Shown here in pieces: positions 1 to 64,000 of a DNA stretch of 64,000 nucleotides. The translations under genes were made by a program, and so were the position numbers. Under the pieces are notes generated by a model, which was not told where the DNA came from, made no database searches, and saw only the letters and a list, made by a program, of their open reading frames with translations. This DNA comes from a virus: the IMG/VR virus record IMGVR_UViG_3300017929_000004, positions 5,566-69,565 of that record; one strand, written 5' to 3'. Numbering within the stretch: position 1 is the stretch's first letter; each line of letters starts with the position of its first letter.

Positions 1-2
1 TT

Positions 3-521
3 CACGCCGATATCATCATGCCGTCCGATGACATTGTGCTTAGATATTACGAGCAATGGTGCGGGTACGAGCCGTCTGACCCATCGACTGACCACGGCGG
101 AGTTCTTCTCGATGTGCTCAGAGCTTGGCATCGGTCGGACATGGCAGGCTACAAGCTGCTCGCCTACGCCGACCCAGACCCGATGAACAGCGAGCACGTC
201 AAGCAGGCCATCAACCTATTCGGAGGCCTCTACACTGGCTTGCAGTTGCCGATTTCGGCGCAGAGACAAGACACATGGGATCTTAACGGCCATAGCAAAG
301 CCGTGCCTGGATCGTGGGGTGGTCATTGTGTTGAAATCGTTGACTATGACTCTGAGATTCTCGTTTGCAAAACCTGGGGGAAGCTTAAAGCCATGACTTG
401 GAGATTCTTCGCCGCTTGTGTCGATGAATGCCATGCCCTACTCTCAGGGGGAGATTGGGTTCCGCCCGCCGGTTTCGATCTCGCGGGCTTGCAGCAGGAT
501 TTACTGGCTTTGAGCACATAG
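3..521 (+). CDS. Phage papain-like (C1-type) cysteine peptidase family protein, 5'-truncated by window edge
   Basis: Frame open to the left edge; PGSWGGHCV and TWG motifs resemble the His region of papain-fold phage proteins. Confidence 0.55.
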   Translation, partial: HADIIMPSDDIVLRYYEQWCGYEPSDPSTDHGGVLLDVLRAWHRSDMAGYKLLAYADPDPMNSEHVKQAINLFGGLYTGLQLPISAQRQDTWDLNGHSKAVPGSWGGHCVEIVDYDSEILVCKTWGKLKAMTWRFFAACVDECHALLSGGDWVPPAGFDLAGLQQDLLALST

Positions 522-531
522 GAGGTGGAAC

Positions 532-687
532 GTGTTTGGCATAGACAAGGGCAAGATAAAAGAGGCGTTTTCCGACTTCGAGGGGGCGCAAGAGGCGGCA
601 CTGGCCCTGGCCCCGCTCTCCCCGCGCGACCCCTTGCTGGTTGCGGTGGTCAATTTGCTCAACGCCTTGGCCAAGGCATTTTCGTAG
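532..687 (+). CDS. Small hypothetical protein (51 aa, MFGIDKGKIKEAF...)
   Basis: GGAGG at 521-525, GTG at 532, TAG at 685-687; below the ORF-track cutoff. Confidence 0.6.
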   Translation: MFGIDKGKIKEAFSDFEGAQEAALALAPLSPRDPLLVAVVNLLNALAKAFS

Positions 688-694
688 GAGGTCT

Positions 695-1213
695 CTATTC
701 GACATGACTCCAAGTCCTTCGTTTCCTAACAAGATAGATTGCTGCCGGAGTCACTCTGTATTTCCTTGCCAAGGAAATTCCAGTCTCAGGACTTACTCGG
801 ATTTCTCTTACCACTTCATCTGTCAATTTAGATCCAAAACGATTTTCTCCAAGATGGATAAGACCGTTACGACGAGCATGGAGAACATTTTCGGAATGAG
901 TAAGATATTCAAGGTTATCTGCACGATTATCGGTTTTTGGTTCGTGAATGTGGTTAACCTCAAATCCATATGGGCACGGGCCAAGGAATGCTTTTGCCAC
1001 GAGGACGTGTACCCTCCTCGGGAAACTCCTCCCATCCCTTCTAAGAACAACGCCGAAGTATCCTCTGTCATCAGGGCTAGGTTTCAGAATTTTCCCAATC
1101 CTTGTAGTGGGGGCGGGACGAGATCGTCGTATTCTTCCCAAATTGGAAACCTCGTAGGAGTTGAAGCAAGGAATCTCCTTCCAGATTTCAGTGGTAGAAT
1201 TGATTTCAGGCAT
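695..1213 (-). CDS. NUMOD4-HNH homing endonuclease
   Basis: EIWKEIP..YEVSNLGRIR (NUMOD4), HVLVAKAF, VNH...DNRADNLEYLTHSENVLHA (HNH), C-terminal HTH-like tail; lower GC than flanks. Confidence 0.92.
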   Translation of the reverse strand: MPEINSTTEIWKEIPCFNSYEVSNLGRIRRSRPAPTTRIGKILKPSPDDRGYFGVVLRRDGRSFPRRVHVLVAKAFLGPCPYGFEVNHIHEPKTDNRADNLEYLTHSENVLHARRNGLIHLGENRFGSKLTDEVVREIRVSPETGISLARKYRVTPAAIYLVRKRRTWSHVE

Positions 1214-1288
1214 GATGGCTCCCAGTATGAGTCGTTGTGTTCAGGGCCGCAGGCGCGCGGAAACGCTTCTGCGGCTCGATTAGTATAA
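704..1288 (+). other. Sense-strand ORF covering the antisense HNH (possible filler ORF)
   Basis: AGGAGG at 686-691, ATG at 704, stop-free to 1288, 17 nt before the next gene; no recognisable domain. Confidence 0.35.
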
Positions 1289-1290
1289 CA
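1282..1290 (-). promoter_or_regulatory. Extended -10 promoter for the NUMOD4-HNH
   Basis: TG-T-TATACT on the minus strand, followed by a GCCGCAG/CTGCGGC hairpin and a GGGAG RBS. Confidence 0.5.
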
Positions 1291-1305
1291 TTGAAAGGAG
1301 TTAAC

Positions 1306-1785
1306 ATGCACTATGCTGTAGCTGTTTTCTTATCTTTTTTGATTGGGCAACTGCTTCATGCTTGGCTTCGCGCACAGAGTTCAGTCCATTCCAACCTTAA
1401 TGGAATCCTCACCTATCGGCAGTACGTCGAAGTGAATGGAGCGAACCTGTGCGTTCGACTCTTCTTGGCGTGGCTCGTCGTATCTGCCTGGGCTTGGCAT
1501 GGGCAAGAACTGATGACCCTGATCGCCAAGATATCGCCTGATAACCTTGGGTGGCTTTCGACGAATGCGATCCCGCTCAACCCGACCACGGCCGGCGTGT
1601 TTGGGTACTTTGGGGACTCCATCATTGACGGTGGGATAAGCTTGATTTCGCGGTGGATCCCCTCGTTGAAAAACGAAGTGCCCCCTACCAGTGGAGCGTC
1701 CAAAGCCGTCGTACAGGCCCAGCAGGCTGTAGCAGACGCAAAGGCTGCAGTTGCCGATGCCAAGAATGGGGCGGCGAAGCCCTGA
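1306..1785 (+). CDS. Membrane protein, holin-like
   Basis: AAAGGAG RBS; 2-3 hydrophobic segments; Ala/Lys-rich C-terminus. Confidence 0.55.
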   Translation: MHYAVAVFLSFLIGQLLHAWLRAQSSVHSNLNGILTYRQYVEVNGANLCVRLFLAWLVVSAWAWHGQELMTLIAKISPDNLGWLSTNAIPLNPTTAGVFGYFGDSIIDGGISLISRWIPSLKNEVPPTSGASKAVVQAQQAVADAKAAVADAKNGAAKP

Positions 1786-2072
1786 CGCCCGCGTCGTCGC
1801 TGTATGAATCCCTAATCTATCCATAGCTTTACGTGTCATAATCCCCATCCCCAAAAGCCGCTTGCTGAAGAACTGTGCAGAATGCACGCCTTCTTCCTCA
1901 TCAAGGATCGGAATGTCCGATTCCTCAAGAAAAGGCTTTTCGAAACGTGTACACCTTTTCGAGTGTATCGAATATTGAATTTCTATGGGAATCAGTACTT
2001 TAGATGTGGAAGTACAATTTCCAATATGTACACCGATCGTCGGTAAAGTTTAGTTTTGGCGGCTCCTCGGCG

Positions 2073-2086
2073 GTGCAGGTCTGCAC
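2073..2086. repeat. Palindrome GTGCAG-NN-CTGCAC copy
   Basis: GTGCAGGTCTGCAC just after the stop of 2091-2456(-). Confidence 0.9.
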
Positions 2087-2090
2087 TGAA

Positions 2091-2456
2091 TCAGCTAAGG
2101 ATCATCAAACAGCGGGCGCACGGCGCCGGCAGGAGAGGCTTTTTCTGGCGGGCTCCGCAGAACGCGCAGATCATCACGTCGGCCTCGGTGACCCCCGTAA
2201 TCGCCCGCGGCGTCCACTCGAAGTCGCAATCGGGGCAGTGATAAAGCCCGTTGGCATCGCGTCGCAGATGGACGATTTTCCGGCACAGGAGGCAAAGGCC
2301 GAAAGCAAAGTCTTCCATCTCTTGGACGGTGTGAAAGTGCGTTCCCTTGACGCGGCAGGGGAGACAAGTGGGCTCGCCGCAGAAGTTGCAGCGGGGCTGG
2401 CGAACTTCGTTGTGGGTCTCGCAGGTAGAGCACTGGTACTCGTCGATTTGGGGCAT
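2091..2456 (-). CDS. Cys-rich multi-zinc-finger protein
   Basis: Multiple CxxC pairs. Confidence 0.7.
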   Translation of the reverse strand: MPQIDEYQCSTCETHNEVRQPRCNFCGEPTCLPCRVKGTHFHTVQEMEDFAFGLCLLCRKIVHLRRDANGLYHCPDCDFEWTPRAITGVTEADVMICAFCGARQKKPLLPAPCARCLMILS

Positions 2457-2457
2457 G

Positions 2458-2739
2458 TCAGGATCCTTTCTTCGCGTCGAAGGTCTTCAGGTCGTCGATG
2501 ATGGCCCACTTCTCGCGGCGCTGGCCCTGATCGGTCAGCTTGAGGCGGGCAATACGCAGAGCGATTTCCTCGAGTGCCGTGTCCTTCCAAGGCGCAGACA
2601 TAGAGGTGATTGCTGACAGTTCAGTTCGCGTCGGAGCGTCAAAAATTTCCCGGATTTGTTCCACCATCGAAGCGGCACACGGGAATACCACTTCGACGAA
2701 GGTCGGCGGTCCAGGGTTAAACTGCTTTTGTTCTGGCAT
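2458..2739 (-). CDS. Hypothetical protein (MPEQKQFNPG...)
   Basis: AGGAGG RBS before ATG 2739; packs into the operon. Confidence 0.6.
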   Translation of the reverse strand: MPEQKQFNPGPPTFVEVVFPCAASMVEQIREIFDAPTRTELSAITSMSAPWKDTALEEIALRIARLKLTDQGQRREKWAIIDDLKTFDAKKGS

Positions 2740-2998
2740 GGGTTCCTCCTGGCTCAGCATAGAGCCTCTCGATTTCGGTGATTTCCTTGCAGGCGATGCA
2801 GCAATACCCGCCAGCGGGGTCGTCGGAAGACATCCGCGCGTAGACTCCTCGGCAGCCGGGGCACTTCGCCCAGCCTTCCCATATTTGAGGCTCGGCATGC
2901 TTCGCCGCTTTGCAGAGAGACCAAATAACAAGGATGACCACTGTGGCACCCGTGCTGCCCATTCCTGCGAAGAAACTGAGTAGGTCGAAGTGCGTCAT
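2717..2998 (-). CDS. Small membrane-anchored Zn-finger protein
   Basis: N-terminal TM segment, CPGC...CCIAC; overlaps its neighbours. Confidence 0.55.
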   Translation of the reverse strand: MTHFDLLSFFAGMGSTGATVVILVIWSLCKAAKHAEPQIWEGWAKCPGCRGVYARMSSDDPAGGYCCIACKEITEIERLYAEPGGTHARTKAV

Positions 2999-3192
2999 GG
3001 TCTCTTCGCCTCCTTCTCGCAGTTTGTACCACAATACGTCAAGGGGAGCAAGGCTCCCGATCCGCGCGAATCGTAGTGTCGACCGCAACCTGCGCAAATC
3101 GACGTTGCGGGGGCTCTACGGTGAAGGTAGGCCTCGACGGCTCGCAGAATGACGGCGATCCCCAGAACAGACAAAGCGATTTTGATGATCAT
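2995..3192 (-). CDS. Small membrane-anchored Zn-finger protein
   Basis: GAGGAGG RBS; hydrophobic N-terminus; CAGC...CGTNC. Confidence 0.6.
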   Translation of the reverse strand: MIIKIALSVLGIAVILRAVEAYLHRRAPATSICAGCGRHYDSRGSGALLPLTYCGTNCEKEAKRP

Positions 3193-3276
3193 GTGCCTCC
3201 TCGTCGCGCTAATCGCGCTGCCCTACCCCTAACAGACCAGAGGCAGGGCGCCGGGGTTAGCGGCGTGGCATAGGCA

Positions 3277-3681
3277 TCACCTCCTGTTCCTGTTGCCCTC
3301 CTCTTCGATCCAAGCCTTAGCCTCGCTGATCGTGTTGAACCATCGCCTGCGGGGCGTCGCACAGTAGCAGACGGCGTGGACCTTTGGTCCCTCAGCGGAA
3401 TAGTCCGGCCCGTGGCTGTAGGTGAGATAATTCCCCACACTTGAGCGCTCGCGCCAAGCTCCGAGGTTCTCGTCAAATATCGGCGTGTTGGTGTCGTTGT
3501 ACTCTCCAGAAATCCACTTGCTGGCATTGTACTCCTCGCACAGTCTGAAGAGCCAGCCGCGATCACTGGAAGCCCATTCGTCGCTACCTTCTGGTGCAGC
3601 GGCTCGGAATTCCGCCCAAACGGTTTGACGCAAGTCTCCTTGAATCGGTCCTAACTCGATTTCGCGTTGCTCTGTGAACAT
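3277..3681 (-). CDS. Hypothetical protein
   Basis: GAGGAGGT RBS; fits the operon. Confidence 0.65.
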   Translation of the reverse strand: MFTEQREIELGPIQGDLRQTVWAEFRAAAPEGSDEWASSDRGWLFRLCEEYNASKWISGEYNDTNTPIFDENLGAWRERSSVGNYLTYSHGPDYSAEGPKVHAVCYCATPRRRWFNTISEAKAWIEEEGNRNRR

Positions 3682-3693
3682 AATCAAACCTCC

Positions 3694-5943
3694 TCAGAAT
3701 AGGCGAGTTTGGCCGCTCGCCTCGGTGTCGTGGAATAGCGGCGCGCGGCGCTCGAGTTCGCCAGCCTTTGACGTGATGTCCTTCGGCGGTCGGTTGAACT
3801 GTTCGGTAAGGTTCTGGCCGGCGCGTTGCGCCGCGACCTTCTTCTGCTCCTCGATGTGCGGCGCCATGCTTGGAAGGGGCTGGGCGCGTTGGCCTATCGG
3901 CCGATTGTCGACGTCTGGAGTAGCCAAGAAGATTCCCTTCCCAAAGTCGGGAGGCGCGGCGGTGGGCTGCGGGTCGGGCTCGTCGTCCTCGGGGTCGGCG
4001 TCCATCACCAGGAGCACGGTATTAACTCCCGTACCAGACTCTTTGAACGTGTCGGGCGGTAGGACTTCCCATTCTCCGCCCGCCTCGTCGACGAGGGGTT
4101 TTAGCTGCTCGTTCTGGCGCGGACCATTGGCGCAGATGGCCACGAGGCGCCCGCCTGGGCGAAGCATGGTCAGGGCGTGCTTGATATGTTTTATGTCCTC
4201 GCCGTTGGCAAAGGGCGGATTCATCAAAATGAAGTCAAAACCCGTCTGGTCGACGCACTCGAGAAAATCAGAGCAACGAACCTTCACGGCTGGCCACCTT
4301 CGGCGCAACTCCTCGGCTAGGGTTGGGTTAATTTCTATGGCGTGGATCTCGCCCGCGTAGGTAAAAATCTCATTGATAATTGCGCCCGTGCCAGCGCTGG
4401 GCTCGAGGATTCTAAGGGAAGACTCAGCGAAAGGCATTCCAGCAAGTTCCACCATGCGGCGGGCGAGGGCGGGCGGGGTCGGGAATAACTGAGGCGCGCT
4501 TACCACCTTAACCCCTGCTTTCAGGGTCTCGCGCATGGCGTCAAAGGCTTCGGCCTGCGGCTCTACGGTCGGTTCTTTCCATTCGCGCTCGACGGGCTCC
4601 CTGGTGGGTGCCTGTATCTTTGGCGCGGGCTCTGCGGGCGTCGCCTTCGGTGCTGGCGGGTCGACGCGCTTCGCGTCCTCGATGTAAACCAAAACGCTGT
4701 TATAGCCTCCAACAAACATCCCGGACCTTACGCGGTGCTCGCCGTACTTGTCGCTTGCGGGTACAATCCGACTGCCTTTCATGTCGTGATACTTCTTATC
4801 CCACGTCGCGCGACTGACGTGGTGAAAGCCTTCGCCGGGGTAATTGCACATTGGCGGAAGTTTGACAGCGGCCTTGACGGCCTGCGCTTGCTGCTCCGTC
4901 GGTGGCTGATAGTCTCGAATCTCCTCGATGCTGACGACTTTGCAATACCGCGCGTTCGTCGATACGCTGACGATTTTCCCGTCCTTCCGGTTGATGCGTA
5001 GGATCGTAACCCACTCGCCGCGGTCGCGCATGACGCGCCCGCCTAGCTGGATGTCGACCCGATCTGCGGCGAGCCCGCCGGCCTCCGCCAACATGGCGCG
5101 TTCGTACTCTAGGCGGTTTCCGATATGCTGTAACCAGCGGTCGCACCATGCAATAGTGCCACGGTAGGAGGGCAAGGCAAGGTCGCGTGCCTGCTCCGGC
5201 GTTATGATCCCATCGTGTAGTGCGCTCCATAGGCTCATTTCGCCTTCGTATTGGGACGCGGGCACCTCGCGCGGGTACTCGGCCAGCGTAAAGCATTTTG
5301 ACAAGTGATTGTAATTGGCTATGAGTTCGGCGCGCTCTTGGGTGAGTCCCTCGGCGCTCCATTGCTTGATGCCCGTTTCGCATTTGGCTTTGTCGCGTTC
5401 GCGGCTGCGCTGGTCGGCATCGAGTCCCTTGATTCTGCGGGCGCGCACGTCGGCGCGCTCCTTGTACTTCGCGTGTCGGATGGCGCCGGCGGCGCGCTCC
5501 TTCCAGTAGCAAGATTGCTCCCACATCTTAATGGATCGCCGCATCCCGTTCTCGATGCGTTCGGCGTCCTTGCGGGCGTGCTTCTCGCTGTGATGGCCAA
5601 CTAAAATCGGCTGGCCCAGCGGAATATTATCCGCAATGGCAGAAACGGCCTTCCGGGCCTGATCGGCGTCTTTGGCGCGGTGCTGGCTGTAATCGCTGAA
5701 CCGGTCGGCGCGCTCCTCGGCGCGGTCGACGAGCGTCGTGTCCTCGTCGCCAATCTCTCCGGCTAACTCTATCAAGAGGTCCTCGCGGCTTGGGGTCCAC
5801 ATCGGGGCGACGAAAAAGCCTTGTTTCGGTGCCCATATGAAGCCCGCAGCCTTGACGCGGGCGTAAGTCTCCGAGTCGAGCCGAGAGACGGAATACAAAC
5901 GGAGTTTGTTATCCTCGGGTGAATAAGTCGCGGTGTAGATCAT
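3694..5943 (-). CDS. DUF3560-domain protein fused to an N6-adenine DNA methyltransferase
   Basis: TATYSPEDNKLRLY and GQPILVGHHSEKHARKD (DUF3560); ILEPSAGTG (motif I) and DFILMNPPF (motif IV). Confidence 0.88.
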   Translation of the reverse strand: MIYTATYSPEDNKLRLYSVSRLDSETYARVKAAGFIWAPKQGFFVAPMWTPSREDLLIELAGEIGDEDTTLVDRAEERADRFSDYSQHRAKDADQARKAVSAIADNIPLGQPILVGHHSEKHARKDAERIENGMRRSIKMWEQSCYWKERAAGAIRHAKYKERADVRARRIKGLDADQRSRERDKAKCETGIKQWSAEGLTQERAELIANYNHLSKCFTLAEYPREVPASQYEGEMSLWSALHDGIITPEQARDLALPSYRGTIAWCDRWLQHIGNRLEYERAMLAEAGGLAADRVDIQLGGRVMRDRGEWVTILRINRKDGKIVSVSTNARYCKVVSIEEIRDYQPPTEQQAQAVKAAVKLPPMCNYPGEGFHHVSRATWDKKYHDMKGSRIVPASDKYGEHRVRSGMFVGGYNSVLVYIEDAKRVDPPAPKATPAEPAPKIQAPTREPVEREWKEPTVEPQAEAFDAMRETLKAGVKVVSAPQLFPTPPALARRMVELAGMPFAESSLRILEPSAGTGAIINEIFTYAGEIHAIEINPTLAEELRRRWPAVKVRCSDFLECVDQTGFDFILMNPPFANGEDIKHIKHALTMLRPGGRLVAICANGPRQNEQLKPLVDEAGGEWEVLPPDTFKESGTGVNTVLLVMDADPEDDEPDPQPTAAPPDFGKGIFLATPDVDNRPIGQRAQPLPSMAPHIEEQKKVAAQRAGQNLTEQFNRPPKDITSKAGELERRAPLFHDTEASGQTRLF

Positions 5944-5968
5944 TGATTGCGCTCCTCATCGCTGCTCG

Positions 5969-5982
5969 GTGCAGTCCTGCAC
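5969..5982. repeat. Palindrome GTGCAG-NN-CTGCAC copy
   Basis: GTGCAGTCCTGCAC, 25 nt upstream of ATG 5943(-). Confidence 0.9.
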
Positions 5983-5988
5983 TAACTC

Positions 5989-6291
5989 TTATGCGTAAAG
6001 GTCAATTTGCTTCGCCGACCCTTGGGCCTCGCCGCTTGCTCGCTTGTAAGCCTCTACCATTTCATGGCCGACGGCTGCGGCGCGCTTCGGAAATCGCCGC
6101 TCGTCGCTGCGACTCCAGCACGAAACCTTACGCCATACGCCATCAAAGACTTCGATCAAGATCCGGTAGCATGGTTCGCCGTTGCCAGGGAATAGAAATA
6201 CCTGCACGCGGAACTGGCCAACGCGCCGCTCTTCGATAATCGCGGCTGGCTGTACGGCCATCGTTCGGTAGCCTCTAACGTATTCAAACAT
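5989..6291 (-). CDS. Hypothetical protein
   Basis: GAGGT RBS; fits the operon. Confidence 0.6.
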   Translation of the reverse strand: MFEYVRGYRTMAVQPAAIIEERRVGQFRVQVFLFPGNGEPCYRILIEVFDGVWRKVSCWSRSDERRFPKRAAAVGHEMVEAYKRASGEAQGSAKQIDLYA

Positions 6292-6297
6292 AGTCGC

Positions 6298-6549
6298 TTA
6301 CCTCTGAGGCTCAAGCCTCGTCGCCGCTTGCCCTTCGTCGCTTCTAGCGCTGAACAATGACAAGGACTGAAACATATGCTCATTCTTCCAACGTTTAGCC
6401 CATACGTTCAACGCTTGGCCGGGCAGGTTCCGATAACAAAACCCGCAGAGACCAAAATGATAATCAGGCCCCAATTCCCCAATCCCACACCGCGCGCACT
6501 TCCCCATTCCTTCATTGCTCGCGCTCTTCGGTGTCTTAATCTTCGCCAT
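6298..6549 (-). CDS. Small Zn-finger protein
   Basis: AAGGA RBS; CARC...CGFC. Confidence 0.55.
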   Translation of the reverse strand: MAKIKTPKSASNEGMGKCARCGIGELGPDYHFGLCGFCYRNLPGQALNVWAKRWKNEHMFQSLSLFSARSDEGQAATRLEPQR

Positions 6550-6655
6550 ATGTCCTTTATTCTAAAGGAGAATCGACGGGCTTAGATGTCTCCGCCATGT
6601 CCGCTCTGCATATTTGAGATTCGGGATTGCTCCAGCAAGCCGGTTCATGGGTTCC

Positions 6656-6683
6656 AGTATAAGCGGCTTATGGCATTTGTCAA
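6656..6683 (-). promoter_or_regulatory. Sigma70-type promoter (leftward)
   Basis: TTGACA-16-TATACT. Confidence 0.7.
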
Positions 6684-6887
6684 GGGAAATCCTTAGGTGG
6701 TGGTAAGGTGTTGTTTCTCAGACGCTTGCGGTGTAAGTCTGTTAGCGTGTTTGTCAAACCCTCTTTAACATCAGTTTTGGTGTATTTGAGGCTTTGCGGG
6801 GGGCTTTTGAGCCTTGCGAGTGATCGCGGCTTGGTTTCCTAGTGGAATCCGCTTGACGGGGCTGCGTCATTGTGACACCATTATGAC

Positions 6888-7193
6888 ATGAGAATGACAC
6901 TGAGAATACCAGAAGAGATTTACAATGGCTTGGTTGAGCGGGCGAAGGTAGACCGGCGGTCGGTCAACGCTCAGGTGGTCCACGTCGTGGCGCTCTACCT
7001 AAAAGCTAAGGGAGAACCGACGGAGAAGCCCTCGCTGATGGCACCGCAGCGCGCGGAACCGGCGCCAGCGGCGAATCCAGTCGGCGGGTCCTGGCTGCAG
7101 GATCTCGGTCGACTGCGCCAGTTCCGGGAAATGCGGAATCGGGACCCTAACTCCGAAGCGGAATGGGAAACCTTCAAGCGCAAGGGATATTGA
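6888..7193 (+). CDS. Arc-family ribbon-helix-helix DNA-binding protein
   Basis: MTLRIPEEIYNGLVERAKVDRRSVNAQVV pattern; TTGACG at 6853; probably leaderless. Confidence 0.8.
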   Translation: MRMTLRIPEEIYNGLVERAKVDRRSVNAQVVHVVALYLKAKGEPTEKPSLMAPQRAEPAPAANPVGGSWLQDLGRLRQFREMRNRDPNSEAEWETFKRKGY

Positions 7194-7238
7194 AGGTGGG
7201 GCGGGCGCCGATGGTTCACGGCGCCCGGAGTCGGTGGG

Positions 7239-7448
7239 CTAAAGGCGGGGGATGGAATTGAAGTTGGCCTGAGCGAGCTTCGCTCGGCGGTCGTGCAGTA
7301 ATTCGCGATCGCGCCAGCCATCATAGCGGCTGACCGTCTCGGGCTCGATTTGGTCGAGGCAGGTGGCGCAGACGAGCTCGGCGCGCCGGGTCCAGTAGAG
7401 ACCAGAGCAAGGGTTATTGCAGCGGGGGCAGGTAACGGGGTCAGCCAC
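7239..7448 (-). CDS. Small Zn-finger protein
   Basis: CPRC...CATC; GTGGCTGA overlap with the upstream gene. Confidence 0.55.
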   Translation of the reverse strand: MADPVTCPRCNNPCSGLYWTRRAELVCATCLDQIEPETVSRYDGWRDRELLHDRRAKLAQANFNSIPRL

Positions 7449-7761
7449 GGCGCGCCCCCTTTCCCGTCGTGCAGTCCTGCACTACGGAATCCCCGAAGCG
7501 AAGGAAGGTGAAGCGGCAGGCGGGGCAGGATTTGATGTGCTCCAAGGTTAGAGGCGTCTTGGTGAAGGCGAAGCTTGGGGACTTCGGGCAGGGTTTCATG
7601 TCTGCGGCCTCTTCGAGGAGGAGTATACGGCTGGCATGGCGGCAATCAGGTCCATTGGCACCGGTCTCCCATCGGGACCAAGTTGTGACGGAGATACCGA
7701 GTAGGTTCGCCGCGGCCGCCTGGGTGAGCTTGAGTTTACCGCGAAGGGTTTTCAGGTCCAT
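7441..7761 (-). CDS. XRE/Cro-like HTH regulator
   Basis: LKTLRGKLKLTQAAAANLLGISVTTWSRWETG; AAAGGAG RBS. Confidence 0.85.
   Translation of the reverse strand: MDLKTLRGKLKLTQAAAANLLGISVTTWSRWETGANGPDCRHASRILLLEEAADMKPCPKSPSFAFTKTPLTLEHIKSCPACRFTFLRFGDSVVQDCTTGKGARRG
7469..7482. repeat. Palindrome GTGCAG-NN-CTGCAC copy
   Basis: GTGCAGTCCTGCAC, 20 nt upstream of GTG 7448(-). Confidence 0.9.
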
Positions 7762-7942
7762 CGGTTGTGACTCCTTTCGTCGGCCAGATGGCCAGCGCCG
7801 CGAAGGTCAGGCCAGCGGCTATAATAAGGTTAACCGTCGCGTCGCCGTGGAGGTGCCGCGCCGCGCAGTCGCCCGCGACGCCAGAAGCGACCAGCGCCGA
7901 GAGGAAATTAAGGCAAGAGACAATCTGTCGGGTTCGGTGCAT
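7736..7942 (-). CDS. Small two-TM membrane protein
   Basis: AAGGAG RBS; two hydrophobic segments. Confidence 0.55.
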   Translation of the reverse strand: MHRTRQIVSCLNFLSALVASGVAGDCAARHLHGDATVNLIIAAGLTFAALAIWPTKGVTTDGPENPSR

Positions 7943-7950
7943 GGGGCTCC

Positions 7951-8079
7951 TTATGGCTTCCCGTGGATCGGTGGCCGGCGGGCCGGGAAAGATTGGGTAG
8001 ACGTCGGCTGCGGTGGCTGTGGGCAGGCGGTCAACGCAAGAATGGAAAGCAAGAGAACTGCTAGGGTGATTCGCTTCAT
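7951..8079 (-). CDS. Small lipoprotein (42 aa)
   Basis: MKRITLAVLLLSILALTAC lipobox; GGGAGG RBS. Confidence 0.6.
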   Translation of the reverse strand: MKRITLAVLLLSILALTACPQPPQPTSTQSFPARRPPIHGKP

Positions 8080-8140
8080 AGCTGATAACCTCCCACGGGC
8101 GCCAAGCGGAGCCGGACGCCCGCGGCGGGCGATCAGCATT

Positions 8141-8371
8141 CTAGTGCCGGAGATGTATATAGCTGTCGCCGGCGTTGATTTCCCGGCAGTCTCCACCGCG
8201 GCCCGCGAATGCTAGTGCCACGAGCGCCCTAAAACAGTTTTCCTCCTCAGTTTCGCAGCCGCGTGGCCCGTCATACGTCCACGTGGTACCGTCAGGCCCA
8301 GTTGCCAAGAATACTGCTGGATACGGCGGTCGTGATAAGCGGATGAGCGTGTTGGTTATGTTGATTGTCAT
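8141..8371 (-). CDS. Hypothetical protein (MTINITNTL...)
   Basis: GAGGAGG RBS. Confidence 0.55.
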   Translation of the reverse strand: MTINITNTLIRLSRPPYPAVFLATGPDGTTWTYDGPRGCETEEENCFRALVALAFAGRGGDCREINAGDSYIHLRH

Positions 8372-8402
8372 AAATCCTCCTCGTCGCGCTTCCCTGCGCG
8401 CG

Positions 8403-8416
8403 GTGCAGTCCTGCAC
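8403..8416. repeat. Palindrome GTGCAG-NN-CTGCAC copy
   Basis: GTGCAGTCCTGCAC, overlaps the TAG stop of 8416-8568(-). Confidence 0.9.
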
Positions 8417-8568
8417 TACGCCTCGGCGAGGACCAACCTCGCCACCAGGAAGTACACGGCATGCTCCAGCACGTCGCTCCATTCGATGCGGTAGGTCAGC
8501 CGCTCGCGCGTGTACTCTCGCCGCTCGACATCCCAGAACATCCCCTCGACGGTTACGTAGCGGATCAT
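8416..8568 (-). CDS. Small hypothetical protein (50 aa, MIRYVTVEGMFW...)
   Basis: GAGGGGT RBS; TAG stop overlaps the palindrome. Confidence 0.5.
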   Translation of the reverse strand: MIRYVTVEGMFWDVERREYTRERLTYRIEWSDVLEHAVYFLVARLVLAEA

Positions 8569-8631
8569 CTTCGTTACCCCTCTCGGCACAGCGCCGGGTC
8601 GGCGGTCTCGCCAGCATGCCAGCGACCGGTG

Positions 8632-8799
8632 CTACTCATCATGCAGCCGTTCGATAGCCAGCGACAGGTCGTCAATCTGCACTACGGGGCGCCGGCGCGG
8701 CCATGCGATAGGCTCGCCTGTATGTAGCGACTCCTCGACGGCTGCGTTACATGCAGGGCAAAGCAGTTCATCGATGCAAGTGCAATCGTTAGTCATCAT
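8632..8799 (-). CDS. Small Cys-containing protein, first gene of the leftward operon
   Basis: GAGGAGG RBS downstream of a promoter. Confidence 0.5.
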   Translation of the reverse strand: MMTNDCTCIDELLCPACNAAVEESLHTGEPIAWPRRRPVVQIDDLSLAIERLHDE

Positions 8800-8827
8800 C
8801 CTTCCCTCCTCGTCGTCTCCAGTCTCC

Positions 8828-8855
8828 ACTATACACCTGCCAACGCACTTGTCAA
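8828..8855 (-). promoter_or_regulatory. Sigma70-type promoter (leftward early operon)
   Basis: TTGACA-16-TATAGT. Confidence 0.7.
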
Positions 8856-9243
8856 TCTAATTCTGGGGGCTCGCCGCAGATAGTTGGCCCTCGACGTGCG
8901 AGGAGCCTGCAACTGGGTGGAGGTTCGGCGCCAGGTCCGCCGCTCGCATCCTTATCTTATGCGCGCCTCCTGGGCGGTCCCTTCGGGGCGGATGGCTCGC
9001 TGCGGGCGACCGGCGCCACCCCATCTGGAGGACCGCGACACCTTCCCCGTACTCCGCGACCGCGCCGCTCCCGCCGCGCGCGCCCAAGGCTCTCCCCCCG
9101 CCCGCCGCCGCGCGGTTTATTTTTTCACTGAGGACAGCGCCCTATCTCTAAATCGGAATTGAATTTTTGAAAAAAGGGGGTGATTTTTTCAAGTCAAAGA
9201 AAAGGAAGGAAATAAAAAGCGGGCAAAAACCAGGAGAATTCCC

Positions 9244-9271
9244 TTGACATCAAGAAAAATCAGAGTAATCT
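9244..9271 (+). promoter_or_regulatory. Sigma70-type promoter (rightward), probably leaderless
   Basis: TTGACA-16-TAATCT, ATG 6 nt downstream. Confidence 0.6.
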
Positions 9272-9277
9272 AGGTTT

Positions 9278-9736
9278 ATGAAAACATGCTACACCTGCAC
9301 GGCTGAAAAACCGGAGGCCGAGTTTTATAAAGGGCGGGGGGAGTGTAAGGTTTGTGCGAGGGCTCGGAATTTGAAGTGGCTGGCAGAGCATCCGGATAGG
9401 GGGGTGGAGTTAAAGAGGCGGTGGCGGAAGGAGCATAAGGCGGAAATCCGAGAGTACTACCGGAACTGGTACGACACAAAGGGGAGGAAACGGGCGAGAG
9501 ATTACGCAGAGGTGATTAAGTCTTGGGATGCGGCAAATCCCGAGAAGCGGGTGGCGCGTGACGCTTTGAGGGTAGCGATTCGATCAAGGAAGATAGTTCG
9601 TCCGAAGCTATGCCAAGGATGCAGAAAGGCGCTTAGGCTCCATGCGCACCATAGGGATTACATGAGGCCGCTTGAGGTGATTTGGCTGTGCGCGAGTTGC
9701 CACAAGCTGGAGCATACCAACAGAAAGACGAAGTGA
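9278..9736 (+). CDS. HNH-like endonuclease
   Basis: KTCYTC..CKVC; CQGC..HAHHRDY.RPLEVIWLCASCHKLEH. Confidence 0.8.
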   Translation: MKTCYTCTAEKPEAEFYKGRGECKVCARARNLKWLAEHPDRGVELKRRWRKEHKAEIREYYRNWYDTKGRKRARDYAEVIKSWDAANPEKRVARDALRVAIRSRKIVRPKLCQGCRKALRLHAHHRDYMRPLEVIWLCASCHKLEHTNRKTK

Positions 9737-9743
9737 GCAGCTT

Positions 9744-11966
9744 ATGGGGAGTGGAAAGGTAAGCGAGATGAGCGAGGGGCTGGACGCGGTTGAATGGCGG
9801 GGTTGTTACGGTGGGGTGCGGGGGGACTTGTTCACGCGGGAGAGCAATGCGCATCCAGCGAAGATGGCGGTGGGGCTGTGCTACCGGATATTCGGGTACA
9901 TGGAAGAGCGGGGGTGGGTGAATAAGGAGACTCAAATAGTTGTTGACGAACTAGGATTACATCACCTAAAATCTCTATATGACCACTGCACTCATCTGTC
10001 CTACATGCCTGAAACCATTCAAAGCCAAGGACACAGAACAGGTATACTGCTCTCAGAAATGCTGGTATCTTCGCAACGGCACCAAGGAAAAAACCTGCCA
10101 GGTCTGCCGAAAACCATTCAAAGCGAGCAATCGAAATCAGAAGTATTGCTCGATGAACTGCAGATCGGTTGTTCTGCTGGGCAACAAATTCGCGAAGGGG
10201 AATCCCCCGAACCACTCAACCTTCAAAGTAGGAGAGCATACCGGAAAGAATCATCCCCGCTGGAAGGGCGGGTGGAGGGAGCACCGAGGGCCTGGTTGGA
10301 AAAAACAGAAGTCTCTACTACGAGAGAGAGACAAGAACTGTCGAATCTGCAGGGTGAGTCCCATCCTTGCCCATCACATAATCCCTTACCGCGAGACCGG
10401 GAATTCTTCACTAACAAATCTCCTCGGCCTGTGTTTCAAATGCCATACCAAGATAGAGCACGAATACGAAAAGAAACTCAAAGAACTCCATGTAGTTTGG
10501 AGGAAGGACTTATTGAATCGTTGCCAACCTGCCCTCTCTGTCGAAATTTAATTCTTCCTACTGAAGGTTCAAGAATCCTGATTCAAGCCTCTAGAATATG
10601 TGAACCCATGGCGGGGATCGGGACGACGCTGGTGGTGGGGGCGAGTTTAGGGTACCAGACGGTGGGAGTGGAGTTGGAGCGGCATTTTCTGGAGATGGCG
10701 GACGCCAATGTGGAGAAGTTGATGGCGAAGATGCCGGGGGCGCCGCGACCGGTGGTGCTGGGAGGGGATGCGAGGAGTCTGATAAAGGTGTTGGCAGAGG
10801 CGCAGGTGGCTGGGGTGTTGACGAGCCCGCCGTACGCGGGAAACATTGGCGGGGACAGCGGGATAGACGCATCGCTAGAGAAAAAAGTCAGTGGGGTACA
10901 CGCGCAGCACAAGATCCGCCAAGACTACGATGGTGTAGTAGCGTCGCCACCCTATGCGGACCAGGATTTAACAGGGGCTCGGCAGTTCCGGTCGAGATTC
11001 GAGCCGGCCCGGCCCGAGGCGAGGGCGAACCCGCATGAGGGATACGACGGCGTGGTGTCGAGCCCGCCATTTTCCGACCAAGCTGCGGCGGGCGGGGGAT
11101 GCGGCATTGCCAAGCGGGGATACGGCCCGGGGGGAACGGATAAGGTAGGCGATCGGGCGTACATGGCGCGGACGCAGGGAACATCGGACGGTCAGATTGG
11201 GAATCTCAAGGATCCGGCCGGCGACATTGACGCGGTACTGACAAGTCCACCTTGGGAGCGTGGCGCCCGCGGCGGGCAGCAGGGATGGTCGGACCCGGAC
11301 AAGGCGGCGGCAGTCGCGGCGGAGAAGTATAAGGACGGCAGCCGGAGGGGGCATCGCGCGTCTGCGGAGGCGATTGCGGCTCAGATGCGGCGCGACGAGA
11401 AACGAGTCTATGGCGAGAGTGAGGGGCAGATTGCAAACCTTCCATTCGGCATGATCGATGCTGCTTTAAGCAGCCCGCCCTATGAGGCAAGCTCGCAGTG
11501 CCAGGACAAGAACTTTAGGAGAGACGACCGTTTTAGGGAAGGAGATTGGCACCAACAAAAAAGGAATAATCCTAACTTCCCAGAATCCCCTTCCTCTGAT
11601 GGTCAAATAGGAAAAGAGCGTGGAGACACCTACCTAAGCGCCATGCTCGCCGTGTACCGCGAACTCCACGCCGTGCTCAAACCCGGGGGCGTCTGCGCCC
11701 TGGTCACCAAGAACCCCGTGAAAAATGGCGCTATCCGCCGCCTGGACGAGGACACGATTCGGCTCATGGAAGCCGCAGGCTTCACGCTCATCGAGCGCAA
11801 GCACGCGATGCTCTCCGAAGACCTTGGCGAGCAGATGACGATGGACGGTGGCATCAAGAAAATCCAGCGCGTGCGCATGAGTTTCTTCAAGCGCCTGCAC
11901 GTCCGGAAGTACCCGGAACTTGCCGTCCTATGGGAAGACGTTTTGTTTTTCAGGAGCGCGTTATGA
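9744..11966 (+). CDS. Amino-DNA methyltransferase with five SPP(Y/F/W) repeats and an in-frame ~219-codon insertion
   Basis: HPAKM, PMAGIGTT (motif I), GVELE, five xSPPx motifs, VYRELHAVLKPGGVCALV. Confidence 0.8.
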   Translation: MGSGKVSEMSEGLDAVEWRGCYGGVRGDLFTRESNAHPAKMAVGLCYRIFGYMEERGWVNKETQIVVDELGLHHLKSLYDHCTHLSYMPETIQSQGHRTGILLSEMLVSSQRHQGKNLPGLPKTIQSEQSKSEVLLDELQIGCSAGQQIREGESPEPLNLQSRRAYRKESSPLEGRVEGAPRAWLEKTEVSTTRERQELSNLQGESHPCPSHNPLPRDREFFTNKSPRPVFQMPYQDRARIRKETQRTPCSLEEGLIESLPTCPLCRNLILPTEGSRILIQASRICEPMAGIGTTLVVGASLGYQTVGVELERHFLEMADANVEKLMAKMPGAPRPVVLGGDARSLIKVLAEAQVAGVLTSPPYAGNIGGDSGIDASLEKKVSGVHAQHKIRQDYDGVVASPPYADQDLTGARQFRSRFEPARPEARANPHEGYDGVVSSPPFSDQAAAGGGCGIAKRGYGPGGTDKVGDRAYMARTQGTSDGQIGNLKDPAGDIDAVLTSPPWERGARGGQQGWSDPDKAAAVAAEKYKDGSRRGHRASAEAIAAQMRRDEKRVYGESEGQIANLPFGMIDAALSSPPYEASSQCQDKNFRRDDRFREGDWHQQKRNNPNFPESPSSDGQIGKERGDTYLSAMLAVYRELHAVLKPGGVCALVTKNPVKNGAIRRLDEDTIRLMEAAGFTLIERKHAMLSEDLGEQMTMDGGIKKIQRVRMSFFKRLHVRKYPELAVLWEDVLFFRSAL
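9943..9972 (+). promoter_or_regulatory. Internal promoter of the nested HNH
   Basis: TTGACG-18-TAAAAT, ATG 9979 six nt downstream. Confidence 0.6.
9979..10551 (+). CDS. HNH endonuclease nested (+1 frame) inside the methyltransferase ORF
   Basis: Two CxxC..F..YCSxxC repeats, NHPRWKGG, CRIC..AHHIIPY..NLLGLCFKCH. Confidence 0.88.
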   Translation: MTTALICPTCLKPFKAKDTEQVYCSQKCWYLRNGTKEKTCQVCRKPFKASNRNQKYCSMNCRSVVLLGNKFAKGNPPNHSTFKVGEHTGKNHPRWKGGWREHRGPGWKKQKSLLRERDKNCRICRVSPILAHHIIPYRETGNSSLTNLLGLCFKCHTKIEHEYEKKLKELHVVWRKDLLNRCQPALSVEI

Positions 11967-12178
11967 GTGAAGTTGGCGAGTACACAATCACTCGGGACGG
12001 CGACCGCTACGGGTCGCTCGGGTCGGACTTCCCCGACGTGCTGACCGTCGTCGGGACGCGCGAGCAGGCGCTACGCTTGGCGAACTACCTGTCGAATTAC
12101 TATGTGGGGTGCGACCTTCTGTTCCGCGTCGAAGGCACGACGGAGGGCGAGTACTATGCGGAGGACGTGCAGATATGA
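11963..12178 (+). CDS. Hypothetical protein
   Basis: ATGA overlap, AGGAG RBS. Confidence 0.6.
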   Translation: MSEVGEYTITRDGDRYGSLGSDFPDVLTVVGTREQALRLANYLSNYYVGCDLLFRVEGTTEGEYYAEDVQI

Positions 12179-12525
12179 AATTGAAGGCGCGCGACATCGT
12201 TCCGGGTTGGCCGCGAGGACGATCAACGGAGAATTTTCGGGGCGAATCTCCGGGAGCGAATCGGCGGTACCACGCCAAGCAGGCGGCGATGGTCGAGAAG
12301 TTTAGGTGCCGAGAACTCACCGTCCTCTATCCGCTGGACGGTCTACGCTGGTACCGTGGCTCGTTCTGGGGGCTGCGCTGCGGGCTCTGTGGAGCCGAGT
12401 GGAAGGACGGCAATGCGCCAACCTGCGCTTGCCCACCACATACCGTCATCGGCTTTGGGTACGACGCCGTGCTGAAAACGTGGAGGGGTGTCCTCCGGTC
12501 GGAAGCAGCGAACTTCAATTTCTAG
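12175..12525 (+). CDS. Hypothetical protein
   Basis: ATGA overlap; TAG stop overlaps the palindrome. Confidence 0.6.
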   Translation: MKLKARDIVPGWPRGRSTENFRGESPGANRRYHAKQAAMVEKFRCRELTVLYPLDGLRWYRGSFWGLRCGLCGAEWKDGNAPTCACPPHTVIGFGYDAVLKTWRGVLRSEAANFNF

Positions 12526-12538
12526 TGCAGGTCTGCAC
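12525..12538. repeat. Palindrome GTGCAG-NN-CTGCAC copy
   Basis: GTGCAGGTCTGCAC between a TAG stop and an RBS. Confidence 0.9.
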
Positions 12539-12552
12539 GACGCGAGGTGGCC

Positions 12553-12804
12553 ATGCCCGTCGAACTGAACGCCAGCAGCGAAGCGAAGTCGTTCTACGGG
12601 ATGTATCTGCGCGGCACCGAAGCTGACAAACTCCGTGCCGACATCGGAGTCTCCGATCGTACCATTCTGATTTGGCGGGTTCTTAGCCAGCTTGAGCGGG
12701 ATCGCACGGCCGCCACGGCGCTGCGGGTTCGCCGGCTGGTATTGCGGCAGTTCGACGCACTGGTACGCGCCCACGAGCAGCACCGACAGCCGAAGGCTGC
12801 ATGA
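12553..12804 (+). CDS. Hypothetical protein
   Basis: GAGGTG RBS. Confidence 0.6.
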   Translation: MPVELNASSEAKSFYGMYLRGTEADKLRADIGVSDRTILIWRVLSQLERDRTAATALRVRRLVLRQFDALVRAHEQHRQPKAA

Positions 12805-12836
12805 AAGGGATTGAGTAGTGCAAGGCAAGCTGGGGT

Positions 12837-12926
12837 AGATGTGTAGTTCAGCCGCGTTAGAACACCGTATGCGCACCTTAAATGGTGGGAAGACGGAGGT
12901 CGCTGGTTCGAGTCCAGTCGCATCTA
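12837..12926 (+). tRNA. tRNA-like RNA with an elongated anticodon arm (identity undetermined)
   Basis: Acceptor AGATGTG/CGCATCT, D-stem GTTC/GAAC, T-arm GCTGG-TTCGAGT-CCAGT; 24 nt enclosed by CCGT/ACGG. Confidence 0.7.
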
Positions 12927-12954
12927 CCCTGGAAAGATTAAAGCAAGGCAAGCT

Positions 12955-13066
12955 GCCGCCGAGCCCCGCAGAGGGGGATTCTGACTTTACTAGCCGTGCC
13001 CCTTTGTACGGTTTCTATAGTCAGATCAGAAGTGTCGACTGAGCTGAGATGCTTACGGCGGCACCA
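12955..13066 (+). ncRNA. Cloverleaf-like RNA ending in ACCA
   Basis: 7-bp GCCGCCG/CGGCGGC stem followed by ACCA; three internal hairpins; no canonical T-loop. Confidence 0.5.
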
Positions 13067-13069
13067 AAA

Positions 13070-13368
13070 TGGCAGCACGCGGCCTGGGGATTCCTGAGAC
13101 TGCGAGTTGCCAGAGGCGGGCGTGCGAACGTTGATAGCGAAAGTGACTACCATCTCAGTCCGCTGATAAGGTGGCGGCCACGCCCGCTGAAGGATTGAGA
13201 ATGGCACCGTGCGGCGTCCCAGACCAGACGCCAAAGTTATACCGCTACTGCCGAGTGGGCGCTGGTAAGTCGGCCACGATGCCAGAAAGGCAGGCAGGGG
13301 TGATTCGTGCCACCCACGGCAGGTAAAGTTAGGGGCCAAGCGCGTTTCCCTAGCCACCCCTGCCCTGC
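13070..13368 (+). ncRNA. Four further tandem stem-closed RNA units
   Basis: Closing stems 13070/13112, 13116/13187, 13202/13284, 13293/13364; purine-rich linkers; no plausible ORF. Confidence 0.5.
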
Positions 13369-13389
13369 TGAATGAGAGGATGGTAAACC

Positions 13390-13686
13390 ATGAAACAACT
13401 TTCAGGCATTGAACGAATTGCAAAGGAACGCAGGCGACAAATCCGCGTTGAGAAATGGTCTTCAAGCCACGATGACGCACTCATTAGACGCGAGTTGGCC
13501 CAAGCTGGTGCTCTGTATGCTCTTGGAGCGGGGCACCAAACTGTGCTTCCTTGGAATTGGCCGTGGGATGCTAAATGGTGGAAGCCCGGTACAGATATCA
13601 GAATGTTGGAAAAGGCAGGGGCTTTGATAGCAGCTGAGATCGACAGGCTCTTGAGGTTGTACCGTGCCCCGCCGAGAGGACGGTGA
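13390..13686 (+). CDS. Conserved phage hypothetical protein
   Basis: ERRRQ..E.W...HDD, WPW...WWKP, KAGALIAAEIDRL pattern familiar from phage genomes. Confidence 0.8.
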   Translation: MKQLSGIERIAKERRRQIRVEKWSSSHDDALIRRELAQAGALYALGAGHQTVLPWNWPWDAKWWKPGTDIRMLEKAGALIAAEIDRLLRLYRAPPRGR

Positions 13687-13792
13687 TGCCCGTTGACGAC
13701 GAAACACCAACCACAGTTGAAATAGCGGGGGATGCACCGAGCCGCTGGTGAGTAACGAGTGTGAGCGCCGAGAGCGTGAGGAGGTAAGGGAG

Positions 13793-14008
13793 ATGAAAAG
13801 CTTTCTAGTGGGAGTTGAAATGTCCGTTGCTTTTCTTGCTTGGTTGGTAGGATTCGTTTTCCTGATGGGGAAGGCAGTCACGTTCCTCATGAAAGTTAGT
13901 TCCTTTCATGCTGAAGACGGCTTCTGGTGGGTTGGTGCATGGATGCTGTACATAATCTTGAGTTGTGGATTGTGGGCATGGCTGAGAAGCGAAGGCCCTC
14001 TAAGTTAA
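13793..14008 (+). CDS. Small two-TM membrane protein
   Basis: GGAGGT RBS; hydrophobic. Confidence 0.55.
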   Translation: MKSFLVGVEMSVAFLAWLVGFVFLMGKAVTFLMKVSSFHAEDGFWWVGAWMLYIILSCGLWAWLRSEGPLS

Positions 14009-14059
14009 TACCGGGAGCGTTGGGACCAAAACTTTAGTGCTTCTCACAGGGGGTGAGAG

Positions 14060-14650
14060 ATGAAAAAAGATTTTCCGTTTGCGGTATCTCTTGAGCAGCC
14101 AAGCGAATTGAAAGAGGCAGCCATGAGTGGTTACAATGTGCCTGCGTGTCCCAATTGCGCCACCCTCCACAAGCAGGTTGAGCGGGCCGAAGCGGATACA
14201 CAGATAGCCAGGGATGAAATTATAGCACTGCAAGCCGACCGGAAAACTCTCATTGACAATCTGGAGGCATCGTTGGCGGCGTGCGCGGAGATGGCGGTCG
14301 CTTACCGCGCCGTTGGGTGTGAGGATGCGCTTTACAAAACCAATGATAGCAACCCCGGCACCGCCCTGCTGGAGGAACTCAAGCGCCTGCGGGCGGTAAA
14401 GGAGGCGGCAAAGGCGTACATAGACGCGCTTACGATTAATGAAAGAGACCGGAATATAATACCTTCGGCAGATGGTTTGAGGCCTCTCAAGGCTGCTTAC
14501 GCAAAAGCCCTCGCCGCCTGCGGAACTGAAGTCCTAGTCCGGAGCATCCCCGTGGAGAGAACAATCCCAGTTAAAGTGAAGCCACTGGGCAGGCTGAAAC
14601 CGATTGATGCCGCCTGCGAAGGAAGGGAAGGGAAGGAGCCCGAGGCATGA
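14060..14650 (+). CDS. Hypothetical coiled-coil protein
   Basis: ORF with RBS; start may be the later ATG (MSGYNV). Confidence 0.6.
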   Translation: MKKDFPFAVSLEQPSELKEAAMSGYNVPACPNCATLHKQVERAEADTQIARDEIIALQADRKTLIDNLEASLAACAEMAVAYRAVGCEDALYKTNDSNPGTALLEELKRLRAVKEAAKAYIDALTINERDRNIIPSADGLRPLKAAYAKALAACGTEVLVRSIPVERTIPVKVKPLGRLKPIDAACEGREGKEPEA

Positions 14651-14815
14651 AACGAAAATCAGGGTGGTATTGGGTGAAAGGCGCTCCCAGTCAAATTTTC
14701 GAATACATCCCGGCCTACTGGTCTAGCTATTACCGCCAGTGGTGGGCGATGAGGAGTTCTGACAAGCTGACGTTTGGATGGGTGAGAAAGGTCGGAAGGC
14801 CTATTAAGGAGCCCC

Positions 14816-15094
14816 ATGAATGAGTTCAATAAGCAAATGTTTAGTAGTTGCGAGCGTTATTTGAAGTCGGTATGTCCCCCGCATCCTGGAGGAGACGCAC
14901 AAGCCTATTTGCGCGGTTACGAAGATGGCGGCAATGCCGCCCTCGCAGTTGCGATAAAGGCGATATGTCCTCTTTGTGCCTCTGGTCCCCCGGCAAAGGC
15001 AGGAGTTCATACCTACCCCTGTCCGTATTGCCACAACATTACGCACGATATGACTGAGGCGTGCAAGGCATGGCCGATTTACCAACTGCGGTAG
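14816..15094 (+). CDS. Small Cys-rich protein
   Basis: AAGGAG RBS. Confidence 0.6.
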   Translation: MNEFNKQMFSSCERYLKSVCPPHPGGDAQAYLRGYEDGGNAALAVAIKAICPLCASGPPAKAGVHTYPCPYCHNITHDMTEACKAWPIYQLR

Positions 15095-15103
15095 GAGATC
15101 CTC

Positions 15104-15304
15104 ATGAGTGAGTTTGAGAAGTGGTGTCAAGAGAAGTTCGGACACACTCCTTACCGCTATACCACGTCTGACGGAGAGGTTTTTTATGGGTACCCCTGGC
15201 AAGACAAGTGGGAAGGCTGGAATGCCGCGCTTGTCATTGCAGAGACCCTCGCAGAGTGTCAACGCGACCTTATTCACCGTCTGCGTGAGGAGGAAAAGAG
15301 ATGA
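15104..15304 (+). CDS. Hypothetical protein
   Basis: AGGAG RBS; FEKW...WEGWNAA pattern. Confidence 0.65.
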   Translation: MSEFEKWCQEKFGHTPYRYTTSDGEVFYGYPWQDKWEGWNAALVIAETLAECQRDLIHRLREEEKR

Positions 15305-15714
15305 GCGAACCTACAAAGGAAGAATCCGTAATCTATGCTGCAATCATTGGCCTATTAGATGGGAAAGTGAAGGAATTAGACTTCTTTCACTTCATTATGG
15401 AAAAGCTCAATACCGCCGTCACCGAGGCCCAGGCGGAGATGGTGCAAAGGTGCATCCAAGAATGTGCCATTGTGCGCGATTCCCCACTTAGATGTGTTGA
15501 GCCCTGCACCGAAGATTGGATTGCTCGGAGGATGCAGATGCTCTCGCCCGACCCCCACTGGCTGGAGGGGAAAGTGCTGGAGGCACGGAAGCAAACCATG
15601 GATGCAATAGCTGAGCTTTCTTGCCTCGATGAGGAAATGTTTCAGGAAGCGTTCAAGGCAGCACATGCCACCCTCGACGCCCACCTTGCAGTGCTGCCAA
15701 AGGTGAAGCCATGA
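15301..15714 (+). CDS. Hypothetical protein
   Basis: ATGA overlap. Confidence 0.6.
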   Translation: MSEPTKEESVIYAAIIGLLDGKVKELDFFHFIMEKLNTAVTEAQAEMVQRCIQECAIVRDSPLRCVEPCTEDWIARRMQMLSPDPHWLEGKVLEARKQTMDAIAELSCLDEEMFQEAFKAAHATLDAHLAVLPKVKP

Positions 15715-15810
15715 TCGTCAACGACATCGGCCAATGGGCAGAAGTCTGGGGCCGGGAAAAACAAGACTTGACTCCAAGCCGCTTCTGAGAGAAGATGCGA
15801 CGAGAGCGCA

Positions 15811-15824
15811 GTGCAGGACTGCAC
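15811..15824. repeat. Palindrome GTGCAG-NN-CTGCAC copy
   Basis: CAGTGCAGGACTGCACTG directly before a GGGAGG RBS. Confidence 0.9.
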
Positions 15825-15839
15825 TGAGGGAGGAAACGG

Positions 15840-16160
15840 ATGACCGACGAGAATCAAGGAACGCTGAAAGCCATGAAGGTTGAATCTATTTGCTTCCTCT
15901 GTACGCACGCTCGCATCATGGGAATTGAAATTGAGAGTCCTGGCGTACATCCGTTGACTCTGCACTCGGGCATGAACGTAAGGCAAGTGGCGCAGACCGT
16001 TTGTCACGCCCGTGGCGGAGCCACACCGCTCGGATCGAATTGCTCCGTGAAAATGTGCAGCGACTTCGAGCAGCAAATCGAACCCCGGGAGTTAAAAGTT
16101 CCCTTGGTACCCGGAACGGCCACTGGAGACTCTGGACCCACGCCATCGGTATTCAATTGA
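15840..16160 (+). CDS. Hypothetical protein
   Basis: GGGAGG RBS. Confidence 0.6.
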   Translation: MTDENQGTLKAMKVESICFLCTHARIMGIEIESPGVHPLTLHSGMNVRQVAQTVCHARGGATPLGSNCSVKMCSDFEQQIEPRELKVPLVPGTATGDSGPTPSVFN

Positions 16161-16702
16161 TCGAAATCCTCCGCTACCCAAACCGGATGCTCACGACGCC
16201 GACCGAGGCTTGGAATCCAGCAATCCCCTACACCGAAACGCCCTCTCAGATTTCCAGCCAACTCCAAGACGCTATGAAACTGTATGCTGGAGTTGGTCTT
16301 GCGGCGAATCAAATTGGTATGACAGTTGCCATTGCTGTCGTGCGGACGAAAGAGAGAGGCATCCTGACTTTGGTGAATCCCACAATCACCTTCACCAGCG
16401 ATTCCATCGACCCCCGCGGTGGGTTCATCCAAAGCACCGAAGGCTGTCTCAGCCTTCCCGGAATCCAGTTCGTCATTACTCGGTCGGCTGAGATCGAGTT
16501 GGCATGGCTCGACGAAGAGCTTTCTCCGCACACTGAAACCTTCAAAGGCGAGGACGCAATCCGAATCCAGCATGAGACAGATCATTTGAAGGGCATTCTG
16601 GTACTAGACCATCTGAGCGCGCTCAAGCGCAACATGCTGATTCGGAAAATCCAGAAGGTGGTCAGGCTTGAGAAGCGGTACGAGAAGGCGGTGCTGCGAT
16701 GA
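16157..16702 (+). CDS. def: Peptide deformylase
   Basis: GVGLAANQIG, EGCLS, QHETDHLKG; TTG start overlapping the upstream TGA. Confidence 0.95.
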   Translation: MIEILRYPNRMLTTPTEAWNPAIPYTETPSQISSQLQDAMKLYAGVGLAANQIGMTVAIAVVRTKERGILTLVNPTITFTSDSIDPRGGFIQSTEGCLSLPGIQFVITRSAEIELAWLDEELSPHTETFKGEDAIRIQHETDHLKGILVLDHLSALKRNMLIRKIQKVVRLEKRYEKAVLR

Positions 16703-17208
16703 TCGAACCCAAAAAGATTCTTCTCAGCCAACGCACAAGGGATTCGGCGACCGTCATCGAGGCGGGGTCGTTGAACAACCCGTTCATCGGAAGAATCCAA
16801 GTGCTTTGCACCGGCCCGCAGGCTTTCGCCGAGATCCTGAATTACCTCGTCCACGCCGACCTTGCCATCGGTGCCGTGCAGCACGCAATCTCCTGCCTGC
16901 AGATGGCTCGGCGCCCCGAGGACCGCATCGACGACATGCGAATGCTCCAAGATGCCCACCACACGCTGACCGGCTGGCACTTCGATTCGGCATCCACGCC
17001 AGCGCCCTTGAGGGGGATTCGTCCATCGGCTGGCAGCATTAGTTGGGAAAAGGCAAAAGAAGTTATGGGCCAAATCGATCCTGCGAAGGTGCAAGAGATG
17101 TTTGGAGGCAACCCTTTAAGATTGGGCTCGGCGCATCCAGATGAGGAACTCAAGATTGACAAAATGCTCCCTGAGAGCGTACCTTCCGAAGGAGAGAAAA
17201 CCTCATGA
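16699..17208 (+). CDS. Hypothetical protein
   Basis: ATGA overlaps at both ends. Confidence 0.65.
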   Translation: MIEPKKILLSQRTRDSATVIEAGSLNNPFIGRIQVLCTGPQAFAEILNYLVHADLAIGAVQHAISCLQMARRPEDRIDDMRMLQDAHHTLTGWHFDSASTPAPLRGIRPSAGSISWEKAKEVMGQIDPAKVQEMFGGNPLRLGSAHPDEELKIDKMLPESVPSEGEKTS

Positions 17209-17684
17209 GTCCCGTTTACCCCATCCTTATCGCAGTAGTCGTAATCCTCTGCACGCTGGTTCTTGTCGCTCTGTTTTGCGTCGGAGGTCTTCTACTTTGG
17301 CAGGTCTGGGCGCTCGTCAAAATCAACCGCATCATCTCGGAGTCCGTCGCGGCCCTTGTCGATCCGGTGAAGCAACTGCCGGCGGCCACAGCCAACCTCA
17401 TCAAGGTCTCGACGGAACTCAAGGAATTCCAAGAGGGTGAAGTCAGGCTCATGCGGCAACACATCAAGGCGGTGACGGACCTTACGGGGACCGTCGAAGA
17501 GTTTGAAGGGATGCTCGTGCGTCCGCCTTCTGCCGGAAGTCCGACACCAAGGGTTCGTCGCAGCGCGTCCGTCGCTCCCGCCACCGAGGGGGACGAAATG
17601 GAAATGGAGCAACGGCGAAAAGAATCCACAACGCTTGGGGGAGTTGACGTAAAGGATTTTGGGAAGAATGTTGGGACGGTTTAG
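17205..17684 (+). CDS. Membrane-anchored coiled-coil protein
   Basis: Long N-terminal TM segment; TAG stop overlaps the palindrome. Confidence 0.7.
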   Translation: MSPVYPILIAVVVILCTLVLVALFCVGGLLLWQVWALVKINRIISESVAALVDPVKQLPAATANLIKVSTELKEFQEGEVRLMRQHIKAVTDLTGTVEEFEGMLVRPPSAGSPTPRVRRSASVAPATEGDEMEMEQRRKESTTLGGVDVKDFGKNVGTV

Positions 17685-17697
17685 TGCAGGACTGCAC
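17684..17697. repeat. Palindrome GTGCAG-NN-CTGCAC copy
   Basis: TAGTGCAGGACTGCACTG. Confidence 0.9.
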
Positions 17698-17754
17698 TGA
17701 CGGTTTCCGTACCTCGGTTAAAAATAGAACTATATCGAGGAGAAAGGAGGCAAA

Positions 17755-17967
17755 TTGGATCCACTATTCGAAGTTCACAAATTGAACGAATTGGGTTTGA
17801 AGAAGGCACACGAAATCGCCTTCTTGTTCAACGACACTTTGAAGAAACTGAAATCATATGTTCCCGAAGGTCGGGAACTTGCGATTACGAAAACACATCT
17901 GGAGTCGGCCTGCTTCTTCGCAAAGAAGGCGATGGCAAACGACCCAGTTAACCAGGAGCCGGAATAA
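17755..17967 (+). CDS. Acb2/Tad1-like small helical protein (putative nucleotide-signal sponge)
   Basis: PEGRELAITKTHLESACFFAKKAMA resembles the Acb2/Tad1 C-terminal helix; AAGGAGG RBS. Confidence 0.55.
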   Translation: MDPLFEVHKLNELGLKKAHEIAFLFNDTLKKLKSYVPEGRELAITKTHLESACFFAKKAMANDPVNQEPE

Positions 17968-18827
17968 TGCTGCACTATCGCTGGACTGAAGTATCGGGAG
18001 TTCGCGAATGCGTTCAATGCCTGGCGCTCGGCGAGACAACAGTTCTTGAAAAGAAGTTGACACTACTTTCTGGCAACGATGCCTCGGTCAAATTCTCCTG
18101 CCCCGTTTGCGGCTTCGTCGCCGTGGGCATAGTCTCGGTGGACGGGTCGGAGCCACAGCAAGGCGAGGCGACTCCAGCAGCGAAGTCCCTCATCGTGGCT
18201 CCGACCGCCGAGGAAATAGAGGCCGTAAAGCCCAAACCTCCGCCGAAGGCTCAACGGATCATCGTGCCCACTGGCCCCCCAGTAGATGTCGAGGAACTCT
18301 ATGCCCATGCCGTGGCGAAGTTCCCGAAGGCCCTGAGACTCGATACTGGCGAAGTGCTTGCGGGAACGGTCACCAAGGGAAGGAATCAGGACGCCGCGTT
18401 CATCAAGGTGGTTTACACTGATGGCCAACCGATCGTCGATAAAGAGAGGGCGCCGAACCCGTACCACGTCGAGAAGCTTCTGTTCTGCGAGCCGACCCTG
18501 CCCGACGAGAAGGAGTTCGTCGAGGGCGTGAAGGCATCCGTTGAGGCCACGCTGAAGTCCAGAAACCCGCACCCGACCCGCGTCGTGGCTCCAGTGAAGC
18601 TCAACGAAGCGAGGTCGAGGCTCCGCACGATCTGCACTTACCCAATCAACGATGTGGGGACTCAATGTGGTGACACGACGGGAGCTTGCGGCCATCCTGG
18701 TATGCTGCGGAACGTCGCATCGCCGGGTGGGATGCGGGCGAACGTGGACCTGCAAAGTGCCCCTGACGGAAGCAGGGTGCTGTCGCTTCAAGAGCGGCTT
18801 GACCCAGAATCTCTGATCCAGCAGTGA
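17967..18827 (+). CDS. Hypothetical protein with an N-terminal Zn ribbon
   Basis: CVQC...CPVC; TAATG overlap. Confidence 0.65.
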   Translation: MLHYRWTEVSGVRECVQCLALGETTVLEKKLTLLSGNDASVKFSCPVCGFVAVGIVSVDGSEPQQGEATPAAKSLIVAPTAEEIEAVKPKPPPKAQRIIVPTGPPVDVEELYAHAVAKFPKALRLDTGEVLAGTVTKGRNQDAAFIKVVYTDGQPIVDKERAPNPYHVEKLLFCEPTLPDEKEFVEGVKASVEATLKSRNPHPTRVVAPVKLNEARSRLRTICTYPINDVGTQCGDTTGACGHPGMLRNVASPGGMRANVDLQSAPDGSRVLSLQERLDPESLIQQ

Positions 18828-18834
18828 GGTGAAT

Positions 18835-19425
18835 ATGAAAAACCTGATTTTAGGACTATTGTTTGGATTGCTTTTCTCGCTGGTCGGCTTCGGGCAGGAA
18901 GCCTACGTGGTTTCACTCAAGCCAGACGACGCGATGAAGGCGAAGGCCACCTACGACAAGTTGCAGCAGGCCCAAAAGGATTGGGCCGATACCCAAAAGC
19001 ACATCGCCCTCAAGTACCTCATCGTCGAGCCCACAGACCCCGAGGCATCGGATAAGCACTATGTGGGAGAAACGGACACTGGGATTAACATCTCTTCGTC
19101 AGGAACGCTGTCGAGCGGCAACCTCGCTTTGCGGTATATAACAACGATAGGCGGAAATCAATCTGAACCCACGAAAGAGGAGATTGCCCAACAAACCAAA
19201 GAAGAGAAAGCCTACATCGAACGATTCAACCGCGAGAAGCGCCAACGCAAAGGATTCGATGGGAATTGCTCAAACTGCCTGCCGAAGTTCGAGTTTACCC
19301 ACGACTTCAAGTTCATCGTGCCTTCGAAGCCAGAGGTAAAGGCGCCAGTCTCGCCGTTCTATCTTTCGCCGGCTGCGAAGACTTTGACGACCGACGATAG
19401 TGGTAGTGCAGGCCTGCCGTGGTGA
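18835..19425 (+). CDS. Exported hypothetical protein
   Basis: Signal peptide MKNLILGLLFGLLFSLVGFG. Confidence 0.7.
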   Translation: MKNLILGLLFGLLFSLVGFGQEAYVVSLKPDDAMKAKATYDKLQQAQKDWADTQKHIALKYLIVEPTDPEASDKHYVGETDTGINISSSGTLSSGNLALRYITTIGGNQSEPTKEEIAQQTKEEKAYIERFNREKRQRKGFDGNCSNCLPKFEFTHDFKFIVPSKPEVKAPVSPFYLSPAAKTLTTDDSGSAGLPW

Positions 19426-19428
19426 CCC

Positions 19429-20118
19429 ATGCCGATACAGCCATTCTGCACGAAGATCCTCCGCGAACGCGATGCTCCCAACCTTCCGCCGCCCGAAGAC
19501 CGCCACGTTAAAGTTGCCTGCTTGGCGTTCGACGGAAAGACGATCGGTGAAATCCGCTCCGAGTTCCCGCGAATCAGCGTGCAGATGATTGGGCAGTCGA
19601 TTCGGCTGACTCGCGACGCGGTTCGCCGCGGCAAGCCCCCCGACGAGGTCCTGCGGTTTCCTGAACTCATCGAAGAACAGGTGGCGTACAAGGTAGCTCC
19701 AGGCAAGCCATCGAAGGCCAGCGCCACGACGCGAGCCCTCAAGAGCCTTTCGACGGCTCTCGTCAAGATCGAGTTCAAGAGCTTCCCCGACTTCGTGCGA
19801 AGCGTGAAGGAACGCTTTGCACCAATCGGAGTGCCGCTCATCGTGCAGAAGATGTTGGAAGGCGTCGAACGTGAAGACCCCGAAATGATCAAACTCTCGA
19901 CGCAGGTATTCGACCTTGCCCCGAAGGGTAAGGGGTTGACATTACAGCAGCAGTTCAACATTCCCGGCGGAACGCCCGAGAAGAGGCCGAACGCCGACCA
20001 CCGTGTTGCATTCTTCGAAGAATTGGTGCGCAAGAACCGCGCCAAGATTGACTCAGCGACTCCGGCAGCGACCGCAGTAATTGACGCAGAAACCGTGGAA
20101 GGCAGCGACGAAGAGTAG
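19429..20118 (+). CDS. Hypothetical protein, positional candidate for small terminase
   Basis: Immediately upstream of the large terminase; no motif recognised. Confidence 0.45.
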   Translation: MPIQPFCTKILRERDAPNLPPPEDRHVKVACLAFDGKTIGEIRSEFPRISVQMIGQSIRLTRDAVRRGKPPDEVLRFPELIEEQVAYKVAPGKPSKASATTRALKSLSTALVKIEFKSFPDFVRSVKERFAPIGVPLIVQKMLEGVEREDPEMIKLSTQVFDLAPKGKGLTLQQQFNIPGGTPEKRPNADHRVAFFEELVRKNRAKIDSATPAATAVIDAETVEGSDEE

Positions 20119-20126
20119 CGGGCCGG

Positions 20127-23100
20127 ATGGCACTCGTACAGGTTTATCAAGAGTCTGACATAGCCACAGCGGTTGAGGAACTCAACCATCTTCGGGAACA
20201 GGTCCTCTACGAGGACAAGGATGCTGACCCGTGGGAAGCGCTGTCTTCGTCGGAGCTTGAGTGGATCGACGCCGAGATTGGGAAGTGCTGCGCCGACTTC
20301 CGGTACGCCGCATACAACTACTTCTGGTTGGGACACACCAAAGATTCAATTCCTTGCCTCTTCAATCTCTGGCCTGCACAGGAACTTTTCCTTTCCATCG
20401 TCGAGAATATGTGGGCAGAGGGAGAGCCTGCATGGATAATAACGCATAAGGCACGGCAATTAGGAATCAGCACAGTTGTCGAGGCCATCCTCGCTTGGAA
20501 GAATCTTTTCTTTTCCAACCAGATTTCGATGATCATCGCGCAGGATCCCGACCAAGCTGAGCACCTTCTGAAAATCTCGCTCTACATCATGGACCACATG
20601 CCGTGGTGGATGCGGCCGATGGAGCAGTCGCGAGAATTCAAAGAGGCTATGATTCTTGAGAACAAGGACCCCTATGAGCGTTCCTTCAAGGCTGGGCTCA
20701 ATAATTGGATCATCGCAAACGGCTGCACGAAGATTTCCGCATTTGGTCAGGGGAAACCCATACATATTTTTCATGGCAGCGAATTAAGCAGTTGGCCTTC
20801 CGACCGCGCCCGAAAGATCATTTCTCAGGACATGAAGTACGCCTTCGCGAAGAAGCCAGGGTGCCTCGCCGCGATGGAGTCGAAGCCTCGCGGCATGGTG
20901 GGCTACTGGTACAATATGTGGCACGTCTTCGACGGCCAGGGGTTGAGCGCAGAGTACTTCCCCTTCTATGTGCCAGCGTTCTTCGAAAAGGACCGGCGCC
21001 TCGACCCGCCGCCAGCATGGGAGCCCGACGAAGAGGCTATCGCCATTCGTGAGAACTACTCCCTGGAATGGACACAGTGTGACGAATGCGGAACTCCGCT
21101 GCCGATGCGCTGGGGGGAAATCGAGTCGTGTGTGAAGTGTGGATCGCCGAATCATTCGCCGATCCTGCTCGACGACGCTCAACTCTACTGGTATCAGGAA
21201 GAAAAGAAGACCGCCGCCGCGCAGGGGAAGCAGGAACTTCGCGACTTCTACCAGGAAATGAGTATCACGCCGGAACAGGGGTTTCAAGCATCGGGCATCA
21301 TCGTCTTCCCCGACGAAGTGATGGCCTACCTCCAACGGACTTGTCATCCGGGTCAGAAGGGCTACTTCGATGATGCCTTCAACTGGCATGCCGAGCGGAA
21401 CTGCAAAATCTGCCACGACGACCACTTGGGGGAAGACTACCCAATGGAAATGTGGGAGCCTCCGCAAGAAGGGGCGAGGTATGTAGCGGGCGTCGATGTC
21501 GCCGAGGGAGAAGAGGAAGGGGATTACTCAGTAATACACGTTATCAAGATGGGATATGGCTTCAAGATTCCCGACAAGCAAGTGTTTGAGTGGTACGGGC
21601 ACATCGACGGTCACGAGTTCGCCCGCGTCTGCTACCTCGTCGGGAAGGCGTACAACGAAGCGATGATGGCGATTGACGCCATCGGGCCTGGGTACGGAAC
21701 GCTCGGCCTGCTCCTTCATCAATTCAATTACGGCAACATCTATCGGTGGAAGCATCTCGACAGCTTCACGAAAATTCAGAGCAATAAGGCTGGGCTGTGG
21801 ACGAATTACAAGACGCGGCGAACGATGATTACTTGGGGGATTCGCTGGCTGCGCCGACAGATTTGGGAGATCCGGTCAACGCACTTCCTCGAGGAAGCTC
21901 CGTTCTTTCAGAAGGACGACGATGACGCCAAGGCAGAGGCACTTGAAGGGCACTTCGACGACTGCGTTCCAGAGGGAACGCTTGTAACTACCTCGACAGG
22001 TCAAAAACCGATAGAAGAAGTACGAGCCGGAGAACTCGTCCTAACCCATAAGGGGAGATTTATGCCTGTCACCCACACAGGCTCCCGCTTTGAGGACAAG
22101 AAACTCATCGAAGTTATGGCCTATGGAAGACCACCGCTTCTCGTTACAGCCGAACACAAACTCTGGCTTTCGCAAAAGGAATTCATCTATTACGAAAAGG
22201 GGAAAACCTGCGAGTACCAACCGAAAAAAAAGAGATGGAATCGCCATACCAGGGGAAGGCAAACGAAGAAGGTAGTCTATTCTGATCCGAACTGGGTTTC
22301 GTGGGAGTCGTCGCAGTTGAATTTGAAAGGTAAGTATGCGACCTGTTCTGTCGCCGCAACTGCAGAAATTGAAACTGAGAGAGTTGACCTTTTCAAAGGG
22401 TTGCCAGAGAGCTATCGCATAGTCGACGGAGTGTTGACAGCTTTTGCTAAAGGGACGATGCGGGAAATACCAACGCAGCATAAGATGAAGAGGTTCGTTC
22501 CTGTTGACAAGAATTTTCTCAGAATGATTGGCTATTATTTGGCCGAAGGCGCACGGGGACTCAGTAGCATTGCCTTTGCATCGCATCGAAGGGAGTTTCC
22601 AATCCGAAACTGGCTGATTGGCTATATTAAGAGCCTCGGAGCACACGCTGGAGAGTCTAAAACCTCAGCAAACGGTTCAGAAGTTTGGTGTAGTTCGATC
22701 CCATTGAACTATTTTTTTAGAGAATTTCGGAAAAGAGAAGGGAAGCGTTTGCCCTCTTGGGTGACGCTTCTTCCCCCAGAAAAGCAAAAAGAGGTGATTG
22801 TCGGATACCTCTTGGGAGATGGCTGTTTTCGTAGAGAATCAGGCGCTATCCAATCTGCTACGATTAGCCCAGAGGCAGCCTTCCAGATTTTCAATATGGC
22901 CATGCGCTGTGGTTGGGCTTGCTCACTCATTGGCTACTCGGGACAGAATGGTCACAAAAAGCAATGGAAGATTAACTTTTCGTCGTGGACTTCCAAAGAG
23001 ATAAAGTCTCTCATTGAGCCAGAAATACTAGCCTGCAAAAGACCACTAAGCCCGTTAAGAAGGATTTCAACGGACGTTATTAAATTGGTAGATGGTAGAA

Positions 23101-23534
23101 TGTTTGGGACAATCTACAGTACAAAAGAAATCCCGTTTTGTGGAACCGTCTACAATCTCAACGTTGAGGAAGACCATAGTTTCGTTGCCAACGGAACTGT
23201 AATTTCGAACAGCATTATGGCCGGCCTCTGTGCGAATTATGCTGCACATGAGGATGACCGCGACCCGATGACGGGCCGGTTCAACCTGCCGGCGGGAATC
23301 ACGCGAAGTCGCGAGGGCGGAAACTATATCGCCACATGCGTCAAAGGTCACAAGTTTGACACTGACGACCCAAGCCAGGGCGGTCACGCAAGGTGCCCGA
23401 AGTGCAACTCATTGATTCAGGGAGCAGAGAAAAAGCCGCAGAGTGGAACGCTCGAAGCGGAGCGGCTGATAGCGATGGTTACTGGTCCCAAGGCGGAGAA
23501 AGGATTTAACATTCCCCCTTTCGACCAATTATGA
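20127..23534 (+). CDS. terL: Terminase large subunit with intein
   Basis: KARQLGIST (Walker A), IFHGSE (Walker B), YVAGVDVAEG..GDYS and HFDD/SIMA (RNase H-like nuclease). Confidence 0.93.
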   Translation: MALVQVYQESDIATAVEELNHLREQVLYEDKDADPWEALSSSELEWIDAEIGKCCADFRYAAYNYFWLGHTKDSIPCLFNLWPAQELFLSIVENMWAEGEPAWIITHKARQLGISTVVEAILAWKNLFFSNQISMIIAQDPDQAEHLLKISLYIMDHMPWWMRPMEQSREFKEAMILENKDPYERSFKAGLNNWIIANGCTKISAFGQGKPIHIFHGSELSSWPSDRARKIISQDMKYAFAKKPGCLAAMESKPRGMVGYWYNMWHVFDGQGLSAEYFPFYVPAFFEKDRRLDPPPAWEPDEEAIAIRENYSLEWTQCDECGTPLPMRWGEIESCVKCGSPNHSPILLDDAQLYWYQEEKKTAAAQGKQELRDFYQEMSITPEQGFQASGIIVFPDEVMAYLQRTCHPGQKGYFDDAFNWHAERNCKICHDDHLGEDYPMEMWEPPQEGARYVAGVDVAEGEEEGDYSVIHVIKMGYGFKIPDKQVFEWYGHIDGHEFARVCYLVGKAYNEAMMAIDAIGPGYGTLGLLLHQFNYGNIYRWKHLDSFTKIQSNKAGLWTNYKTRRTMITWGIRWLRRQIWEIRSTHFLEEAPFFQKDDDDAKAEALEGHFDDCVPEGTLVTTSTGQKPIEEVRAGELVLTHKGRFMPVTHTGSRFEDKKLIEVMAYGRPPLLVTAEHKLWLSQKEFIYYEKGKTCEYQPKKKRWNRHTRGRQTKKVVYSDPNWVSWESSQLNLKGKYATCSVAATAEIETERVDLFKGLPESYRIVDGVLTAFAKGTMREIPTQHKMKRFVPVDKNFLRMIGYYLAEGARGLSSIAFASHRREFPIRNWLIGYIKSLGAHAGESKTSANGSEVWCSSIPLNYFFREFRKREGKRLPSWVTLLPPEKQKEVIVGYLLGDGCFRRESGAIQSATISPEAAFQIFNMAMRCGWACSLIGYSGQNGHKKQWKINFSSWTSKEIKSLIEPEILACKRPLSPLRRISTDVIKLVDGRMFGTIYSTKEIPFCGTVYNLNVEEDHSFVANGTVISNSIMAGLCANYAAHEDDRDPMTGRFNLPAGITRSREGGNYIATCVKGHKFDTDDPSQGGHARCPKCNSLIQGAEKKPQSGTLEAERLIAMVTGPKAEKGFNIPPFDQL
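21963..23210 (+). mobile_element. Intein (416 aa) with a LAGLIDADG homing endonuclease
   Basis: Starts CVPEGTLVTT, ends VYNLNVEEDHSFVANGTVISN, +1 Ser; IGYYLAEG and VGYLLGDG motifs; lower GC. Confidence 0.93.
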
Positions 23535-23566
23535 TGTAGAATCCCCACAGCGACGAGGAGGAAGTC

Positions 23567-24184
23567 ATGGAGCAAGAAACCTACCAGACAATCGAAGTCG
23601 AGGTTCCCCGGTCACAACTGATTATCCTGCGCAAGCTCTTCAACGGCGCGGCGGTGAAGGACGCCATCCAGAAGTGCGTTGAAACCTTCACAGCGGGTTG
23701 GCAGGCTGGGATTGAACTCACAACGGAAGGCATTACGGCGATCAGCAATCTGCTGAACGTGCGGAGTTTCAACTCTGAGGCATCGCTCATCGAGGCGATT
23801 CAGAAGCGGTTCAACATGGGGCCAATGACCGCCATCATCGAACTCGACGGAAACCTCGCTGCGGCCATCAAGCGAGTGGCGGCGGGGAACAATATCACGG
23901 TCAACGCATGTCTGAGGAATTACGTCCAGGCGGCGTTCGCGTCGGGGTACTTCAATCAGCGCATGAACCTGCAATCCCTCTTCTTCAGTCCGAAAGAGTG
24001 GGAGACTCTCAAAAAGGCACTTGGCGAGGTTCCCTCGACGGGCGGGAATGTAGCAAGCATCGTTGCTGAGTGGAAGGCGCTAAAAGCTCTTCCTGTTCCG
24101 CCGGTGCAGGGCTGCATTGGAGAACCAGAAGCAGTCCCGGATCCCGATGCTGTAGATCCATTGGGGGATATTCCGAGATTCTGA
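23567..24184 (+). CDS. Hypothetical protein
   Basis: GAGGAGG RBS. Confidence 0.7.
   Translation: MEQETYQTIEVEVPRSQLIILRKLFNGAAVKDAIQKCVETFTAGWQAGIELTTEGITAISNLLNVRSFNSEASLIEAIQKRFNMGPMTAIIELDGNLAAAIKRVAAGNNITVNACLRNYVQAAFASGYFNQRMNLQSLFFSPKEWETLKKALGEVPSTGGNVASIVAEWKALKALPVPPVQGCIGEPEAVPDPDAVDPLGDIPRF
24104..24117. repeat. Palindrome copy, 1 mismatch, intragenic
   Basis: GTGCAGGGCTGCAT. Confidence 0.6.
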
Positions 24185-24204
24185 AAGCAAGAGAGGAGAA
24201 AACA

Positions 24205-24468
24205 ATGCATTACGCAGACGGTTCTGAAGCCCACGCAGGGGACTTGGTGCTCCAGCGTGTTAAGACCACGGGAATCGAGTTACTCGGGATATTGATGTCG
24301 GCGACCGCAGACTCGACAAGTTGCAATGGCCAAATGCTGGGGCTTGCGAGGCGAGCAGTTTCCGATGCTGGCGAGACCGGCTGGATTCCCTACAACTACC
24401 CGTATGACTTAATGGTGACGGTCGGGGAACTTTTCCCGATTATAAAGAATATTCACAGCGACAGCTAA
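24205..24468 (+). CDS. Hypothetical protein (MHYADGSEAHAGD...)
   Basis: GAGGAG RBS. Confidence 0.65.
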   Translation: MHYADGSEAHAGDLVLQRVKTTGIELLGILMSATADSTSCNGQMLGLARRAVSDAGETGWIPYNYPYDLMVTVGELFPIIKNIHSDS

Positions 24469-24480
24469 GTGGGGCGACAG

Positions 24481-24963
24481 ATGCCAGTTTGGGACCTAAT
24501 TTGCAAAGACTGTGGGTACGAGAGGGATGATAAGTTCTTCGCGACGATAGCCCTTTCGGAAGTTCCACAGCGTTGTCCAGATTGTCGTGGGATTCTCGAT
24601 AAGAAAACTCCAACCGTTTGCTTCCAGCCGTTCAAGCCGTTTTTTACCCGGAATATTCGCAAGGACGGTTCCGAAGTATACGTTCGTGACCGCGCGCAAC
24701 TTCGCCAACTGATGCGCGAAGAGCACCTTGTCTTCCACCCCTACAACGATTCTCCAGAGTCCAAGATGGACCCACGGGAGAAGCAGGCCGAGGCTGAGGC
24801 GAGGAAGCGATTCCCGGCCCGGTACAAGAAGCTCAAAGAAGATGTGGCGGTGCTCACGAAGGAAAAGACTGAGCAAGTCGCCGTGAAGGCGCCGAATTTT
24901 GGGTTGGGACCCGATGGGAGAAGGGTTCCAACGCTTCAAGAAAGGCTACAGAAGCAGGCGTAG
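24481..24963 (+). CDS. FmdB-like zinc-ribbon protein
   Basis: MPVWDLICKDCG...CPDC. Confidence 0.75.
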   Translation: MPVWDLICKDCGYERDDKFFATIALSEVPQRCPDCRGILDKKTPTVCFQPFKPFFTRNIRKDGSEVYVRDRAQLRQLMREEHLVFHPYNDSPESKMDPREKQAEAEARKRFPARYKKLKEDVAVLTKEKTEQVAVKAPNFGLGPDGRRVPTLQERLQKQA

Positions 24964-24976
24964 TGCAGGCCTGCAC
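24963..24976. repeat. Palindrome GTGCAG-NN-CTGCAC copy
   Basis: TAGTGCAGGCCTGCAC between a stop and an RBS. Confidence 0.9.
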
Positions 24977-24998
24977 CGAGCAGCGATGAGGAGGGAAT

Positions 24999-25577
24999 AT
25001 GGATAGGAGAGGGATGCTTTCAATTCTCGGACTAGGCTCGGTTTTTGCGGGGGCCAGCAAAATCACCTGTTCGCCAATTCGAGAGATCGAACCCCCCGAC
25101 GAATTCGAGTACAGGGGATACCGAATAACCTGGACTGGATGGAAGAAAGGGCAGGACACAGCAGATCTGAAAGCCCAGTGGTTAGCCTACCCCAAAGAAG
25201 GCGATCATCGCCTTTACGTCAGCAACACTGGGACGTGGGGTTTGTTCTTCGACGGCGCTCACTTGAATTGCTCCTGGACTTGGGTTGACAGAGTTTCTTC
25301 CATTGACCAAAGCGCTGCTGGCTTGGCTTCAACGTGCGAACAGATGCGTGAAGCCATCATTCGACTCATTGACGATATCAACGAAAAGGGAATCGGTCCT
25401 GACAGATTATGGGAACCACCTTTGACTCATCCAGAGTTGAAGGGATACTTGGGTTGGAGGAAACTCAGTCCTGAACATTATGCCGTATGGGCGCGCGACG
25501 AGAGAATTGAGCAAGAGGGAAAAACTCGGATTCGTTACGCGGTCGGTTTTCCACGTTTCGGCAGCCGTTACGTATAG
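24999..25577 (+). CDS. Hypothetical protein with a twin-arginine-like N-terminus
   Basis: MDRRGMLSILGLG. Confidence 0.65.
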   Translation: MDRRGMLSILGLGSVFAGASKITCSPIREIEPPDEFEYRGYRITWTGWKKGQDTADLKAQWLAYPKEGDHRLYVSNTGTWGLFFDGAHLNCSWTWVDRVSSIDQSAAGLASTCEQMREAIIRLIDDINEKGIGPDRLWEPPLTHPELKGYLGWRKLSPEHYAVWARDERIEQEGKTRIRYAVGFPRFGSRYV

Positions 25578-25597
25578 GTTTGCACTGAGGAACAATC

Positions 25598-27541
25598 ATG
25601 GGGACACTCCAAGCAAGGCTTGAAGAACGTGTGAAGGAACCGCCGAAGGTAGCGGAAGTCATGGGCCGGGAGTACGGCACGCCGCCACCATTTGTCCGCG
25701 ATGAAAGCGGTGCCGTCATCTACCAGAAGTATTACGACAGCGAAACCTCGGAATGGTGCCGCAACGTTCATCATGCCTCGGCACAATCTCAGGGCGAAGA
25801 CCCTGAACTTCAGGACATTCCGAAGTGGATTCAGGTTCTCAGCGGAAACCACTGGCCCCAAGGCCGGCCGTCGTACCGTGCGAAGCCCGTTTTCAACCTC
25901 TCCCTGCGCTACTGGAAAGAACTCCAGTCGATCATCAGCGACATCCGGCTCAACACTTACGTCCACTCCGAAAACGAAAACTACAAGAGCATCGCACAGA
26001 ATATCACCAAACTTTCGGCGTCGAACTGGCTCGACCAGGACGGCGACATCACCATGATGGAAAGCGTTCAACATGCTTCCTTCGGAATCGGGTACACCAA
26101 AGTCGGCATGAACACGAAGGAACAGCACCCCGCGTTCCTGTCTTTGGGCTCTGACCAAGTTATTCCCATCCTCCCCTCGCGAAACGATTTCCAGCAAAGC
26201 GCGGGAGTCATCTACGAATGCTGGAAACCGCTCTCATGGTTCTACGACAAGTTCTCGATTTTGGCCCGAGCTATCAAGCCCGAGGCCACGGGGTGGCATC
26301 GCTCGTTCGCGTCGCGACCGTTCTACATTCCCGAGTACACTTGGAACAACATGAATCCAGGACTCAGGAACGTCATCGCCTCGACGATTGATTCGGAGAA
26401 GGGGGCGAGCATCATCGAGTCTGGCCGCATCCCGATGGCGCGCGCCCGCGAGTTCTGGTTCCAGGACGACCGCATCAATCAGGGAAAACATCCGATTCGA
26501 GTTGGTTGGGGGAACTTCACTTACACTGTATTGCCCGGTCATCCGGTTTACCCTTATGGCCGGTTGATTTGCACGGCTGGCGAAGAGTGCGACATCCCCA
26601 TCTACGATGGCCCAAACTTCCACTGGCACGGCATGTACCCTTATGACCCTCTACGGCTCCAGCCGGTCGTCTGGATGTTCTCTGGCCTCAGCGTACTCAA
26701 GGACATCTACCCGCTCAACTCCGCCATCAATCAATTGCTCGCCGACTTACAGGACTACCTCAAGCAGATTCTCAATCCGACCTTGATCGTCAAGCCGAGG
26801 ACGATGACCGACGAAGCGTGGGAAGAATACTTTCCCGGAATGCCTGGAGCGAAGATCATGCTCCTGAGCGTAAGCGGAGGCATCGCCGAGGCGATGAAGT
26901 TCGAGCGCGTCGATCCCACCGCAGTCGGCATCATCCCCCAGGCCATCCAAATGTTGACCCGCTTCTTCTACGAGCAGGCTGGCATGGTTGACAGCGGGCA
27001 GTTGACGAACAAGAAGCAGATTCCGTCCGAAGGGACTATCGAGCAGATTCAGAACATCCGGCAGTCGATTTTCCGGCTCATGGCTCGCCACGTCGAAGTC
27101 CACATGAAGCACATCGGGAAAATGCAGGTTTCCGACATCCTGCAATTCACGAACCGCAAGCAGGCGTTCGCGTTCCTGGGTAACGACGGAGTGACGTGGC
27201 AGAACATGGATTGGGACCCAGATAGCTACGTCGAACTCAAGAGCGCACAGAATGACCCAGAACCGTTCCGCCGCGGGCGGGAATTCGTGAAAAACTTCCG
27301 GCAGATGGTATCGACGGGGACCGCGCTTCCGGCTCAGCGCCAAGCCATGGCATCGATGGCGAACACCATGAACGCACGCAACCGGATGTCCACGGAGACC
27401 TTATACAAATTCCTCAGCGACGCAGGCTACCCCGTGCCACCGTGGAGCGAAGAGAAAAACCGGATCATCGCAGAGATGGCCGAACTCCCGCAGCCCAAGC
27501 CTCCAAGAGGTGGCGGGGGGAGACAACCAGCACATGGATAA
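25598..27541 (+). CDS. Portal protein
   Basis: 647 aa between terminase and scaffold; FGIGYTKV, YPYGRLI, GLSVLKDIYPLNSAINQL pattern of P22-like portals. Confidence 0.85.
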   Translation: MGTLQARLEERVKEPPKVAEVMGREYGTPPPFVRDESGAVIYQKYYDSETSEWCRNVHHASAQSQGEDPELQDIPKWIQVLSGNHWPQGRPSYRAKPVFNLSLRYWKELQSIISDIRLNTYVHSENENYKSIAQNITKLSASNWLDQDGDITMMESVQHASFGIGYTKVGMNTKEQHPAFLSLGSDQVIPILPSRNDFQQSAGVIYECWKPLSWFYDKFSILARAIKPEATGWHRSFASRPFYIPEYTWNNMNPGLRNVIASTIDSEKGASIIESGRIPMARAREFWFQDDRINQGKHPIRVGWGNFTYTVLPGHPVYPYGRLICTAGEECDIPIYDGPNFHWHGMYPYDPLRLQPVVWMFSGLSVLKDIYPLNSAINQLLADLQDYLKQILNPTLIVKPRTMTDEAWEEYFPGMPGAKIMLLSVSGGIAEAMKFERVDPTAVGIIPQAIQMLTRFFYEQAGMVDSGQLTNKKQIPSEGTIEQIQNIRQSIFRLMARHVEVHMKHIGKMQVSDILQFTNRKQAFAFLGNDGVTWQNMDWDPDSYVELKSAQNDPEPFRRGREFVKNFRQMVSTGTALPAQRQAMASMANTMNARNRMSTETLYKFLSDAGYPVPPWSEEKNRIIAEMAELPQPKPPRGGGGRQPAHG

Positions 27542-27785
27542 ACCCTCAGCAACGGCAACAGCGTTCAAATATACTCCAGACAACCGGCCCTACGGAGTCT
27601 TGACGCTGGACGGAAAATCGCTGGAAATTCATCCAGACCTCTTCGAGGCGCTCGACGCGATGATTGGGAACTGCTTCAAAGCGGACGGCCAAGTGATAAT
27701 TCACATCGCTGGCGGACGGATTGTGGACGTGAAGCTAAACAACACGCCAGTGCGGATTTTGAGGCATTATGCGGAACGCACATAA
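27534..27785 (+). CDS. Hypothetical protein
   Basis: GGGAG RBS; overlaps the portal stop. Confidence 0.6.
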   Translation: MDKPSATATAFKYTPDNRPYGVLTLDGKSLEIHPDLFEALDAMIGNCFKADGQVIIHIAGGRIVDVKLNNTPVRILRHYAERT

Positions 27786-27816
27786 GCGGGTTGAGAAGAT
27801 CGGCAAAATTTTGTTC

Positions 27817-27846
27817 TTGACAAAGGGTCTGTTCCGAGAGTAGGGT
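27817..27846 (+). promoter_or_regulatory. Candidate promoter upstream of the head genes
   Basis: TTGACA-18-TAGGGT in an intergenic gap. Confidence 0.4.
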
Positions 27847-27891
27847 TCAGTCTGGATTAAGCGGGGGTCTTTCGTCACCTCTTGAGTCGAC

Positions 27892-27937
27892 GAGAAGGCG
27901 CTCAAAGCTGAAAAGGCTTTGGGCGCCTTTTCTTTTT
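27892..27937 (+). terminator. Long hairpin plus U-tract
   Basis: GAGAAGGCGCTCAAAGC/GCTTTGGGCGCCTTTTC then TTTTT. Confidence 0.6.
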
Positions 27938-27953
27938 GGCCCAAGAGGAAAAA

Positions 27954-28160
27954 GTGGACGAACCCTCGAAGCCCGCAGAAGTCCATTGCCCGATAGAGGA
28001 CGCCAGAACACTCGTGAAGGCTCACGAGATCACCCGAGACAAACATCGTTTCAAGGCGGTGCGGAAGCACGCCGACAGCCTGAACAAGAGTCTCGGCGTG
28101 GGGATGGGCGCTGGCAAGCGCGTGAAGAAGTCGCGAGGACGACGTGCCGCTCAGCGGTGA
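27954..28160 (+). CDS. Small basic protein
   Basis: AGAGG RBS, GTG start; Lys/Arg-rich tail. Confidence 0.6.
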   Translation: MDEPSKPAEVHCPIEDARTLVKAHEITRDKHRFKAVRKHADSLNKSLGVGMGAGKRVKKSRGRRAAQR

Positions 28161-28320
28161 CACGAAGAAGGATATTCCCGAGTTGCTTCATCGCTGCAAG
28201 CGCGGTGGCTTCGGGAATATCAAGGGAAAGAGTTTTGAAGTTTGCCGCCGATCAGCATTAGCGGTGGCGTACAGTGCCAAGCGTCGGAAGGGTCGCAAAA
28301 AGCGACGGTCACGACGATGA
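28144..28320 (+). CDS. Small basic protein (58 aa, MPLSGDTKKD...ALAVAYSAKRRKGRKKRRSRR)
   Basis: GAGGA RBS; MPL...AxAxAYS pattern familiar from phage head regions; below the track cutoff. Confidence 0.65.
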   Translation: MPLSGDTKKDIPELLHRCKRGGFGNIKGKSFEVCRRSALAVAYSAKRRKGRKKRRSRR

Positions 28321-28400
28321 GCATCCAGAGAACGAAAGGACGCGGAACGGACGAAGGCGTCGAAAGGGCTCTGGAGATACTAAGGAAGGAGGAAACCACC

Positions 28401-28454
28401 ATGTTCGAGAGAAACCGCAAAAAGCGCCACGGCGGGAGAAAGGGAAAGCGCTAA
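28401..28454 (+). CDS. 17-aa basic peptide MFERNRKKRHGGRKGKR
   Basis: Strong AAGGAGG RBS before the ATG. Confidence 0.5.
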   Translation: MFERNRKKRHGGRKGKR

Positions 28455-28557
28455 AACTCTCCTCCCCTGATGTCCGGCTAACGCCGTGATGTCCTCGGAG
28501 GACCGAGTCAAACGGGGAGGGGGAGCGGCGAGTAGTTCCCCCTCTTCACTTCATTCA

Positions 28558-28571
28558 GTGCAGTCCTGCAC
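28558..28571. repeat. Palindrome GTGCAG-NN-CTGCAC copy
   Basis: GTGCAGTCCTGCAC abutting a GAGGAG RBS. Confidence 0.9.
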
Positions 28572-28584
28572 GAGGAGCACTCAG

Positions 28585-28860
28585 ATGGCAATCGGCAAAG
28601 ATGGTTGGGATTGCGCGACGCTGGTTTCACACAGCAAGAGCGTCTCCCCGCAAGCGAACAAAAAGTTTGGACCTGGGATGGAGAAAGAGGCCACAACGAC
28701 CGTGAATCCCAGAGCCAAGGAAAGGCTGGGCCAAGCTGGCCAGCCGAAGAAGGGCTCGAACGACATAGCCCACGCCGGGACGGCATCACCTATCGGCTCG
28801 CCGAGTCCGACCAAAGGTAACCGGCCGGTAGCATGGCCGCCATCGCATCAAAAGGCGTAA
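28585..28860 (+). CDS. Hypothetical head-region protein
   Basis: GAGGAG RBS. Confidence 0.65.
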   Translation: MAIGKDGWDCATLVSHSKSVSPQANKKFGPGMEKEATTTVNPRAKERLGQAGQPKKGSNDIAHAGTASPIGSPSPTKGNRPVAWPPSHQKA

Positions 28861-29220
28861 ATGTCAGCACCTCCGAACGTCCAAACTCCGCCGCTTCCGC
28901 CCAATCTCAGGGCTCAGCAAGGCCCGATGCCCGCCATGGGCGCGACGCAGGAACCCACCGACAATCCGCAGGCTATCGTCGCGAAAATTGGCGCGGACGT
29001 TCGCAAGCTCGCCGAGGCACTCGCCAAATCCAAGGCGAAACCTGCGGCACTCGAAACCCTAAAGCAGATGATTCCAATGCTCGCTCAACTGACGAGCGAC
29101 ATTCTCGGTCCAGAGGACCAAGGGACGGCGACGCCGGCCCCACCGCCAACACCGGGAGAAGTCCTACCACCTCCGTCGCAATCGGCGGCGCCCGCTGGAG
29201 GCTATCTGCCGGGGGCATAA
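28861..29220 (+). CDS. Pro-rich hypothetical protein
   Basis: Abuts the upstream stop. Confidence 0.7.
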   Translation: MSAPPNVQTPPLPPNLRAQQGPMPAMGATQEPTDNPQAIVAKIGADVRKLAEALAKSKAKPAALETLKQMIPMLAQLTSDILGPEDQGTATPAPPPTPGEVLPPPSQSAAPAGGYLPGA

Positions 29221-29233
29221 AGGAGAAACGACT

Positions 29234-30124
29234 ATGGGCAGATTCGACGACGTTTTGAAAACCATCAGCGACGCGCAAGAGCGCGACGCCATCGTAAAGG
29301 TTCTCGAAAAGAACCCTGACTTCAAGAAGGGGATCGAAGGGATCGAGCGGCTCGCTGCCGACGGGGAGACGTACAACGTATGGTACCGTGACCCCAAAGG
29401 CTACCCCGAGTTCAAGGCGGCGCACGATGCGCTGCCAAAACTCGAGCAGGATCTCGAAGAAGCGAACCGATTGCTCGCCGAAGCGAAGGCTGGCAAGCCC
29501 GCCAAAGGCGCGAAGGAAGAAGAGACACCCTTGGACGAGATGACACCCGAGCAGATGTTGGCGAGAGTGGAAGAGAACCTGAAGGCCAAGGGGTACGTCA
29601 CCGCCGCTGAGGCGACGAGACTTGCTACTGAGGCCGCAACGACCGCCGCCGCTGGCGTGCAGGCCCGGGTTTACACCCAAGGGCTCCCAATGGTCGAGCG
29701 CATGATGGCCGTCCAAGACAAGTATCGCAAGGATTTCGGCAAGGACATGGACCGGAAGGCCTTCGGGAAGTTCATCGAAGATCAGAAGTTCTCCGACGTG
29801 GACCACGCCTACGAGGCCTTCACGCGCGAGGACTACGTCAACAAGGTCAAGGCGGAAGCCTTCGATCAGGGAGTCCTGAAGGGCACGAAGGATACGACGG
29901 AGAAACTCACACGCGAAAGTTCCGAAGCGGCTCTTCGAAGTCTGCCTGTCGATATGGGCGGAACGCATGGCTTCTCATCGCGCCCAGGGGAGCCCCCGAA
30001 GCCCGTCGCTATGTCGGACATCAAGGAAGACTACCAACTCGGACCTCGCGGCGGGTTCAAGTTGGCGCACGCTGTTGCTGCGCAGATCGCCACCGACAAG
30101 GCGGCTGGCAAGACGCAGCCATAG
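29234..30124 (+). CDS. Putative scaffolding protein
   Basis: Charged helical protein directly upstream of the capsid gene. Confidence 0.7.
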   Translation: MGRFDDVLKTISDAQERDAIVKVLEKNPDFKKGIEGIERLAADGETYNVWYRDPKGYPEFKAAHDALPKLEQDLEEANRLLAEAKAGKPAKGAKEEETPLDEMTPEQMLARVEENLKAKGYVTAAEATRLATEAATTAAAGVQARVYTQGLPMVERMMAVQDKYRKDFGKDMDRKAFGKFIEDQKFSDVDHAYEAFTREDYVNKVKAEAFDQGVLKGTKDTTEKLTRESSEAALRSLPVDMGGTHGFSSRPGEPPKPVAMSDIKEDYQLGPRGGFKLAHAVAAQIATDKAAGKTQP

Positions 30125-30168
30125 AGAGCTTTTTGGATTTCCCGGAGTTCGGATAAGAACCGGCCCGG

Positions 30169-31221
30169 ATGAAAAAAGGAGGCGGCTTCATCGCGCTAAT
30201 AGCGCTTGGGGCTGTTATTATCATGGTACTGTCGTTAACTTCTTTATCCGCTTACACGAACGCCTACATCGTCCCGAAGGCGTTCAACGTAGTCTATATG
30301 AAGTCCCCCCTCTTCATTCGGGCGATGACGAAGAACAACTTCCGCTTTGAAGGTGGCAAGTTCATTCAGCAGCCCATTGTCCCCTTCAAGCTGTTGGGTT
30401 CTTCGTTTGGACCCGGCAGCCGCTTCAGCACGGCGTGGGTGAACACGGAAACCGCTTACCAAGTGAATATCAAGTTCTATATGGTGAGCGTCGTGTTGCT
30501 CGGGACGGACGGCGTGTTGAACATGGGCAACGAGGCGGCGTTAAGCCAAGTCGAACTCAAGATGTCGAACGCTTCGGCGAAGATGGGCGAAATGCTCGCC
30601 GTCGACAGCTTCCTCGCTGGCTTGTCGAACGCCAACGTCATCACGAACCTCGGGCAGGATTCCGACACGCTCTCGCTCGACGGGTTCGCGCAGTGGGTTG
30701 ACGACGGGAACAACGTCACCACAGTCGGCGGAATCACGCGCACGGATATCGGGACGACGGGCGTCGTGGGTGGTGGCAACGGCTACTACAAGGCCGTCGG
30801 CGGCACGATGCTGCTCACCGACCTCAACAGGGCCATCGCGACGACTACCTTCACCCCGGATCGCGTTGACCTGATCGTCGGGACGCCGCTGACCTGCATG
30901 GTCATCCAAGACCTCTTGCAGGGCAATCAGCGGTTCCTGCGCGAAGACACCGACATGGCGAAGGCTGGCCTCAAGGGCATCGAGTACATGGGCGCCTTGG
31001 TTGTCCCCGACAACTACGCGCCTGCCGGAGCGCTGCTCGGCATTTGCTCCGACTACTTTATGTTCTACATCTCGACGAACCCCCTGTTCCAATTCGGGTT
31101 CACAGGGTTCAAGGAAGACCAGGGGACGATCGATTACGCCGGCCAGTTCCTCTATGCGGGGAACATCGTGTACCCGAACCCGCGCACCGGGTTCTACATG
31201 GTCACGATCTCCTTCTCGTAG
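30169..31221 (+). CDS. Major capsid protein (start uncertain: 30169, 30190 or 30223)
   Basis: GGKFIQQPI, VGGITR, DLIVGT, QRF, VVPDNYAP, NPRTG pattern of HK97-fold capsids; position. Confidence 0.88.
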   Translation: MKKGGGFIALIALGAVIIMVLSLTSLSAYTNAYIVPKAFNVVYMKSPLFIRAMTKNNFRFEGGKFIQQPIVPFKLLGSSFGPGSRFSTAWVNTETAYQVNIKFYMVSVVLLGTDGVLNMGNEAALSQVELKMSNASAKMGEMLAVDSFLAGLSNANVITNLGQDSDTLSLDGFAQWVDDGNNVTTVGGITRTDIGTTGVVGGGNGYYKAVGGTMLLTDLNRAIATTTFTPDRVDLIVGTPLTCMVIQDLLQGNQRFLREDTDMAKAGLKGIEYMGALVVPDNYAPAGALLGICSDYFMFYISTNPLFQFGFTGFKEDQGTIDYAGQFLYAGNIVYPNPRTGFYMVTISFS

Positions 31222-31241
31222 GTCGTGGGCGTTCAGTAGGG

Positions 31242-31267
31242 GCCGCAGTGCAGGGCTGCACTGCGGC
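31242..31267. repeat. Extended palindrome copy
   Basis: GCCGCAGTGCAG-GG-CTGCACTGCGGC (core 31248-31261). Confidence 0.9.
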
Positions 31268-31291
31268 AGTAAGTTTGACGGAGGGACTAAA

Positions 31292-31894
31292 ATGTCCACC
31301 AAGTACTTCGGGTCGCTGATTATGGCGACGCCCGTTTTCAACACCGGTGGGGGGGATTTCACCCTCGTCGATGATGCGACGCAGAAGAATTACCCGCTGG
31401 GCGGGATCTACGTCTTCCCGGATGCTTCGGGTCGGCCACGGGCCATCACCTATGCGCAATGGAATCCGACAGTCGCAGCGACTTACGTCCAAGGCGGTCC
31501 AGTCTATTACAAGGATGGGGCGCGCAGCGTCATCACCAACGAGGTTACTGAGGCCGCGACGTACCTCGTGAACACTTGTTCCGCGCTATTCTCGTTTGCC
31601 GGGATTATTTTGAATCCAACCGTTCCGACGACCGGCGACTTCGTGTTCATCCAGTTGCAGGGGTTCTGCGACAAGATCAAGATGCCGGCGGCAACCACGG
31701 CTGGTGACATCCTGGTCCTGACGAACGCAGTTGGGACGGCACCCACGGACAACGTGTGGACCAGACTTGGCGGGGCCACCGACCTGACATTGCTCAAGGC
31801 ATTGTTCGCGGTTATTTATGTGACTACCGCCGTCGTCGGTGGTGGGGCAGGGCTGGGGAGTGGCTGGATTGAAGGTCCTCTGGGCCTGATTTAA
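31292..31894 (+). CDS. Putative capsid decoration protein, paralog 1 (200 aa)
   Basis: GGAGG RBS; follows the capsid gene; GDFVFIQLQG. Confidence 0.7.
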   Translation: MSTKYFGSLIMATPVFNTGGGDFTLVDDATQKNYPLGGIYVFPDASGRPRAITYAQWNPTVAATYVQGGPVYYKDGARSVITNEVTEAATYLVNTCSALFSFAGIILNPTVPTTGDFVFIQLQGFCDKIKMPAATTAGDILVLTNAVGTAPTDNVWTRLGGATDLTLLKALFAVIYVTTAVVGGGAGLGSGWIEGPLGLI

Positions 31895-31913
31895 GCTCGA
31901 TGGAGGGATCGAA

Positions 31914-32516
31914 ATGAGTACCAAAACTTACGGAAGCCTGATCATGCAGACCCCGGTTCTGAACACGGGTCAGGGCGACTTCACTCTGGTTGACGACGCG
32001 AAGCAGAAAAACTTCCCGTTGGGGGGCATCTACATCTACGCGGATTCCTCCGGGCGGCCGAGAATCATCAAGTACGTCGAGTGGAACCCCAGCACCACAC
32101 CAGCTTATTACCAAGGGGCTCCGGTGTACTACACCGATCAGACACGGACTATCGTCAGCCCCATCGTCGCCGACGCGGCGACCTACTTGGTGGCTTCCTG
32201 CTCGACACTGTTCTCGTTCGCGGGAATCACTATGGGAGCGACGATCCCGGCGGCGGCGGGAGATTTCATCTTCATCCAGTCTGGCGGTTTCTCCGACAAG
32301 ATCTTGATGCCAGCAAGCACCGTGGCGGGGGACATACTGGTTCTGTCGAATGTGGCTGCGAATCTTCCGACGATCAACGTGTTCATCAGGGTCGCAGCGG
32401 GAACCGACCTGGGGATCGTAAAGGCTGCGTTTGCATGCGTGTTCGTCACCACCATCGCCGCCGTCGGCGGTGGATTGGGAAGCGGCTGGATTCAGAGTCC
32501 CTTGATGCCGATTTAA
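31914..32516 (+). CDS. Putative capsid decoration protein, paralog 2 (200 aa)
   Basis: Colinear similarity to paralog 1. Confidence 0.7.
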   Translation: MSTKTYGSLIMQTPVLNTGQGDFTLVDDAKQKNFPLGGIYIYADSSGRPRIIKYVEWNPSTTPAYYQGAPVYYTDQTRTIVSPIVADAATYLVASCSTLFSFAGITMGATIPAAAGDFIFIQSGGFSDKILMPASTVAGDILVLSNVAANLPTINVFIRVAAGTDLGIVKAAFACVFVTTIAAVGGGLGSGWIQSPLMPI

Positions 32517-32541
32517 GTTCGTCGCTGCCTGGAGTCGCTGA

Positions 32542-32582
32542 GCCCTGGCTGGCCGATTAAGGTCGGCCAGGGCCTTTTTATT
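32542..32582 (+). terminator. Rho-independent terminator after the capsid genes
   Basis: GCCCTGGCTGGCC/GGTCGGCCAGGGC then CTTTTTATT. Confidence 0.75.
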
Positions 32583-32593
32583 GAGGAAGTACG

Positions 32594-32806
32594 ATGTCCG
32601 TCGAAATGCAGCCCGTCGTCAGTTCTCATGTTCGTGCCATCGGGTACGACGCTGAGACCGAGCGGCTGTACGTGAAATTCGACAATGGTACGTATGTGTA
32701 TGACGGCGTCGAGCAGGGCACGTGGGAAGAGTTCCTGGGGGCATCGTCCAAAGGGGGGTTTCTCGCGGCCCGGATTAAGGGGAATTTTCCGTATTCGAGG
32801 ATCTAA
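32594..32806 (+). CDS. KTSC-domain protein
   Basis: VSSHVRAIGYD...LYVKF..G.YVYDGV...ASSKGGF. Confidence 0.92.
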   Translation: MSVEMQPVVSSHVRAIGYDAETERLYVKFDNGTYVYDGVEQGTWEEFLGASSKGGFLAARIKGNFPYSRI

Positions 32807-33808
32807 ATGGCTGAGACGTTTCTGAGCGTTTGGCGCTCCGTACTGCAATACAACAGAAGGGTCCCGGCGACGCTTTGCAGGACATGGGTACGCCAGCGCT
32901 ACGAGCAGATTCTCGACCGTCGCATGTGGAGTTTTCAGTGGGGCCATGGCTGCTGGAACGTCAAGGCACCGATTACCGGCAACGCGACCATCGTCGCAGG
33001 TTCGAACGTTTTGACCTTCGGCGCGGGTGTGCTTCCAGGCGACAAGAGGATCGTGGGTTGGGAAGTAATGATCAACGGGCAGATTCCGTACTACATGGTC
33101 GTGGATGCCGACGCGACGACGGTCACTCTCGACCGAATTTGCGTCGAGACCTCAGCGTCGAACGTGCCGTGCCAAATCAGCATGGTTTACTTCATGTCGG
33201 AGCAGCCCGACTTCGAGAAGATGATTGCCATCGTTGATCGCCAAAACAACTGGCAGTTCCGGCTGAACGTGTCCATCGAAGAGATGGATAACGACGACCC
33301 GCAGCGTTCGACGGTCTCCCCGCCGACGCGCATGGTGCCCCTGGGGTTCAACGACCAGTACCTCGCCATGATTCCCGACAGTGTGACGGACTGCTACGGA
33401 CAGGAAAACGATTCGCAGTCGCAACCGTTCTTTGAGACTTGGCCCAGGGCGAGCACCGCGCAACCTTATCCTTATGTGTACAAGAGGAAGACGCCGAGCC
33501 TTGCGAACGATGGCGACCCCCTGCCGGGGTTTATCCGCGGGCGCGCGTTGTTCGAAGGGGCGCTTGCCGACCTGTGCAGTTGGCCCGGAACGCAGACGAA
33601 CCCTAACCCGGCGAATCCCGTGCAGGCCAACGTGCATGAGCGGAAATTTGAGGACGCGGTGTTCGACATGATTAACCGCGACGAGCAAGTGTCGCTGCGG
33701 TCGCTGACATGGGCGCGAAGCTACCGTAACTTCGCGTTTGCGGAGTTAGAGAGCGCCCGGTATCGTCAAAGTCACGTTGACGCGTCGCTGGTGCTGCAGA
33801 AATTCTAA
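32807..33808 (+). CDS. Putative head-tail adaptor protein
   Basis: Position; RRMWSF and ETWP..YPYVY motifs. Confidence 0.6.
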   Translation: MAETFLSVWRSVLQYNRRVPATLCRTWVRQRYEQILDRRMWSFQWGHGCWNVKAPITGNATIVAGSNVLTFGAGVLPGDKRIVGWEVMINGQIPYYMVVDADATTVTLDRICVETSASNVPCQISMVYFMSEQPDFEKMIAIVDRQNNWQFRLNVSIEEMDNDDPQRSTVSPPTRMVPLGFNDQYLAMIPDSVTDCYGQENDSQSQPFFETWPRASTAQPYPYVYKRKTPSLANDGDPLPGFIRGRALFEGALADLCSWPGTQTNPNPANPVQANVHERKFEDAVFDMINRDEQVSLRSLTWARSYRNFAFAELESARYRQSHVDASLVLQKF

Positions 33809-34749
33809 TGACTAGGCTTCGCCAAATTCGCTTTGCGCTTTGCCTCGCGGCGCTGGTATGTCTCCCAAGCGTGGCAGTTAGGGCAAAGAACTTGAAGGTT
33901 GGAGCGTTCGTTATTCCAGGGGACTCCATCCTTGTGGTCAACTTGGAGAACTTCGGGATGCTCTCTCCATCCGCAGATTTCACAGCATTCAAGCCGCCCA
34001 GCCTGCTTCATGGTGTCCCTGTATCCGTTTTTTCTTCTGCCGCCTCTGGATCGTTGGGAACAGCGATTGGAGCAGTACTTCGTCGTGCTTTTACTTATAG
34101 TGGCAGACTCGTATGGATTTCCGCAAACTTGGCAGACATAAGTTCTAAACTGCTTGGAAGCCCAAGATCCCTTGCATTCATTGGAACAAAAATTCGAAGT
34201 GCGTCCTGGCTGAACCTGCCTACGATAAATGATGCCACAATGCTTGCAGGTGCGTTTGATACTCAGAGTGCTGGCTGCTCGTCTCGCGATGTCCGTACAC
34301 TTACGACTGCACCACTTCCTAGTTTCGAGTTGGCAAGCAGGGACATGGAAGGAGTTTCCGCAGATTGGGCATGTGATGTCTCCCCCAGTCTTTTGGGGTC
34401 GGCAAGCCCTGTCCTTTTTAGAACTAACGCATTTTCTGCAGATGCTAGGAGATCCGCCGTGCAGAGCGGAACTATCCTTCCGGCGCCTGAAGTGGGAACC
34501 ACACTGCGAGCAGATTACGTCTATGGACCATACAAGTTTCTTGTAACAAGACTTGGAGCAGCAGATCGAGACTGTCGCTCGAAGAGGGCTGACCGTGTAG
34601 GAGCGACCACAGAAAGAGCAGGACTTGGTGACTCTATTCGACATCCGATGGGCATAGGAGCAGGCGATGGAACAGAATCTCGCCACTCCATTTTTCCTTG
34701 GGCCTGCACGAAACTCTTTTTTGCACCATTCACAGGGTTTGATTTCCAT
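33805..34749 (-). CDS. HNH endonuclease with multiple Zn-finger repeats, antisense to the late operon
   Basis: About six CxxC..CSxxC repeats; CEICG..LQVDHKDG..NNERSNLQVLCPNCH. Confidence 0.9.
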   Translation of the reverse strand: MEIKPCEWCKKEFRAGPRKNGVARFCSIACSYAHRMSNRVTKSCSFCGRSYTVSPLRATVSICCSKSCYKKLVWSIDVICSQCGSHFRRRKDSSALHGGSPSICRKCVSSKKDRACRPQKTGGDITCPICGNSFHVPACQLETRKWCSRKCTDIARRAASTLSIKRTCKHCGIIYRRQVQPGRTSNFCSNECKGSWASKQFRTYVCQVCGNPYESATISKSTTKYCSNRCSQRSRGGRRKNGYRDTMKQAGRLECCEICGWREHPEVLQVDHKDGVPWNNERSNLQVLCPNCHAWETYQRREAKRKANLAKPSH

Positions 34750-34779
34750 GGCAATTTCACCTCGGAGGTAAGATCATGA
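33808..34779 (+). other. Sense-strand filler ORF over the antisense HNH, coupled at both ends
   Basis: TAATG overlap upstream and ATGA overlap downstream; 323 stop-free codons. Confidence 0.45.
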
Positions 34780-37148
34780 AAAAGATTATCACGCTACTTG
34801 GATTGCTGTCAATCCTATTAGTTTCGTTTCCATCCACTTCTCTCGCAGTTTCGTCTATTTCGGGCACAATTACCGACCCCGCAGGAGCAGCGTACGCAAA
34901 CGGAACCTACGAATTTACCTTCATCGGTGGGCCGGGTGGGGTCAACATCGGGACTGGTGAAAGTGTTGCCCGGGTGGCTGGAGCGCTGAACGGCTCTGGT
35001 GCCTTCAGCGGCGTGACGCTGGGCAATACCGACATCCTGGGTGGAGGGTCGCGCTGGCAGGTAAAGATTTGCGCTGTCAACGGCCAGTGTTTTACGACCC
35101 TCATCAATGTCACGGCCTCTACGTCGAGCCTTTCGACGATCTTGCAGGCTGCGGCTCCGCTTCTGACGGGCGCTTCGATGAGCGGGACGGCGGCTGCCAA
35201 CAGCACCTTCGCGTTTGCGAACTACACCAATGCGTGGACTTGGGGCGCTGCGACGGGGGCCTCGACGAACCCGTTTACGCTGACCGACACGACACTCAAC
35301 ACTGGAACCGGCTACCTCGAAAAGGTCATTACTACAGCCGGTTCGGCGCTGGGTGGATTCCAAGTGGTCTGCGGCAATCAGGCTAGTGCTGCGGCTCCAG
35401 CAAATGCTCCAGCTTGCGTTACTCTGACGGCTGGCAATGGTGGAGTATCGACCGTAGCTGGAACCCCTGGTAGTAACGGTGGAACCATTACCAAAACCAC
35501 GGGGACTGGCGGCGCGGGTGCCGCGACGGGCACCGGCGGAAACGGTGGTGAGGGCGACTTAATCACCGGAAACGGCGGCGCTGCGGCGGGCGTCGGGTCA
35601 CTCGGCGGAAACGGTGGTCTGATTAAACTCTTGGGTGGCACTGGTGGTGGAACTGTCAACGGCGGAGTCGGTGGAGCGTTGACGATGACAGCTGGCCCTG
35701 GTGGAAACGGTTCGACCACAGGCGGGACTGGTGGAGCGTTGACCCTCGGGTCGGGCGCGGCTGGAACCGGCGGAACCGGAACGTCTGGGGCGGTTGCCCT
35801 CAAGTCAGGAGCAAGCACGGTTCTGGGCGTTACAGGCTTGGGCGCAATCACCATGGCTTCGCCGGGAACCAATCTGACGAACGAGTTCCTCTTCACTGGC
35901 ACGGCACAGTCGGGCACTCCGGCGAACAGTGTGTTCAGCGTGGTCGATACTACTGGAAACACCACGACTGGTCCGCTGCTTGACGTTCATACCGTTGGGA
36001 ATTCGACAGCGCTCCCTGTGCGAATCACCGCGCAAGGAAGCACTGTCGGCGTTCAAATGAGCGCGGCTGGTGTGCTCTCGCCGATCAGCACCGGTAAAAT
36101 CGCTCCCCGGTGGAACGACGTAACGGCGGCTGGCGCTGCTCAGAGCATCGCCAACACGATTTACACCACGGCGATTTCTCATACGAATCCGGCGGGGGCG
36201 GCTGACGCCATCACCTTCAGCATGGGCACCGCAACTTCGACGAGCAACCTGCTGACGCTCTCCGACGGTGCGGCCAATACCGGAACTGGCTACCTCTTGA
36301 ACCTGTCGCATGGTGCGGCCTCACTTGCCAACGACCTCAAGATTACCGCCGCAGCGCAGACTGGTTCGCCTTCGAATTCTCAGATTAACATTCTAGATAC
36401 AACTTCCAATACGAACACCGGCCCGCTGGTCAACATCCACACGGCGGGCAGTTCGACGGCTCTCCCGATTCAAATAACGGCAGTGGGAACCGCCAACGGC
36501 GTCCAGATGACCGCCGCTGGCTTGCTCCAGAAAATGGGGAGTGGCAGCATCAAGGCCGACGCTTCAACCTCTCCGACGGATGGCTACTACTGGGTGCCGT
36601 TACAGGCTTGCGGTATGCAGTTGACGACCGGCGCTCTGGCTGCGGCCTCGACGGTTGGTCAAAACCCGGGCATCCAGTACGTGGCTGCAAACAACATGGT
36701 GCTCGGAGTTACAACTTCTGGTGCCGCAAGTGCGGTGACAATCGACTGCGACATCTCGCCACCGAGCCGCACAACCTCGACAAAGGGAATCACCATCACC
36801 GGCGTCAGAATGTTCTACGGCTATCAAGGTGCCGCAACTCCGAACAGCATTGCCGGTCCAACCTTCTCGCAGGTAGTTTATAGTGCCGCTGCTGGAGCGG
36901 CGGCAGCCACACTGACGACGGTTGGTGGGGCGCTTACAACCACCGTTGGTACCAGCCATAGCACACCGGGTGCTGTGACCACGACTGGCCAGTGCTACTC
37001 GGAATTGACGACCTTCGGAACACCCTTCGTCGCGAATAGCGACCTCACACGGTACACGGCAGAATTGGTCATCAACCATACGACCGCTTCTTTGGCAACG
37101 TATCAACTCTGCGGAGTGGCCGTGGACTATACTAACGGCGTTTTGTGA
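34776..37148 (+). CDS. Signal-peptide-bearing Gly/Thr-rich fibre/adhesin-like protein
   Basis: MKKIITLLGLLSILLVSFPSTSLA; GGNGG glycine-rich block; internal duplicated ~60-aa unit. Confidence 0.75.
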   Translation: MKKIITLLGLLSILLVSFPSTSLAVSSISGTITDPAGAAYANGTYEFTFIGGPGGVNIGTGESVARVAGALNGSGAFSGVTLGNTDILGGGSRWQVKICAVNGQCFTTLINVTASTSSLSTILQAAAPLLTGASMSGTAAANSTFAFANYTNAWTWGAATGASTNPFTLTDTTLNTGTGYLEKVITTAGSALGGFQVVCGNQASAAAPANAPACVTLTAGNGGVSTVAGTPGSNGGTITKTTGTGGAGAATGTGGNGGEGDLITGNGGAAAGVGSLGGNGGLIKLLGGTGGGTVNGGVGGALTMTAGPGGNGSTTGGTGGALTLGSGAAGTGGTGTSGAVALKSGASTVLGVTGLGAITMASPGTNLTNEFLFTGTAQSGTPANSVFSVVDTTGNTTTGPLLDVHTVGNSTALPVRITAQGSTVGVQMSAAGVLSPISTGKIAPRWNDVTAAGAAQSIANTIYTTAISHTNPAGAADAITFSMGTATSTSNLLTLSDGAANTGTGYLLNLSHGAASLANDLKITAAAQTGSPSNSQINILDTTSNTNTGPLVNIHTAGSSTALPIQITAVGTANGVQMTAAGLLQKMGSGSIKADASTSPTDGYYWVPLQACGMQLTTGALAAASTVGQNPGIQYVAANNMVLGVTTSGAASAVTIDCDISPPSRTTSTKGITITGVRMFYGYQGAATPNSIAGPTFSQVVYSAAAGAAAATLTTVGGALTTTVGTSHSTPGAVTTTGQCYSELTTFGTPFVANSDLTRYTAELVINHTTASLATYQLCGVAVDYTNGVL
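34785..34812 (-). promoter_or_regulatory. Antisense promoter for the HNH, inside the next gene's signal-peptide codons
   Basis: TTGACA-16-GATAAT. Confidence 0.55.
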
Positions 37149-37178
37149 AACACACGACTACGGTGTGAAGCTGGTTTA

Positions 37179-37192
37179 GTGCAGTCCTGCAC
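37179..37192. repeat. Palindrome GTGCAG-NN-CTGCAC copy
   Basis: TAGTGCAGTCCTGCACTG abutting a GGAGG RBS. Confidence 0.9.
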
Positions 37193-37203
37193 TGGAGGCA
37201 AGT

Positions 37204-37755
37204 ATGGCAATACGAACATGGGGGTATCTCACAATCGCCGCCACCGACACGCCACAGCCTATTTTCTCGTCAACCCTTGCCTCGGCCGTCATCGCAGCGA
37301 CGGACGGCTTTGGCCAACCCCTTCCTGGGCCGGTCCTGCCCTTCACGAGTGCTGCGAAATTCAAGAAGGGCGACCGGCTCATGATCGTCGAGACCGACGG
37401 GACGTTACTGGAAATCTCCTTGATCGTGGGCATCTCGACGAACAATGTAACCGTCGACAAGATCCTCCATTCGCATGCTGCTGGCGCTTGGGTCATTCTC
37501 CACGAGTCCATGACTGCACCCTACGTGCAATGCGGTGAGGCCAACACAGCTATAATCGGCATCGGCACGGGGCGCACGGCGAGCCTATCGACGGGCGCAG
37601 CGCTGATAGCGATTTTGGAGCCTACCGTCGCGGGAGTCCAACCCGAGGAATTCTCCTGTGGCAACGTCTTCGGAGCGAATCCGATGAAGAGTTCGGACTT
37701 CTGGGTTGTCGGGACTCAGAGCGACAAGATCCTGCCATCGTTTATCTCCACTTGA
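37204..37755 (+). CDS. Putative virion structural protein
   Basis: GGAGG RBS; beta-rich. Confidence 0.7.
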   Translation: MAIRTWGYLTIAATDTPQPIFSSTLASAVIAATDGFGQPLPGPVLPFTSAAKFKKGDRLMIVETDGTLLEISLIVGISTNNVTVDKILHSHAAGAWVILHESMTAPYVQCGEANTAIIGIGTGRTASLSTGAALIAILEPTVAGVQPEEFSCGNVFGANPMKSSDFWVVGTQSDKILPSFIST

Positions 37756-37766
37756 GGGGGGAGCCA

Positions 37767-38867
37767 ATGAGGAAAATTGCATATTTTTTTGTTGCGGTGG
37801 CTCTCTCCGCTGCGTTGGCGCTTGGACAGACTCACACCGGAGGGGGCGCGGGCGGGGGAGTGGCCGGCAACCTCTCGACGCTTACCAACCCCACGGCGAT
37901 CAACCTGTCGACGCTAACCTTTGCTGGTGCCGCAGGGATCACAGCGGGAGGCACCAGCAACGTTACCTTCACGCCGGGGACTGGAGGCAAGACCATCGTA
38001 ACAGGCGAGCTTGACGTAGGCTCTCTTGTGAGCAACGACGGCTTCAACTCCAGCTTCAGCTTCACCGCAGGCGCAAGCGGATTTCACGCTCCGATAGCGA
38101 GCATTATCCAGTTTCAGCCCCCCGCCTCGATAACCGGGCATAACCGGGTGCTGGCAGGTGTGGCCCCCAGCGTCATATCATTTCCAGTATGGAGCGCCGG
38201 AGTCAATGGCGCGGCGACGTTCAATCCCACACCCACGGCAATTGGTGCAGCCTTTACGCAAGCTGACGTTGGGGTTTTGTTCACCGTGACAGGGTGTGGA
38301 GCGACTGGAACCATCACACAAGTGAATAGTGGCTCTGGCACAGGCGGAATCACAGCAATCGCGGTGGCGGCAGTGAACCCCGGCACTTCGGCGTGCTCAA
38401 CTGGTGCAGGGCAGGCCATCACGGGTGGCCACGGCAACAGCGCCACGGTGAATATCGCCACGGTGCTGCCGGTCAGCACGGAATCAATGGTGGCGGCTGC
38501 GTCTGTGGGAATGTCCGGCTTTGGTGCGACCTTCGACGGTGGCGGATCGGCGCTTTCCACTGGCACAGCGTACATCACCATTCCGCACACTTGCACGATT
38601 TCCGCCGTCAACCTGCTTATCGACCAAGGCGCTGCGACGTTCACGGTGTGGAAGATAGCAACTGGGACAGCTTTGCCAACAGTGACTCAGAATATCAGTA
38701 CATCGGGTCTTACCATCACCGGTCAGACCGCGTCTCATAGTACCGATGTCTCGGATTTTTCCACCCACACTGGGGTGGTAGCGAACGACATTGTGGCGGT
38801 TCACATTGTCCCCTCGGGTGGGGCGACGTGGGCGCAGGACTTGATTGAGTGTGACAGGACATACTGA
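37767..38867 (+). CDS. Signal-peptide-bearing fibre-like protein
   Basis: MRKIAYFFVAVALSAALALGQ; C-terminal FDGGGS jelly-roll-like domain. Confidence 0.75.
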   Translation: MRKIAYFFVAVALSAALALGQTHTGGGAGGGVAGNLSTLTNPTAINLSTLTFAGAAGITAGGTSNVTFTPGTGGKTIVTGELDVGSLVSNDGFNSSFSFTAGASGFHAPIASIIQFQPPASITGHNRVLAGVAPSVISFPVWSAGVNGAATFNPTPTAIGAAFTQADVGVLFTVTGCGATGTITQVNSGSGTGGITAIAVAAVNPGTSACSTGAGQAITGGHGNSATVNIATVLPVSTESMVAAASVGMSGFGATFDGGGSALSTGTAYITIPHTCTISAVNLLIDQGAATFTVWKIATGTALPTVTQNISTSGLTITGQTASHSTDVSDFSTHTGVVANDIVAVHIVPSGGATWAQDLIECDRTY

Positions 38868-38989
38868 TGATACAAATTTTGTTCGTCATATTTGAACTTA
38901 TTATTATCGCCGCTACTGCGGGGATTTGCCATTACGAGGTAACCCGTATTTGGGGAAAGCGAGTTGGGGGGAAAACCCATGAAAAATAA
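38867..38989 (+). CDS. 40-aa single-TM peptide
   Basis: TGATG overlap; MIQILFVIFELIIIAATAGIC. Confidence 0.35.
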   Translation: MIQILFVIFELIIIAATAGICHYEVTRIWGKRVGGKTHEK

Positions 38990-40988
38990 ACTGAAGGCTC
39001 TCATTCTGGCCTGCCTCCTGCTTGCTTCGCCGTGCTTCGCCGTGAATCTGACCCAGAACCTTGTGAACTGGGAACTCAACGCCTCAGCGACGGCAGCGGA
39101 TGTAAATGGCGGGGGATTCGATTGGGGCAACGCCAACTTCCTGACAGACCTAGCCTGTACCACGGCGACCGGGAATACACCCGATTGCTCGTCAGCGTCC
39201 ATCACTTTCGTTCAGGCCGATGCACTGCACTGGATATTTGTGAAGTCTGGCACACACTGGGCTCCCGGCTGGTATTACATCACTGACGCCTGTGTTTCCA
39301 GCGTGTGGCAGCCTGCCGGGTCGGGAGCCTGTACCACGGGCCACATTCGTATGAATGCCGCCAGCGGCGCGGCGGTGCAGCAAAACACCACAGTGGGCTT
39401 GCCGAGTCCCGCCTACGTTGCTAACACGGTGGCAGGGATGTCCTCGGATGCAACGGCATCACTCACGGCTGGCACCTTTGGAGTGGATTACAGCCAAGCG
39501 ACGGCTGCGATTACCAACGATACCGATCTTGGCTGCACCAACGCCGCGCCATCCGTTTGCACATCTACGAATAAAGCTTTCGGTTTGAGAATGGTTGGCA
39601 ACGTAGTTCACATCACCACAACTGGAACGGGAGCACATTTCTTGGTGGGCTGGTACGAGGTCGTCTCCGTCTCTGGAGTGAATGCCACCTTGGACCGCAA
39701 TGCCACAGACGGAGTATCAGCAGGTGTGGCTGGCACCTTCTACGTCGGCGGGGCAATCGGTTTGGGAAATGCCTTGGACCCTACAGTTTTTGCGCAAGGA
39801 TATGCCACGGGAGTCACCGCAAACCGTTTCTTCATCAAATATGGAAGCTACACTTTAGGGGCAAACCTTACTGGTCAAACCGTGGGTCTGGCTGAGGCCC
39901 CTATGGTGGTTGAAGGCTACAATTCACTGCGTGGCGATAGGCCGACTGGGGCCAATCGTCCCACCATCACCGTTTCGTCAACCTACGGGTTTGCCCTTAC
40001 TAGTTATTGGGATGTTTACAACCTCATCTTAACTGGTTCCACTACTAGTTCTCCTCTGTCAATTGGCATTGGAGGTAAAGCCACAAATATCAAGGCAGTT
40101 CAAACTAGCACCACGGCTGCCGCCCATGCGATTACAGGAGTCACTAACGGCTTTTTCCTTAATTGTGAGGCTATATCCTACCGAGGAATTGCACTTTCTG
40201 TCAATTCTGCACAAGTTGAAGGATGTTATTTGCACGACAGTGACATAGGTTTTTCGGCAGCAGCATCTCCGGTGGCAATTCGGAATTCAATTATTGAGAG
40301 CAATGTTACCGCCGCAGTTCAAAATACGGCGGTAAGTACAAGCTTGTTTACGATTCAAAACTCTACGTTGTATGGTGGTGAAAACAAGACAGGTCTTGGG
40401 GTTAACCTATTTACAGGCTCTTATGATGTACGAATTGTTGACTCGATTCTCTATGGTTTTACTACGGGAATCACTCACGCCGATGCGAGTCAGACCGGCG
40501 GATATGACGACTACAACGACTTTTACGATAACACCACTGCTGCGACGAATTGGCAGAAGGGGATTCACGATCTTGCTCTAAATCCAACCTTTACGAACGT
40601 TGCTCAGTATACCGGAAGCGGAGCTAGCACGACTACTGGCACGTTAACCGATGCTGCCGTGGATTTCACCACCTATGGCATCGTGGGAAATCAGGATTTT
40701 GTTAACGTGACTGCGGGCGGAACTCTCAATCTAGGACAGTATCTTATCACTTCCGTGGCGAGCACGCATGTGCTCAACCTTAGTCCAGCCCCTGGTACTG
40801 GGACAGCGGTTACATACCAGATCACGACGGGTCGGAACTTTATGGTAACCAATACAAGTCTGAAAAATGCGGGTTTCCCCGGTGCTTTCCCAGCAGGCAT
40901 CACCACTGGATACGTGACCCCTGGCGCGGTACAGCCACAGGTGACCGCTGCTGGGGCGAGCCAACATAACACGGGGTTTGTGCAATAA
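38979..40988 (+). CDS. Signal-peptide-bearing parallel beta-helix protein
   Basis: MKNKLKALILACLLLASPCFA; IRNSIIESN, IQNSTLYG, DYNDFYDN repeats. Confidence 0.75.
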   Translation: MKNKLKALILACLLLASPCFAVNLTQNLVNWELNASATAADVNGGGFDWGNANFLTDLACTTATGNTPDCSSASITFVQADALHWIFVKSGTHWAPGWYYITDACVSSVWQPAGSGACTTGHIRMNAASGAAVQQNTTVGLPSPAYVANTVAGMSSDATASLTAGTFGVDYSQATAAITNDTDLGCTNAAPSVCTSTNKAFGLRMVGNVVHITTTGTGAHFLVGWYEVVSVSGVNATLDRNATDGVSAGVAGTFYVGGAIGLGNALDPTVFAQGYATGVTANRFFIKYGSYTLGANLTGQTVGLAEAPMVVEGYNSLRGDRPTGANRPTITVSSTYGFALTSYWDVYNLILTGSTTSSPLSIGIGGKATNIKAVQTSTTAAAHAITGVTNGFFLNCEAISYRGIALSVNSAQVEGCYLHDSDIGFSAAASPVAIRNSIIESNVTAAVQNTAVSTSLFTIQNSTLYGGENKTGLGVNLFTGSYDVRIVDSILYGFTTGITHADASQTGGYDDYNDFYDNTTAATNWQKGIHDLALNPTFTNVAQYTGSGASTTTGTLTDAAVDFTTYGIVGNQDFVNVTAGGTLNLGQYLITSVASTHVLNLSPAPGTGTAVTYQITTGRNFMVTNTSLKNAGFPGAFPAGITTGYVTPGAVQPQVTAAGASQHNTGFVQ

Positions 40989-43900
40989 TGAGACTAAGAT
41001 TCCTAATTCTTACCGCAGCGCTACTGGCTTTTCCTGTCCACGGCTTTTCTCAGACCTTGGCAATCGGAACGAACGATACACTGCCCACAGGTTACCTGGG
41101 TTCGTCTTACAGCGTTAACCTGACGGCTACTGGCGGGACGCCTCCTTACAGCTTCGCTGTTACTGCTGGGAGTTTTCCTACGGGCTCGCCCACATTCGCC
41201 TTGTCGGCAGGGGGAATCAACGCCGTTGCCATCAACACTGCTGGTACCACATATACTGTCGGTAACGTTCTTAAAGTGACTCAGGCTGGGGCGAGTGGTG
41301 GAGGATACGTTGTTACTGCCGTGGATGGTAGCGGCGGAGTGACTGCGGTTACGCGCATTTCGCCAGGGACTGGCTATAGCATCGCTTCTGGACTTGCCAC
41401 AACCGTTTCACCGGCAGGTGGTACCGGCTGTAAGTTGAATATCACCGGCTTGGGCGGCGTCATCAGCGGGACGCCAAGCGTGGCTGGGACGTACACCTTT
41501 ACGATCACTGTGACGGATGGAGTAGCAGCCACGGCTGTCAAGAGTCTCAGCATCCTGATCTTTGACCAGCCCCTTGATGTTTATGGGGGCTTAATCAATA
41601 AACCTTGCGCAGCAGACCCCAATCACACTGGCCATTTCTATACAGCCAAGATGAGCAGCCATTGGTATCTTTGCACGCCTGGCAGTGCTGGAACCAGTTG
41701 GATTGGCAACGCTTTCTGGATGAATGGTTCCTTCGTTCCCGGACAAATTGGAGGCGCGGACTACCAGCACGTCGTCAATACAACGCTTACCAACAATAAG
41801 TATGCAACAGGCTTTACCACCAACGGTACGTTGAACTGGGGCTTGTCGGTTACGCGTCGGGAGCAGAGTTGGGGAATAAATACCAATATTGATGCATTAA
41901 CTAATTGGATTTTGCCCAATCAGACTCACAGTTCGTGGGGCACCAGCGATAGAACGAATCCTGTCCATATCCCCTATGTGGGCGCTGTTTCGTCCAGTCT
42001 GTATGCGTCGATTGATCTTAACGGCTGGGAGGCGGCAGCGGGTTATGGCCCCATGAAGGGTTACGCGGGGGCATTCAAGGTATCATCCGTGCCTGGAATT
42101 TACATGATGATAGCGGCGGACTTTTTTGACCCTGCGTTTGCTGCCTGGCTGGCCGGAGACCTTGCTGCCCCCAATGGCAACAGTTATAAAACCTGGCTGA
42201 TCGGACCCAACACAAGCTATCTTCTGGGAATGATTATGGACGAAGGGGACAACACCGGGGGATTCCGCGACGGAACTGATTTTCCCACCATCGCTCAGGC
42301 CAACTATCTGTACAAGCCCCCCGACGCCCATTGGGGTGTAATATCCCTGATTACCTCGCCCGTCTTGACGACAGCAGCCTGTACTACTGCCCCCAAAAAC
42401 TATGCTTGTTCTACTCCGGGCCACGACTTCCTATTTACACATACCGCATTCTACACCAAGGTGGAATTAGGTACCTGGGTGCAGCAGGCGCTTGATTCTG
42501 GTCCGAATTATGCCAACTTTGGTGCCCTCAACAACGCTTGGGGGTCGCACTATGACAGCTTGGGTTCAGACGCGGTAACACACACAGGGGAAGCATGTGC
42601 CACAGGGGATGGGACAACTGGCCCCTATACCTGCACGCTATCGGTACACCCGCTCACACCTCTCACTGTACAGGTTTTGGTGGGAGGGACGTTGACGGCG
42701 GGGGATGACGGCTCAGGCCCTCGGGCTGCAAGCCCGACAGTTACAGGCTACTTCCGTGGAACCACTAGCAATGCTTACACCGGGACTAAACCGAGAAATC
42801 TTGGAACCATCAACTACACCACGGGGGCCGTTTCACTTACGTTTGCTACTACGGTTCCAGTCGGAACAGCAATGACGGTGACTTACCAGACCAACGGCTG
42901 GGGCACGGGATGGGGTTTGCTGGACGAAGATGGCAAGTGTCCCGCCAAGGCCAACGGGGGAACTACCTGCTGGATACCTGCCGATTACAACCTCACCCCG
43001 GCAACGCATGCTTCACCACCGGCGGGAACCACGGCAGCATTCATCGTTGACATGGACAACTTCCTCTATCACATGGCCAAAAATTACGCCAAGATCGAGC
43101 ATGACGCTTTGGCCACGGCGGCCCCTGGAGTGTTGTATATGGGTACCCAGTTGGGAAGTTGGAGTTCGCCCACGCGAGCGCCTGTGCTTAGGGGGTTTGG
43201 GGCATATGTCGATTTGGCATATTCACCTACTCTTCCAAGCATAGACCCATTGAGCGTCATCACCGACAATCAAGCGCGGGTGGATTTCTTTTTCAACAAT
43301 TTGGGTGATATTCCCGCCTTTAATTGGGAAGGGTTCTATGCTGAACCCGATTCTTATATGTCACCCTACACTCCTACCGATAACTATATCTACAGCACGC
43401 AGGCATTGCGTGGTGCTGGCTTTGGAACGTGGATGACTGCGCTTTTCAATACGCAAGTTTTGTCTGGCGCACTTGCCGGAACCTACCCCATGGTGGGATA
43501 TGGTTGGTGGAGCGCTTACTATGACTCTTCTCTTTCAAACTTCGGTTGGGTGACGCCCCGCGACGATCCCTATGATGGGGTTTCCTCCACGACCACACAG
43601 GGGTACGACGCCTGGGGCTATCCTACGGGCTGCCTGCCACAAGCCATGGTGGGGGCGGCGACCCCCTGCGAGCACGCCAACTACGGAGATTTTGTTGACA
43701 GTGCGCGAACTGAGAATCTGTGGATACTCGATCAAATAGGCCAAGCTACCCCGCCCACGCCTGCGCTCGCCAGCTTGGATACATCATCCATGACGTTTCT
43801 CGATCAATCTGTGGGTGTTGCATCTATCACACAAACAGTCACGCTTTCCAATGTCAGCACCACGACTTTGAATATTGCGAGCGTCGCTGTGGCGGGGGCA

Positions 43901-44146
43901 GGGTACAGCATTACGGTAAACACTTGTGGCAGCACCCTTGCAGGACAGGCCAATTGCGCCGTAACAGTTGGCTTTACTCCGACTATGAAAGCTTCTGTGA
44001 CCGCACCAATTACCGGGACGCTTACCTTCACCGACGACAATCACGGGGTCGGGGGCAGCACGCAGGTGGTAACACTGAGCGGGACGGCGGGGGCTCAGGT
44101 GATGAGCGGTACGGCCAAGGCAAGTGGGACGGTGCTTGTACAGTGA
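40988..44146 (+). CDS. Signal peptide + Ig-like + GH50/agarase-like + ASH (choice-of-anchor D) protein
   Basis: TATGGTPPYSF..GVISGTP (Ig); DVYGG..TGHFYTAK..WYLCTP, DFFDPAF, YLLG; C-terminal TCGSTLAGQANC..VGFTP. Confidence 0.7.
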   Translation: MRLRFLILTAALLAFPVHGFSQTLAIGTNDTLPTGYLGSSYSVNLTATGGTPPYSFAVTAGSFPTGSPTFALSAGGINAVAINTAGTTYTVGNVLKVTQAGASGGGYVVTAVDGSGGVTAVTRISPGTGYSIASGLATTVSPAGGTGCKLNITGLGGVISGTPSVAGTYTFTITVTDGVAATAVKSLSILIFDQPLDVYGGLINKPCAADPNHTGHFYTAKMSSHWYLCTPGSAGTSWIGNAFWMNGSFVPGQIGGADYQHVVNTTLTNNKYATGFTTNGTLNWGLSVTRREQSWGINTNIDALTNWILPNQTHSSWGTSDRTNPVHIPYVGAVSSSLYASIDLNGWEAAAGYGPMKGYAGAFKVSSVPGIYMMIAADFFDPAFAAWLAGDLAAPNGNSYKTWLIGPNTSYLLGMIMDEGDNTGGFRDGTDFPTIAQANYLYKPPDAHWGVISLITSPVLTTAACTTAPKNYACSTPGHDFLFTHTAFYTKVELGTWVQQALDSGPNYANFGALNNAWGSHYDSLGSDAVTHTGEACATGDGTTGPYTCTLSVHPLTPLTVQVLVGGTLTAGDDGSGPRAASPTVTGYFRGTTSNAYTGTKPRNLGTINYTTGAVSLTFATTVPVGTAMTVTYQTNGWGTGWGLLDEDGKCPAKANGGTTCWIPADYNLTPATHASPPAGTTAAFIVDMDNFLYHMAKNYAKIEHDALATAAPGVLYMGTQLGSWSSPTRAPVLRGFGAYVDLAYSPTLPSIDPLSVITDNQARVDFFFNNLGDIPAFNWEGFYAEPDSYMSPYTPTDNYIYSTQALRGAGFGTWMTALFNTQVLSGALAGTYPMVGYGWWSAYYDSSLSNFGWVTPRDDPYDGVSSTTTQGYDAWGYPTGCLPQAMVGAATPCEHANYGDFVDSARTENLWILDQIGQATPPTPALASLDTSSMTFLDQSVGVASITQTVTLSNVSTTTLNIASVAVAGAGYSITVNTCGSTLAGQANCAVTVGFTPTMKASVTAPITGTLTFTDDNHGVGGSTQVVTLSGTAGAQVMSGTAKASGTVLVQ

Positions 44147-44191
44147 GGTTTTGGATGAACAACAAGATCGGATGTGGAAGAGAGGGATTCG

Positions 44192-47100
44192 ATGTATTCA
44201 AAGTTAAGAATCTTTAGGTTAGCAATTATAGTTTTTCTCCTTGCCCTTTCTGGATCTCCTCTCTGCCAAGCGATGGAAGCTGTCCATGGTTTTTGCCAGG
44301 CTGGTGGCGTGACGATGACCGTCCCCGGCGGGCCGACGCTCTCGCCGAAAGGGATGGCCACCTATCCAGGATGCCTCGTAACGGTTTACATCACAGGCAG
44401 CAGCCCTTACACAACGGCGACCCTCTACAGGGACAACCTCGGGAACGGCCTGTCGAACCCCTTCCCGGCAAGTTCCACAACGGGAGCTTGGACTTTCTTC
44501 GCTCCCAATGGCCGGTACGATATCCGCATGAGCGGTGGCGGGATCCCGACGCCATTCACGTTGGGCGACAACATGGTGTTCGACCCGGGGAATACGGCTC
44601 CTGGACCTGACGCCTCGACGTATCCGGGCGCAGACCTTGGTGCCCAAGTCATTGCAGCGGCCGCTGGTTGCCCTGCCGCGGGCTGCACTGTCCACGCAGA
44701 AGGCATCACGACGAACTTGGCGATCAACTCAGCCCTCACCCTCGCGTCGCCAGGGGGTGGCCCTGTTAAGGTGGTTTTGCCGATAGGAACGATCACGCGC
44801 GCATGTGGGGCTTCCATTATCGTCGTCTCTGGCAGCGGGATACAGGGGCAGGGCAAGGACGTGACGAAAATCGTATCCACCGGCTGCACAGACAGCGCCG
44901 TGACTCAGGCTGCGCCCAAGACTGCCTATGTCACCAACCTGCTGTTCAGGGACCTCACGGTTGATAACAGTTCAAGCGGAACCAGCTTGACTGCGATGGC
45001 TTTTGACCTGCCGGGGGCGCAGAATGCCCTATGGTTCAACGTGGCAGGCCGAGCTTCTGGTATAGGACGGCGAATTGGCGGGCTCGCCACTGGGGGGAAT
45101 GACTCCTACAACGTCGCCTACGCCTCCGACTTCTGGGGCAATACCGCACTCCCCGGGAGTTACGGCGACGACATGGAGGGCTACGCCAACTCTAACCACA
45201 CCTTCGGCGGGAGCGTTTGGGGTTACACGGCAATCGGAAACGGCGGCTGGGGGAACTTCTACGACAGCACTGACATCGAATCCTCGAACACTCCGTTTGA
45301 TACTCAGTCGGCAATTGGAACTGGTGGCAACGGCCTGAACGTCGTCGGCGCATACACCGAAAATGGCGTGGGCACCGCCATCATCCGGGCAGGCTCGAAG
45401 GGGAACTACTGGACCGGAATGTTCCCGGCGCTACTCGTCTCAGACCTCGATGCCACCTGTCAGAATTTTTACCAGTTCATGGGCAGCAATGCTTCAGATG
45501 GCTTTAACCCGGAGTGCATGGGCGTTCAGGATAGAATCCAATTTGGGTCTGGGCCCTCTGGCTACAACGGCTCCTACTATATCCAGGGAGACCGAGGTGG
45601 GACCATCGCCTTGGAGGCAAAGTTTGACCAAGCCCTTAATCGCTTAGGCTACTACGGTGCTGCGCCCTTGCGCGTGGGCGAGTTAAGAGCACGCGGCATT
45701 CTCAGCTTGGGCCAGTTGCAGACCACCCAACTTGGCACGCCCAACACGCCTGCGGCTGTTTGTAGTGGGGATGCTGGAGCAACGACCTACACGTATTACC
45801 TTGTCGGCCATGACTGGCGCGGCGGAACCACGCTTCCGTCTGCTGCATCTTCTGCTTATGGCTGCAACGCGACCTTGGGCTCATTAGCTTCGACAACTTC
45901 TACTTACGCTGCTGGAAGCGGCTATCATGCCAACGATATCCTTACCGTGGCGGGTGGAAGCGGAACGGGCCAAGTTAAAGTTTTGACCATCAATGGTAGC
46001 GGGGGCATCCTCACCGTATCCATTCAGACGCCGGGAACCCTCTACGCCGATAACGTGGTTGAAACCCTGTCGGGTGGCTTCGGCTCGTCAGGCAGTGTTC
46101 TGGTGCGCTCCAACGTCGTCACCATCACGCCGTCGGCCAGCGACAGCGGCTTTTACACTTACGACTTCCTGAAAACGAACACCGCCACTGCCATCACGAG
46201 CCTTCTGGCTACCCGAGGGGTGCAAAAGGACAGCGGGCAGGCTACGGCAGCCTACGCAACTCCAACTTGGGATTCCACTGGCGACGCTATCATAGCGGGG
46301 AACCTCACAGTTTCGACGCTGACCTCGGGCAAATGCGTGCAGGCTGGCACGGGTGGTATTCTAACTTCGACGGCCGCAGCGTGCGGTTCTGGTGGAGGTG
46401 GAGGCGGCGGAAACGTCCTGAGTTCTGGGACTCCCACAAACGGGCAAATCGCGCAATGGACTAACTCGAACACCATTCAGGGAATCTCGACCCTGCCGGC
46501 TGCGGTGCTGCCCGTGCCCACAGCCTCGACGCTTGGCGGCATCGAGTCGATCGCGCAGGTTCCCAACAATTGGGTGCAATACATCGACACCTCGGGGGTT
46601 CCGTGGCTCGCGCAGCCAGCCTTCACGGATATCTCGGGGATTGCCGATGCCTCGCAATTACCGCTGGCCACGTTACCGATTGGAGTGGTACTGGGTTCCC
46701 TGGATACTGGCTTTCCCAGCTTGACCTATGGCGTGAACTCGATTACGGCAAATCAGCCCGTCACGGCGCCGGCGTTTGTTTCGAGCGACACGCATAACAC
46801 AAATCAGAGTTTTGTCTGGGGTGTAGGCGGAGCCTATGCCGTCGTCGCCTCGACGATTCAAGACCAAGCTCCGAGTTCTATCCAAGCTGCGGGGTACAAT
46901 GAAGTCCGACCTGGAAACGAGCCGACGGCTGCGTCACTTCTGATCTATGGGAATCCGACGGCGCACGTCACGACGAAGTCTTTTCTGCCAGGAGCTACGG
47001 CAGGCGACATCGCTTACTTTAACGGGTCCGCTTGGGCCAAGTTTGCAGGTAATACGGTTGGAACAAAGTACCTTTCGGAAACTGCGGCTGGCGTGCTTGG

Positions 47101-48112
47101 CTGGGGATCTGGTGGCGCAGGCGGCAGCCCTTCGCTGGACCTTGTTACTGGGGCAGCGGCCCTCGCCACCGCAACTGAGGTGGGGGCGGGCGACATCTAC
47201 ACATACAATGGTGTCGAGACAGCGGCACTGACTTATCCCTTTGTCATCCAGAACACCAGCGCATCAAACAATACTTCTGGTGCCCTGATTATCAACACCG
47301 CCGGCGCGGGAACCGGTCAAGTGCCTTTGGTCATCAACGAGACGACGGCGGCCGGCAACTTCTTGAATTTGGTAAAAGGGGGAACCGTCACCAATGGAGT
47401 TCTGGCGGGTGGGACAAGTGAATTCTCCGTTGACAAAAATGGAAATGTTACAGTGAACGGAGATACGACGCTTACCACTGGCAGTGTAAAGGGAAGCGTT
47501 TATGAGGGTTCTGCTTCTACGGTCGCCACCTATTTTATAGGCGGGCAGGATGCTTCTTCCACGGGCGGCATAACCACGGGAACCGCTCTTGTAAAGACTG
47601 GGAGCGAAACTGGCGCTACGGGAGCAAATGGCACAGGAGCGCTCACCCTGCACGCAGGCGACCTCACTACAAACAATGCCGGGGGCTCAGTCGGTGCGAC
47701 TGTCATTCGTGCCGGCCGGGAACTCGCTGGCGTGAAGACCGGGCCTCTGCCGGGGTTCCTGGTAATCGCCCAGGAGTTCATCAAGGGAGCCCAAAACACC
47801 GTGGGGCTACTTCAGTGCCTCAGCGATGACTACACCGTAACGGACTGCACGGTAGCCAATACCAACCCAATTGGGATAAACATCGGCGTGAACACTAACG
47901 CCGTTGACGTGCAGACATCGGGAATCGTGAGTGTGAACTTCGCATCCGCAACCCCGTCTGCGGGATGGTATGCGTGCTCGACGACAATCAGCGGCGCCTC
48001 GTACAACATCATTGTTCAGGCAGGCGCTTGCACCGCTGGCCAGCAAGTGGGCATCGTGGTGAAGGGTGGCGGCCCCGTCACCTCGACGAACATTATGATG
48101 CAGGTGAAATAA
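44192..48112 (+). CDS. Signal-peptide-bearing tailspike-like protein
   Basis: ATLYRDN..LSNPF..GAWTFFAPNGRYDI tailspike N-domain; GIQGQG beta-helix start; long Gly/Thr/Ala region. Confidence 0.75.
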   Translation: MYSKLRIFRLAIIVFLLALSGSPLCQAMEAVHGFCQAGGVTMTVPGGPTLSPKGMATYPGCLVTVYITGSSPYTTATLYRDNLGNGLSNPFPASSTTGAWTFFAPNGRYDIRMSGGGIPTPFTLGDNMVFDPGNTAPGPDASTYPGADLGAQVIAAAAGCPAAGCTVHAEGITTNLAINSALTLASPGGGPVKVVLPIGTITRACGASIIVVSGSGIQGQGKDVTKIVSTGCTDSAVTQAAPKTAYVTNLLFRDLTVDNSSSGTSLTAMAFDLPGAQNALWFNVAGRASGIGRRIGGLATGGNDSYNVAYASDFWGNTALPGSYGDDMEGYANSNHTFGGSVWGYTAIGNGGWGNFYDSTDIESSNTPFDTQSAIGTGGNGLNVVGAYTENGVGTAIIRAGSKGNYWTGMFPALLVSDLDATCQNFYQFMGSNASDGFNPECMGVQDRIQFGSGPSGYNGSYYIQGDRGGTIALEAKFDQALNRLGYYGAAPLRVGELRARGILSLGQLQTTQLGTPNTPAAVCSGDAGATTYTYYLVGHDWRGGTTLPSAASSAYGCNATLGSLASTTSTYAAGSGYHANDILTVAGGSGTGQVKVLTINGSGGILTVSIQTPGTLYADNVVETLSGGFGSSGSVLVRSNVVTITPSASDSGFYTYDFLKTNTATAITSLLATRGVQKDSGQATAAYATPTWDSTGDAIIAGNLTVSTLTSGKCVQAGTGGILTSTAAACGSGGGGGGGNVLSSGTPTNGQIAQWTNSNTIQGISTLPAAVLPVPTASTLGGIESIAQVPNNWVQYIDTSGVPWLAQPAFTDISGIADASQLPLATLPIGVVLGSLDTGFPSLTYGVNSITANQPVTAPAFVSSDTHNTNQSFVWGVGGAYAVVASTIQDQAPSSIQAAGYNEVRPGNEPTAASLLIYGNPTAHVTTKSFLPGATAGDIAYFNGSAWAKFAGNTVGTKYLSETAAGVLGWGSGGAGGSPSLDLVTGAAALATATEVGAGDIYTYNGVETAALTYPFVIQNTSASNNTSGALIINTAGAGTGQVPLVINETTAAGNFLNLVKGGTVTNGVLAGGTSEFSVDKNGNVTVNGDTTLTTGSVKGSVYEGSASTVATYFIGGQDASSTGGITTGTALVKTGSETGATGANGTGALTLHAGDLTTNNAGGSVGATVIRAGRELAGVKTGPLPGFLVIAQEFIKGAQNTVGLLQCLSDDYTVTDCTVANTNPIGINIGVNTNAVDVQTSGIVSVNFASATPSAGWYACSTTISGASYNIIVQAGACTAGQQVGIVVKGGGPVTSTNIMMQVK

Positions 48113-50271
48113 TGCGGAAGGCTTTTATCCTCGTCGCGTTGATTGCTTTCGCGCCAGCTTTGTGCGTCGCGGCGATCCACTGCGTCCGCGTTCCAGCCGA
48201 CTGCCCCTCACACCTGACCTACAATGGAGACGGCACGACCTGGAATTGTGCGATAAGCGCTGGAGGAAGTGGAGCCTTTCTGGACTTTCCTGCCAATCTG
48301 ATACGTGGGGACACCTACCTTGTGGGAGGATCTGCGACGAGCTATCCCAATCATTTATTCAACGATGCAGATTCCGGCACAAAGTACATCTATATTTACA
48401 AAGCCGTGGATTGCTCAACTCACTTGACTGCTACCTATTGCTCTGGAGGGAGCAACCCGCTCTATACAGGAAGTGATGGCCCTCAGAATATCACTGGATG
48501 GAGTTCCACCTTTGGTACTACTACGGCGGATTGGGTCGAACCGGCAGGACATGACCCCGGTAACACTTCCACAACGGTCTTGCAATTCTGCCCTGGAGAC
48601 TATTACGTGATGGATGGCATCACCGGATCGGCGCTGCCTGCATCCGGCCCGATTACAACTCCAACCGGCCAGGGATTCGTCGTAGGTTCGTACAGCACGG
48701 GCTCAAGGATCAAGTTTTGTAATAATAGCCAGGCTCAAACTGGCTTTATCTTTAATCACATCGACAGTGGAGGCACCGGACTTGCTCCCTATTGGCCTGC
48801 GGCAGTCACAGGATGTGTCTGGAACGGAACCACCGATACCATCACGACAGACAGCGACATCGGCGGCGACGGAACCCATGATAAAGTGGACGGATGGACA
48901 ACCGCGTCCGCTCAAATTTACTTTGGAGGGGGCACCAACCCAGGGATAGCCGCCACCTCGATTACTCCAACCACGGTCGTTATCACCCCTGCCTCCGATA
49001 AGTGCAGTGGGTTAGCCTACATCGCCTTGGATTTCTCTCCGCCCAGTTCGTTTTTTAATGGCGACAGCACGGGGTCGCTTACGAATCTCACCATCGAAAA
49101 CTCCTACCTGCATGACGGGAACGTTCTCATCTGGCTCCAAAATTCGTACAGCGCGAATTTTCTTCATAACTACATTGCCCGCAACCGTTCAACGCCCGCG
49201 CAGCACGGCTCGCCTATTGAGTTCACGAACTCCAGCGCCTCGGTAAGCTCTGGTCCCGCAACTATTGCCTATAATTTCCTGTCGGACAACGGAGGAACCG
49301 GCTGGATTACTTTACTGAATAAAGCAGGCTCGACCTTCAATGGGCTCGCCGTTTACAGCAACATCCTATCATGCTCGAGTGCTGCGCTTGGATTCCCGTC
49401 TGCAAGAGGAAGATGCAATAGTGCGATGGTCATTGATAACGGTTCAGTCTATGCCACTAATTCTGTATTCTACAACAACACGGTAGCGAATGTGAATGCG
49501 AAGGCGGGCTACTATGTGTATAGCAACGGGTCAACTGGCGGCATCGCCCAAAACAACCTGTTTTGGAATGCGAGCAGCTATGTTGCTTTGCAAAGCGGGG
49601 CAGGCCGTGGTATCGCCTACCATGATTACAACACCCTTCTGGACTCTGCTGAACAATATGGAACTCGGCCTTGCACGACACACGAAACCTGCATCACCTC
49701 TGGAGCGCTGGACCCGTTCGTCAATGATGCGACTTTTGACTTCACCCCAGCGAATGAGTTCAACGTGTTGAGTAATGGTGATCCTTGGTCGCAGGGGCAC
49801 ACGCTTGGCGCACCTTACGACAAGGACTTCTACGGGACCACGTTTGGCAGCACGGTGGGATACGCTCGCGGTGCTATAGAATTTCCACTCGGTGGCGGGC
49901 CAACATCCAACGCTACCCTAACCCCGACTTCGATGTCTTTCACTTCGCAGGCAGTTGGCGTCCTATCTTCGGCGAAGGTGGCGACCTTAACGAATATCGG
50001 CAGCGCAACCCTGAACATTGCAAACATTGGGGTATCAGGCTCTTTTAGCGTGTCTGCTACGACGTGTGGTTTGACGCTGGCCCCATTGGCGGCTTGCACG
50101 ATTTCCGTAAAGTTCACACCAGCAATTAAGGGTGAGTCGGACAGCGTGCTAACTGTTACCGATGATAGCGGAGGCATCCCCGGCAGCCAGCAGACAGCCG
50201 TACTCGTCGGCATCGGCGTTGCCTCAGTGATGGCAGGCGGAACATTCAAGGGTGGAGGGAGCCTTCAATAA
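48112..50271 (+). CDS. Signal-peptide-bearing beta-helix protein with a C-terminal ASH domain
   Basis: MRKAFILVALIAFAPALCVA; IENSYLHD, FYNNTVAN, QNNLFWN; TCGLTLAPLAACTISVKFTP. Confidence 0.75.
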   Translation: MRKAFILVALIAFAPALCVAAIHCVRVPADCPSHLTYNGDGTTWNCAISAGGSGAFLDFPANLIRGDTYLVGGSATSYPNHLFNDADSGTKYIYIYKAVDCSTHLTATYCSGGSNPLYTGSDGPQNITGWSSTFGTTTADWVEPAGHDPGNTSTTVLQFCPGDYYVMDGITGSALPASGPITTPTGQGFVVGSYSTGSRIKFCNNSQAQTGFIFNHIDSGGTGLAPYWPAAVTGCVWNGTTDTITTDSDIGGDGTHDKVDGWTTASAQIYFGGGTNPGIAATSITPTTVVITPASDKCSGLAYIALDFSPPSSFFNGDSTGSLTNLTIENSYLHDGNVLIWLQNSYSANFLHNYIARNRSTPAQHGSPIEFTNSSASVSSGPATIAYNFLSDNGGTGWITLLNKAGSTFNGLAVYSNILSCSSAALGFPSARGRCNSAMVIDNGSVYATNSVFYNNTVANVNAKAGYYVYSNGSTGGIAQNNLFWNASSYVALQSGAGRGIAYHDYNTLLDSAEQYGTRPCTTHETCITSGALDPFVNDATFDFTPANEFNVLSNGDPWSQGHTLGAPYDKDFYGTTFGSTVGYARGAIEFPLGGGPTSNATLTPTSMSFTSQAVGVLSSAKVATLTNIGSATLNIANIGVSGSFSVSATTCGLTLAPLAACTISVKFTPAIKGESDSVLTVTDDSGGIPGSQQTAVLVGIGVASVMAGGTFKGGGSLQ

Positions 50272-50798
50272 TGGCTGACCTTTCAAAAGCTGCGGCGTTC
50301 GTGCTCAACAACGAGGATGAAGGGCTGACTGGAAAAATTACAGTTGATTTGGGATCAACCACCCGCTGGGGCATTGCCGAGCGGTACAACCCACCGGAGG
50401 AAATCGCCCGGATTCTCAGCGAGCCGGTCGCCATTCAGGACTTGACGGTCGAGCAAGCTGCCACCATCTACGTAGCGAAGTACGGCAGGCCCTTCTTACT
50501 CGACCAAATTCTTGACCAGGACGTGGCGAACCGGTCGATGGACGTGCTGGTAAATCCGGGTCCCGGTGACGGCGCAAAGATCATCCAGCGTGCGGTGAAT
50601 CGGTATTACGGCCGGCCCGTGCTTGCGGAGGATGGAAGAATCGGGCCGCAGACGATCTCGCGGATCAACGGCATTCCGACGATGAATTTTCTGGCCTGCC
50701 TGCGTGCGCAACGGTGCGTGTATTATCTCGCGGATTGCCAGGTCCACCCGGACAGGTTGCCAGACTTGATCGGTTGGATGGATCGTGCGTGTCTATGA
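50271..50798 (+). CDS. GH108-family lysozyme (endolysin) with a peptidoglycan-binding domain
   Basis: E..EG..D.G.TTRWGI; D.LVNPG; IQRAV..DGRIGPQT; GWMDR. Confidence 0.85.
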   Translation: MADLSKAAAFVLNNEDEGLTGKITVDLGSTTRWGIAERYNPPEEIARILSEPVAIQDLTVEQAATIYVAKYGRPFLLDQILDQDVANRSMDVLVNPGPGDGAKIIQRAVNRYYGRPVLAEDGRIGPQTISRINGIPTMNFLACLRAQRCVYYLADCQVHPDRLPDLIGWMDRACL

Positions 50799-51222
50799 GG
50801 AGGCTATGGGACCCACTAAGGTTAAAGCACAAATTGATTGGACAAATATCATCATCCAAGCCTTGTTCCTTTTTGTTCCACTTTTTGGAACTGCCTTTGT
50901 CTGGGGTTGCCGAGAGCGGGATGCTCTACGGGACATTGAATCGTGGCAGGTAAAACAATTGCAGGAAGTTCAGACCATCAAAGACTCGATTCGCGAGAAT
51001 GGCAAGAAACAGGATTCCCTGCACGATACTCTCAAGGATTTGGTGAACGTCATGCGGCTCTATCCGCCGCACAAGCACTTGGGAGCCCGTATCGACTACC
51101 CCACAGAGATGCCTGCACCTCCTCCCGCGAGTAGCGAAGGGGCTGGAAGCGTGGTACTCAAGGAAAAGTCGGTAGGCGATCCCCAAGACTTCCGACCGGA
51201 TAAGGTGCCGACTGCGAAGTGA
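50785..51222 (+). CDS. Membrane protein with coiled coil (holin/lysis accessory candidate)
   Basis: One TM segment; follows the endolysin; start probably the ATG of MGPTKV. Confidence 0.55.
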   Translation: MRVYEEAMGPTKVKAQIDWTNIIIQALFLFVPLFGTAFVWGCRERDALRDIESWQVKQLQEVQTIKDSIRENGKKQDSLHDTLKDLVNVMRLYPPHKHLGARIDYPTEMPAPPPASSEGAGSVVLKEKSVGDPQDFRPDKVPTAK

Positions 51223-51244
51223 GCAAAGGTGGTAGAATTCATCC

Positions 51245-52000
51245 GTGCCTTACACGAATATCAGCTTCGCGAACTTGAAGACCCTTCTTAGGGCGAGGCT
51301 ACAGAACTCCCTGTTTTACACTGACATTGAGATAGCTGAGTTCTTGAATGAATGTTTTTCGCTCCTACAGATCGGGAGCCTGTATTGGAAATCGCGGTTC
51401 CAAGCGCAGTCTGTTGCGGGCCTTGTCTTTTATGACCTCTCAAGTTTGGCTGGAACTCTCGACGACAATGGAAATCCCCAAATCCTGATGCCGTTGCGCG
51501 TAGCGTTCAATCAATCTCCACTCGACTTCTGTGCGATAAGCGATCTTGACAATGGGGGAATCAGCAATTGGCAGACGCAAACCACGGCTACCGCCGGCGC
51601 TCCCGATGTTCCGCAGCTTTGGGGGACCGTTGGATTGAACTTCTTATATCTTTGGCCTTCCGATGCCGTTGGAGGGAACGACCTCCAGCTTGATTGCGCT
51701 GTACGTGCGCCGCACTTCGCGACGGACGGGTCTGACGACGCCCTCAAAGTCAACATCGAGTCGGGCATGATACCGGCGATGCTTGACTACTGCCAGCACA
51801 TCGCGCAGATTAAGCGAGGAGCGGGGCAGATAGCGGCCACGATGCCGAAACTCAAGAGCTTTTTCAGGCTTATCGCCCAGACGAACTCGATGTTCGCTGC
51901 TTCTTCAATTTTCAAGGAAAGCTACGCTCTCCAGACGGAGAGAAAGGCTCGCACACGGGGAGACATAACCGGCGTTCCTACCCCTGCGAGATTTCGGTAG
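51245..52000 (+). CDS. Putative tail adaptor/tubular protein
   Basis: SFANLKTLLRARL..FYTD.EI.EFLNE; LYLWP; extended -10 TGGTAGAAT 6 nt upstream. Confidence 0.7.
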   Translation: MPYTNISFANLKTLLRARLQNSLFYTDIEIAEFLNECFSLLQIGSLYWKSRFQAQSVAGLVFYDLSSLAGTLDDNGNPQILMPLRVAFNQSPLDFCAISDLDNGGISNWQTQTTATAGAPDVPQLWGTVGLNFLYLWPSDAVGGNDLQLDCAVRAPHFATDGSDDALKVNIESGMIPAMLDYCQHIAQIKRGAGQIAATMPKLKSFFRLIAQTNSMFAASSIFKESYALQTERKARTRGDITGVPTPARFR

Positions 52001-52013
52001 TGCAGGACTGCAC
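52000..52013. repeat. Palindrome GTGCAG-NN-CTGCAC copy
   Basis: TAGTGCAGGACTGCACTG between a stop and an AAGGAG RBS. Confidence 0.9.
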
Positions 52014-52028
52014 TGAAAGGAGATGGTT

Positions 52029-52130
52029 ATGCAATTCAAAGCAATAGGTGGAAAGGCTCGACGCAAACAGAAGCGTATCAGGGGTAAGAAACTCAAAAGA
52101 TTGCCGAATCAACGCAGAGGTGGAAGGTGA
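52029..52130 (+). CDS. 33-aa basic peptide MQFKAIGGKARRKQKRIRGKKLKRLPNQRRGGR
   Basis: AAGGAG RBS; GTGA overlap with the next gene. Confidence 0.55.
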   Translation: MQFKAIGGKARRKQKRIRGKKLKRLPNQRRGGR

Positions 52131-52870
52131 CGACGCCAGGGCAGCCTCCCACCTACCCCACGACTAGCGATTTCGCTCTCCTGCAACGAGCGCAAGATTT
52201 TCTTCTCGAACCTCGGTCGGCGGTTGCTCCCATCACCATTGCGAGCACCATGTGGTCAGTGCAAACTTTGGTCGATATGCTCAATTACAAATGCAAAAGG
52301 TTCCTTCGGGAAACCGGTTTAGTTGTGGCGAGGCTAGGGTATGACGGGATAGGAAGCGACCACTCTATTGCCCTGACGCCGGGGCTTGAGTCGGTGACGC
52401 TCCCTCAAAATCTTGTCGATCCGCTCCGGCTTGCCTTCGTCAACTACGACACCTCGGTTAATCGTAATGTCGTATCGGTCCAAGACGTTCCGCGCGAGGA
52501 CTTCCTGAGCCTCGACGCTGGAGATCAGGACTGGGAGAGTACGCCAGCGCCCCAGCCGACGGGCTATACGCAGTCGATTACGCAAACCTTGGAAGCGTTC
52601 CTCGCGCATCCGCCCAGCGACATAGCGGCGATCGACCTGACGTTCGTTGCGTTCAGCGGGACGCTGACCGGGCTCGGCGTGGCATTGGGGATTCCGCCAG
52701 AGTTCGTTCAGTACCCACTCTACGGGATGTTGCAGGACGCTTACAGTGTCGAAGGGGAAGCGTACAACCAAGCGCTCTCAGACTATTGCGGGCTCAGGTG
52801 GTCGGAAGGCGTAATGCTTGCAAAGTGTCTACTTGAGGCCCCGTCGTTCCAGGACCCGGAGGCAGTCTGA
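52127..52870 (+). CDS. Putative tail adaptor protein
   Basis: Adaptor-like layout similar to 51245-52000. Confidence 0.65.
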   Translation: MTTPGQPPTYPTTSDFALLQRAQDFLLEPRSAVAPITIASTMWSVQTLVDMLNYKCKRFLRETGLVVARLGYDGIGSDHSIALTPGLESVTLPQNLVDPLRLAFVNYDTSVNRNVVSVQDVPREDFLSLDAGDQDWESTPAPQPTGYTQSITQTLEAFLAHPPSDIAAIDLTFVAFSGTLTGLGVALGIPPEFVQYPLYGMLQDAYSVEGEAYNQALSDYCGLRWSEGVMLAKCLLEAPSFQDPEAV

Positions 52871-55800
52871 TGTCTGTACCGCTACTGCCGTATCAAACGA
52901 AGTACGAGAACGCTGGTCTCATCCTCCGGCGCCCGTCGGATCTCGTTCCTCGCGGTCAGTACATCATCCTCAAGAACCTATTCTCTGCCCAAGAAGGCTC
53001 ACTCCGCCCGCGCTTCGGAACGAAGAAAGTCAACGCGAACGTTCTTTCCGACCTTGCCATCCACAGCCTCGGCTACCTCAACGATCCTGTGCTCAAGAAG
53101 GCCCTACTCATGGCAGGCGCAGGGAAGAAGCTCTACCGACTCGACACTTCGGCGCAAATCGATGCTGGCTATTCTGGCGACCCGATCTCGATGGTTGCCT
53201 ACCGGATGAACCAGAGTTCGTCACCATTCATGATCGTCGGTGACTCGGCGCAAATGCGGCTCATCGACTCTTCGGGGAACGCGAAGAAACTCGGCCTGAG
53301 CTTTCCTACGGTTGCTACGAATTCGATTGTCCAAGGGCCTCCCATCAACGAAATCCACGAATTCGAGACAGATCCGCCGTTCATTCTGGCGAACATGGCC
53401 AGCCACAGCGTAGCGGCAACTTTCGCGAATGGGGTTGCCGCGCAGAGTGGGAAAGCGTTGCAGGTCACGACGAATGCGGGCGTTGTGGCGACCATCAGCC
53501 TCGTCGCTTCACTCAACTTGGGAGTGCTATCTGGGGTTGCCGTGGGGGATTCGGACTACATCCACATCTGGATCAACGTGGACAATCCACTCAACATCTC
53601 GCAAATTCGCCTCTTGTTCGACGTGGACCCCAACAGCGTCTCGGCGGGAACCTTCACCGCGACGGCATTCAAGAACAACTTCTATTGGGCGAGCATTCTG
53701 GGGTCCGACTTGCAAGCGGCCACACAGGGCACGACGACGACCATAGCGGGATTGCAGGCTCAATTGGCGAACTTGCAGGCGCAGTTACAGACAGCGGAAG
53801 CCAGCGGATGGTTCCAGCAGATACAGGCCCTACAACAGCAAATCTCCCGGCTCGAACAGACGATAAACAACCAGACTTTTGCCGGCCAGTTGCAGTGGAC
53901 CGAATTCAAAATCCCCATCAATAATTTCTTTAGAGCCGGCGGGAACCAAGCCGTGAACTGGTCGAATGTTGTGGGATGGAGAATCGAAATCACCACCGTG
54001 GCAGCGGTCGCCGCAGTATGCACCTTCGACGCGATGTACGAATTCGGAGGCTTGGGGCCAGACTCAAGCGTTGGCGTGGGATACGATTGGCGGTACACCG
54101 ACTACGATGACACGACGGGTTCCGAGGGGAACCCCTCACCGCTTCAAGCGAACGCACCGCCAACTGGAACCGGAACTGCTGTTGTGCGCAGCGCCGTCGC
54201 TCTCTTTCCGGCAGTATCGACGAACACGCGATGCACTCGACGTTACCACTACCGCCGCGGAGGAACCCTCTCCGCATCGTGGCAACGGTTGGGATACCAG
54301 TTGAACGTCGCGCCAGCGGCAATCACAACAGTCGTTATCAATGGTGCAGGGCTCTGTACGGTCACTACGGCTGCGCCCCACGGATTCCCAAACGGCTCCG
54401 CCGTGCTGGTTTCCTGCCCAAGCGGTGGAGTTGTCAGCGGCGTCGTCAGTGGGATGGTGCTCTCGAATTCCCCACCTGGAAGCTGGACACCAGGACTTAC
54501 GGGCGGGACACTTTACGCGCAATCGACCTTCATCACGTTGGCAGGAGCACAGAATCCCGGTCCAGCACCTTTCCCAACATTCGGCTCGAAAGTCAGTTGG
54601 TTATTCTACAACTCGATTTCAGGGTATTATTATTCACTCACGTCGACGCCGACAGCATTCGATGACTGCTTGATTGGCGTGGTTCGGGCCTCGCTGCGTG
54701 GCGGCACAACGATAGTCTCCCAGGCCGCTGCTTTCTACCAAATCTTTGAAACCATCACCGTGACCGGCCTGAGCACATTCACGGCTCCACTGACTGGAAC
54801 GGCGGTCACTTACACTGGCGGCACGGCGACACTCGGTTTCTTGGACTTCTACGCCGATGCCGACATCGCTTCGGCGCCATCGCTGCTCTTGACCAATGAT
54901 GTGCCCGTTACTACAGTTGATTCGACTGGGGCAACCGTTTACGAGCAACCGTTGAAGCGAATCTGGGGACCTTATCTCGGCAGCGTCATCTTCGGCTGCG
55001 GCGACCCGAACCGGCCGGGATACCTCTACTGGCTGAACGCGGGGAATCCCGACGGAGCCTCGTCGATCAACAATGTCGAAACGACGCAGCCCAGCGACCC
55101 CCTGCAGAACGGCTTCTTCTGGGGCGGCTTTACGTGGGTCTTCAGCAAGGAAAACCTGTTCACCATCTATCCCGCGCAGTTGGGGATCCCCAACCAGTAT
55201 CAACCTCTTCCGTCCGCCTGCGCGCGTGGGCTTTCTTGGTCCGACTTGTGCTTCGCTGCGGGGCCAGACACGCCGGCAATCTGGTTCCTGTCGAAGGACG
55301 GCATCTACGAGACCATGGGCGGGCCGGCAGTCCCCATCACTGAAGACGACCTCTGGCCAATTTTCCATGGCCTTGCGTCCGGGCCTTACGTGCCCATCGA
55401 CTTCACGCAGACCGAAATGCTCAGGATGGCGTACCGGGACAATGAGCTTTTCTTCCAGTACCAAGACATCAACCAGGGCATCCAAGTCCTTGTCTGGAAC
55501 CGACTCAAACGTAGATGGCGCCACGCGACGTACCCATGGGGACCGCTTTGCCTCTATGCCCAACCCGAGGTTGGAAACATCTTGCTACTGGGCGGGAATA
55601 ATGGTTTGTGCTACCAAGAGGACCCCTCCGTCGGCGGCGACGACAGCCAGCCGATTGCCTGCCAAGTGCGCAGCGGGTCATACGACCAGGGGTTGGCGCT
55701 GCGCGCGAAGGAGTACGTGCATTTCATCCTCGACGCGGACCCCCAAGGCGCAAGCATTTCGGCGAGCCTGCTGTACAACGACCAGACGGTTAGTGCAGGC

Positions 55801-56298
55801 CTGCAGTGCGGGCCATTCGTTTCGTCGGGAAGTGGCCGCCAGCCGTTGCCGTTCGGGCTCAATGACTACTACGCGCTCAACGCGATGGTGGATGTCAGCT
55901 TCACGACGGTCGCCGTGCCCGTGCTTTACGGGTTCGAGTTGGACTACCGCATCGATCGGCTGGCGATGGTCCATATCGAGACGCCCGAGGATTCCTTGGG
56001 AATCGACGGCTGGAAGCACGTCTATGACGGGTACATCACGGTGCGGTCCAATGCCGACGTGAGCCTGATTCTGATGGGCGACGGCACGGCGATTGGCGCG
56101 ACGACAGTCATCCCCTCGACGGCTGGGCAGAAGAAAAAGACGCTTCTGCAATTTGGGACGAATAAGTTCAAGCTGCTGCGGAGAAGGCTCGACAGCACGC
56201 AGCCGTTTCAGGTGTATGCTGAGGATAGCGTGCTGCACGTCGGCGGGTGGGCCGACGGCCAATACCGCAACGTACCACTCGTCGAAAACGTGGAGTGA
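52870..56298 (+). CDS. Putative tail nozzle/stabilisation (tubular B-like) protein
   Basis: 1142 aa; GSLRPRFGT, FLSKDGIY beta-propeller-like motifs; position. Confidence 0.7.
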   Translation: MSVPLLPYQTKYENAGLILRRPSDLVPRGQYIILKNLFSAQEGSLRPRFGTKKVNANVLSDLAIHSLGYLNDPVLKKALLMAGAGKKLYRLDTSAQIDAGYSGDPISMVAYRMNQSSSPFMIVGDSAQMRLIDSSGNAKKLGLSFPTVATNSIVQGPPINEIHEFETDPPFILANMASHSVAATFANGVAAQSGKALQVTTNAGVVATISLVASLNLGVLSGVAVGDSDYIHIWINVDNPLNISQIRLLFDVDPNSVSAGTFTATAFKNNFYWASILGSDLQAATQGTTTTIAGLQAQLANLQAQLQTAEASGWFQQIQALQQQISRLEQTINNQTFAGQLQWTEFKIPINNFFRAGGNQAVNWSNVVGWRIEITTVAAVAAVCTFDAMYEFGGLGPDSSVGVGYDWRYTDYDDTTGSEGNPSPLQANAPPTGTGTAVVRSAVALFPAVSTNTRCTRRYHYRRGGTLSASWQRLGYQLNVAPAAITTVVINGAGLCTVTTAAPHGFPNGSAVLVSCPSGGVVSGVVSGMVLSNSPPGSWTPGLTGGTLYAQSTFITLAGAQNPGPAPFPTFGSKVSWLFYNSISGYYYSLTSTPTAFDDCLIGVVRASLRGGTTIVSQAAAFYQIFETITVTGLSTFTAPLTGTAVTYTGGTATLGFLDFYADADIASAPSLLLTNDVPVTTVDSTGATVYEQPLKRIWGPYLGSVIFGCGDPNRPGYLYWLNAGNPDGASSINNVETTQPSDPLQNGFFWGGFTWVFSKENLFTIYPAQLGIPNQYQPLPSACARGLSWSDLCFAAGPDTPAIWFLSKDGIYETMGGPAVPITEDDLWPIFHGLASGPYVPIDFTQTEMLRMAYRDNELFFQYQDINQGIQVLVWNRLKRRWRHATYPWGPLCLYAQPEVGNILLLGGNNGLCYQEDPSVGGDDSQPIACQVRSGSYDQGLALRAKEYVHFILDADPQGASISASLLYNDQTVSAGLQCGPFVSSGSGRQPLPFGLNDYYALNAMVDVSFTTVAVPVLYGFELDYRIDRLAMVHIETPEDSLGIDGWKHVYDGYITVRSNADVSLILMGDGTAIGATTVIPSTAGQKKKTLLQFGTNKFKLLRRRLDSTQPFQVYAEDSVLHVGGWADGQYRNVPLVENVE
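55793..55806. repeat. Palindrome copy, 1 mismatch, intragenic
   Basis: TAGTGCAGGCCTGCAG. Confidence 0.6.
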
Positions 56299-56300
56299 CA

Positions 56301-56939
56301 ATGGCTCTGACGCAACAAGACTATGCCATGCCCGCAGAGGTTGAGATTCCAGTAAACGGCTCTCGCCACAGAGTCGTCGAAGCCGCGAGCCTGCGGATGG
56401 TCCTGTTCAGGATGTACAACCTTCTCTACAAGGCTGCTGGCTTGGCACCTGGGGGAGCGACGATTCAGGGGCCGCTAACGATTCTCGACCCATCGCCAGG
56501 TTCTTTCGTCGGCCTTTCGACGGCGAAGGGTTCGAACAGCGCCAACCCCGAAGCAAATGAGTTTGTCACCATCGAATACTTGCTTGCCAATTTCTCTCCT
56601 GACGAGATTCGAGCCATGCTTGAGGCTGATGGGCCAGCGCCGTTGAACCTTGAGGGTTTAACGGGAGCGCCAGCCGTGTTCAGCATTACCCTCGTAACGG
56701 CCAACTACGCCGTCAAACCTTCAGACTGCACCATTCTTGCCAGCGGAACTTTGAACGTGATTTTGCCGATTGCCGCAATCGAAGCTGGGCAGCAATTCCA
56801 AGTGAAGAATATCGGTGTGGGAGTTGTGACCGTTTCGGCGGGGGGAGTGAACATCGACGGAGCGGCGAGCTTTGTGCTCAACGTCCAGTACCAAGCCATC
56901 GACGTAAAATGGGACGGATCTCAATTTTGGATATTCTGA
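56301..56939 (+). CDS. Putative tail protein
   Basis: C-terminal VILP..GQQFQVKN..IDG..DGSQFWI fibre-type domain. Confidence 0.7.
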   Translation: MALTQQDYAMPAEVEIPVNGSRHRVVEAASLRMVLFRMYNLLYKAAGLAPGGATIQGPLTILDPSPGSFVGLSTAKGSNSANPEANEFVTIEYLLANFSPDEIRAMLEADGPAPLNLEGLTGAPAVFSITLVTANYAVKPSDCTILASGTLNVILPIAAIEAGQQFQVKNIGVGVVTVSAGGVNIDGAASFVLNVQYQAIDVKWDGSQFWIF

Positions 56940-56954
56940 ACTGAAGAACGTGAA

Positions 56955-59453
56955 GTGGCCTACCTAACCCTCGGAATCTCGATAGCAAGCAACACCTCCG
57001 GGGCAACCTCGCTCGTTTCTGCCGGAACACTGATACTCGCTGGCGGAAGCAACATCACCCTCTCGCAGTCGGGAAAAACCATTTCCATTATTGGCGCGTC
57101 GGGCGGTTCGGGCGCAGCCGGGAAGATCAGTTTTACCCAAAACGCACTCTTGCAACAAGTGGGAGTGATTCTCGCTGGCAGCGTGACGACAACCGGAGCG
57201 ACTGCGGCAGTCCAGCCGTTTAATAGCTCCCTGTTCTTGCAGCGCATTTATGTGCCTGGTTCAATGAGTCTTTCGGAAGTGGACGTGGCAATAGGCTTAG
57301 CCTTCCCCAACGCTACCGCATCGGGGCAGGGCACCCTCAGCCAGACTTTCGTGATGTATTCGTTTGGGAATAGCACGTCGCTGGCTTCCGTCCTGAGCGC
57401 TTCGGGATCGAGTTCGTGGACCAGCGGGTCGGCGACCAATGCTGGGAGTTCGATCAGCCAGTTGCAGGTTGGGTGGTCTGGACAGAACGTGAAACCGTTC
57501 ACGTTTGCCAGTTCAACGCTTGCGGCCGGCGAATACGTTGTCGGCCACATCATCGCCTTCGCGGGCCAGAGCACGAGTTGGACGGTATCGCTATTCGGCC
57601 CGAATGCCATAGGCTCGTCAATGGGGGCGGCCGCCACGGGAATCACCTCCGCATCGCTTGCTGCGGCGGCAAGTTTCACGACGGCGACGGTCGGTTTGAC
57701 GGCGTTCACCGCAGCACCAACCAGTGCGGCGGTATTCCTCACGGCCAACGGCACCAGCGTAGCCCTCGCAGCGGCTTCTGCCTTTAGTGCATCGACTTCG
57801 GGAGCGCTAACCGCTTTCAGTGCGGCACCAACGAGTGCGGGAGTGTTTTTGACTGCGACTGGAACCAGCGCGGCCTTGGTCGCCATCTCTGGATTCTCTA
57901 GTTCTAGCTCGGTTGCGATTACCGCCTTTAGTGCTGCGCCGACCTCAGCAGCCGTCTTCCTCACGATCACCGGGACCAGCGTGGCCCTCGCGGCGGCATC
58001 GGCTTATTCGGCAAGCACCTCAACCGTTGCGACGTTGTTCACCGCTTCTCCAACGAGTGCGGGGGTGTTCCTCACCGCCACTGGCACAAGTGTGGCACTA
58101 GCAGCGGCCACAGCCTACTCATCGACTGGAACTTCCGCAGCGACGATCTTCACTGCCGCACCCACTTCGGCGGGAGTGTTCCTCACGGCTACCGGCACCA
58201 GCGTAGCACTCGCGGGGGCCTCAGCCTATTCGGCGAGCACGTCAACCGTCGCTACTTTATTCACGGCAACTCCCGTCAGCGCGGCCGTTTTCCTCACTGC
58301 TACGGGCACCAGCGTAGCGCTTGCGGCTGCCTCGGCCCACTCTGCGAGCACCTCGACGGTAGCCACGATCTTTACCGCCTCCCCCACCGTGGCGAGTGCC
58401 ATGCAGACTGCTGGCCTATCGGCCTTCCCTGTAACCTATAGTTGGGTAAGCGCCTCGGCTGCGGCGATGGCAATTACGATGGCGGCAAGCGCTTCGGGTG
58501 TGTCGATTGCTGGATTCAGCAAGGCCGCCACCGTTACCCTGACCTCCATCGCTGGTTCTTATCATTCAGCCTCGGGTGTCGTGAACGCCATATCAAATGC
58601 TGGAACCTTGGCATGGCCTCTGCTTAGTACTGGAGGGTTGGTGGGTGGCTCCCATTTCACGACTTCTGGTTCAGCCAACGTTTTGAGCAATGCCGGTACG
58701 CTGGCTTGGCCGGTTCTGAGTACTGGCGGACTGGTTGGGGGTTCCCACTTCACAACCTCCGGTTCGGCGAATGTCCTCAGTAACCTGGGCACTGCGGCTG
58801 GTACCTTCCTGACTGGCGCTGGACTGACGGCAGGGTCTTTCTTCACGACTTCTGGTTCAGCCAACGTTTTGAGCAATGCCGGTACGCTGGCTTGGCCGGT
58901 TCTGAGTACCGGCGGACTGGTTGGGGGCTCTCACTTCACGACGAGCGGCATCGCCAGCGTGTTGAGCAATTCTGGAACGGGGGCCTCTTCCTTCCTGAGC
59001 ACTGGAGGGCTCCTAGTTGGTTCGTTCTTTACCACCTCGGGATCCGCGAACGTGCTCAGCAACGTGGGTACGGCGGGCGTGAGTTTCCTGAGCACCGGGG
59101 GCCTCGTCGCAGGGTCGCACTTTACCGCCTCGGCCTCCGCAAATGTCTTGTCGAATTCTGGCACCGCTGGTGTTACCCTAGCAGGGACATTTGCCACCGG
59201 ATCGCTGGGAGCGGTTACGGCTGTTGGGCTGGCGGCGCTCGGGTCATCGACTTTCGGAACAAGCACGACGCCGACCTTCGGGTTCATTGGCACGCAGAGT
59301 GGCTCGACACTGACCGGCCAGCCATTCGCCTTCAGCGCGGGAGTGATGTCCACGGGCGCCGCGCCGGCGAGCATTGCGCTGACCAACGCAGCGCTGACCA
59401 TCACCGGGCCGGTGGCGATCGCCCAGCCGTGGTTTGCGCTGTGTGGAGCATAG
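56955..59453 (+). CDS. Ser/Thr/Ala/Gly-rich repetitive fibre protein
   Basis: 832 aa; two blocks of tandem repeats; almost no charged residues. Confidence 0.75.
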   Translation: MAYLTLGISIASNTSGATSLVSAGTLILAGGSNITLSQSGKTISIIGASGGSGAAGKISFTQNALLQQVGVILAGSVTTTGATAAVQPFNSSLFLQRIYVPGSMSLSEVDVAIGLAFPNATASGQGTLSQTFVMYSFGNSTSLASVLSASGSSSWTSGSATNAGSSISQLQVGWSGQNVKPFTFASSTLAAGEYVVGHIIAFAGQSTSWTVSLFGPNAIGSSMGAAATGITSASLAAAASFTTATVGLTAFTAAPTSAAVFLTANGTSVALAAASAFSASTSGALTAFSAAPTSAGVFLTATGTSAALVAISGFSSSSSVAITAFSAAPTSAAVFLTITGTSVALAAASAYSASTSTVATLFTASPTSAGVFLTATGTSVALAAATAYSSTGTSAATIFTAAPTSAGVFLTATGTSVALAGASAYSASTSTVATLFTATPVSAAVFLTATGTSVALAAASAHSASTSTVATIFTASPTVASAMQTAGLSAFPVTYSWVSASAAAMAITMAASASGVSIAGFSKAATVTLTSIAGSYHSASGVVNAISNAGTLAWPLLSTGGLVGGSHFTTSGSANVLSNAGTLAWPVLSTGGLVGGSHFTTSGSANVLSNLGTAAGTFLTGAGLTAGSFFTTSGSANVLSNAGTLAWPVLSTGGLVGGSHFTTSGIASVLSNSGTGASSFLSTGGLLVGSFFTTSGSANVLSNVGTAGVSFLSTGGLVAGSHFTASASANVLSNSGTAGVTLAGTFATGSLGAVTAVGLAALGSSTFGTSTTPTFGFIGTQSGSTLTGQPFAFSAGVMSTGAAPASIALTNAALTITGPVAIAQPWFALCGA
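57700..58400 (+). repeat. About 6 tandem ~39-aa repeats (TAFTAAPTSAxVFLTATGTSVALAAASAYSASTS)
   Basis: Visible in the translation; boundaries approximate. Confidence 0.8.
58580..59170 (+). repeat. About 6-7 tandem 31-aa (93-bp) repeats (ANVLSNAGTLAWPVLSTGGLVGGSHFTTSGS)
   Basis: 68-bp exact duplicate at 58656-58723 and 58842-58909 (offset 186). Confidence 0.85.
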
Positions 59454-59454
59454 A

Positions 59455-60165
59455 ATGAGGAAGAAAGAACTCGAAAGCGTCTTCGCAGGAATGCACAACG
59501 CCAACCTTTTGGCCGCACACGAGAGAGTTGTTAAGGGAGGCGGATATCGTGACCTTTCGACGGTGTGGATGACGGTAACGCGCGGAGTGATCCCTGCCAA
59601 GGTTGTTTCCTACTGGTTCTCTCTCATCCGACCTATGAATCAGCCGTTCGTAGGGCCAATTTTCATTGAGGGAATGGAAGTTGGAGAGGGCTACAACCGT
59701 GCCGTAGAGATGATTTTCGAAAACCCTCAAATCGCAAAGTTTAAGTATCTGCTTACGATCGAAGAAGATAATTGTCCGCCAGCCGAAGGGCTTTTGAAGC
59801 TGTATGAAAGCATGGACAAATTCGATGCGGTGAGCGGACTTTACTGGACTAAGGGAATCGGGACATCGCAGCCAATGTGTTATGGTGACCCTTCCGTCAT
59901 GCCTCGCAACTATTTTCCGCAACCTCCTCCGCTCGACTGTGTGAAGGAGTACAACGGAATCGGGCAAGGGTTTGCTTTATTCGACCTGAAAATGTTTCGC
60001 AAGATAGAGAAGCCATGGTTCAGAACTGTTCAGTCTGTCACCGAGGGAGTTGGTACGCAGGACCTCTATTTTTGTGCAAAAGCATCAAAGGCAGGATTTA
60101 GGTTTGCTGTTGATGGTCGGGTTCGGGTTGGACACTGGGATCAGGCTTCTCAGACGATGTACTGA
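59455..60165 (+). CDS. GT-A-fold (family 2-like) glycosyltransferase
   Basis: YLLTIEEDN, DAVSGLY, GQGFALF..KPWF, QDLYFC.KA..AGF..RVGH. Confidence 0.8.
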   Translation: MRKKELESVFAGMHNANLLAAHERVVKGGGYRDLSTVWMTVTRGVIPAKVVSYWFSLIRPMNQPFVGPIFIEGMEVGEGYNRAVEMIFENPQIAKFKYLLTIEEDNCPPAEGLLKLYESMDKFDAVSGLYWTKGIGTSQPMCYGDPSVMPRNYFPQPPPLDCVKEYNGIGQGFALFDLKMFRKIEKPWFRTVQSVTEGVGTQDLYFCAKASKAGFRFAVDGRVRVGHWDQASQTMY

Positions 60166-60184
60166 CTACGGAGAAAGGCAATCT

Positions 60185-60667
60185 ATGAAAAAAAAGAAAA
60201 CCGAGAAACCACTGACTCTTGACTTAGGCTACGATGATCGCTCCAAGCTCATGAAGTATCCTTGGCCGTGGAAAGATGCCTCCGTCGCAGAAATGAAAAT
60301 CACCGACGTGATGCCGTTTGTGCCGGGGAAGGAACGGCCCCACTTCATGGACGAACTCTACCGCGTGCTGCGCGACGGCGCGAAGGCCGAAATCATCATG
60401 ATCTACTACACGGCGATGGGCGCGAGTGCGGACTTCCGCGTCGAGTGGCCGCCACTCTCGGAAGCGAGTTTCATGTATTTCAACAAGGAGTGGCGCACAG
60501 CGAACAAGGTCGATACGCCGATGAAGGCTGACTACGACTTCGTCTACGGATACTCGCTTTCGCCCGACGTGGCCGTCAAGGCGCAAGAGGTTCAGGCGCT
60601 TCAAGTGAAGACCGACTTCAACGCCGTCCAGCGATTGCATGTGACGTTGACGAAGCGGAAGCCTTAA
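60185..60667 (+). CDS. Class I SAM-dependent methyltransferase-like protein (shortened)
   Basis: LDLG, WPWKDASV, FMDELYRVLRDG. Confidence 0.7.
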   Translation: MKKKKTEKPLTLDLGYDDRSKLMKYPWPWKDASVAEMKITDVMPFVPGKERPHFMDELYRVLRDGAKAEIIMIYYTAMGASADFRVEWPPLSEASFMYFNKEWRTANKVDTPMKADYDFVYGYSLSPDVAVKAQEVQALQVKTDFNAVQRLHVTLTKRKP

Positions 60668-60718
60668 CGTAGTGGTATTTGACGGTTTATTTTGATACAG
60701 TTCATCGTGGAGGATGTC

Positions 60719-61402
60719 ATGGCAGCATCACCTGCCCCGGTACCGAGCGGCTACGACTATAATTTGAACCCAGCCAACGCCCAAGTCCCTCAGTCAGAGC
60801 AAGCCCCGTCGCCATATGGGACGCTGGCGGGATACCCCACGACGGCCTCTGGCGGGCCAGCGGCGGGCGGGACTTTCGGCTACATGACGCTCGCTTCGAC
60901 AGGCGTTGAGGCCATCAATACCGGCCGGCAGGCCGATGTGCTGGGACAAGAACTCTCCGCAGCGGGCGGGAAAGAACTCACTGACTACCAGAAGTACCTC
61001 GACAAGATGACGAGTACAGACCCCTCGACGCGCATGGCGGCACAGGCAACCAACATTCAGACCGAAGAAAAGCAGCAGACTGCGGCGAGGGCGGCGATTT
61101 CGACTCTTCCCCGCGGCGGGGCGCAGGACTACCTCTCAGGGCAGTCGTACATTCAGCAAGCCTCTGACATCGGGACGTTGCTCGATCAAGCGTGGAACCA
61201 AGCTGAAACGGCGAAGGGGCAATTGGGGCTCACGGAAGAACAGTTGGCGTTACAGAGTCTCTCAACGGCGCAATCCGGCTTCAGCGTTGGCGGAAGCATT
61301 CAGGGCGGAGCCCTGGATATAAAGAACAACATGGCAGCGGCGAACCAAGCGTCGATTGCTAACGATATCGGAATGCTGGCGTCTCTGGCAGCGGGATTGT
61401 AG
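60719..61402 (+). CDS. Putative ejection/pilot protein
   Basis: Ala/Gln/Gly-rich helical protein after the tail genes; GGAGG RBS. Confidence 0.55.
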   Translation: MAASPAPVPSGYDYNLNPANAQVPQSEQAPSPYGTLAGYPTTASGGPAAGGTFGYMTLASTGVEAINTGRQADVLGQELSAAGGKELTDYQKYLDKMTSTDPSTRMAAQATNIQTEEKQQTAARAAISTLPRGGAQDYLSGQSYIQQASDIGTLLDQAWNQAETAKGQLGLTEEQLALQSLSTAQSGFSVGGSIQGGALDIKNNMAAANQASIANDIGMLASLAAGL

Positions 61403-61412
61403 GAGGGGTGCC

Positions 61413-61712
61413 ATGGGATCAGGACCGGGACTTTACAATCCAGGTGCGTATGGCGGGCGGACGGCTGCAAGTGGAGGGCTTGCCGCATCGCAAGCAGCGA
61501 TTGGTGGAATCAAAACCTACGTGGATGAGCGCAAGAAGAAAAAGGGTAATGCGCTAAGGTTGAAGGGTCCTTCCGACTACCCTGACACGCCAAGTTTCAA
61601 CCGTGGTGGGGAGGTTCACAGAACTGGAATTTATAAGCTTCACGCCGGCGAGAGGGTCGTTCCAGCGGGAAAGCGCAAAACTCGCAAGCGAGGGCGGGGT
61701 TCTCGTCGTTAG
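61413..61712 (+). CDS. Small protein with a GGxVxxTGxxxLHxGExV motif and basic tail
   Basis: AGGAGG RBS; motif familiar from phage internal/tape-measure proteins. Confidence 0.65.
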   Translation: MGSGPGLYNPGAYGGRTAASGGLAASQAAIGGIKTYVDERKKKKGNALRLKGPSDYPDTPSFNRGGEVHRTGIYKLHAGERVVPAGKRKTRKRGRGSRR

Positions 61713-61725
61713 TGCAGGACTGCAT
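61712..61725. repeat. Palindrome copy, 1 mismatch
   Basis: TAGTGCAGGACTGCAT between a stop and a GGGAGG RBS. Confidence 0.8.
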
Positions 61726-61737
61726 TGGGAGGTTGTC

Positions 61738-63045
61738 ATGGGCGGATACGATCCGAGAGCATACGGTGGCAGAGGTCCGGTGAGCGGACCCGTCGCCGGG
61801 ATGAATTACCTCACTTCGCTTCTCTCTGGACTCAAGCAGGGCTTCCACCAAAAGCGGGACAACACGGAAATGAAATTCGGCGAACGTGTCAAAATCATCG
61901 AGGCTCAACGCGCCGAAGCGCGCGCACGGATTGAAGCTGGTGACACGTCTCCCGAGGCGGTGCAGGCTGCGGCGAATGCCGACAAAGCCTACGCCGACAT
62001 GCTCAAAGAGGCCGAGAAGCTTTACCAACCCGACAAGACCATTTGGGGTGCCCTCAAGAATCGCATTTCGGGAGGGAAAAAGGCTGATGCGGGTGGTCCG
62101 CAACCGGCGCCTGTGCCAAAGGCTCAAGGCGCTCCAGCGGCAGCTAGACCTCCAGAGGCTTCGCCGAACCCCTACGGCGCAATGGAAGCGTCGAGGGCCA
62201 AAGCAACGGCGACCGTCAGAGACATAAATGAACTTAAGGCGTCCGTCGAGAAGGGAACCTTAGAGGACGACGCCAAGCAGCGTGATGTTATCAAGACATC
62301 TCAGCAAACCTACATCGACACGATTCAGAAAATGAAGACTGGCGCAATCTCTCCCGGAGAAGCGGCACAAACAATTACCTTGGCGATGAATCAAGCCTTT
62401 CCAAAAGAAAGGCCAGGAGAGAAGGAAGCGATTTCCGCACTTTCTATGGGACTGGCAAATACCAAGGACCCACAGAAGCGAGCGGAATACCAACAAGCGA
62501 TCATCGACATCGCGCAGGGCATAAAGTTGGAAGCGGGAAAAGCGCTTACGGGACCAGTCAAGTACCCGACCGGAAAAGTTGCCGAGTCGATTCAACGCGC
62601 GGGGCTCCCCATCAAACCTCTGAGCGAATACACTACAGAGGAATGGAATCTGGCCGACAGCGTCTCGCAAAAAGAACACAAGGAAGTCATGCGCAAGGCT
62701 GCTGCGACGGCTGGGGCGCATGATCATCGCTACCAGCAGTTCCAAGCGAGAACAGCGGGAGACACGCAACTGATTGGAAGGCTTGAAACCCGCATCGGAC
62801 AACTCCAATCGCTTACAGCTAGTGATATGAACAGGCTTTCTGACGATGAGAAGAAGGCCAATAAGGAAGAAGTCTCCGCTACTCGTTCGCAAATCATCGA
62901 ACTACGACAGAAAGATTCATCGGCCTATGACGAAATCTACGGTGCAGCGCCGAGGCTCGTAGCGACCCCTCCGGCAGCCGCAACGCCTGCGCCTCCGCCG
63001 ACGGCTGGCGTGAGTCCCGCCGAGGCCCAAGCCGACCAGTTCTAG
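61738..63045 (+). CDS. Putative internal virion (ejection) protein
   Basis: GGGAGG RBS; charged helical protein. Confidence 0.65.
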   Translation: MGGYDPRAYGGRGPVSGPVAGMNYLTSLLSGLKQGFHQKRDNTEMKFGERVKIIEAQRAEARARIEAGDTSPEAVQAAANADKAYADMLKEAEKLYQPDKTIWGALKNRISGGKKADAGGPQPAPVPKAQGAPAAARPPEASPNPYGAMEASRAKATATVRDINELKASVEKGTLEDDAKQRDVIKTSQQTYIDTIQKMKTGAISPGEAAQTITLAMNQAFPKERPGEKEAISALSMGLANTKDPQKRAEYQQAIIDIAQGIKLEAGKALTGPVKYPTGKVAESIQRAGLPIKPLSEYTTEEWNLADSVSQKEHKEVMRKAAATAGAHDHRYQQFQARTAGDTQLIGRLETRIGQLQSLTASDMNRLSDDEKKANKEEVSATRSQIIELRQKDSSAYDEIYGAAPRLVATPPAAATPAPPPTAGVSPAEAQADQF

Positions 63046-63054
63046 TGACCACTC

Positions 63055-64000
63055 ATGGGCGGATTCAAACCACTGTCGCCGGAAGATGTCACCTCCATCA
63101 AAAAGGTGACTGAATCTCCCGACTACATTTCTCAACCCAACCAAGCGAAAGTCAGCCAAATTTGGAAGGCGTCGAAGACCTTCCAGCGGTGGTCGCCGAA
63201 CGACCAAATGGCGTTCGTCAGGGCATTGGACAAGAAGGTGCGCGCGAGGAAGCCCAAGGCTGCGCCAGCACCGACCGCTGCGGCCCCTACCGCCGTGCCT
63301 CCGCCGAAGCCTCAAGCCGCGCCAGCGCAACCCGTCGCGGCGCACGCGCCGGTCGTCCCGACCGCCGCATCGACGCCCAGTGCAGCCCTGCACCAAGAAG
63401 CGCCGAAGCCTTACGCCAAGGAACGCTTACTGGCTACGCCAGCCACAAGCCAGCCCTCTATGATTGGGCCGCGGGAACCCGGATTCTGGCAAAGGATGTG
63501 GGAAACGGTACGTGGTAGCCCAAATTACCCCACGGCGATGAGCAAAGCGCTCGGCGAGCCAAGCGAAGAGACCTTCCCGCCCCTGATCCAGCCAGCAGCC
63601 CTGTTCACGAATATGGGCTACAAGCCCACGACGGCTTCTCGAATGGCTGGAGGCCTTCGTGATGCGGCTGAATTTATGGGTTCGTTGACCGAAGTACCGA
63701 ACATCGAACTGATCGCCGCAGGTGGCGGTGCCGGAACGATTGCTGGCAAGATATTCGGGAAGATTGGTGGGTCCGTCGTTTCCCGACTCGTAAGTGCTGG
63801 ATTTGGAACGCAGTTACTCTACGGACTTTGGAAGTCGCTACCAGAATTCAAGAAAGCCCTCCAACGGGGCGACGAAGTGTCCGCAAGGAACATCGCCATC
63901 GGTGCGGGTCTGAGCGGCTATTTCGGGGTTACAGCGCTTGCCCACGCAGCGGGGATGGTAGGGATGGAGGCGACAAAGGAGCAAGCACCGAAGGAAACAC
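63055..64000 (+). CDS. Large putative internal virion protein, 3'-truncated by window edge
   Basis: MGGFKPLSPED...; Pro/Ala linker; appears open to the edge, so absent from the ORF track. Confidence 0.6.
   Translation, partial: MGGFKPLSPEDVTSIKKVTESPDYISQPNQAKVSQIWKASKTFQRWSPNDQMAFVRALDKKVRARKPKAAPAPTAAAPTAVPPPKPQAAPAQPVAAHAPVVPTAASTPSAALHQEAPKPYAKERLLATPATSQPSMIGPREPGFWQRMWETVRGSPNYPTAMSKALGEPSEETFPPLIQPAALFTNMGYKPTTASRMAGGLRDAAEFMGSLTEVPNIELIAAGGGAGTIAGKIFGKIGGSVVSRLVSAGFGTQLLYGLWKSLPEFKKALQRGDEVSARNIAIGAGLSGYFGVTALAHAAGMVGMEATKEQAPKET
63380..63393. repeat. Palindrome GTGCAG-NN-CTGCAC copy, intragenic
   Basis: GTGCAGCCCTGCAC. Confidence 0.8.

What the first reader, a model, noticed from the sequence alone, without database searches (positions are those of the whole stretch)
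33805..34812. Antisense HNH hidden under a sense ORF that is translationally coupled at both ends
Seen: the minus-strand HNH (33805-34749) is covered by a 323-codon plus-strand ORF that starts in the upstream stop (TAATG) and ends in the downstream start (ATGA). A small palindrome ACCTCGGAGGT (~34759-34769) offers an RBS on both strands. The HNH promoter (TTGACA-16-GATAAT) lies within the signal-peptide codons of the next gene. Inference: the filler ORF keeps ribosomes on the late mRNA, avoiding polarity, while late transcription silences the nuclease by antisense. Caveat: the two frames are in register, and open antisense frames are commonest in that arrangement.
Basis: partly seen in the sequence, partly recalled or inferred. 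Interest (0 to 1): 0.75.

Follow-up and report, generated by a model that had tools for sequence, protein, structure and literature searches.

The report
Backward endonuclease gene bridged by stop-free frame
A selfish DNA-cutting gene sits backwards between two structural genes of an uncultured peat phage, and it avoids exactly the three codons that would place stop signals on the other strand, probably so that ribosomes reading the structural-gene message can cross the insert.

Summary
A 314-codon HNH endonuclease gene (33805-34749, minus) lies codon-for-codon under a 323-codon plus ORF (33808-34779). That ORF starts in the upstream gene's stop (TAATG) and ends in the downstream gene's start (ATGA).

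The HNH is a free-standing homing-type endonuclease. Its GC is lower than the flanks, and the one related phage found carries a sense-oriented LAGLIDADG endonuclease in the same slot.

For this gene alone, the chance of a stop-free mirror frame is 5e-5 to 0.015, depending on the null. Two replicates in the same record strengthen the case:
- a second antisense HNH (695-1213);
- an out-of-frame HNH inside a methylase ORF (9979-10551, ShiLan-type).

So 3 of 3 Pfam-detected HNH genes are crossed by a stop-free frame of the surrounding operon. Sense-oriented endonuclease genes are not: 19 mirror stops in 622 codons versus 0 in 486 (Fisher P = 1.9e-5). None of 13 sense-oriented relatives of the second HNH has a stop-free mirror frame.

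Translation, anti-polarity and antisense silencing are all untested. T4 segD, also antisense, has no such frame.

Earlier unchecked notes of this scan report the same design in at least 13 other genomes. Six literature searches found no paper on the intergenic form.

The parts
32807..33808 (+). Upstream late gene (333 aa, no family hit). Its TAA stop overlaps both the ATG of the bridging ORF and the stop of the HNH gene.
   Evidence: Orthologs at 42-67% identity. The L006 ortholog at 6001..7011 is 60% identical.
33805..34749 (-). HNH endonuclease gene A (314 aa), antisense to the surrounding operon. About six CxxC...CSxxC zinc-ribbon-like repeats precede a C-terminal HNH motif. It has no TTA, CTA or TCA codons.
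   Evidence: Pfam HNH 23.7 bits against cut-off 21.4. phrog_1271 at 1.9e-26. The HNH domain is 39% identical to T5/BF23 hegA (F-TflIV) by tblastn. Codon table. GC 0.49-0.54 against 0.58-0.62 in the flanks.
33808..34779 (+). Bridging ('filler') ORF of 323 codons, the codon-register mirror of the HNH gene. It starts in TAATG and ends in ATGA.
   Evidence: No Pfam or PHROG family. GC by codon position 0.55/0.55/0.43, against GC3 of 0.53-0.82 in phage genes. AlphaFold2 single-sequence mean pLDDT 30.7. Stop depletion.
34759..34769 (.). ACCTCGGAGGT, an 11-nt near-palindrome carrying Shine-Dalgarno-like sequences for the downstream gene (plus strand) and the HNH gene (minus strand).
   Evidence: Read directly. 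Function is inferred.
34785..34812 (-). Sigma-70-like promoter match TTGACA-16-GATAAT pointing into the HNH gene. It lies inside the first codons of the downstream gene.
   Evidence: 11 of 12 positions, the only site found in 33300-35300. A consensus match, not tested.
34776..37148 (+). Downstream late gene (790 aa) with a signal-peptide-like N-terminus. Its ATG overlaps the TGA of the bridging ORF.
   Evidence: The N-terminal 139 residues are 53% identical to L006 7867..9150.
695..1213 (-). Replicate B: a NUMOD4-HNH_3 endonuclease gene (172 aa), antisense to its plus-strand neighbours, with no TTA, CTA or TCA codons.
   Evidence: Pfam HNH_3 at 7.3e-13 and NUMOD4 at 1.3e-9. phrog_59 at 2.4e-41. 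Mirror stops 0 against 6.55 expected, P = 1.5e-4 by shuffle. P = 0.078 by phage codon usage. P = 0.021 calibrated.
704..1288 (+). Bridging ORF over replicate B. Its ATG follows the AGGAGG at 686-691, and its stop lies 17 nt before the next gene's ATG at 1306.
   Evidence: No PHROG family.
9979..10551 (+). Replicate C: an HNH endonuclease gene (190 aa) lying out of frame inside the 740-codon methylase ORF 9744..11966.
   Evidence: Pfam HNH at 6.5e-6. phrog_1271 at 3.6e-20. Host-frame stops 0 against 8.6 expected, 0 of 20000 shuffles. 0 of 20000 resamplings. Calibrated P = 0.002.
9278..9736 (+). Control D: a sense-oriented, free-standing endonuclease gene (152 aa) that needs no bridge.
   Evidence: phrog_2340 'endonuclease' at 1.6e-28. 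No frame depleted of stops, P 0.10-0.81. It has 3 TTA/CTA/TCA in 152 codons.

Best explanation
A free-standing HNH homing endonuclease gene has inserted backwards between two translationally packed late (virion) genes. It has since been purged of TTA, CTA and TCA codons, or was admitted only in a form lacking them. As a result the operon's own strand carries an uninterrupted reading frame across the 0.97-kb insert.

Proposed course of events (inferred, not shown):
1. Ribosomes finishing the upstream gene at UAA re-initiate at the overlapping AUG.
2. They translate 323 codons of a product that has no function of its own.
3. They terminate at the UGA that overlaps the AUG of the next gene.

The late mRNA therefore never exposes a long ribosome-free stretch. 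This would protect it from Rho-type premature termination or decay and keep downstream expression coupled.

The nuclease itself would be made from its own sigma-70-like promoter and RBS on the other strand.

What is shown: the anatomy, the identity of the nuclease, and the orientation-specific absence of mirror stops.
What is inferred: translation of the frame, and what the benefit is.
For: 1. **Anatomy.** Exact register, with TAATG and ATGA junctions. The same overlapping junction style joins at least 6 other plus-gene pairs's list: 16702/16699, 17208/17205, 37755/37752, 40988, 50271 and 52870.

2. **Mobile nuclease.** HNH family hits and a GC dip. The orthologous slot in the only relative found holds a different, sense-oriented LAGLIDADG endonuclease, which also starts in TAATG.

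3. **Depletion confined to the needed frame.**
 - A: 0 observed against 7.1 expected.
 - B: 0 against 6.55.
 - C: 0 against 8.6.
 - The other four frames of each give P 0.07-0.96.
 - This covers 3 of 3 Pfam-detected HNH genes in the 69.6-kb record. No GIY-YIG or LAGLIDADG_3 was found.
 - The joint calibrated probability is about 6.5e-7.

4. **Orientation controls.** TTA/CTA/TCA counts are 0 of 486 codons in antisense A+B. In sense-oriented C, D and the L006 LAGLIDADG they are 19 of 622 codons (Fisher P = 1.9e-5). The LAGLIDADG sits in the same slot at the same GC (0.51) and has 10 in 280 codons. Of 14 viral loci with relatives of B, 13 have an intact ORF. Their nearest flanking ORFs are on the same strand in most loci (mixed in three), and every one has 4-13 mirror stops.

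5. **Packed operon.** Between 16000 and 63519 no gap without a plus ORF of at least 50 codons exceeds 150 nt. The apparent 382-nt gap at 63519-63900 lies inside the open-ended plus ORF 63055..63999 that the script did not count. An untranslated insert would therefore be the only roughly 1-kb gap.

6. **The product does not look like a selected protein.** No family hits, GC3 of 0.43, and pLDDT 30.7.
Against: - There is no expression data of any kind.
- For A alone the calibrated chance is about 0.015, and 0.0097 under phage codon usage. B under phage codon usage gives only 0.078.
- TTA/CTA/TCA are under-used in ordinary genes of this phage as well, at ratio 0.59.
- Long shadow ORFs occur elsewhere in the window: 19359..20336 and 28973..29968, of 325 and 331 aa, with no family hits.
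- One ordinary 200-codon gene is also fully open in register.
- No SD-like sequence was seen upstream of ATG 33808, so initiation would rest on re-initiation alone.
- The plus-strand RNA over the insert shows no marked C-over-G or pyrimidine bias that would mark it as a strong Rho substrate: purine 0.48 against 0.52.
- T4 segD is also antisense, between capsid genes 23 and 24. It has 13-28 stops in every sense frame, so the design is not obligatory.
- No diverged homolog in the same site and orientation was found, so conservation of the open frame could not be tested.
- The window was picked from a very large scan, which inflates single-case coincidences.
Confidence: 0.6

Rival explanations
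1. Chance shadow ORF. The in-register mirror frame of a Leu-poor, moderately GC-rich gene happens to be open, and the two overlapping junctions are coincidences of a very compact insertion.
For: - In-register frames are the ones most often open.
- Ordinary genes here have only 0.59 of the mirror stops expected from shuffles.
- 1 of 35 ordinary genes is fully open.
- Shadow ORFs of 325 and 331 aa exist elsewhere in the window.
- P for A alone is about 0.01-0.015.
- The window was selected from a huge scan.
Against: - Two further independent endonuclease insertions in the same record show the same thing, in the one frame that matters. The joint calibrated probability is about 6.5e-7.
- Sense-oriented endonuclease genes of similar GC carry about 3 such codons per 100.
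- Both junctions are of the phage's normal gene-to-gene type.
Confidence: 0.15
2. True dual coding. The plus ORF encodes a functional protein of its own, for example a secreted or membrane protein given its signal-peptide-like N-terminus, overprinted on the HNH gene.
For: - A full-length ORF with gene-like junctions.
- A basic-hydrophobic N-terminus, read from the translation.
Against: - No Pfam or PHROG family.
- GC3 of 0.43 is unlike any of the 15 phage genes tabulated (0.53-0.82).
- No confident fold: pLDDT 30.7 from a single sequence, which is weak evidence.
- The hydrophobic N-terminus is the mirror of the nuclease's Lys/Arg-rich tail.
- The bridges over B and C are unrelated sequences, also without family hits.
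- The single population variant in the region (34519 G>A) is silent in the HNH and Val-to-Ile in the bridge. It was seen in one contig of depth 5 and may be an error.
Confidence: 0.08
3. Inherited relic. The HNH cassette evolved earlier inside a context that had to be translated on the other strand (an intein or an in-frame ShiLan-like insertion). It kept its stop-free mirror frame after moving to this intergenic site, where the frame has no current role.
For: - Antisense endonuclease genes inside inteins are described (bioRxiv 10.1101/2025.01.02.630785, passages read).
- This genome has a ShiLan-type insertion (C).
- L004 shows a relative of the zinc-ribbon module out of frame inside an intein-bearing ORF.
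Against: - The frame here begins and ends exactly at the neighbours' stop and start, which a relic need not do.
- The frame also runs stop-free through the 27-nt leader outside the HNH gene.
- All 13 intact relatives of B are free-standing ORFs in the loci examined, most with same-strand neighbours, and every one has mirror stops. B's purge therefore looks local.
Confidence: 0.07
4. Codon or tRNA effect unrelated to the other strand. The nuclease genes avoid UUA, CUA and UCA because the host reads them poorly.
For: The three codons are under-used across the phage, at 1.6 per 100 codons in the 18 long plus genes tabulated (ratio 0.59).
Against: - Endonuclease genes C and D in the same genome use them at normal rates: 6 in 190 and 3 in 152 codons.
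- A-ending codons are otherwise enriched in A, at 1.48 times phage usage, with GGA 10 of 19 and AGA 9.
- The effect cannot explain the same-strand open frame over C.
Confidence: 0.04

Closest known systems
T4 segD: a free-standing GIY-YIG homing endonuclease gene, antisense between late genes 23 and 24 (Edgell, Gibb and Belfort 2010 review, PMC2988022; passages read)
   Same: A free-standing endonuclease gene lying backwards between essential virion genes. The general principle is shared: the invader must fit into the host's expression programme.
   Different: segD has 13-28 stops in each sense-strand frame and 9 in register. The review says it is flanked by terminators and has no promoter of its own. 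Here the sense frame is stop-free and coupled at both ends, and the nuclease has a strong promoter match.
ShiLan-type hidden HNH insertions in actinophage DNA methylase genes (Arsenault, Gosselin and Gogarten 2025, Genes 16:178, PMC11855218; abstract and Discussion read)
   Same: An HNH gene whose DNA is read without stops in another frame by the host's own translation. No intron or intein signature is present. Replicate C in this window (9979..10551 inside the methylase ORF) fits this description.
   Different: ShiLan elements sit on the same strand, out of frame, inside a coding gene, so the open frame preserves a host protein. Element A is on the opposite strand and lies between genes. Its open frame is a separate ORF that preserves nothing but translation.
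Inteins with an antisense homing endonuclease ORF: Synechocystis DnaX and actinophage minor capsid and terminase inteins (bioRxiv 10.1101/2025.01.02.630785; passages read)
   Same: The nuclease gene lies on the opposite strand of a stretch that must stay open on the sense strand.
   Different: In those cases the sense frame encodes the intein's linker within a host protein and is removed by protein splicing. Here the sense ORF has no intein or Hint family hit and has its own start and stop.
T5/BF23 hegA (F-TflIV) and other free-standing HNH homing endonucleases
   Same: The HNH domain is 38.7% identical over residues 220-294 by tblastn. The gene is free-standing in a phage genome.
   Different: That gene lies in the tRNA region of T5-like phages. 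Its orientation context was not examined here. The long zinc-ribbon repeat array of A is not covered by that match.

Membership tests
HNH endonuclease (Pfam PF01844; PHROG 1271) | Sequence match to the HNH (beta-beta-alpha-metal) motif above the curated threshold. | tested here: met
   PF01844 at 23.7 bits against cut-off 21.4, residues 256-294. In the six-frame genome search, 27.1 bits, over the cut-off. phrog_1271 at E = 1.9e-26.
HNH endonuclease (Pfam PF01844; PHROG 1271) | DNA cleavage activity. | not testable with these tools
The ORF is intact, and CxxC pairs with a DH...N...CPNCH pattern are visible in the translation (motif assignment recalled).
Free-standing homing endonuclease gene of phages | Lies between genes, not inside an intron or intein. 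| tested here: met
   It sits between the stop of 32807..33808 and the start of 34776..37148. Rfam finds no intron in the window at gathering thresholds. The sense ORF has no intein family hit.
Free-standing homing endonuclease gene of phages | Sporadic presence: related genomes lack it at the same site. | tested here: inconclusive
   The only relative found (L006 = L007 = L008) has a different endonuclease (LAGLIDADG_3 at 3.5e-7) in the same slot and no HNH in its 31-kb record. No empty site was found.
Free-standing homing endonuclease gene of phages | Cuts the endonuclease-free allele and spreads by repair. | not testable with these tools
   Needs co-infection or in vitro cleavage.
ShiLan-type out-of-frame HNH insertion | Same strand as, and inside, a host coding gene whose frame stays open. 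| tested here: not met
   Element A is on the opposite strand and between genes. The feature is met by element C at 9979..10551.
Intein with antisense endonuclease | Sense frame encodes intein splicing blocks continuous with a host protein. | tested here: not met
   The sense ORF has 0 Pfam and 0 PHROG families and has its own ATG and TGA.
Translated bridging ORF (working class; not in print as far as searched) | Mirror-frame stops depleted specifically in antisense-oriented endonuclease genes. | tested here: met
   0 of 486 codons against 19 of 622, Fisher P = 1.9e-5. 0 of 13 intact relatives of B (most flanked on the same strand) are stop-free. Frame specificity.
Translated bridging ORF (working class; not in print as far as searched) | Ribosomes actually translate the bridge, and stops in it reduce downstream expression. 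| not testable with these tools
   No RNA or ribosome data could be obtained for this uncultured phage.

The most novel reading that the evidence does not exclude
Phages impose a general rule on selfish genes that land backwards, or out of frame, in their tightly translated operons. Such an insert persists only if the operon's strand can still be translated across it. The invader's codon choice is therefore shaped by the opposite strand, producing 'ribosome bridges' whose protein product is irrelevant. This record shows three forms of one rule in a single genome: two antisense intergenic inserts and one out-of-frame intragenic insert.
Probability: 0.5. Interest if true: 0.75.

Novelty: new variant of a known kind. 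Interest (0 to 1): 0.62.

Why it matters
If the bridge is real, a mobile gene's synonymous codon choice is being selected by the strand it does not use, and for translation as such rather than for a protein. That has several consequences:

- It would be a clean natural readout of how strongly uninterrupted translation matters for phage late operons (polarity, mRNA survival, coupling).
- It would explain why long 'shadow' ORFs opposite endonuclease genes keep turning up.
- It would give annotators a rule for telling them apart: both frames are real, but only one encodes a functional protein.
- It links three layouts now treated separately under one constraint: antisense nucleases in inteins, ShiLan-type hidden HNH genes, and backward free-standing nucleases.
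- It is directly testable with silent-for-one-strand mutations.

Tried and rejected
**Relatives of the locus**
- blastn of 32600-35600 against the phage collection gave no match.
- The HNH protein in IMG/VR gave only 4 distant loci, at 24-57% identity over short segments and none in the same context.
- The upstream protein alone in IMG/VR gave nothing.
- A 12-sequence alignment of that protein was run against JGI metagenomes, IMG/VR and GTDB genomes. It gave one relative contig, found twice, and nothing in the genomes.
- A capsid alignment against IMG/VR and GTDB genomes gave the same contig and nothing else.
- Conservation of the open frame in diverged copies therefore could not be tested.

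**Expression and population data**
- No RNA holder was listed among the 24 runs returned.
- Contigs of 4 runs laid on 31000-37500 showed a nearly clonal population. There were 8 variant places in 6.5 kb and one in the HNH, from a single contig of depth 5. That is too few for a selection test. Several bins had no cover.

**Sequence features that gave nothing**
- Rfam at gathering thresholds found no intron anywhere in the window.
- Base composition of the plus strand over the inserts showed no clear Rho-loading signature.
- An AlphaFold2 single-sequence model of the bridge product gave pLDDT 30.7. That fits a product without a fold, but single-sequence models are often poor.
- Pfam on the two methylase pieces around insert C did not detect the SAM-binding motif I read at the junction. 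The split-motif reading rests on recall, and the insert borders (about 9948-10635) are approximate.

**Public phages**
- Three tblastn hits with no annotated feature under them were inspected: Kremar, iF6 and RN05-S. The Kremar and RN05-S matches lie on the same strand as their annotated neighbours. The iF6 and RN05-S matches sit among tRNA genes. None was informative.
- No orientation-stratified survey of the whole phage collection was possible with these tools.

**Considered and rejected**
- That the plus ORF is the real gene and the HNH a shadow: rejected by the family hits of the HNH.
- That insert C is a group I intron or an intein: no Rfam hit and no intein-like ends in the translation.

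**Literature**
- Six searches found papers on antisense nucleases in inteins, ShiLan elements and T4 segD. None of the listed titles or abstracts describes a translated bridge over an intergenic antisense endonuclease gene.
- Supplementary files were not consulted. Those of the two Gogarten-group papers might list further layouts.

Full report
**What the window is**

The window is bases 5566-69565 of a 69.6-kb linear IMG/VR virus record estimated 72% complete. From about 16 kb to the end it is one long plus-strand array. It includes a terminase-like gene (20127..23534), a major head protein (30169..31221, phrog_9953 at 8.8e-13) and large unassigned virion-type genes. Near-identical DNA is held by 24 listed runs labelled peat or wetland metagenome. 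The contigs of four of them differ from the window at only 8 places in 6.5 kb.

**Observation**

- The minus ORF 33805..34749 encodes 314 aa.
- The plus ORF 33808..34779 encodes 323 aa in exact codon register with it.
- The plus ATG overlaps the TAA of the upstream gene 32807..33808.
- The plus TGA lies within the ATGA that starts gene 34776..37148.
- The HNH stop also overlaps the upstream TAA.
- The 26-nt spacer holds ACCTCGGAGGT (34759-34769), which gives a Shine-Dalgarno-like sequence in both directions.
- A TTGACA-16-GATAAT match (11 of 12) points into the HNH gene from inside the first codons of the downstream gene.

**What the minus gene is**

It passes the Pfam HNH threshold (23.7 bits against 21.4) and matches phrog_1271 'HNH endonuclease' at 1.9e-26. 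Its HNH domain is 38.7% identical to T5/BF23 hegA (F-TflIV) by tblastn. Upstream of the HNH motif the translation shows about six CxxC...CSxxC repeats. GC falls to 0.49-0.54 over the gene, against 0.58-0.62 on either side.

One related phage contig was found (L006 = L007 = L008). Its capsid protein is 80% identical, its upstream-gene ortholog 60%, and the N-terminus of its downstream-gene ortholog 53%. In the same slot it carries a LAGLIDADG endonuclease on the sense strand, which also starts in a TAATG overlap. The slot is therefore a landing site for homing-type endonuclease genes, and the HNH is best read as a free-standing one. No empty site was found.

**Is the open plus frame more than chance?**

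In register, plus-strand stops can only come from TTA, CTA and TCA codons of the HNH. It has none among 10 Leu and 35 Ser codons, although A-ending codons are otherwise common in it (GGA 10 of 19, AGA 9). The three trinucleotides occur 15 and 9 times in its other two frames.

Three nulls were applied:
- Shuffling third positions within degeneracy classes expects 7.1 stops, P = 5e-5.
- Drawing codons from this phage's own usage expects 4.4, P = 0.0097.
- The shuffle was calibrated on 35 ordinary plus genes. In register they have 211 stops where the shuffle expects 359 (ratio 0.59), so the shuffle is too generous. Calibrated, P is about 0.015.

One of the 35 ordinary genes, of 200 codons, is fully open in register. 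None of the 14 with 300 or more codons is.

**Replicates in the same record**

A six-frame family search finds three HNH genes in the whole record and no GIY-YIG or LAGLIDADG_3.

- **B (695..1213, minus)** is a NUMOD4-HNH_3 gene lying antisense between plus genes.
 - A plus ORF in register runs from ATG 704, which follows an AGGAGG, to a stop 17 nt before the next gene's ATG at 1306.
 - Mirror stops: 0 against 6.55 expected. P = 1.5e-4 by shuffle, 0.078 by phage usage, 0.021 calibrated.
- **C (9979..10551, plus)** lies out of frame inside the 740-codon methylase ORF 9744..11966.
 - Host-frame stops: 0 against 8.6 expected. This occurred in 0 of 20000 shuffles and 0 of 20000 resamplings, and the calibrated P is 0.002.
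- In each of A, B and C the other four frames are not depleted (P 0.07-0.96).
- **D (9278..9736)**, a fourth endonuclease gene (phrog_2340 at 1.6e-28), is sense-oriented and free-standing. It shows no depletion in any frame.
- The calibrated joint probability for A, B and C is about 6.5e-7.

**Orientation controls**

- TTA/CTA/TCA counts are 0 of 486 codons in the antisense genes A and B.
- In sense-oriented C, D and the L006 LAGLIDADG they are 19 of 622 (Fisher P = 1.9e-5).
- The LAGLIDADG occupies the same slot at the same GC (0.51) and has 10 in 280 codons.
- Of 14 IMG/VR loci with relatives of B, 13 have an intact ORF; L024 was dropped. Some of the 13 look like near-duplicates.
- By a crude greedy ORF call, the nearest flanking ORFs are on the same strand in most of them. 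L018, L022 and L026 have mixed flanks.
- Every one has 4-13 mirror stops. The four with GC of at least 0.39 average 3.6 per 100 codons, which predicts 6.2 for B.
- Distant relatives of A in AT-rich contigs have 10 in 216 and 31 in 448 codons. Their base composition makes them poor comparators.

**Against generality**

T4 segD is the textbook backward endonuclease gene, lying between capsid genes 23 and 24 (review PMC2988022, passages read). It has 13-28 stops in each sense frame. The design is one solution, not the only one.

**Mechanism**

The plus array is densely covered. Between 16000 and 63519 no stretch longer than 150 nt lacks a plus ORF of at least 50 codons, and the apparent gap at the window's end is an open-ended ORF the script did not count. 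Stop-start overlaps are the phage's usual junction, with at least 6 others. An untranslated 0.97-kb insert would be unique in the operon.

It is established bacterial genetics (recalled, not from a call) that long ribosome-free stretches of a nascent mRNA invite Rho-dependent termination and faster decay. A listing-level abstract (PMC13323073) restates this for exposed nascent RNA.

I therefore favour the reading that ribosomes re-initiate at the TAATG, translate the bridge and hand over at the ATGA. The product does not look functional:
- It has no family hit.
- Its GC3 is 0.43, against 0.53-0.82 for phage genes.
- No confident fold is predicted.
- Its hydrophobic N-terminus is simply the mirror of the nuclease's basic tail.

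None of this is shown directly. The plus-strand RNA has no striking Rho-loading composition. No SD-like sequence was seen before ATG 33808. The antisense-silencing idea has no evidence either way.

**Comparison with what is known**

- Element C matches the published ShiLan-type 'hidden HNH' insertion in phage methylase genes (PMC11855218; abstract and Discussion read). Its authors note the stop-free host frame and suggest the insert is retained as a loop in the protein.
- Antisense endonuclease ORFs inside inteins are described (bioRxiv 10.1101/2025.01.02.630785, passages read). There the sense frame is part of a spliced protein.
- Element A differs from both. It is intergenic and antisense, and its mirror frame is a separate ORF.
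- Six literature searches listed no paper that describes this form.

**Earlier notes of this scan**

This scan has noted the same design before on other DNA. says 13 findings in at least 13 genomes hold my search words, and it listed 8 of them. Several follow-up notes reach the same reading. Those are unchecked AI notes, and I used them only as leads. They supplied the ShiLan paper, the intein preprint and the pointers to B and C.

**Verdict**

The claim that the frame is maintained is supported by in-genome replicates and orientation controls. Translation and the benefit it brings remain inferred. I classify the finding as a new variant of a known kind, namely how homing endonuclease genes are accommodated by phage operons. 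Interest is 0.62.

Noticed in passing
window 9744-11966, insert about 9948-10635: The methylase ORF carries a roughly 229-codon in-frame insert whose other frame encodes an HNH endonuclease (9979..10551). As I read the translation, the insert splits a VVD / PMAGIGTT stretch that resembles the SAM-binding motif (recalled). This fits the published ShiLan-type hidden HNH. There is no Rfam intron, and Pfam did not confirm the motif.
   Followed up: partly
L006 7011-7853 (same as L007, L008): The related phage has an HTH-LAGLIDADG endonuclease gene in the orthologous slot, sense-oriented and starting in a TAATG overlap with the upstream gene. The slot looks like a hot spot for different endonuclease families.
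   Followed up: partly
L004 1812-4232 and 3500-4120: In a 31% GC viral contig, an 806-codon terminase-like ORF contains what reads like an intein. An HNH-type ORF with a zinc-ribbon module like that of gene A lies out of frame on the same strand. The host frame has 0 stops over it against 6.5 expected (0 of 5000 shuffles).
   Followed up: partly
window 12837-12926: Rfam reports a tRNA (43.7 bits) where ARAGORN found no tRNA anywhere in the window.
   Followed up: no
window 19359-20336 (minus) over 19429-20118 (plus): A 325-codon minus ORF with no family hit fully covers the plus gene just before the terminase, and is out of register with it. The shuffle expects only 1.5 stops in that frame, so it is probably a composition-driven shadow. 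It is a reminder that long antisense ORFs occur here without endonucleases.
   Followed up: partly
window 20127-23534: The terminase-like ORF is 1135 aa. Its terminase matches lie in the first 600 or so residues, with extra helicase-like and unknown-family matches. It may be a fusion or carry an insertion.
   Followed up: no
window 34776-34860 and 33808-33890: Both the downstream 790-aa virion-type protein and the bridge product start with signal-peptide-like segments. No signal-peptide predictor was run.
   Followed up: no
window 31000-37500: The phage is present, nearly clonal, in contigs of runs labelled peat or wetland metagenome from 2017 to 2021: 8 variant places in 6.5 kb across four runs.
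   Followed up: partly
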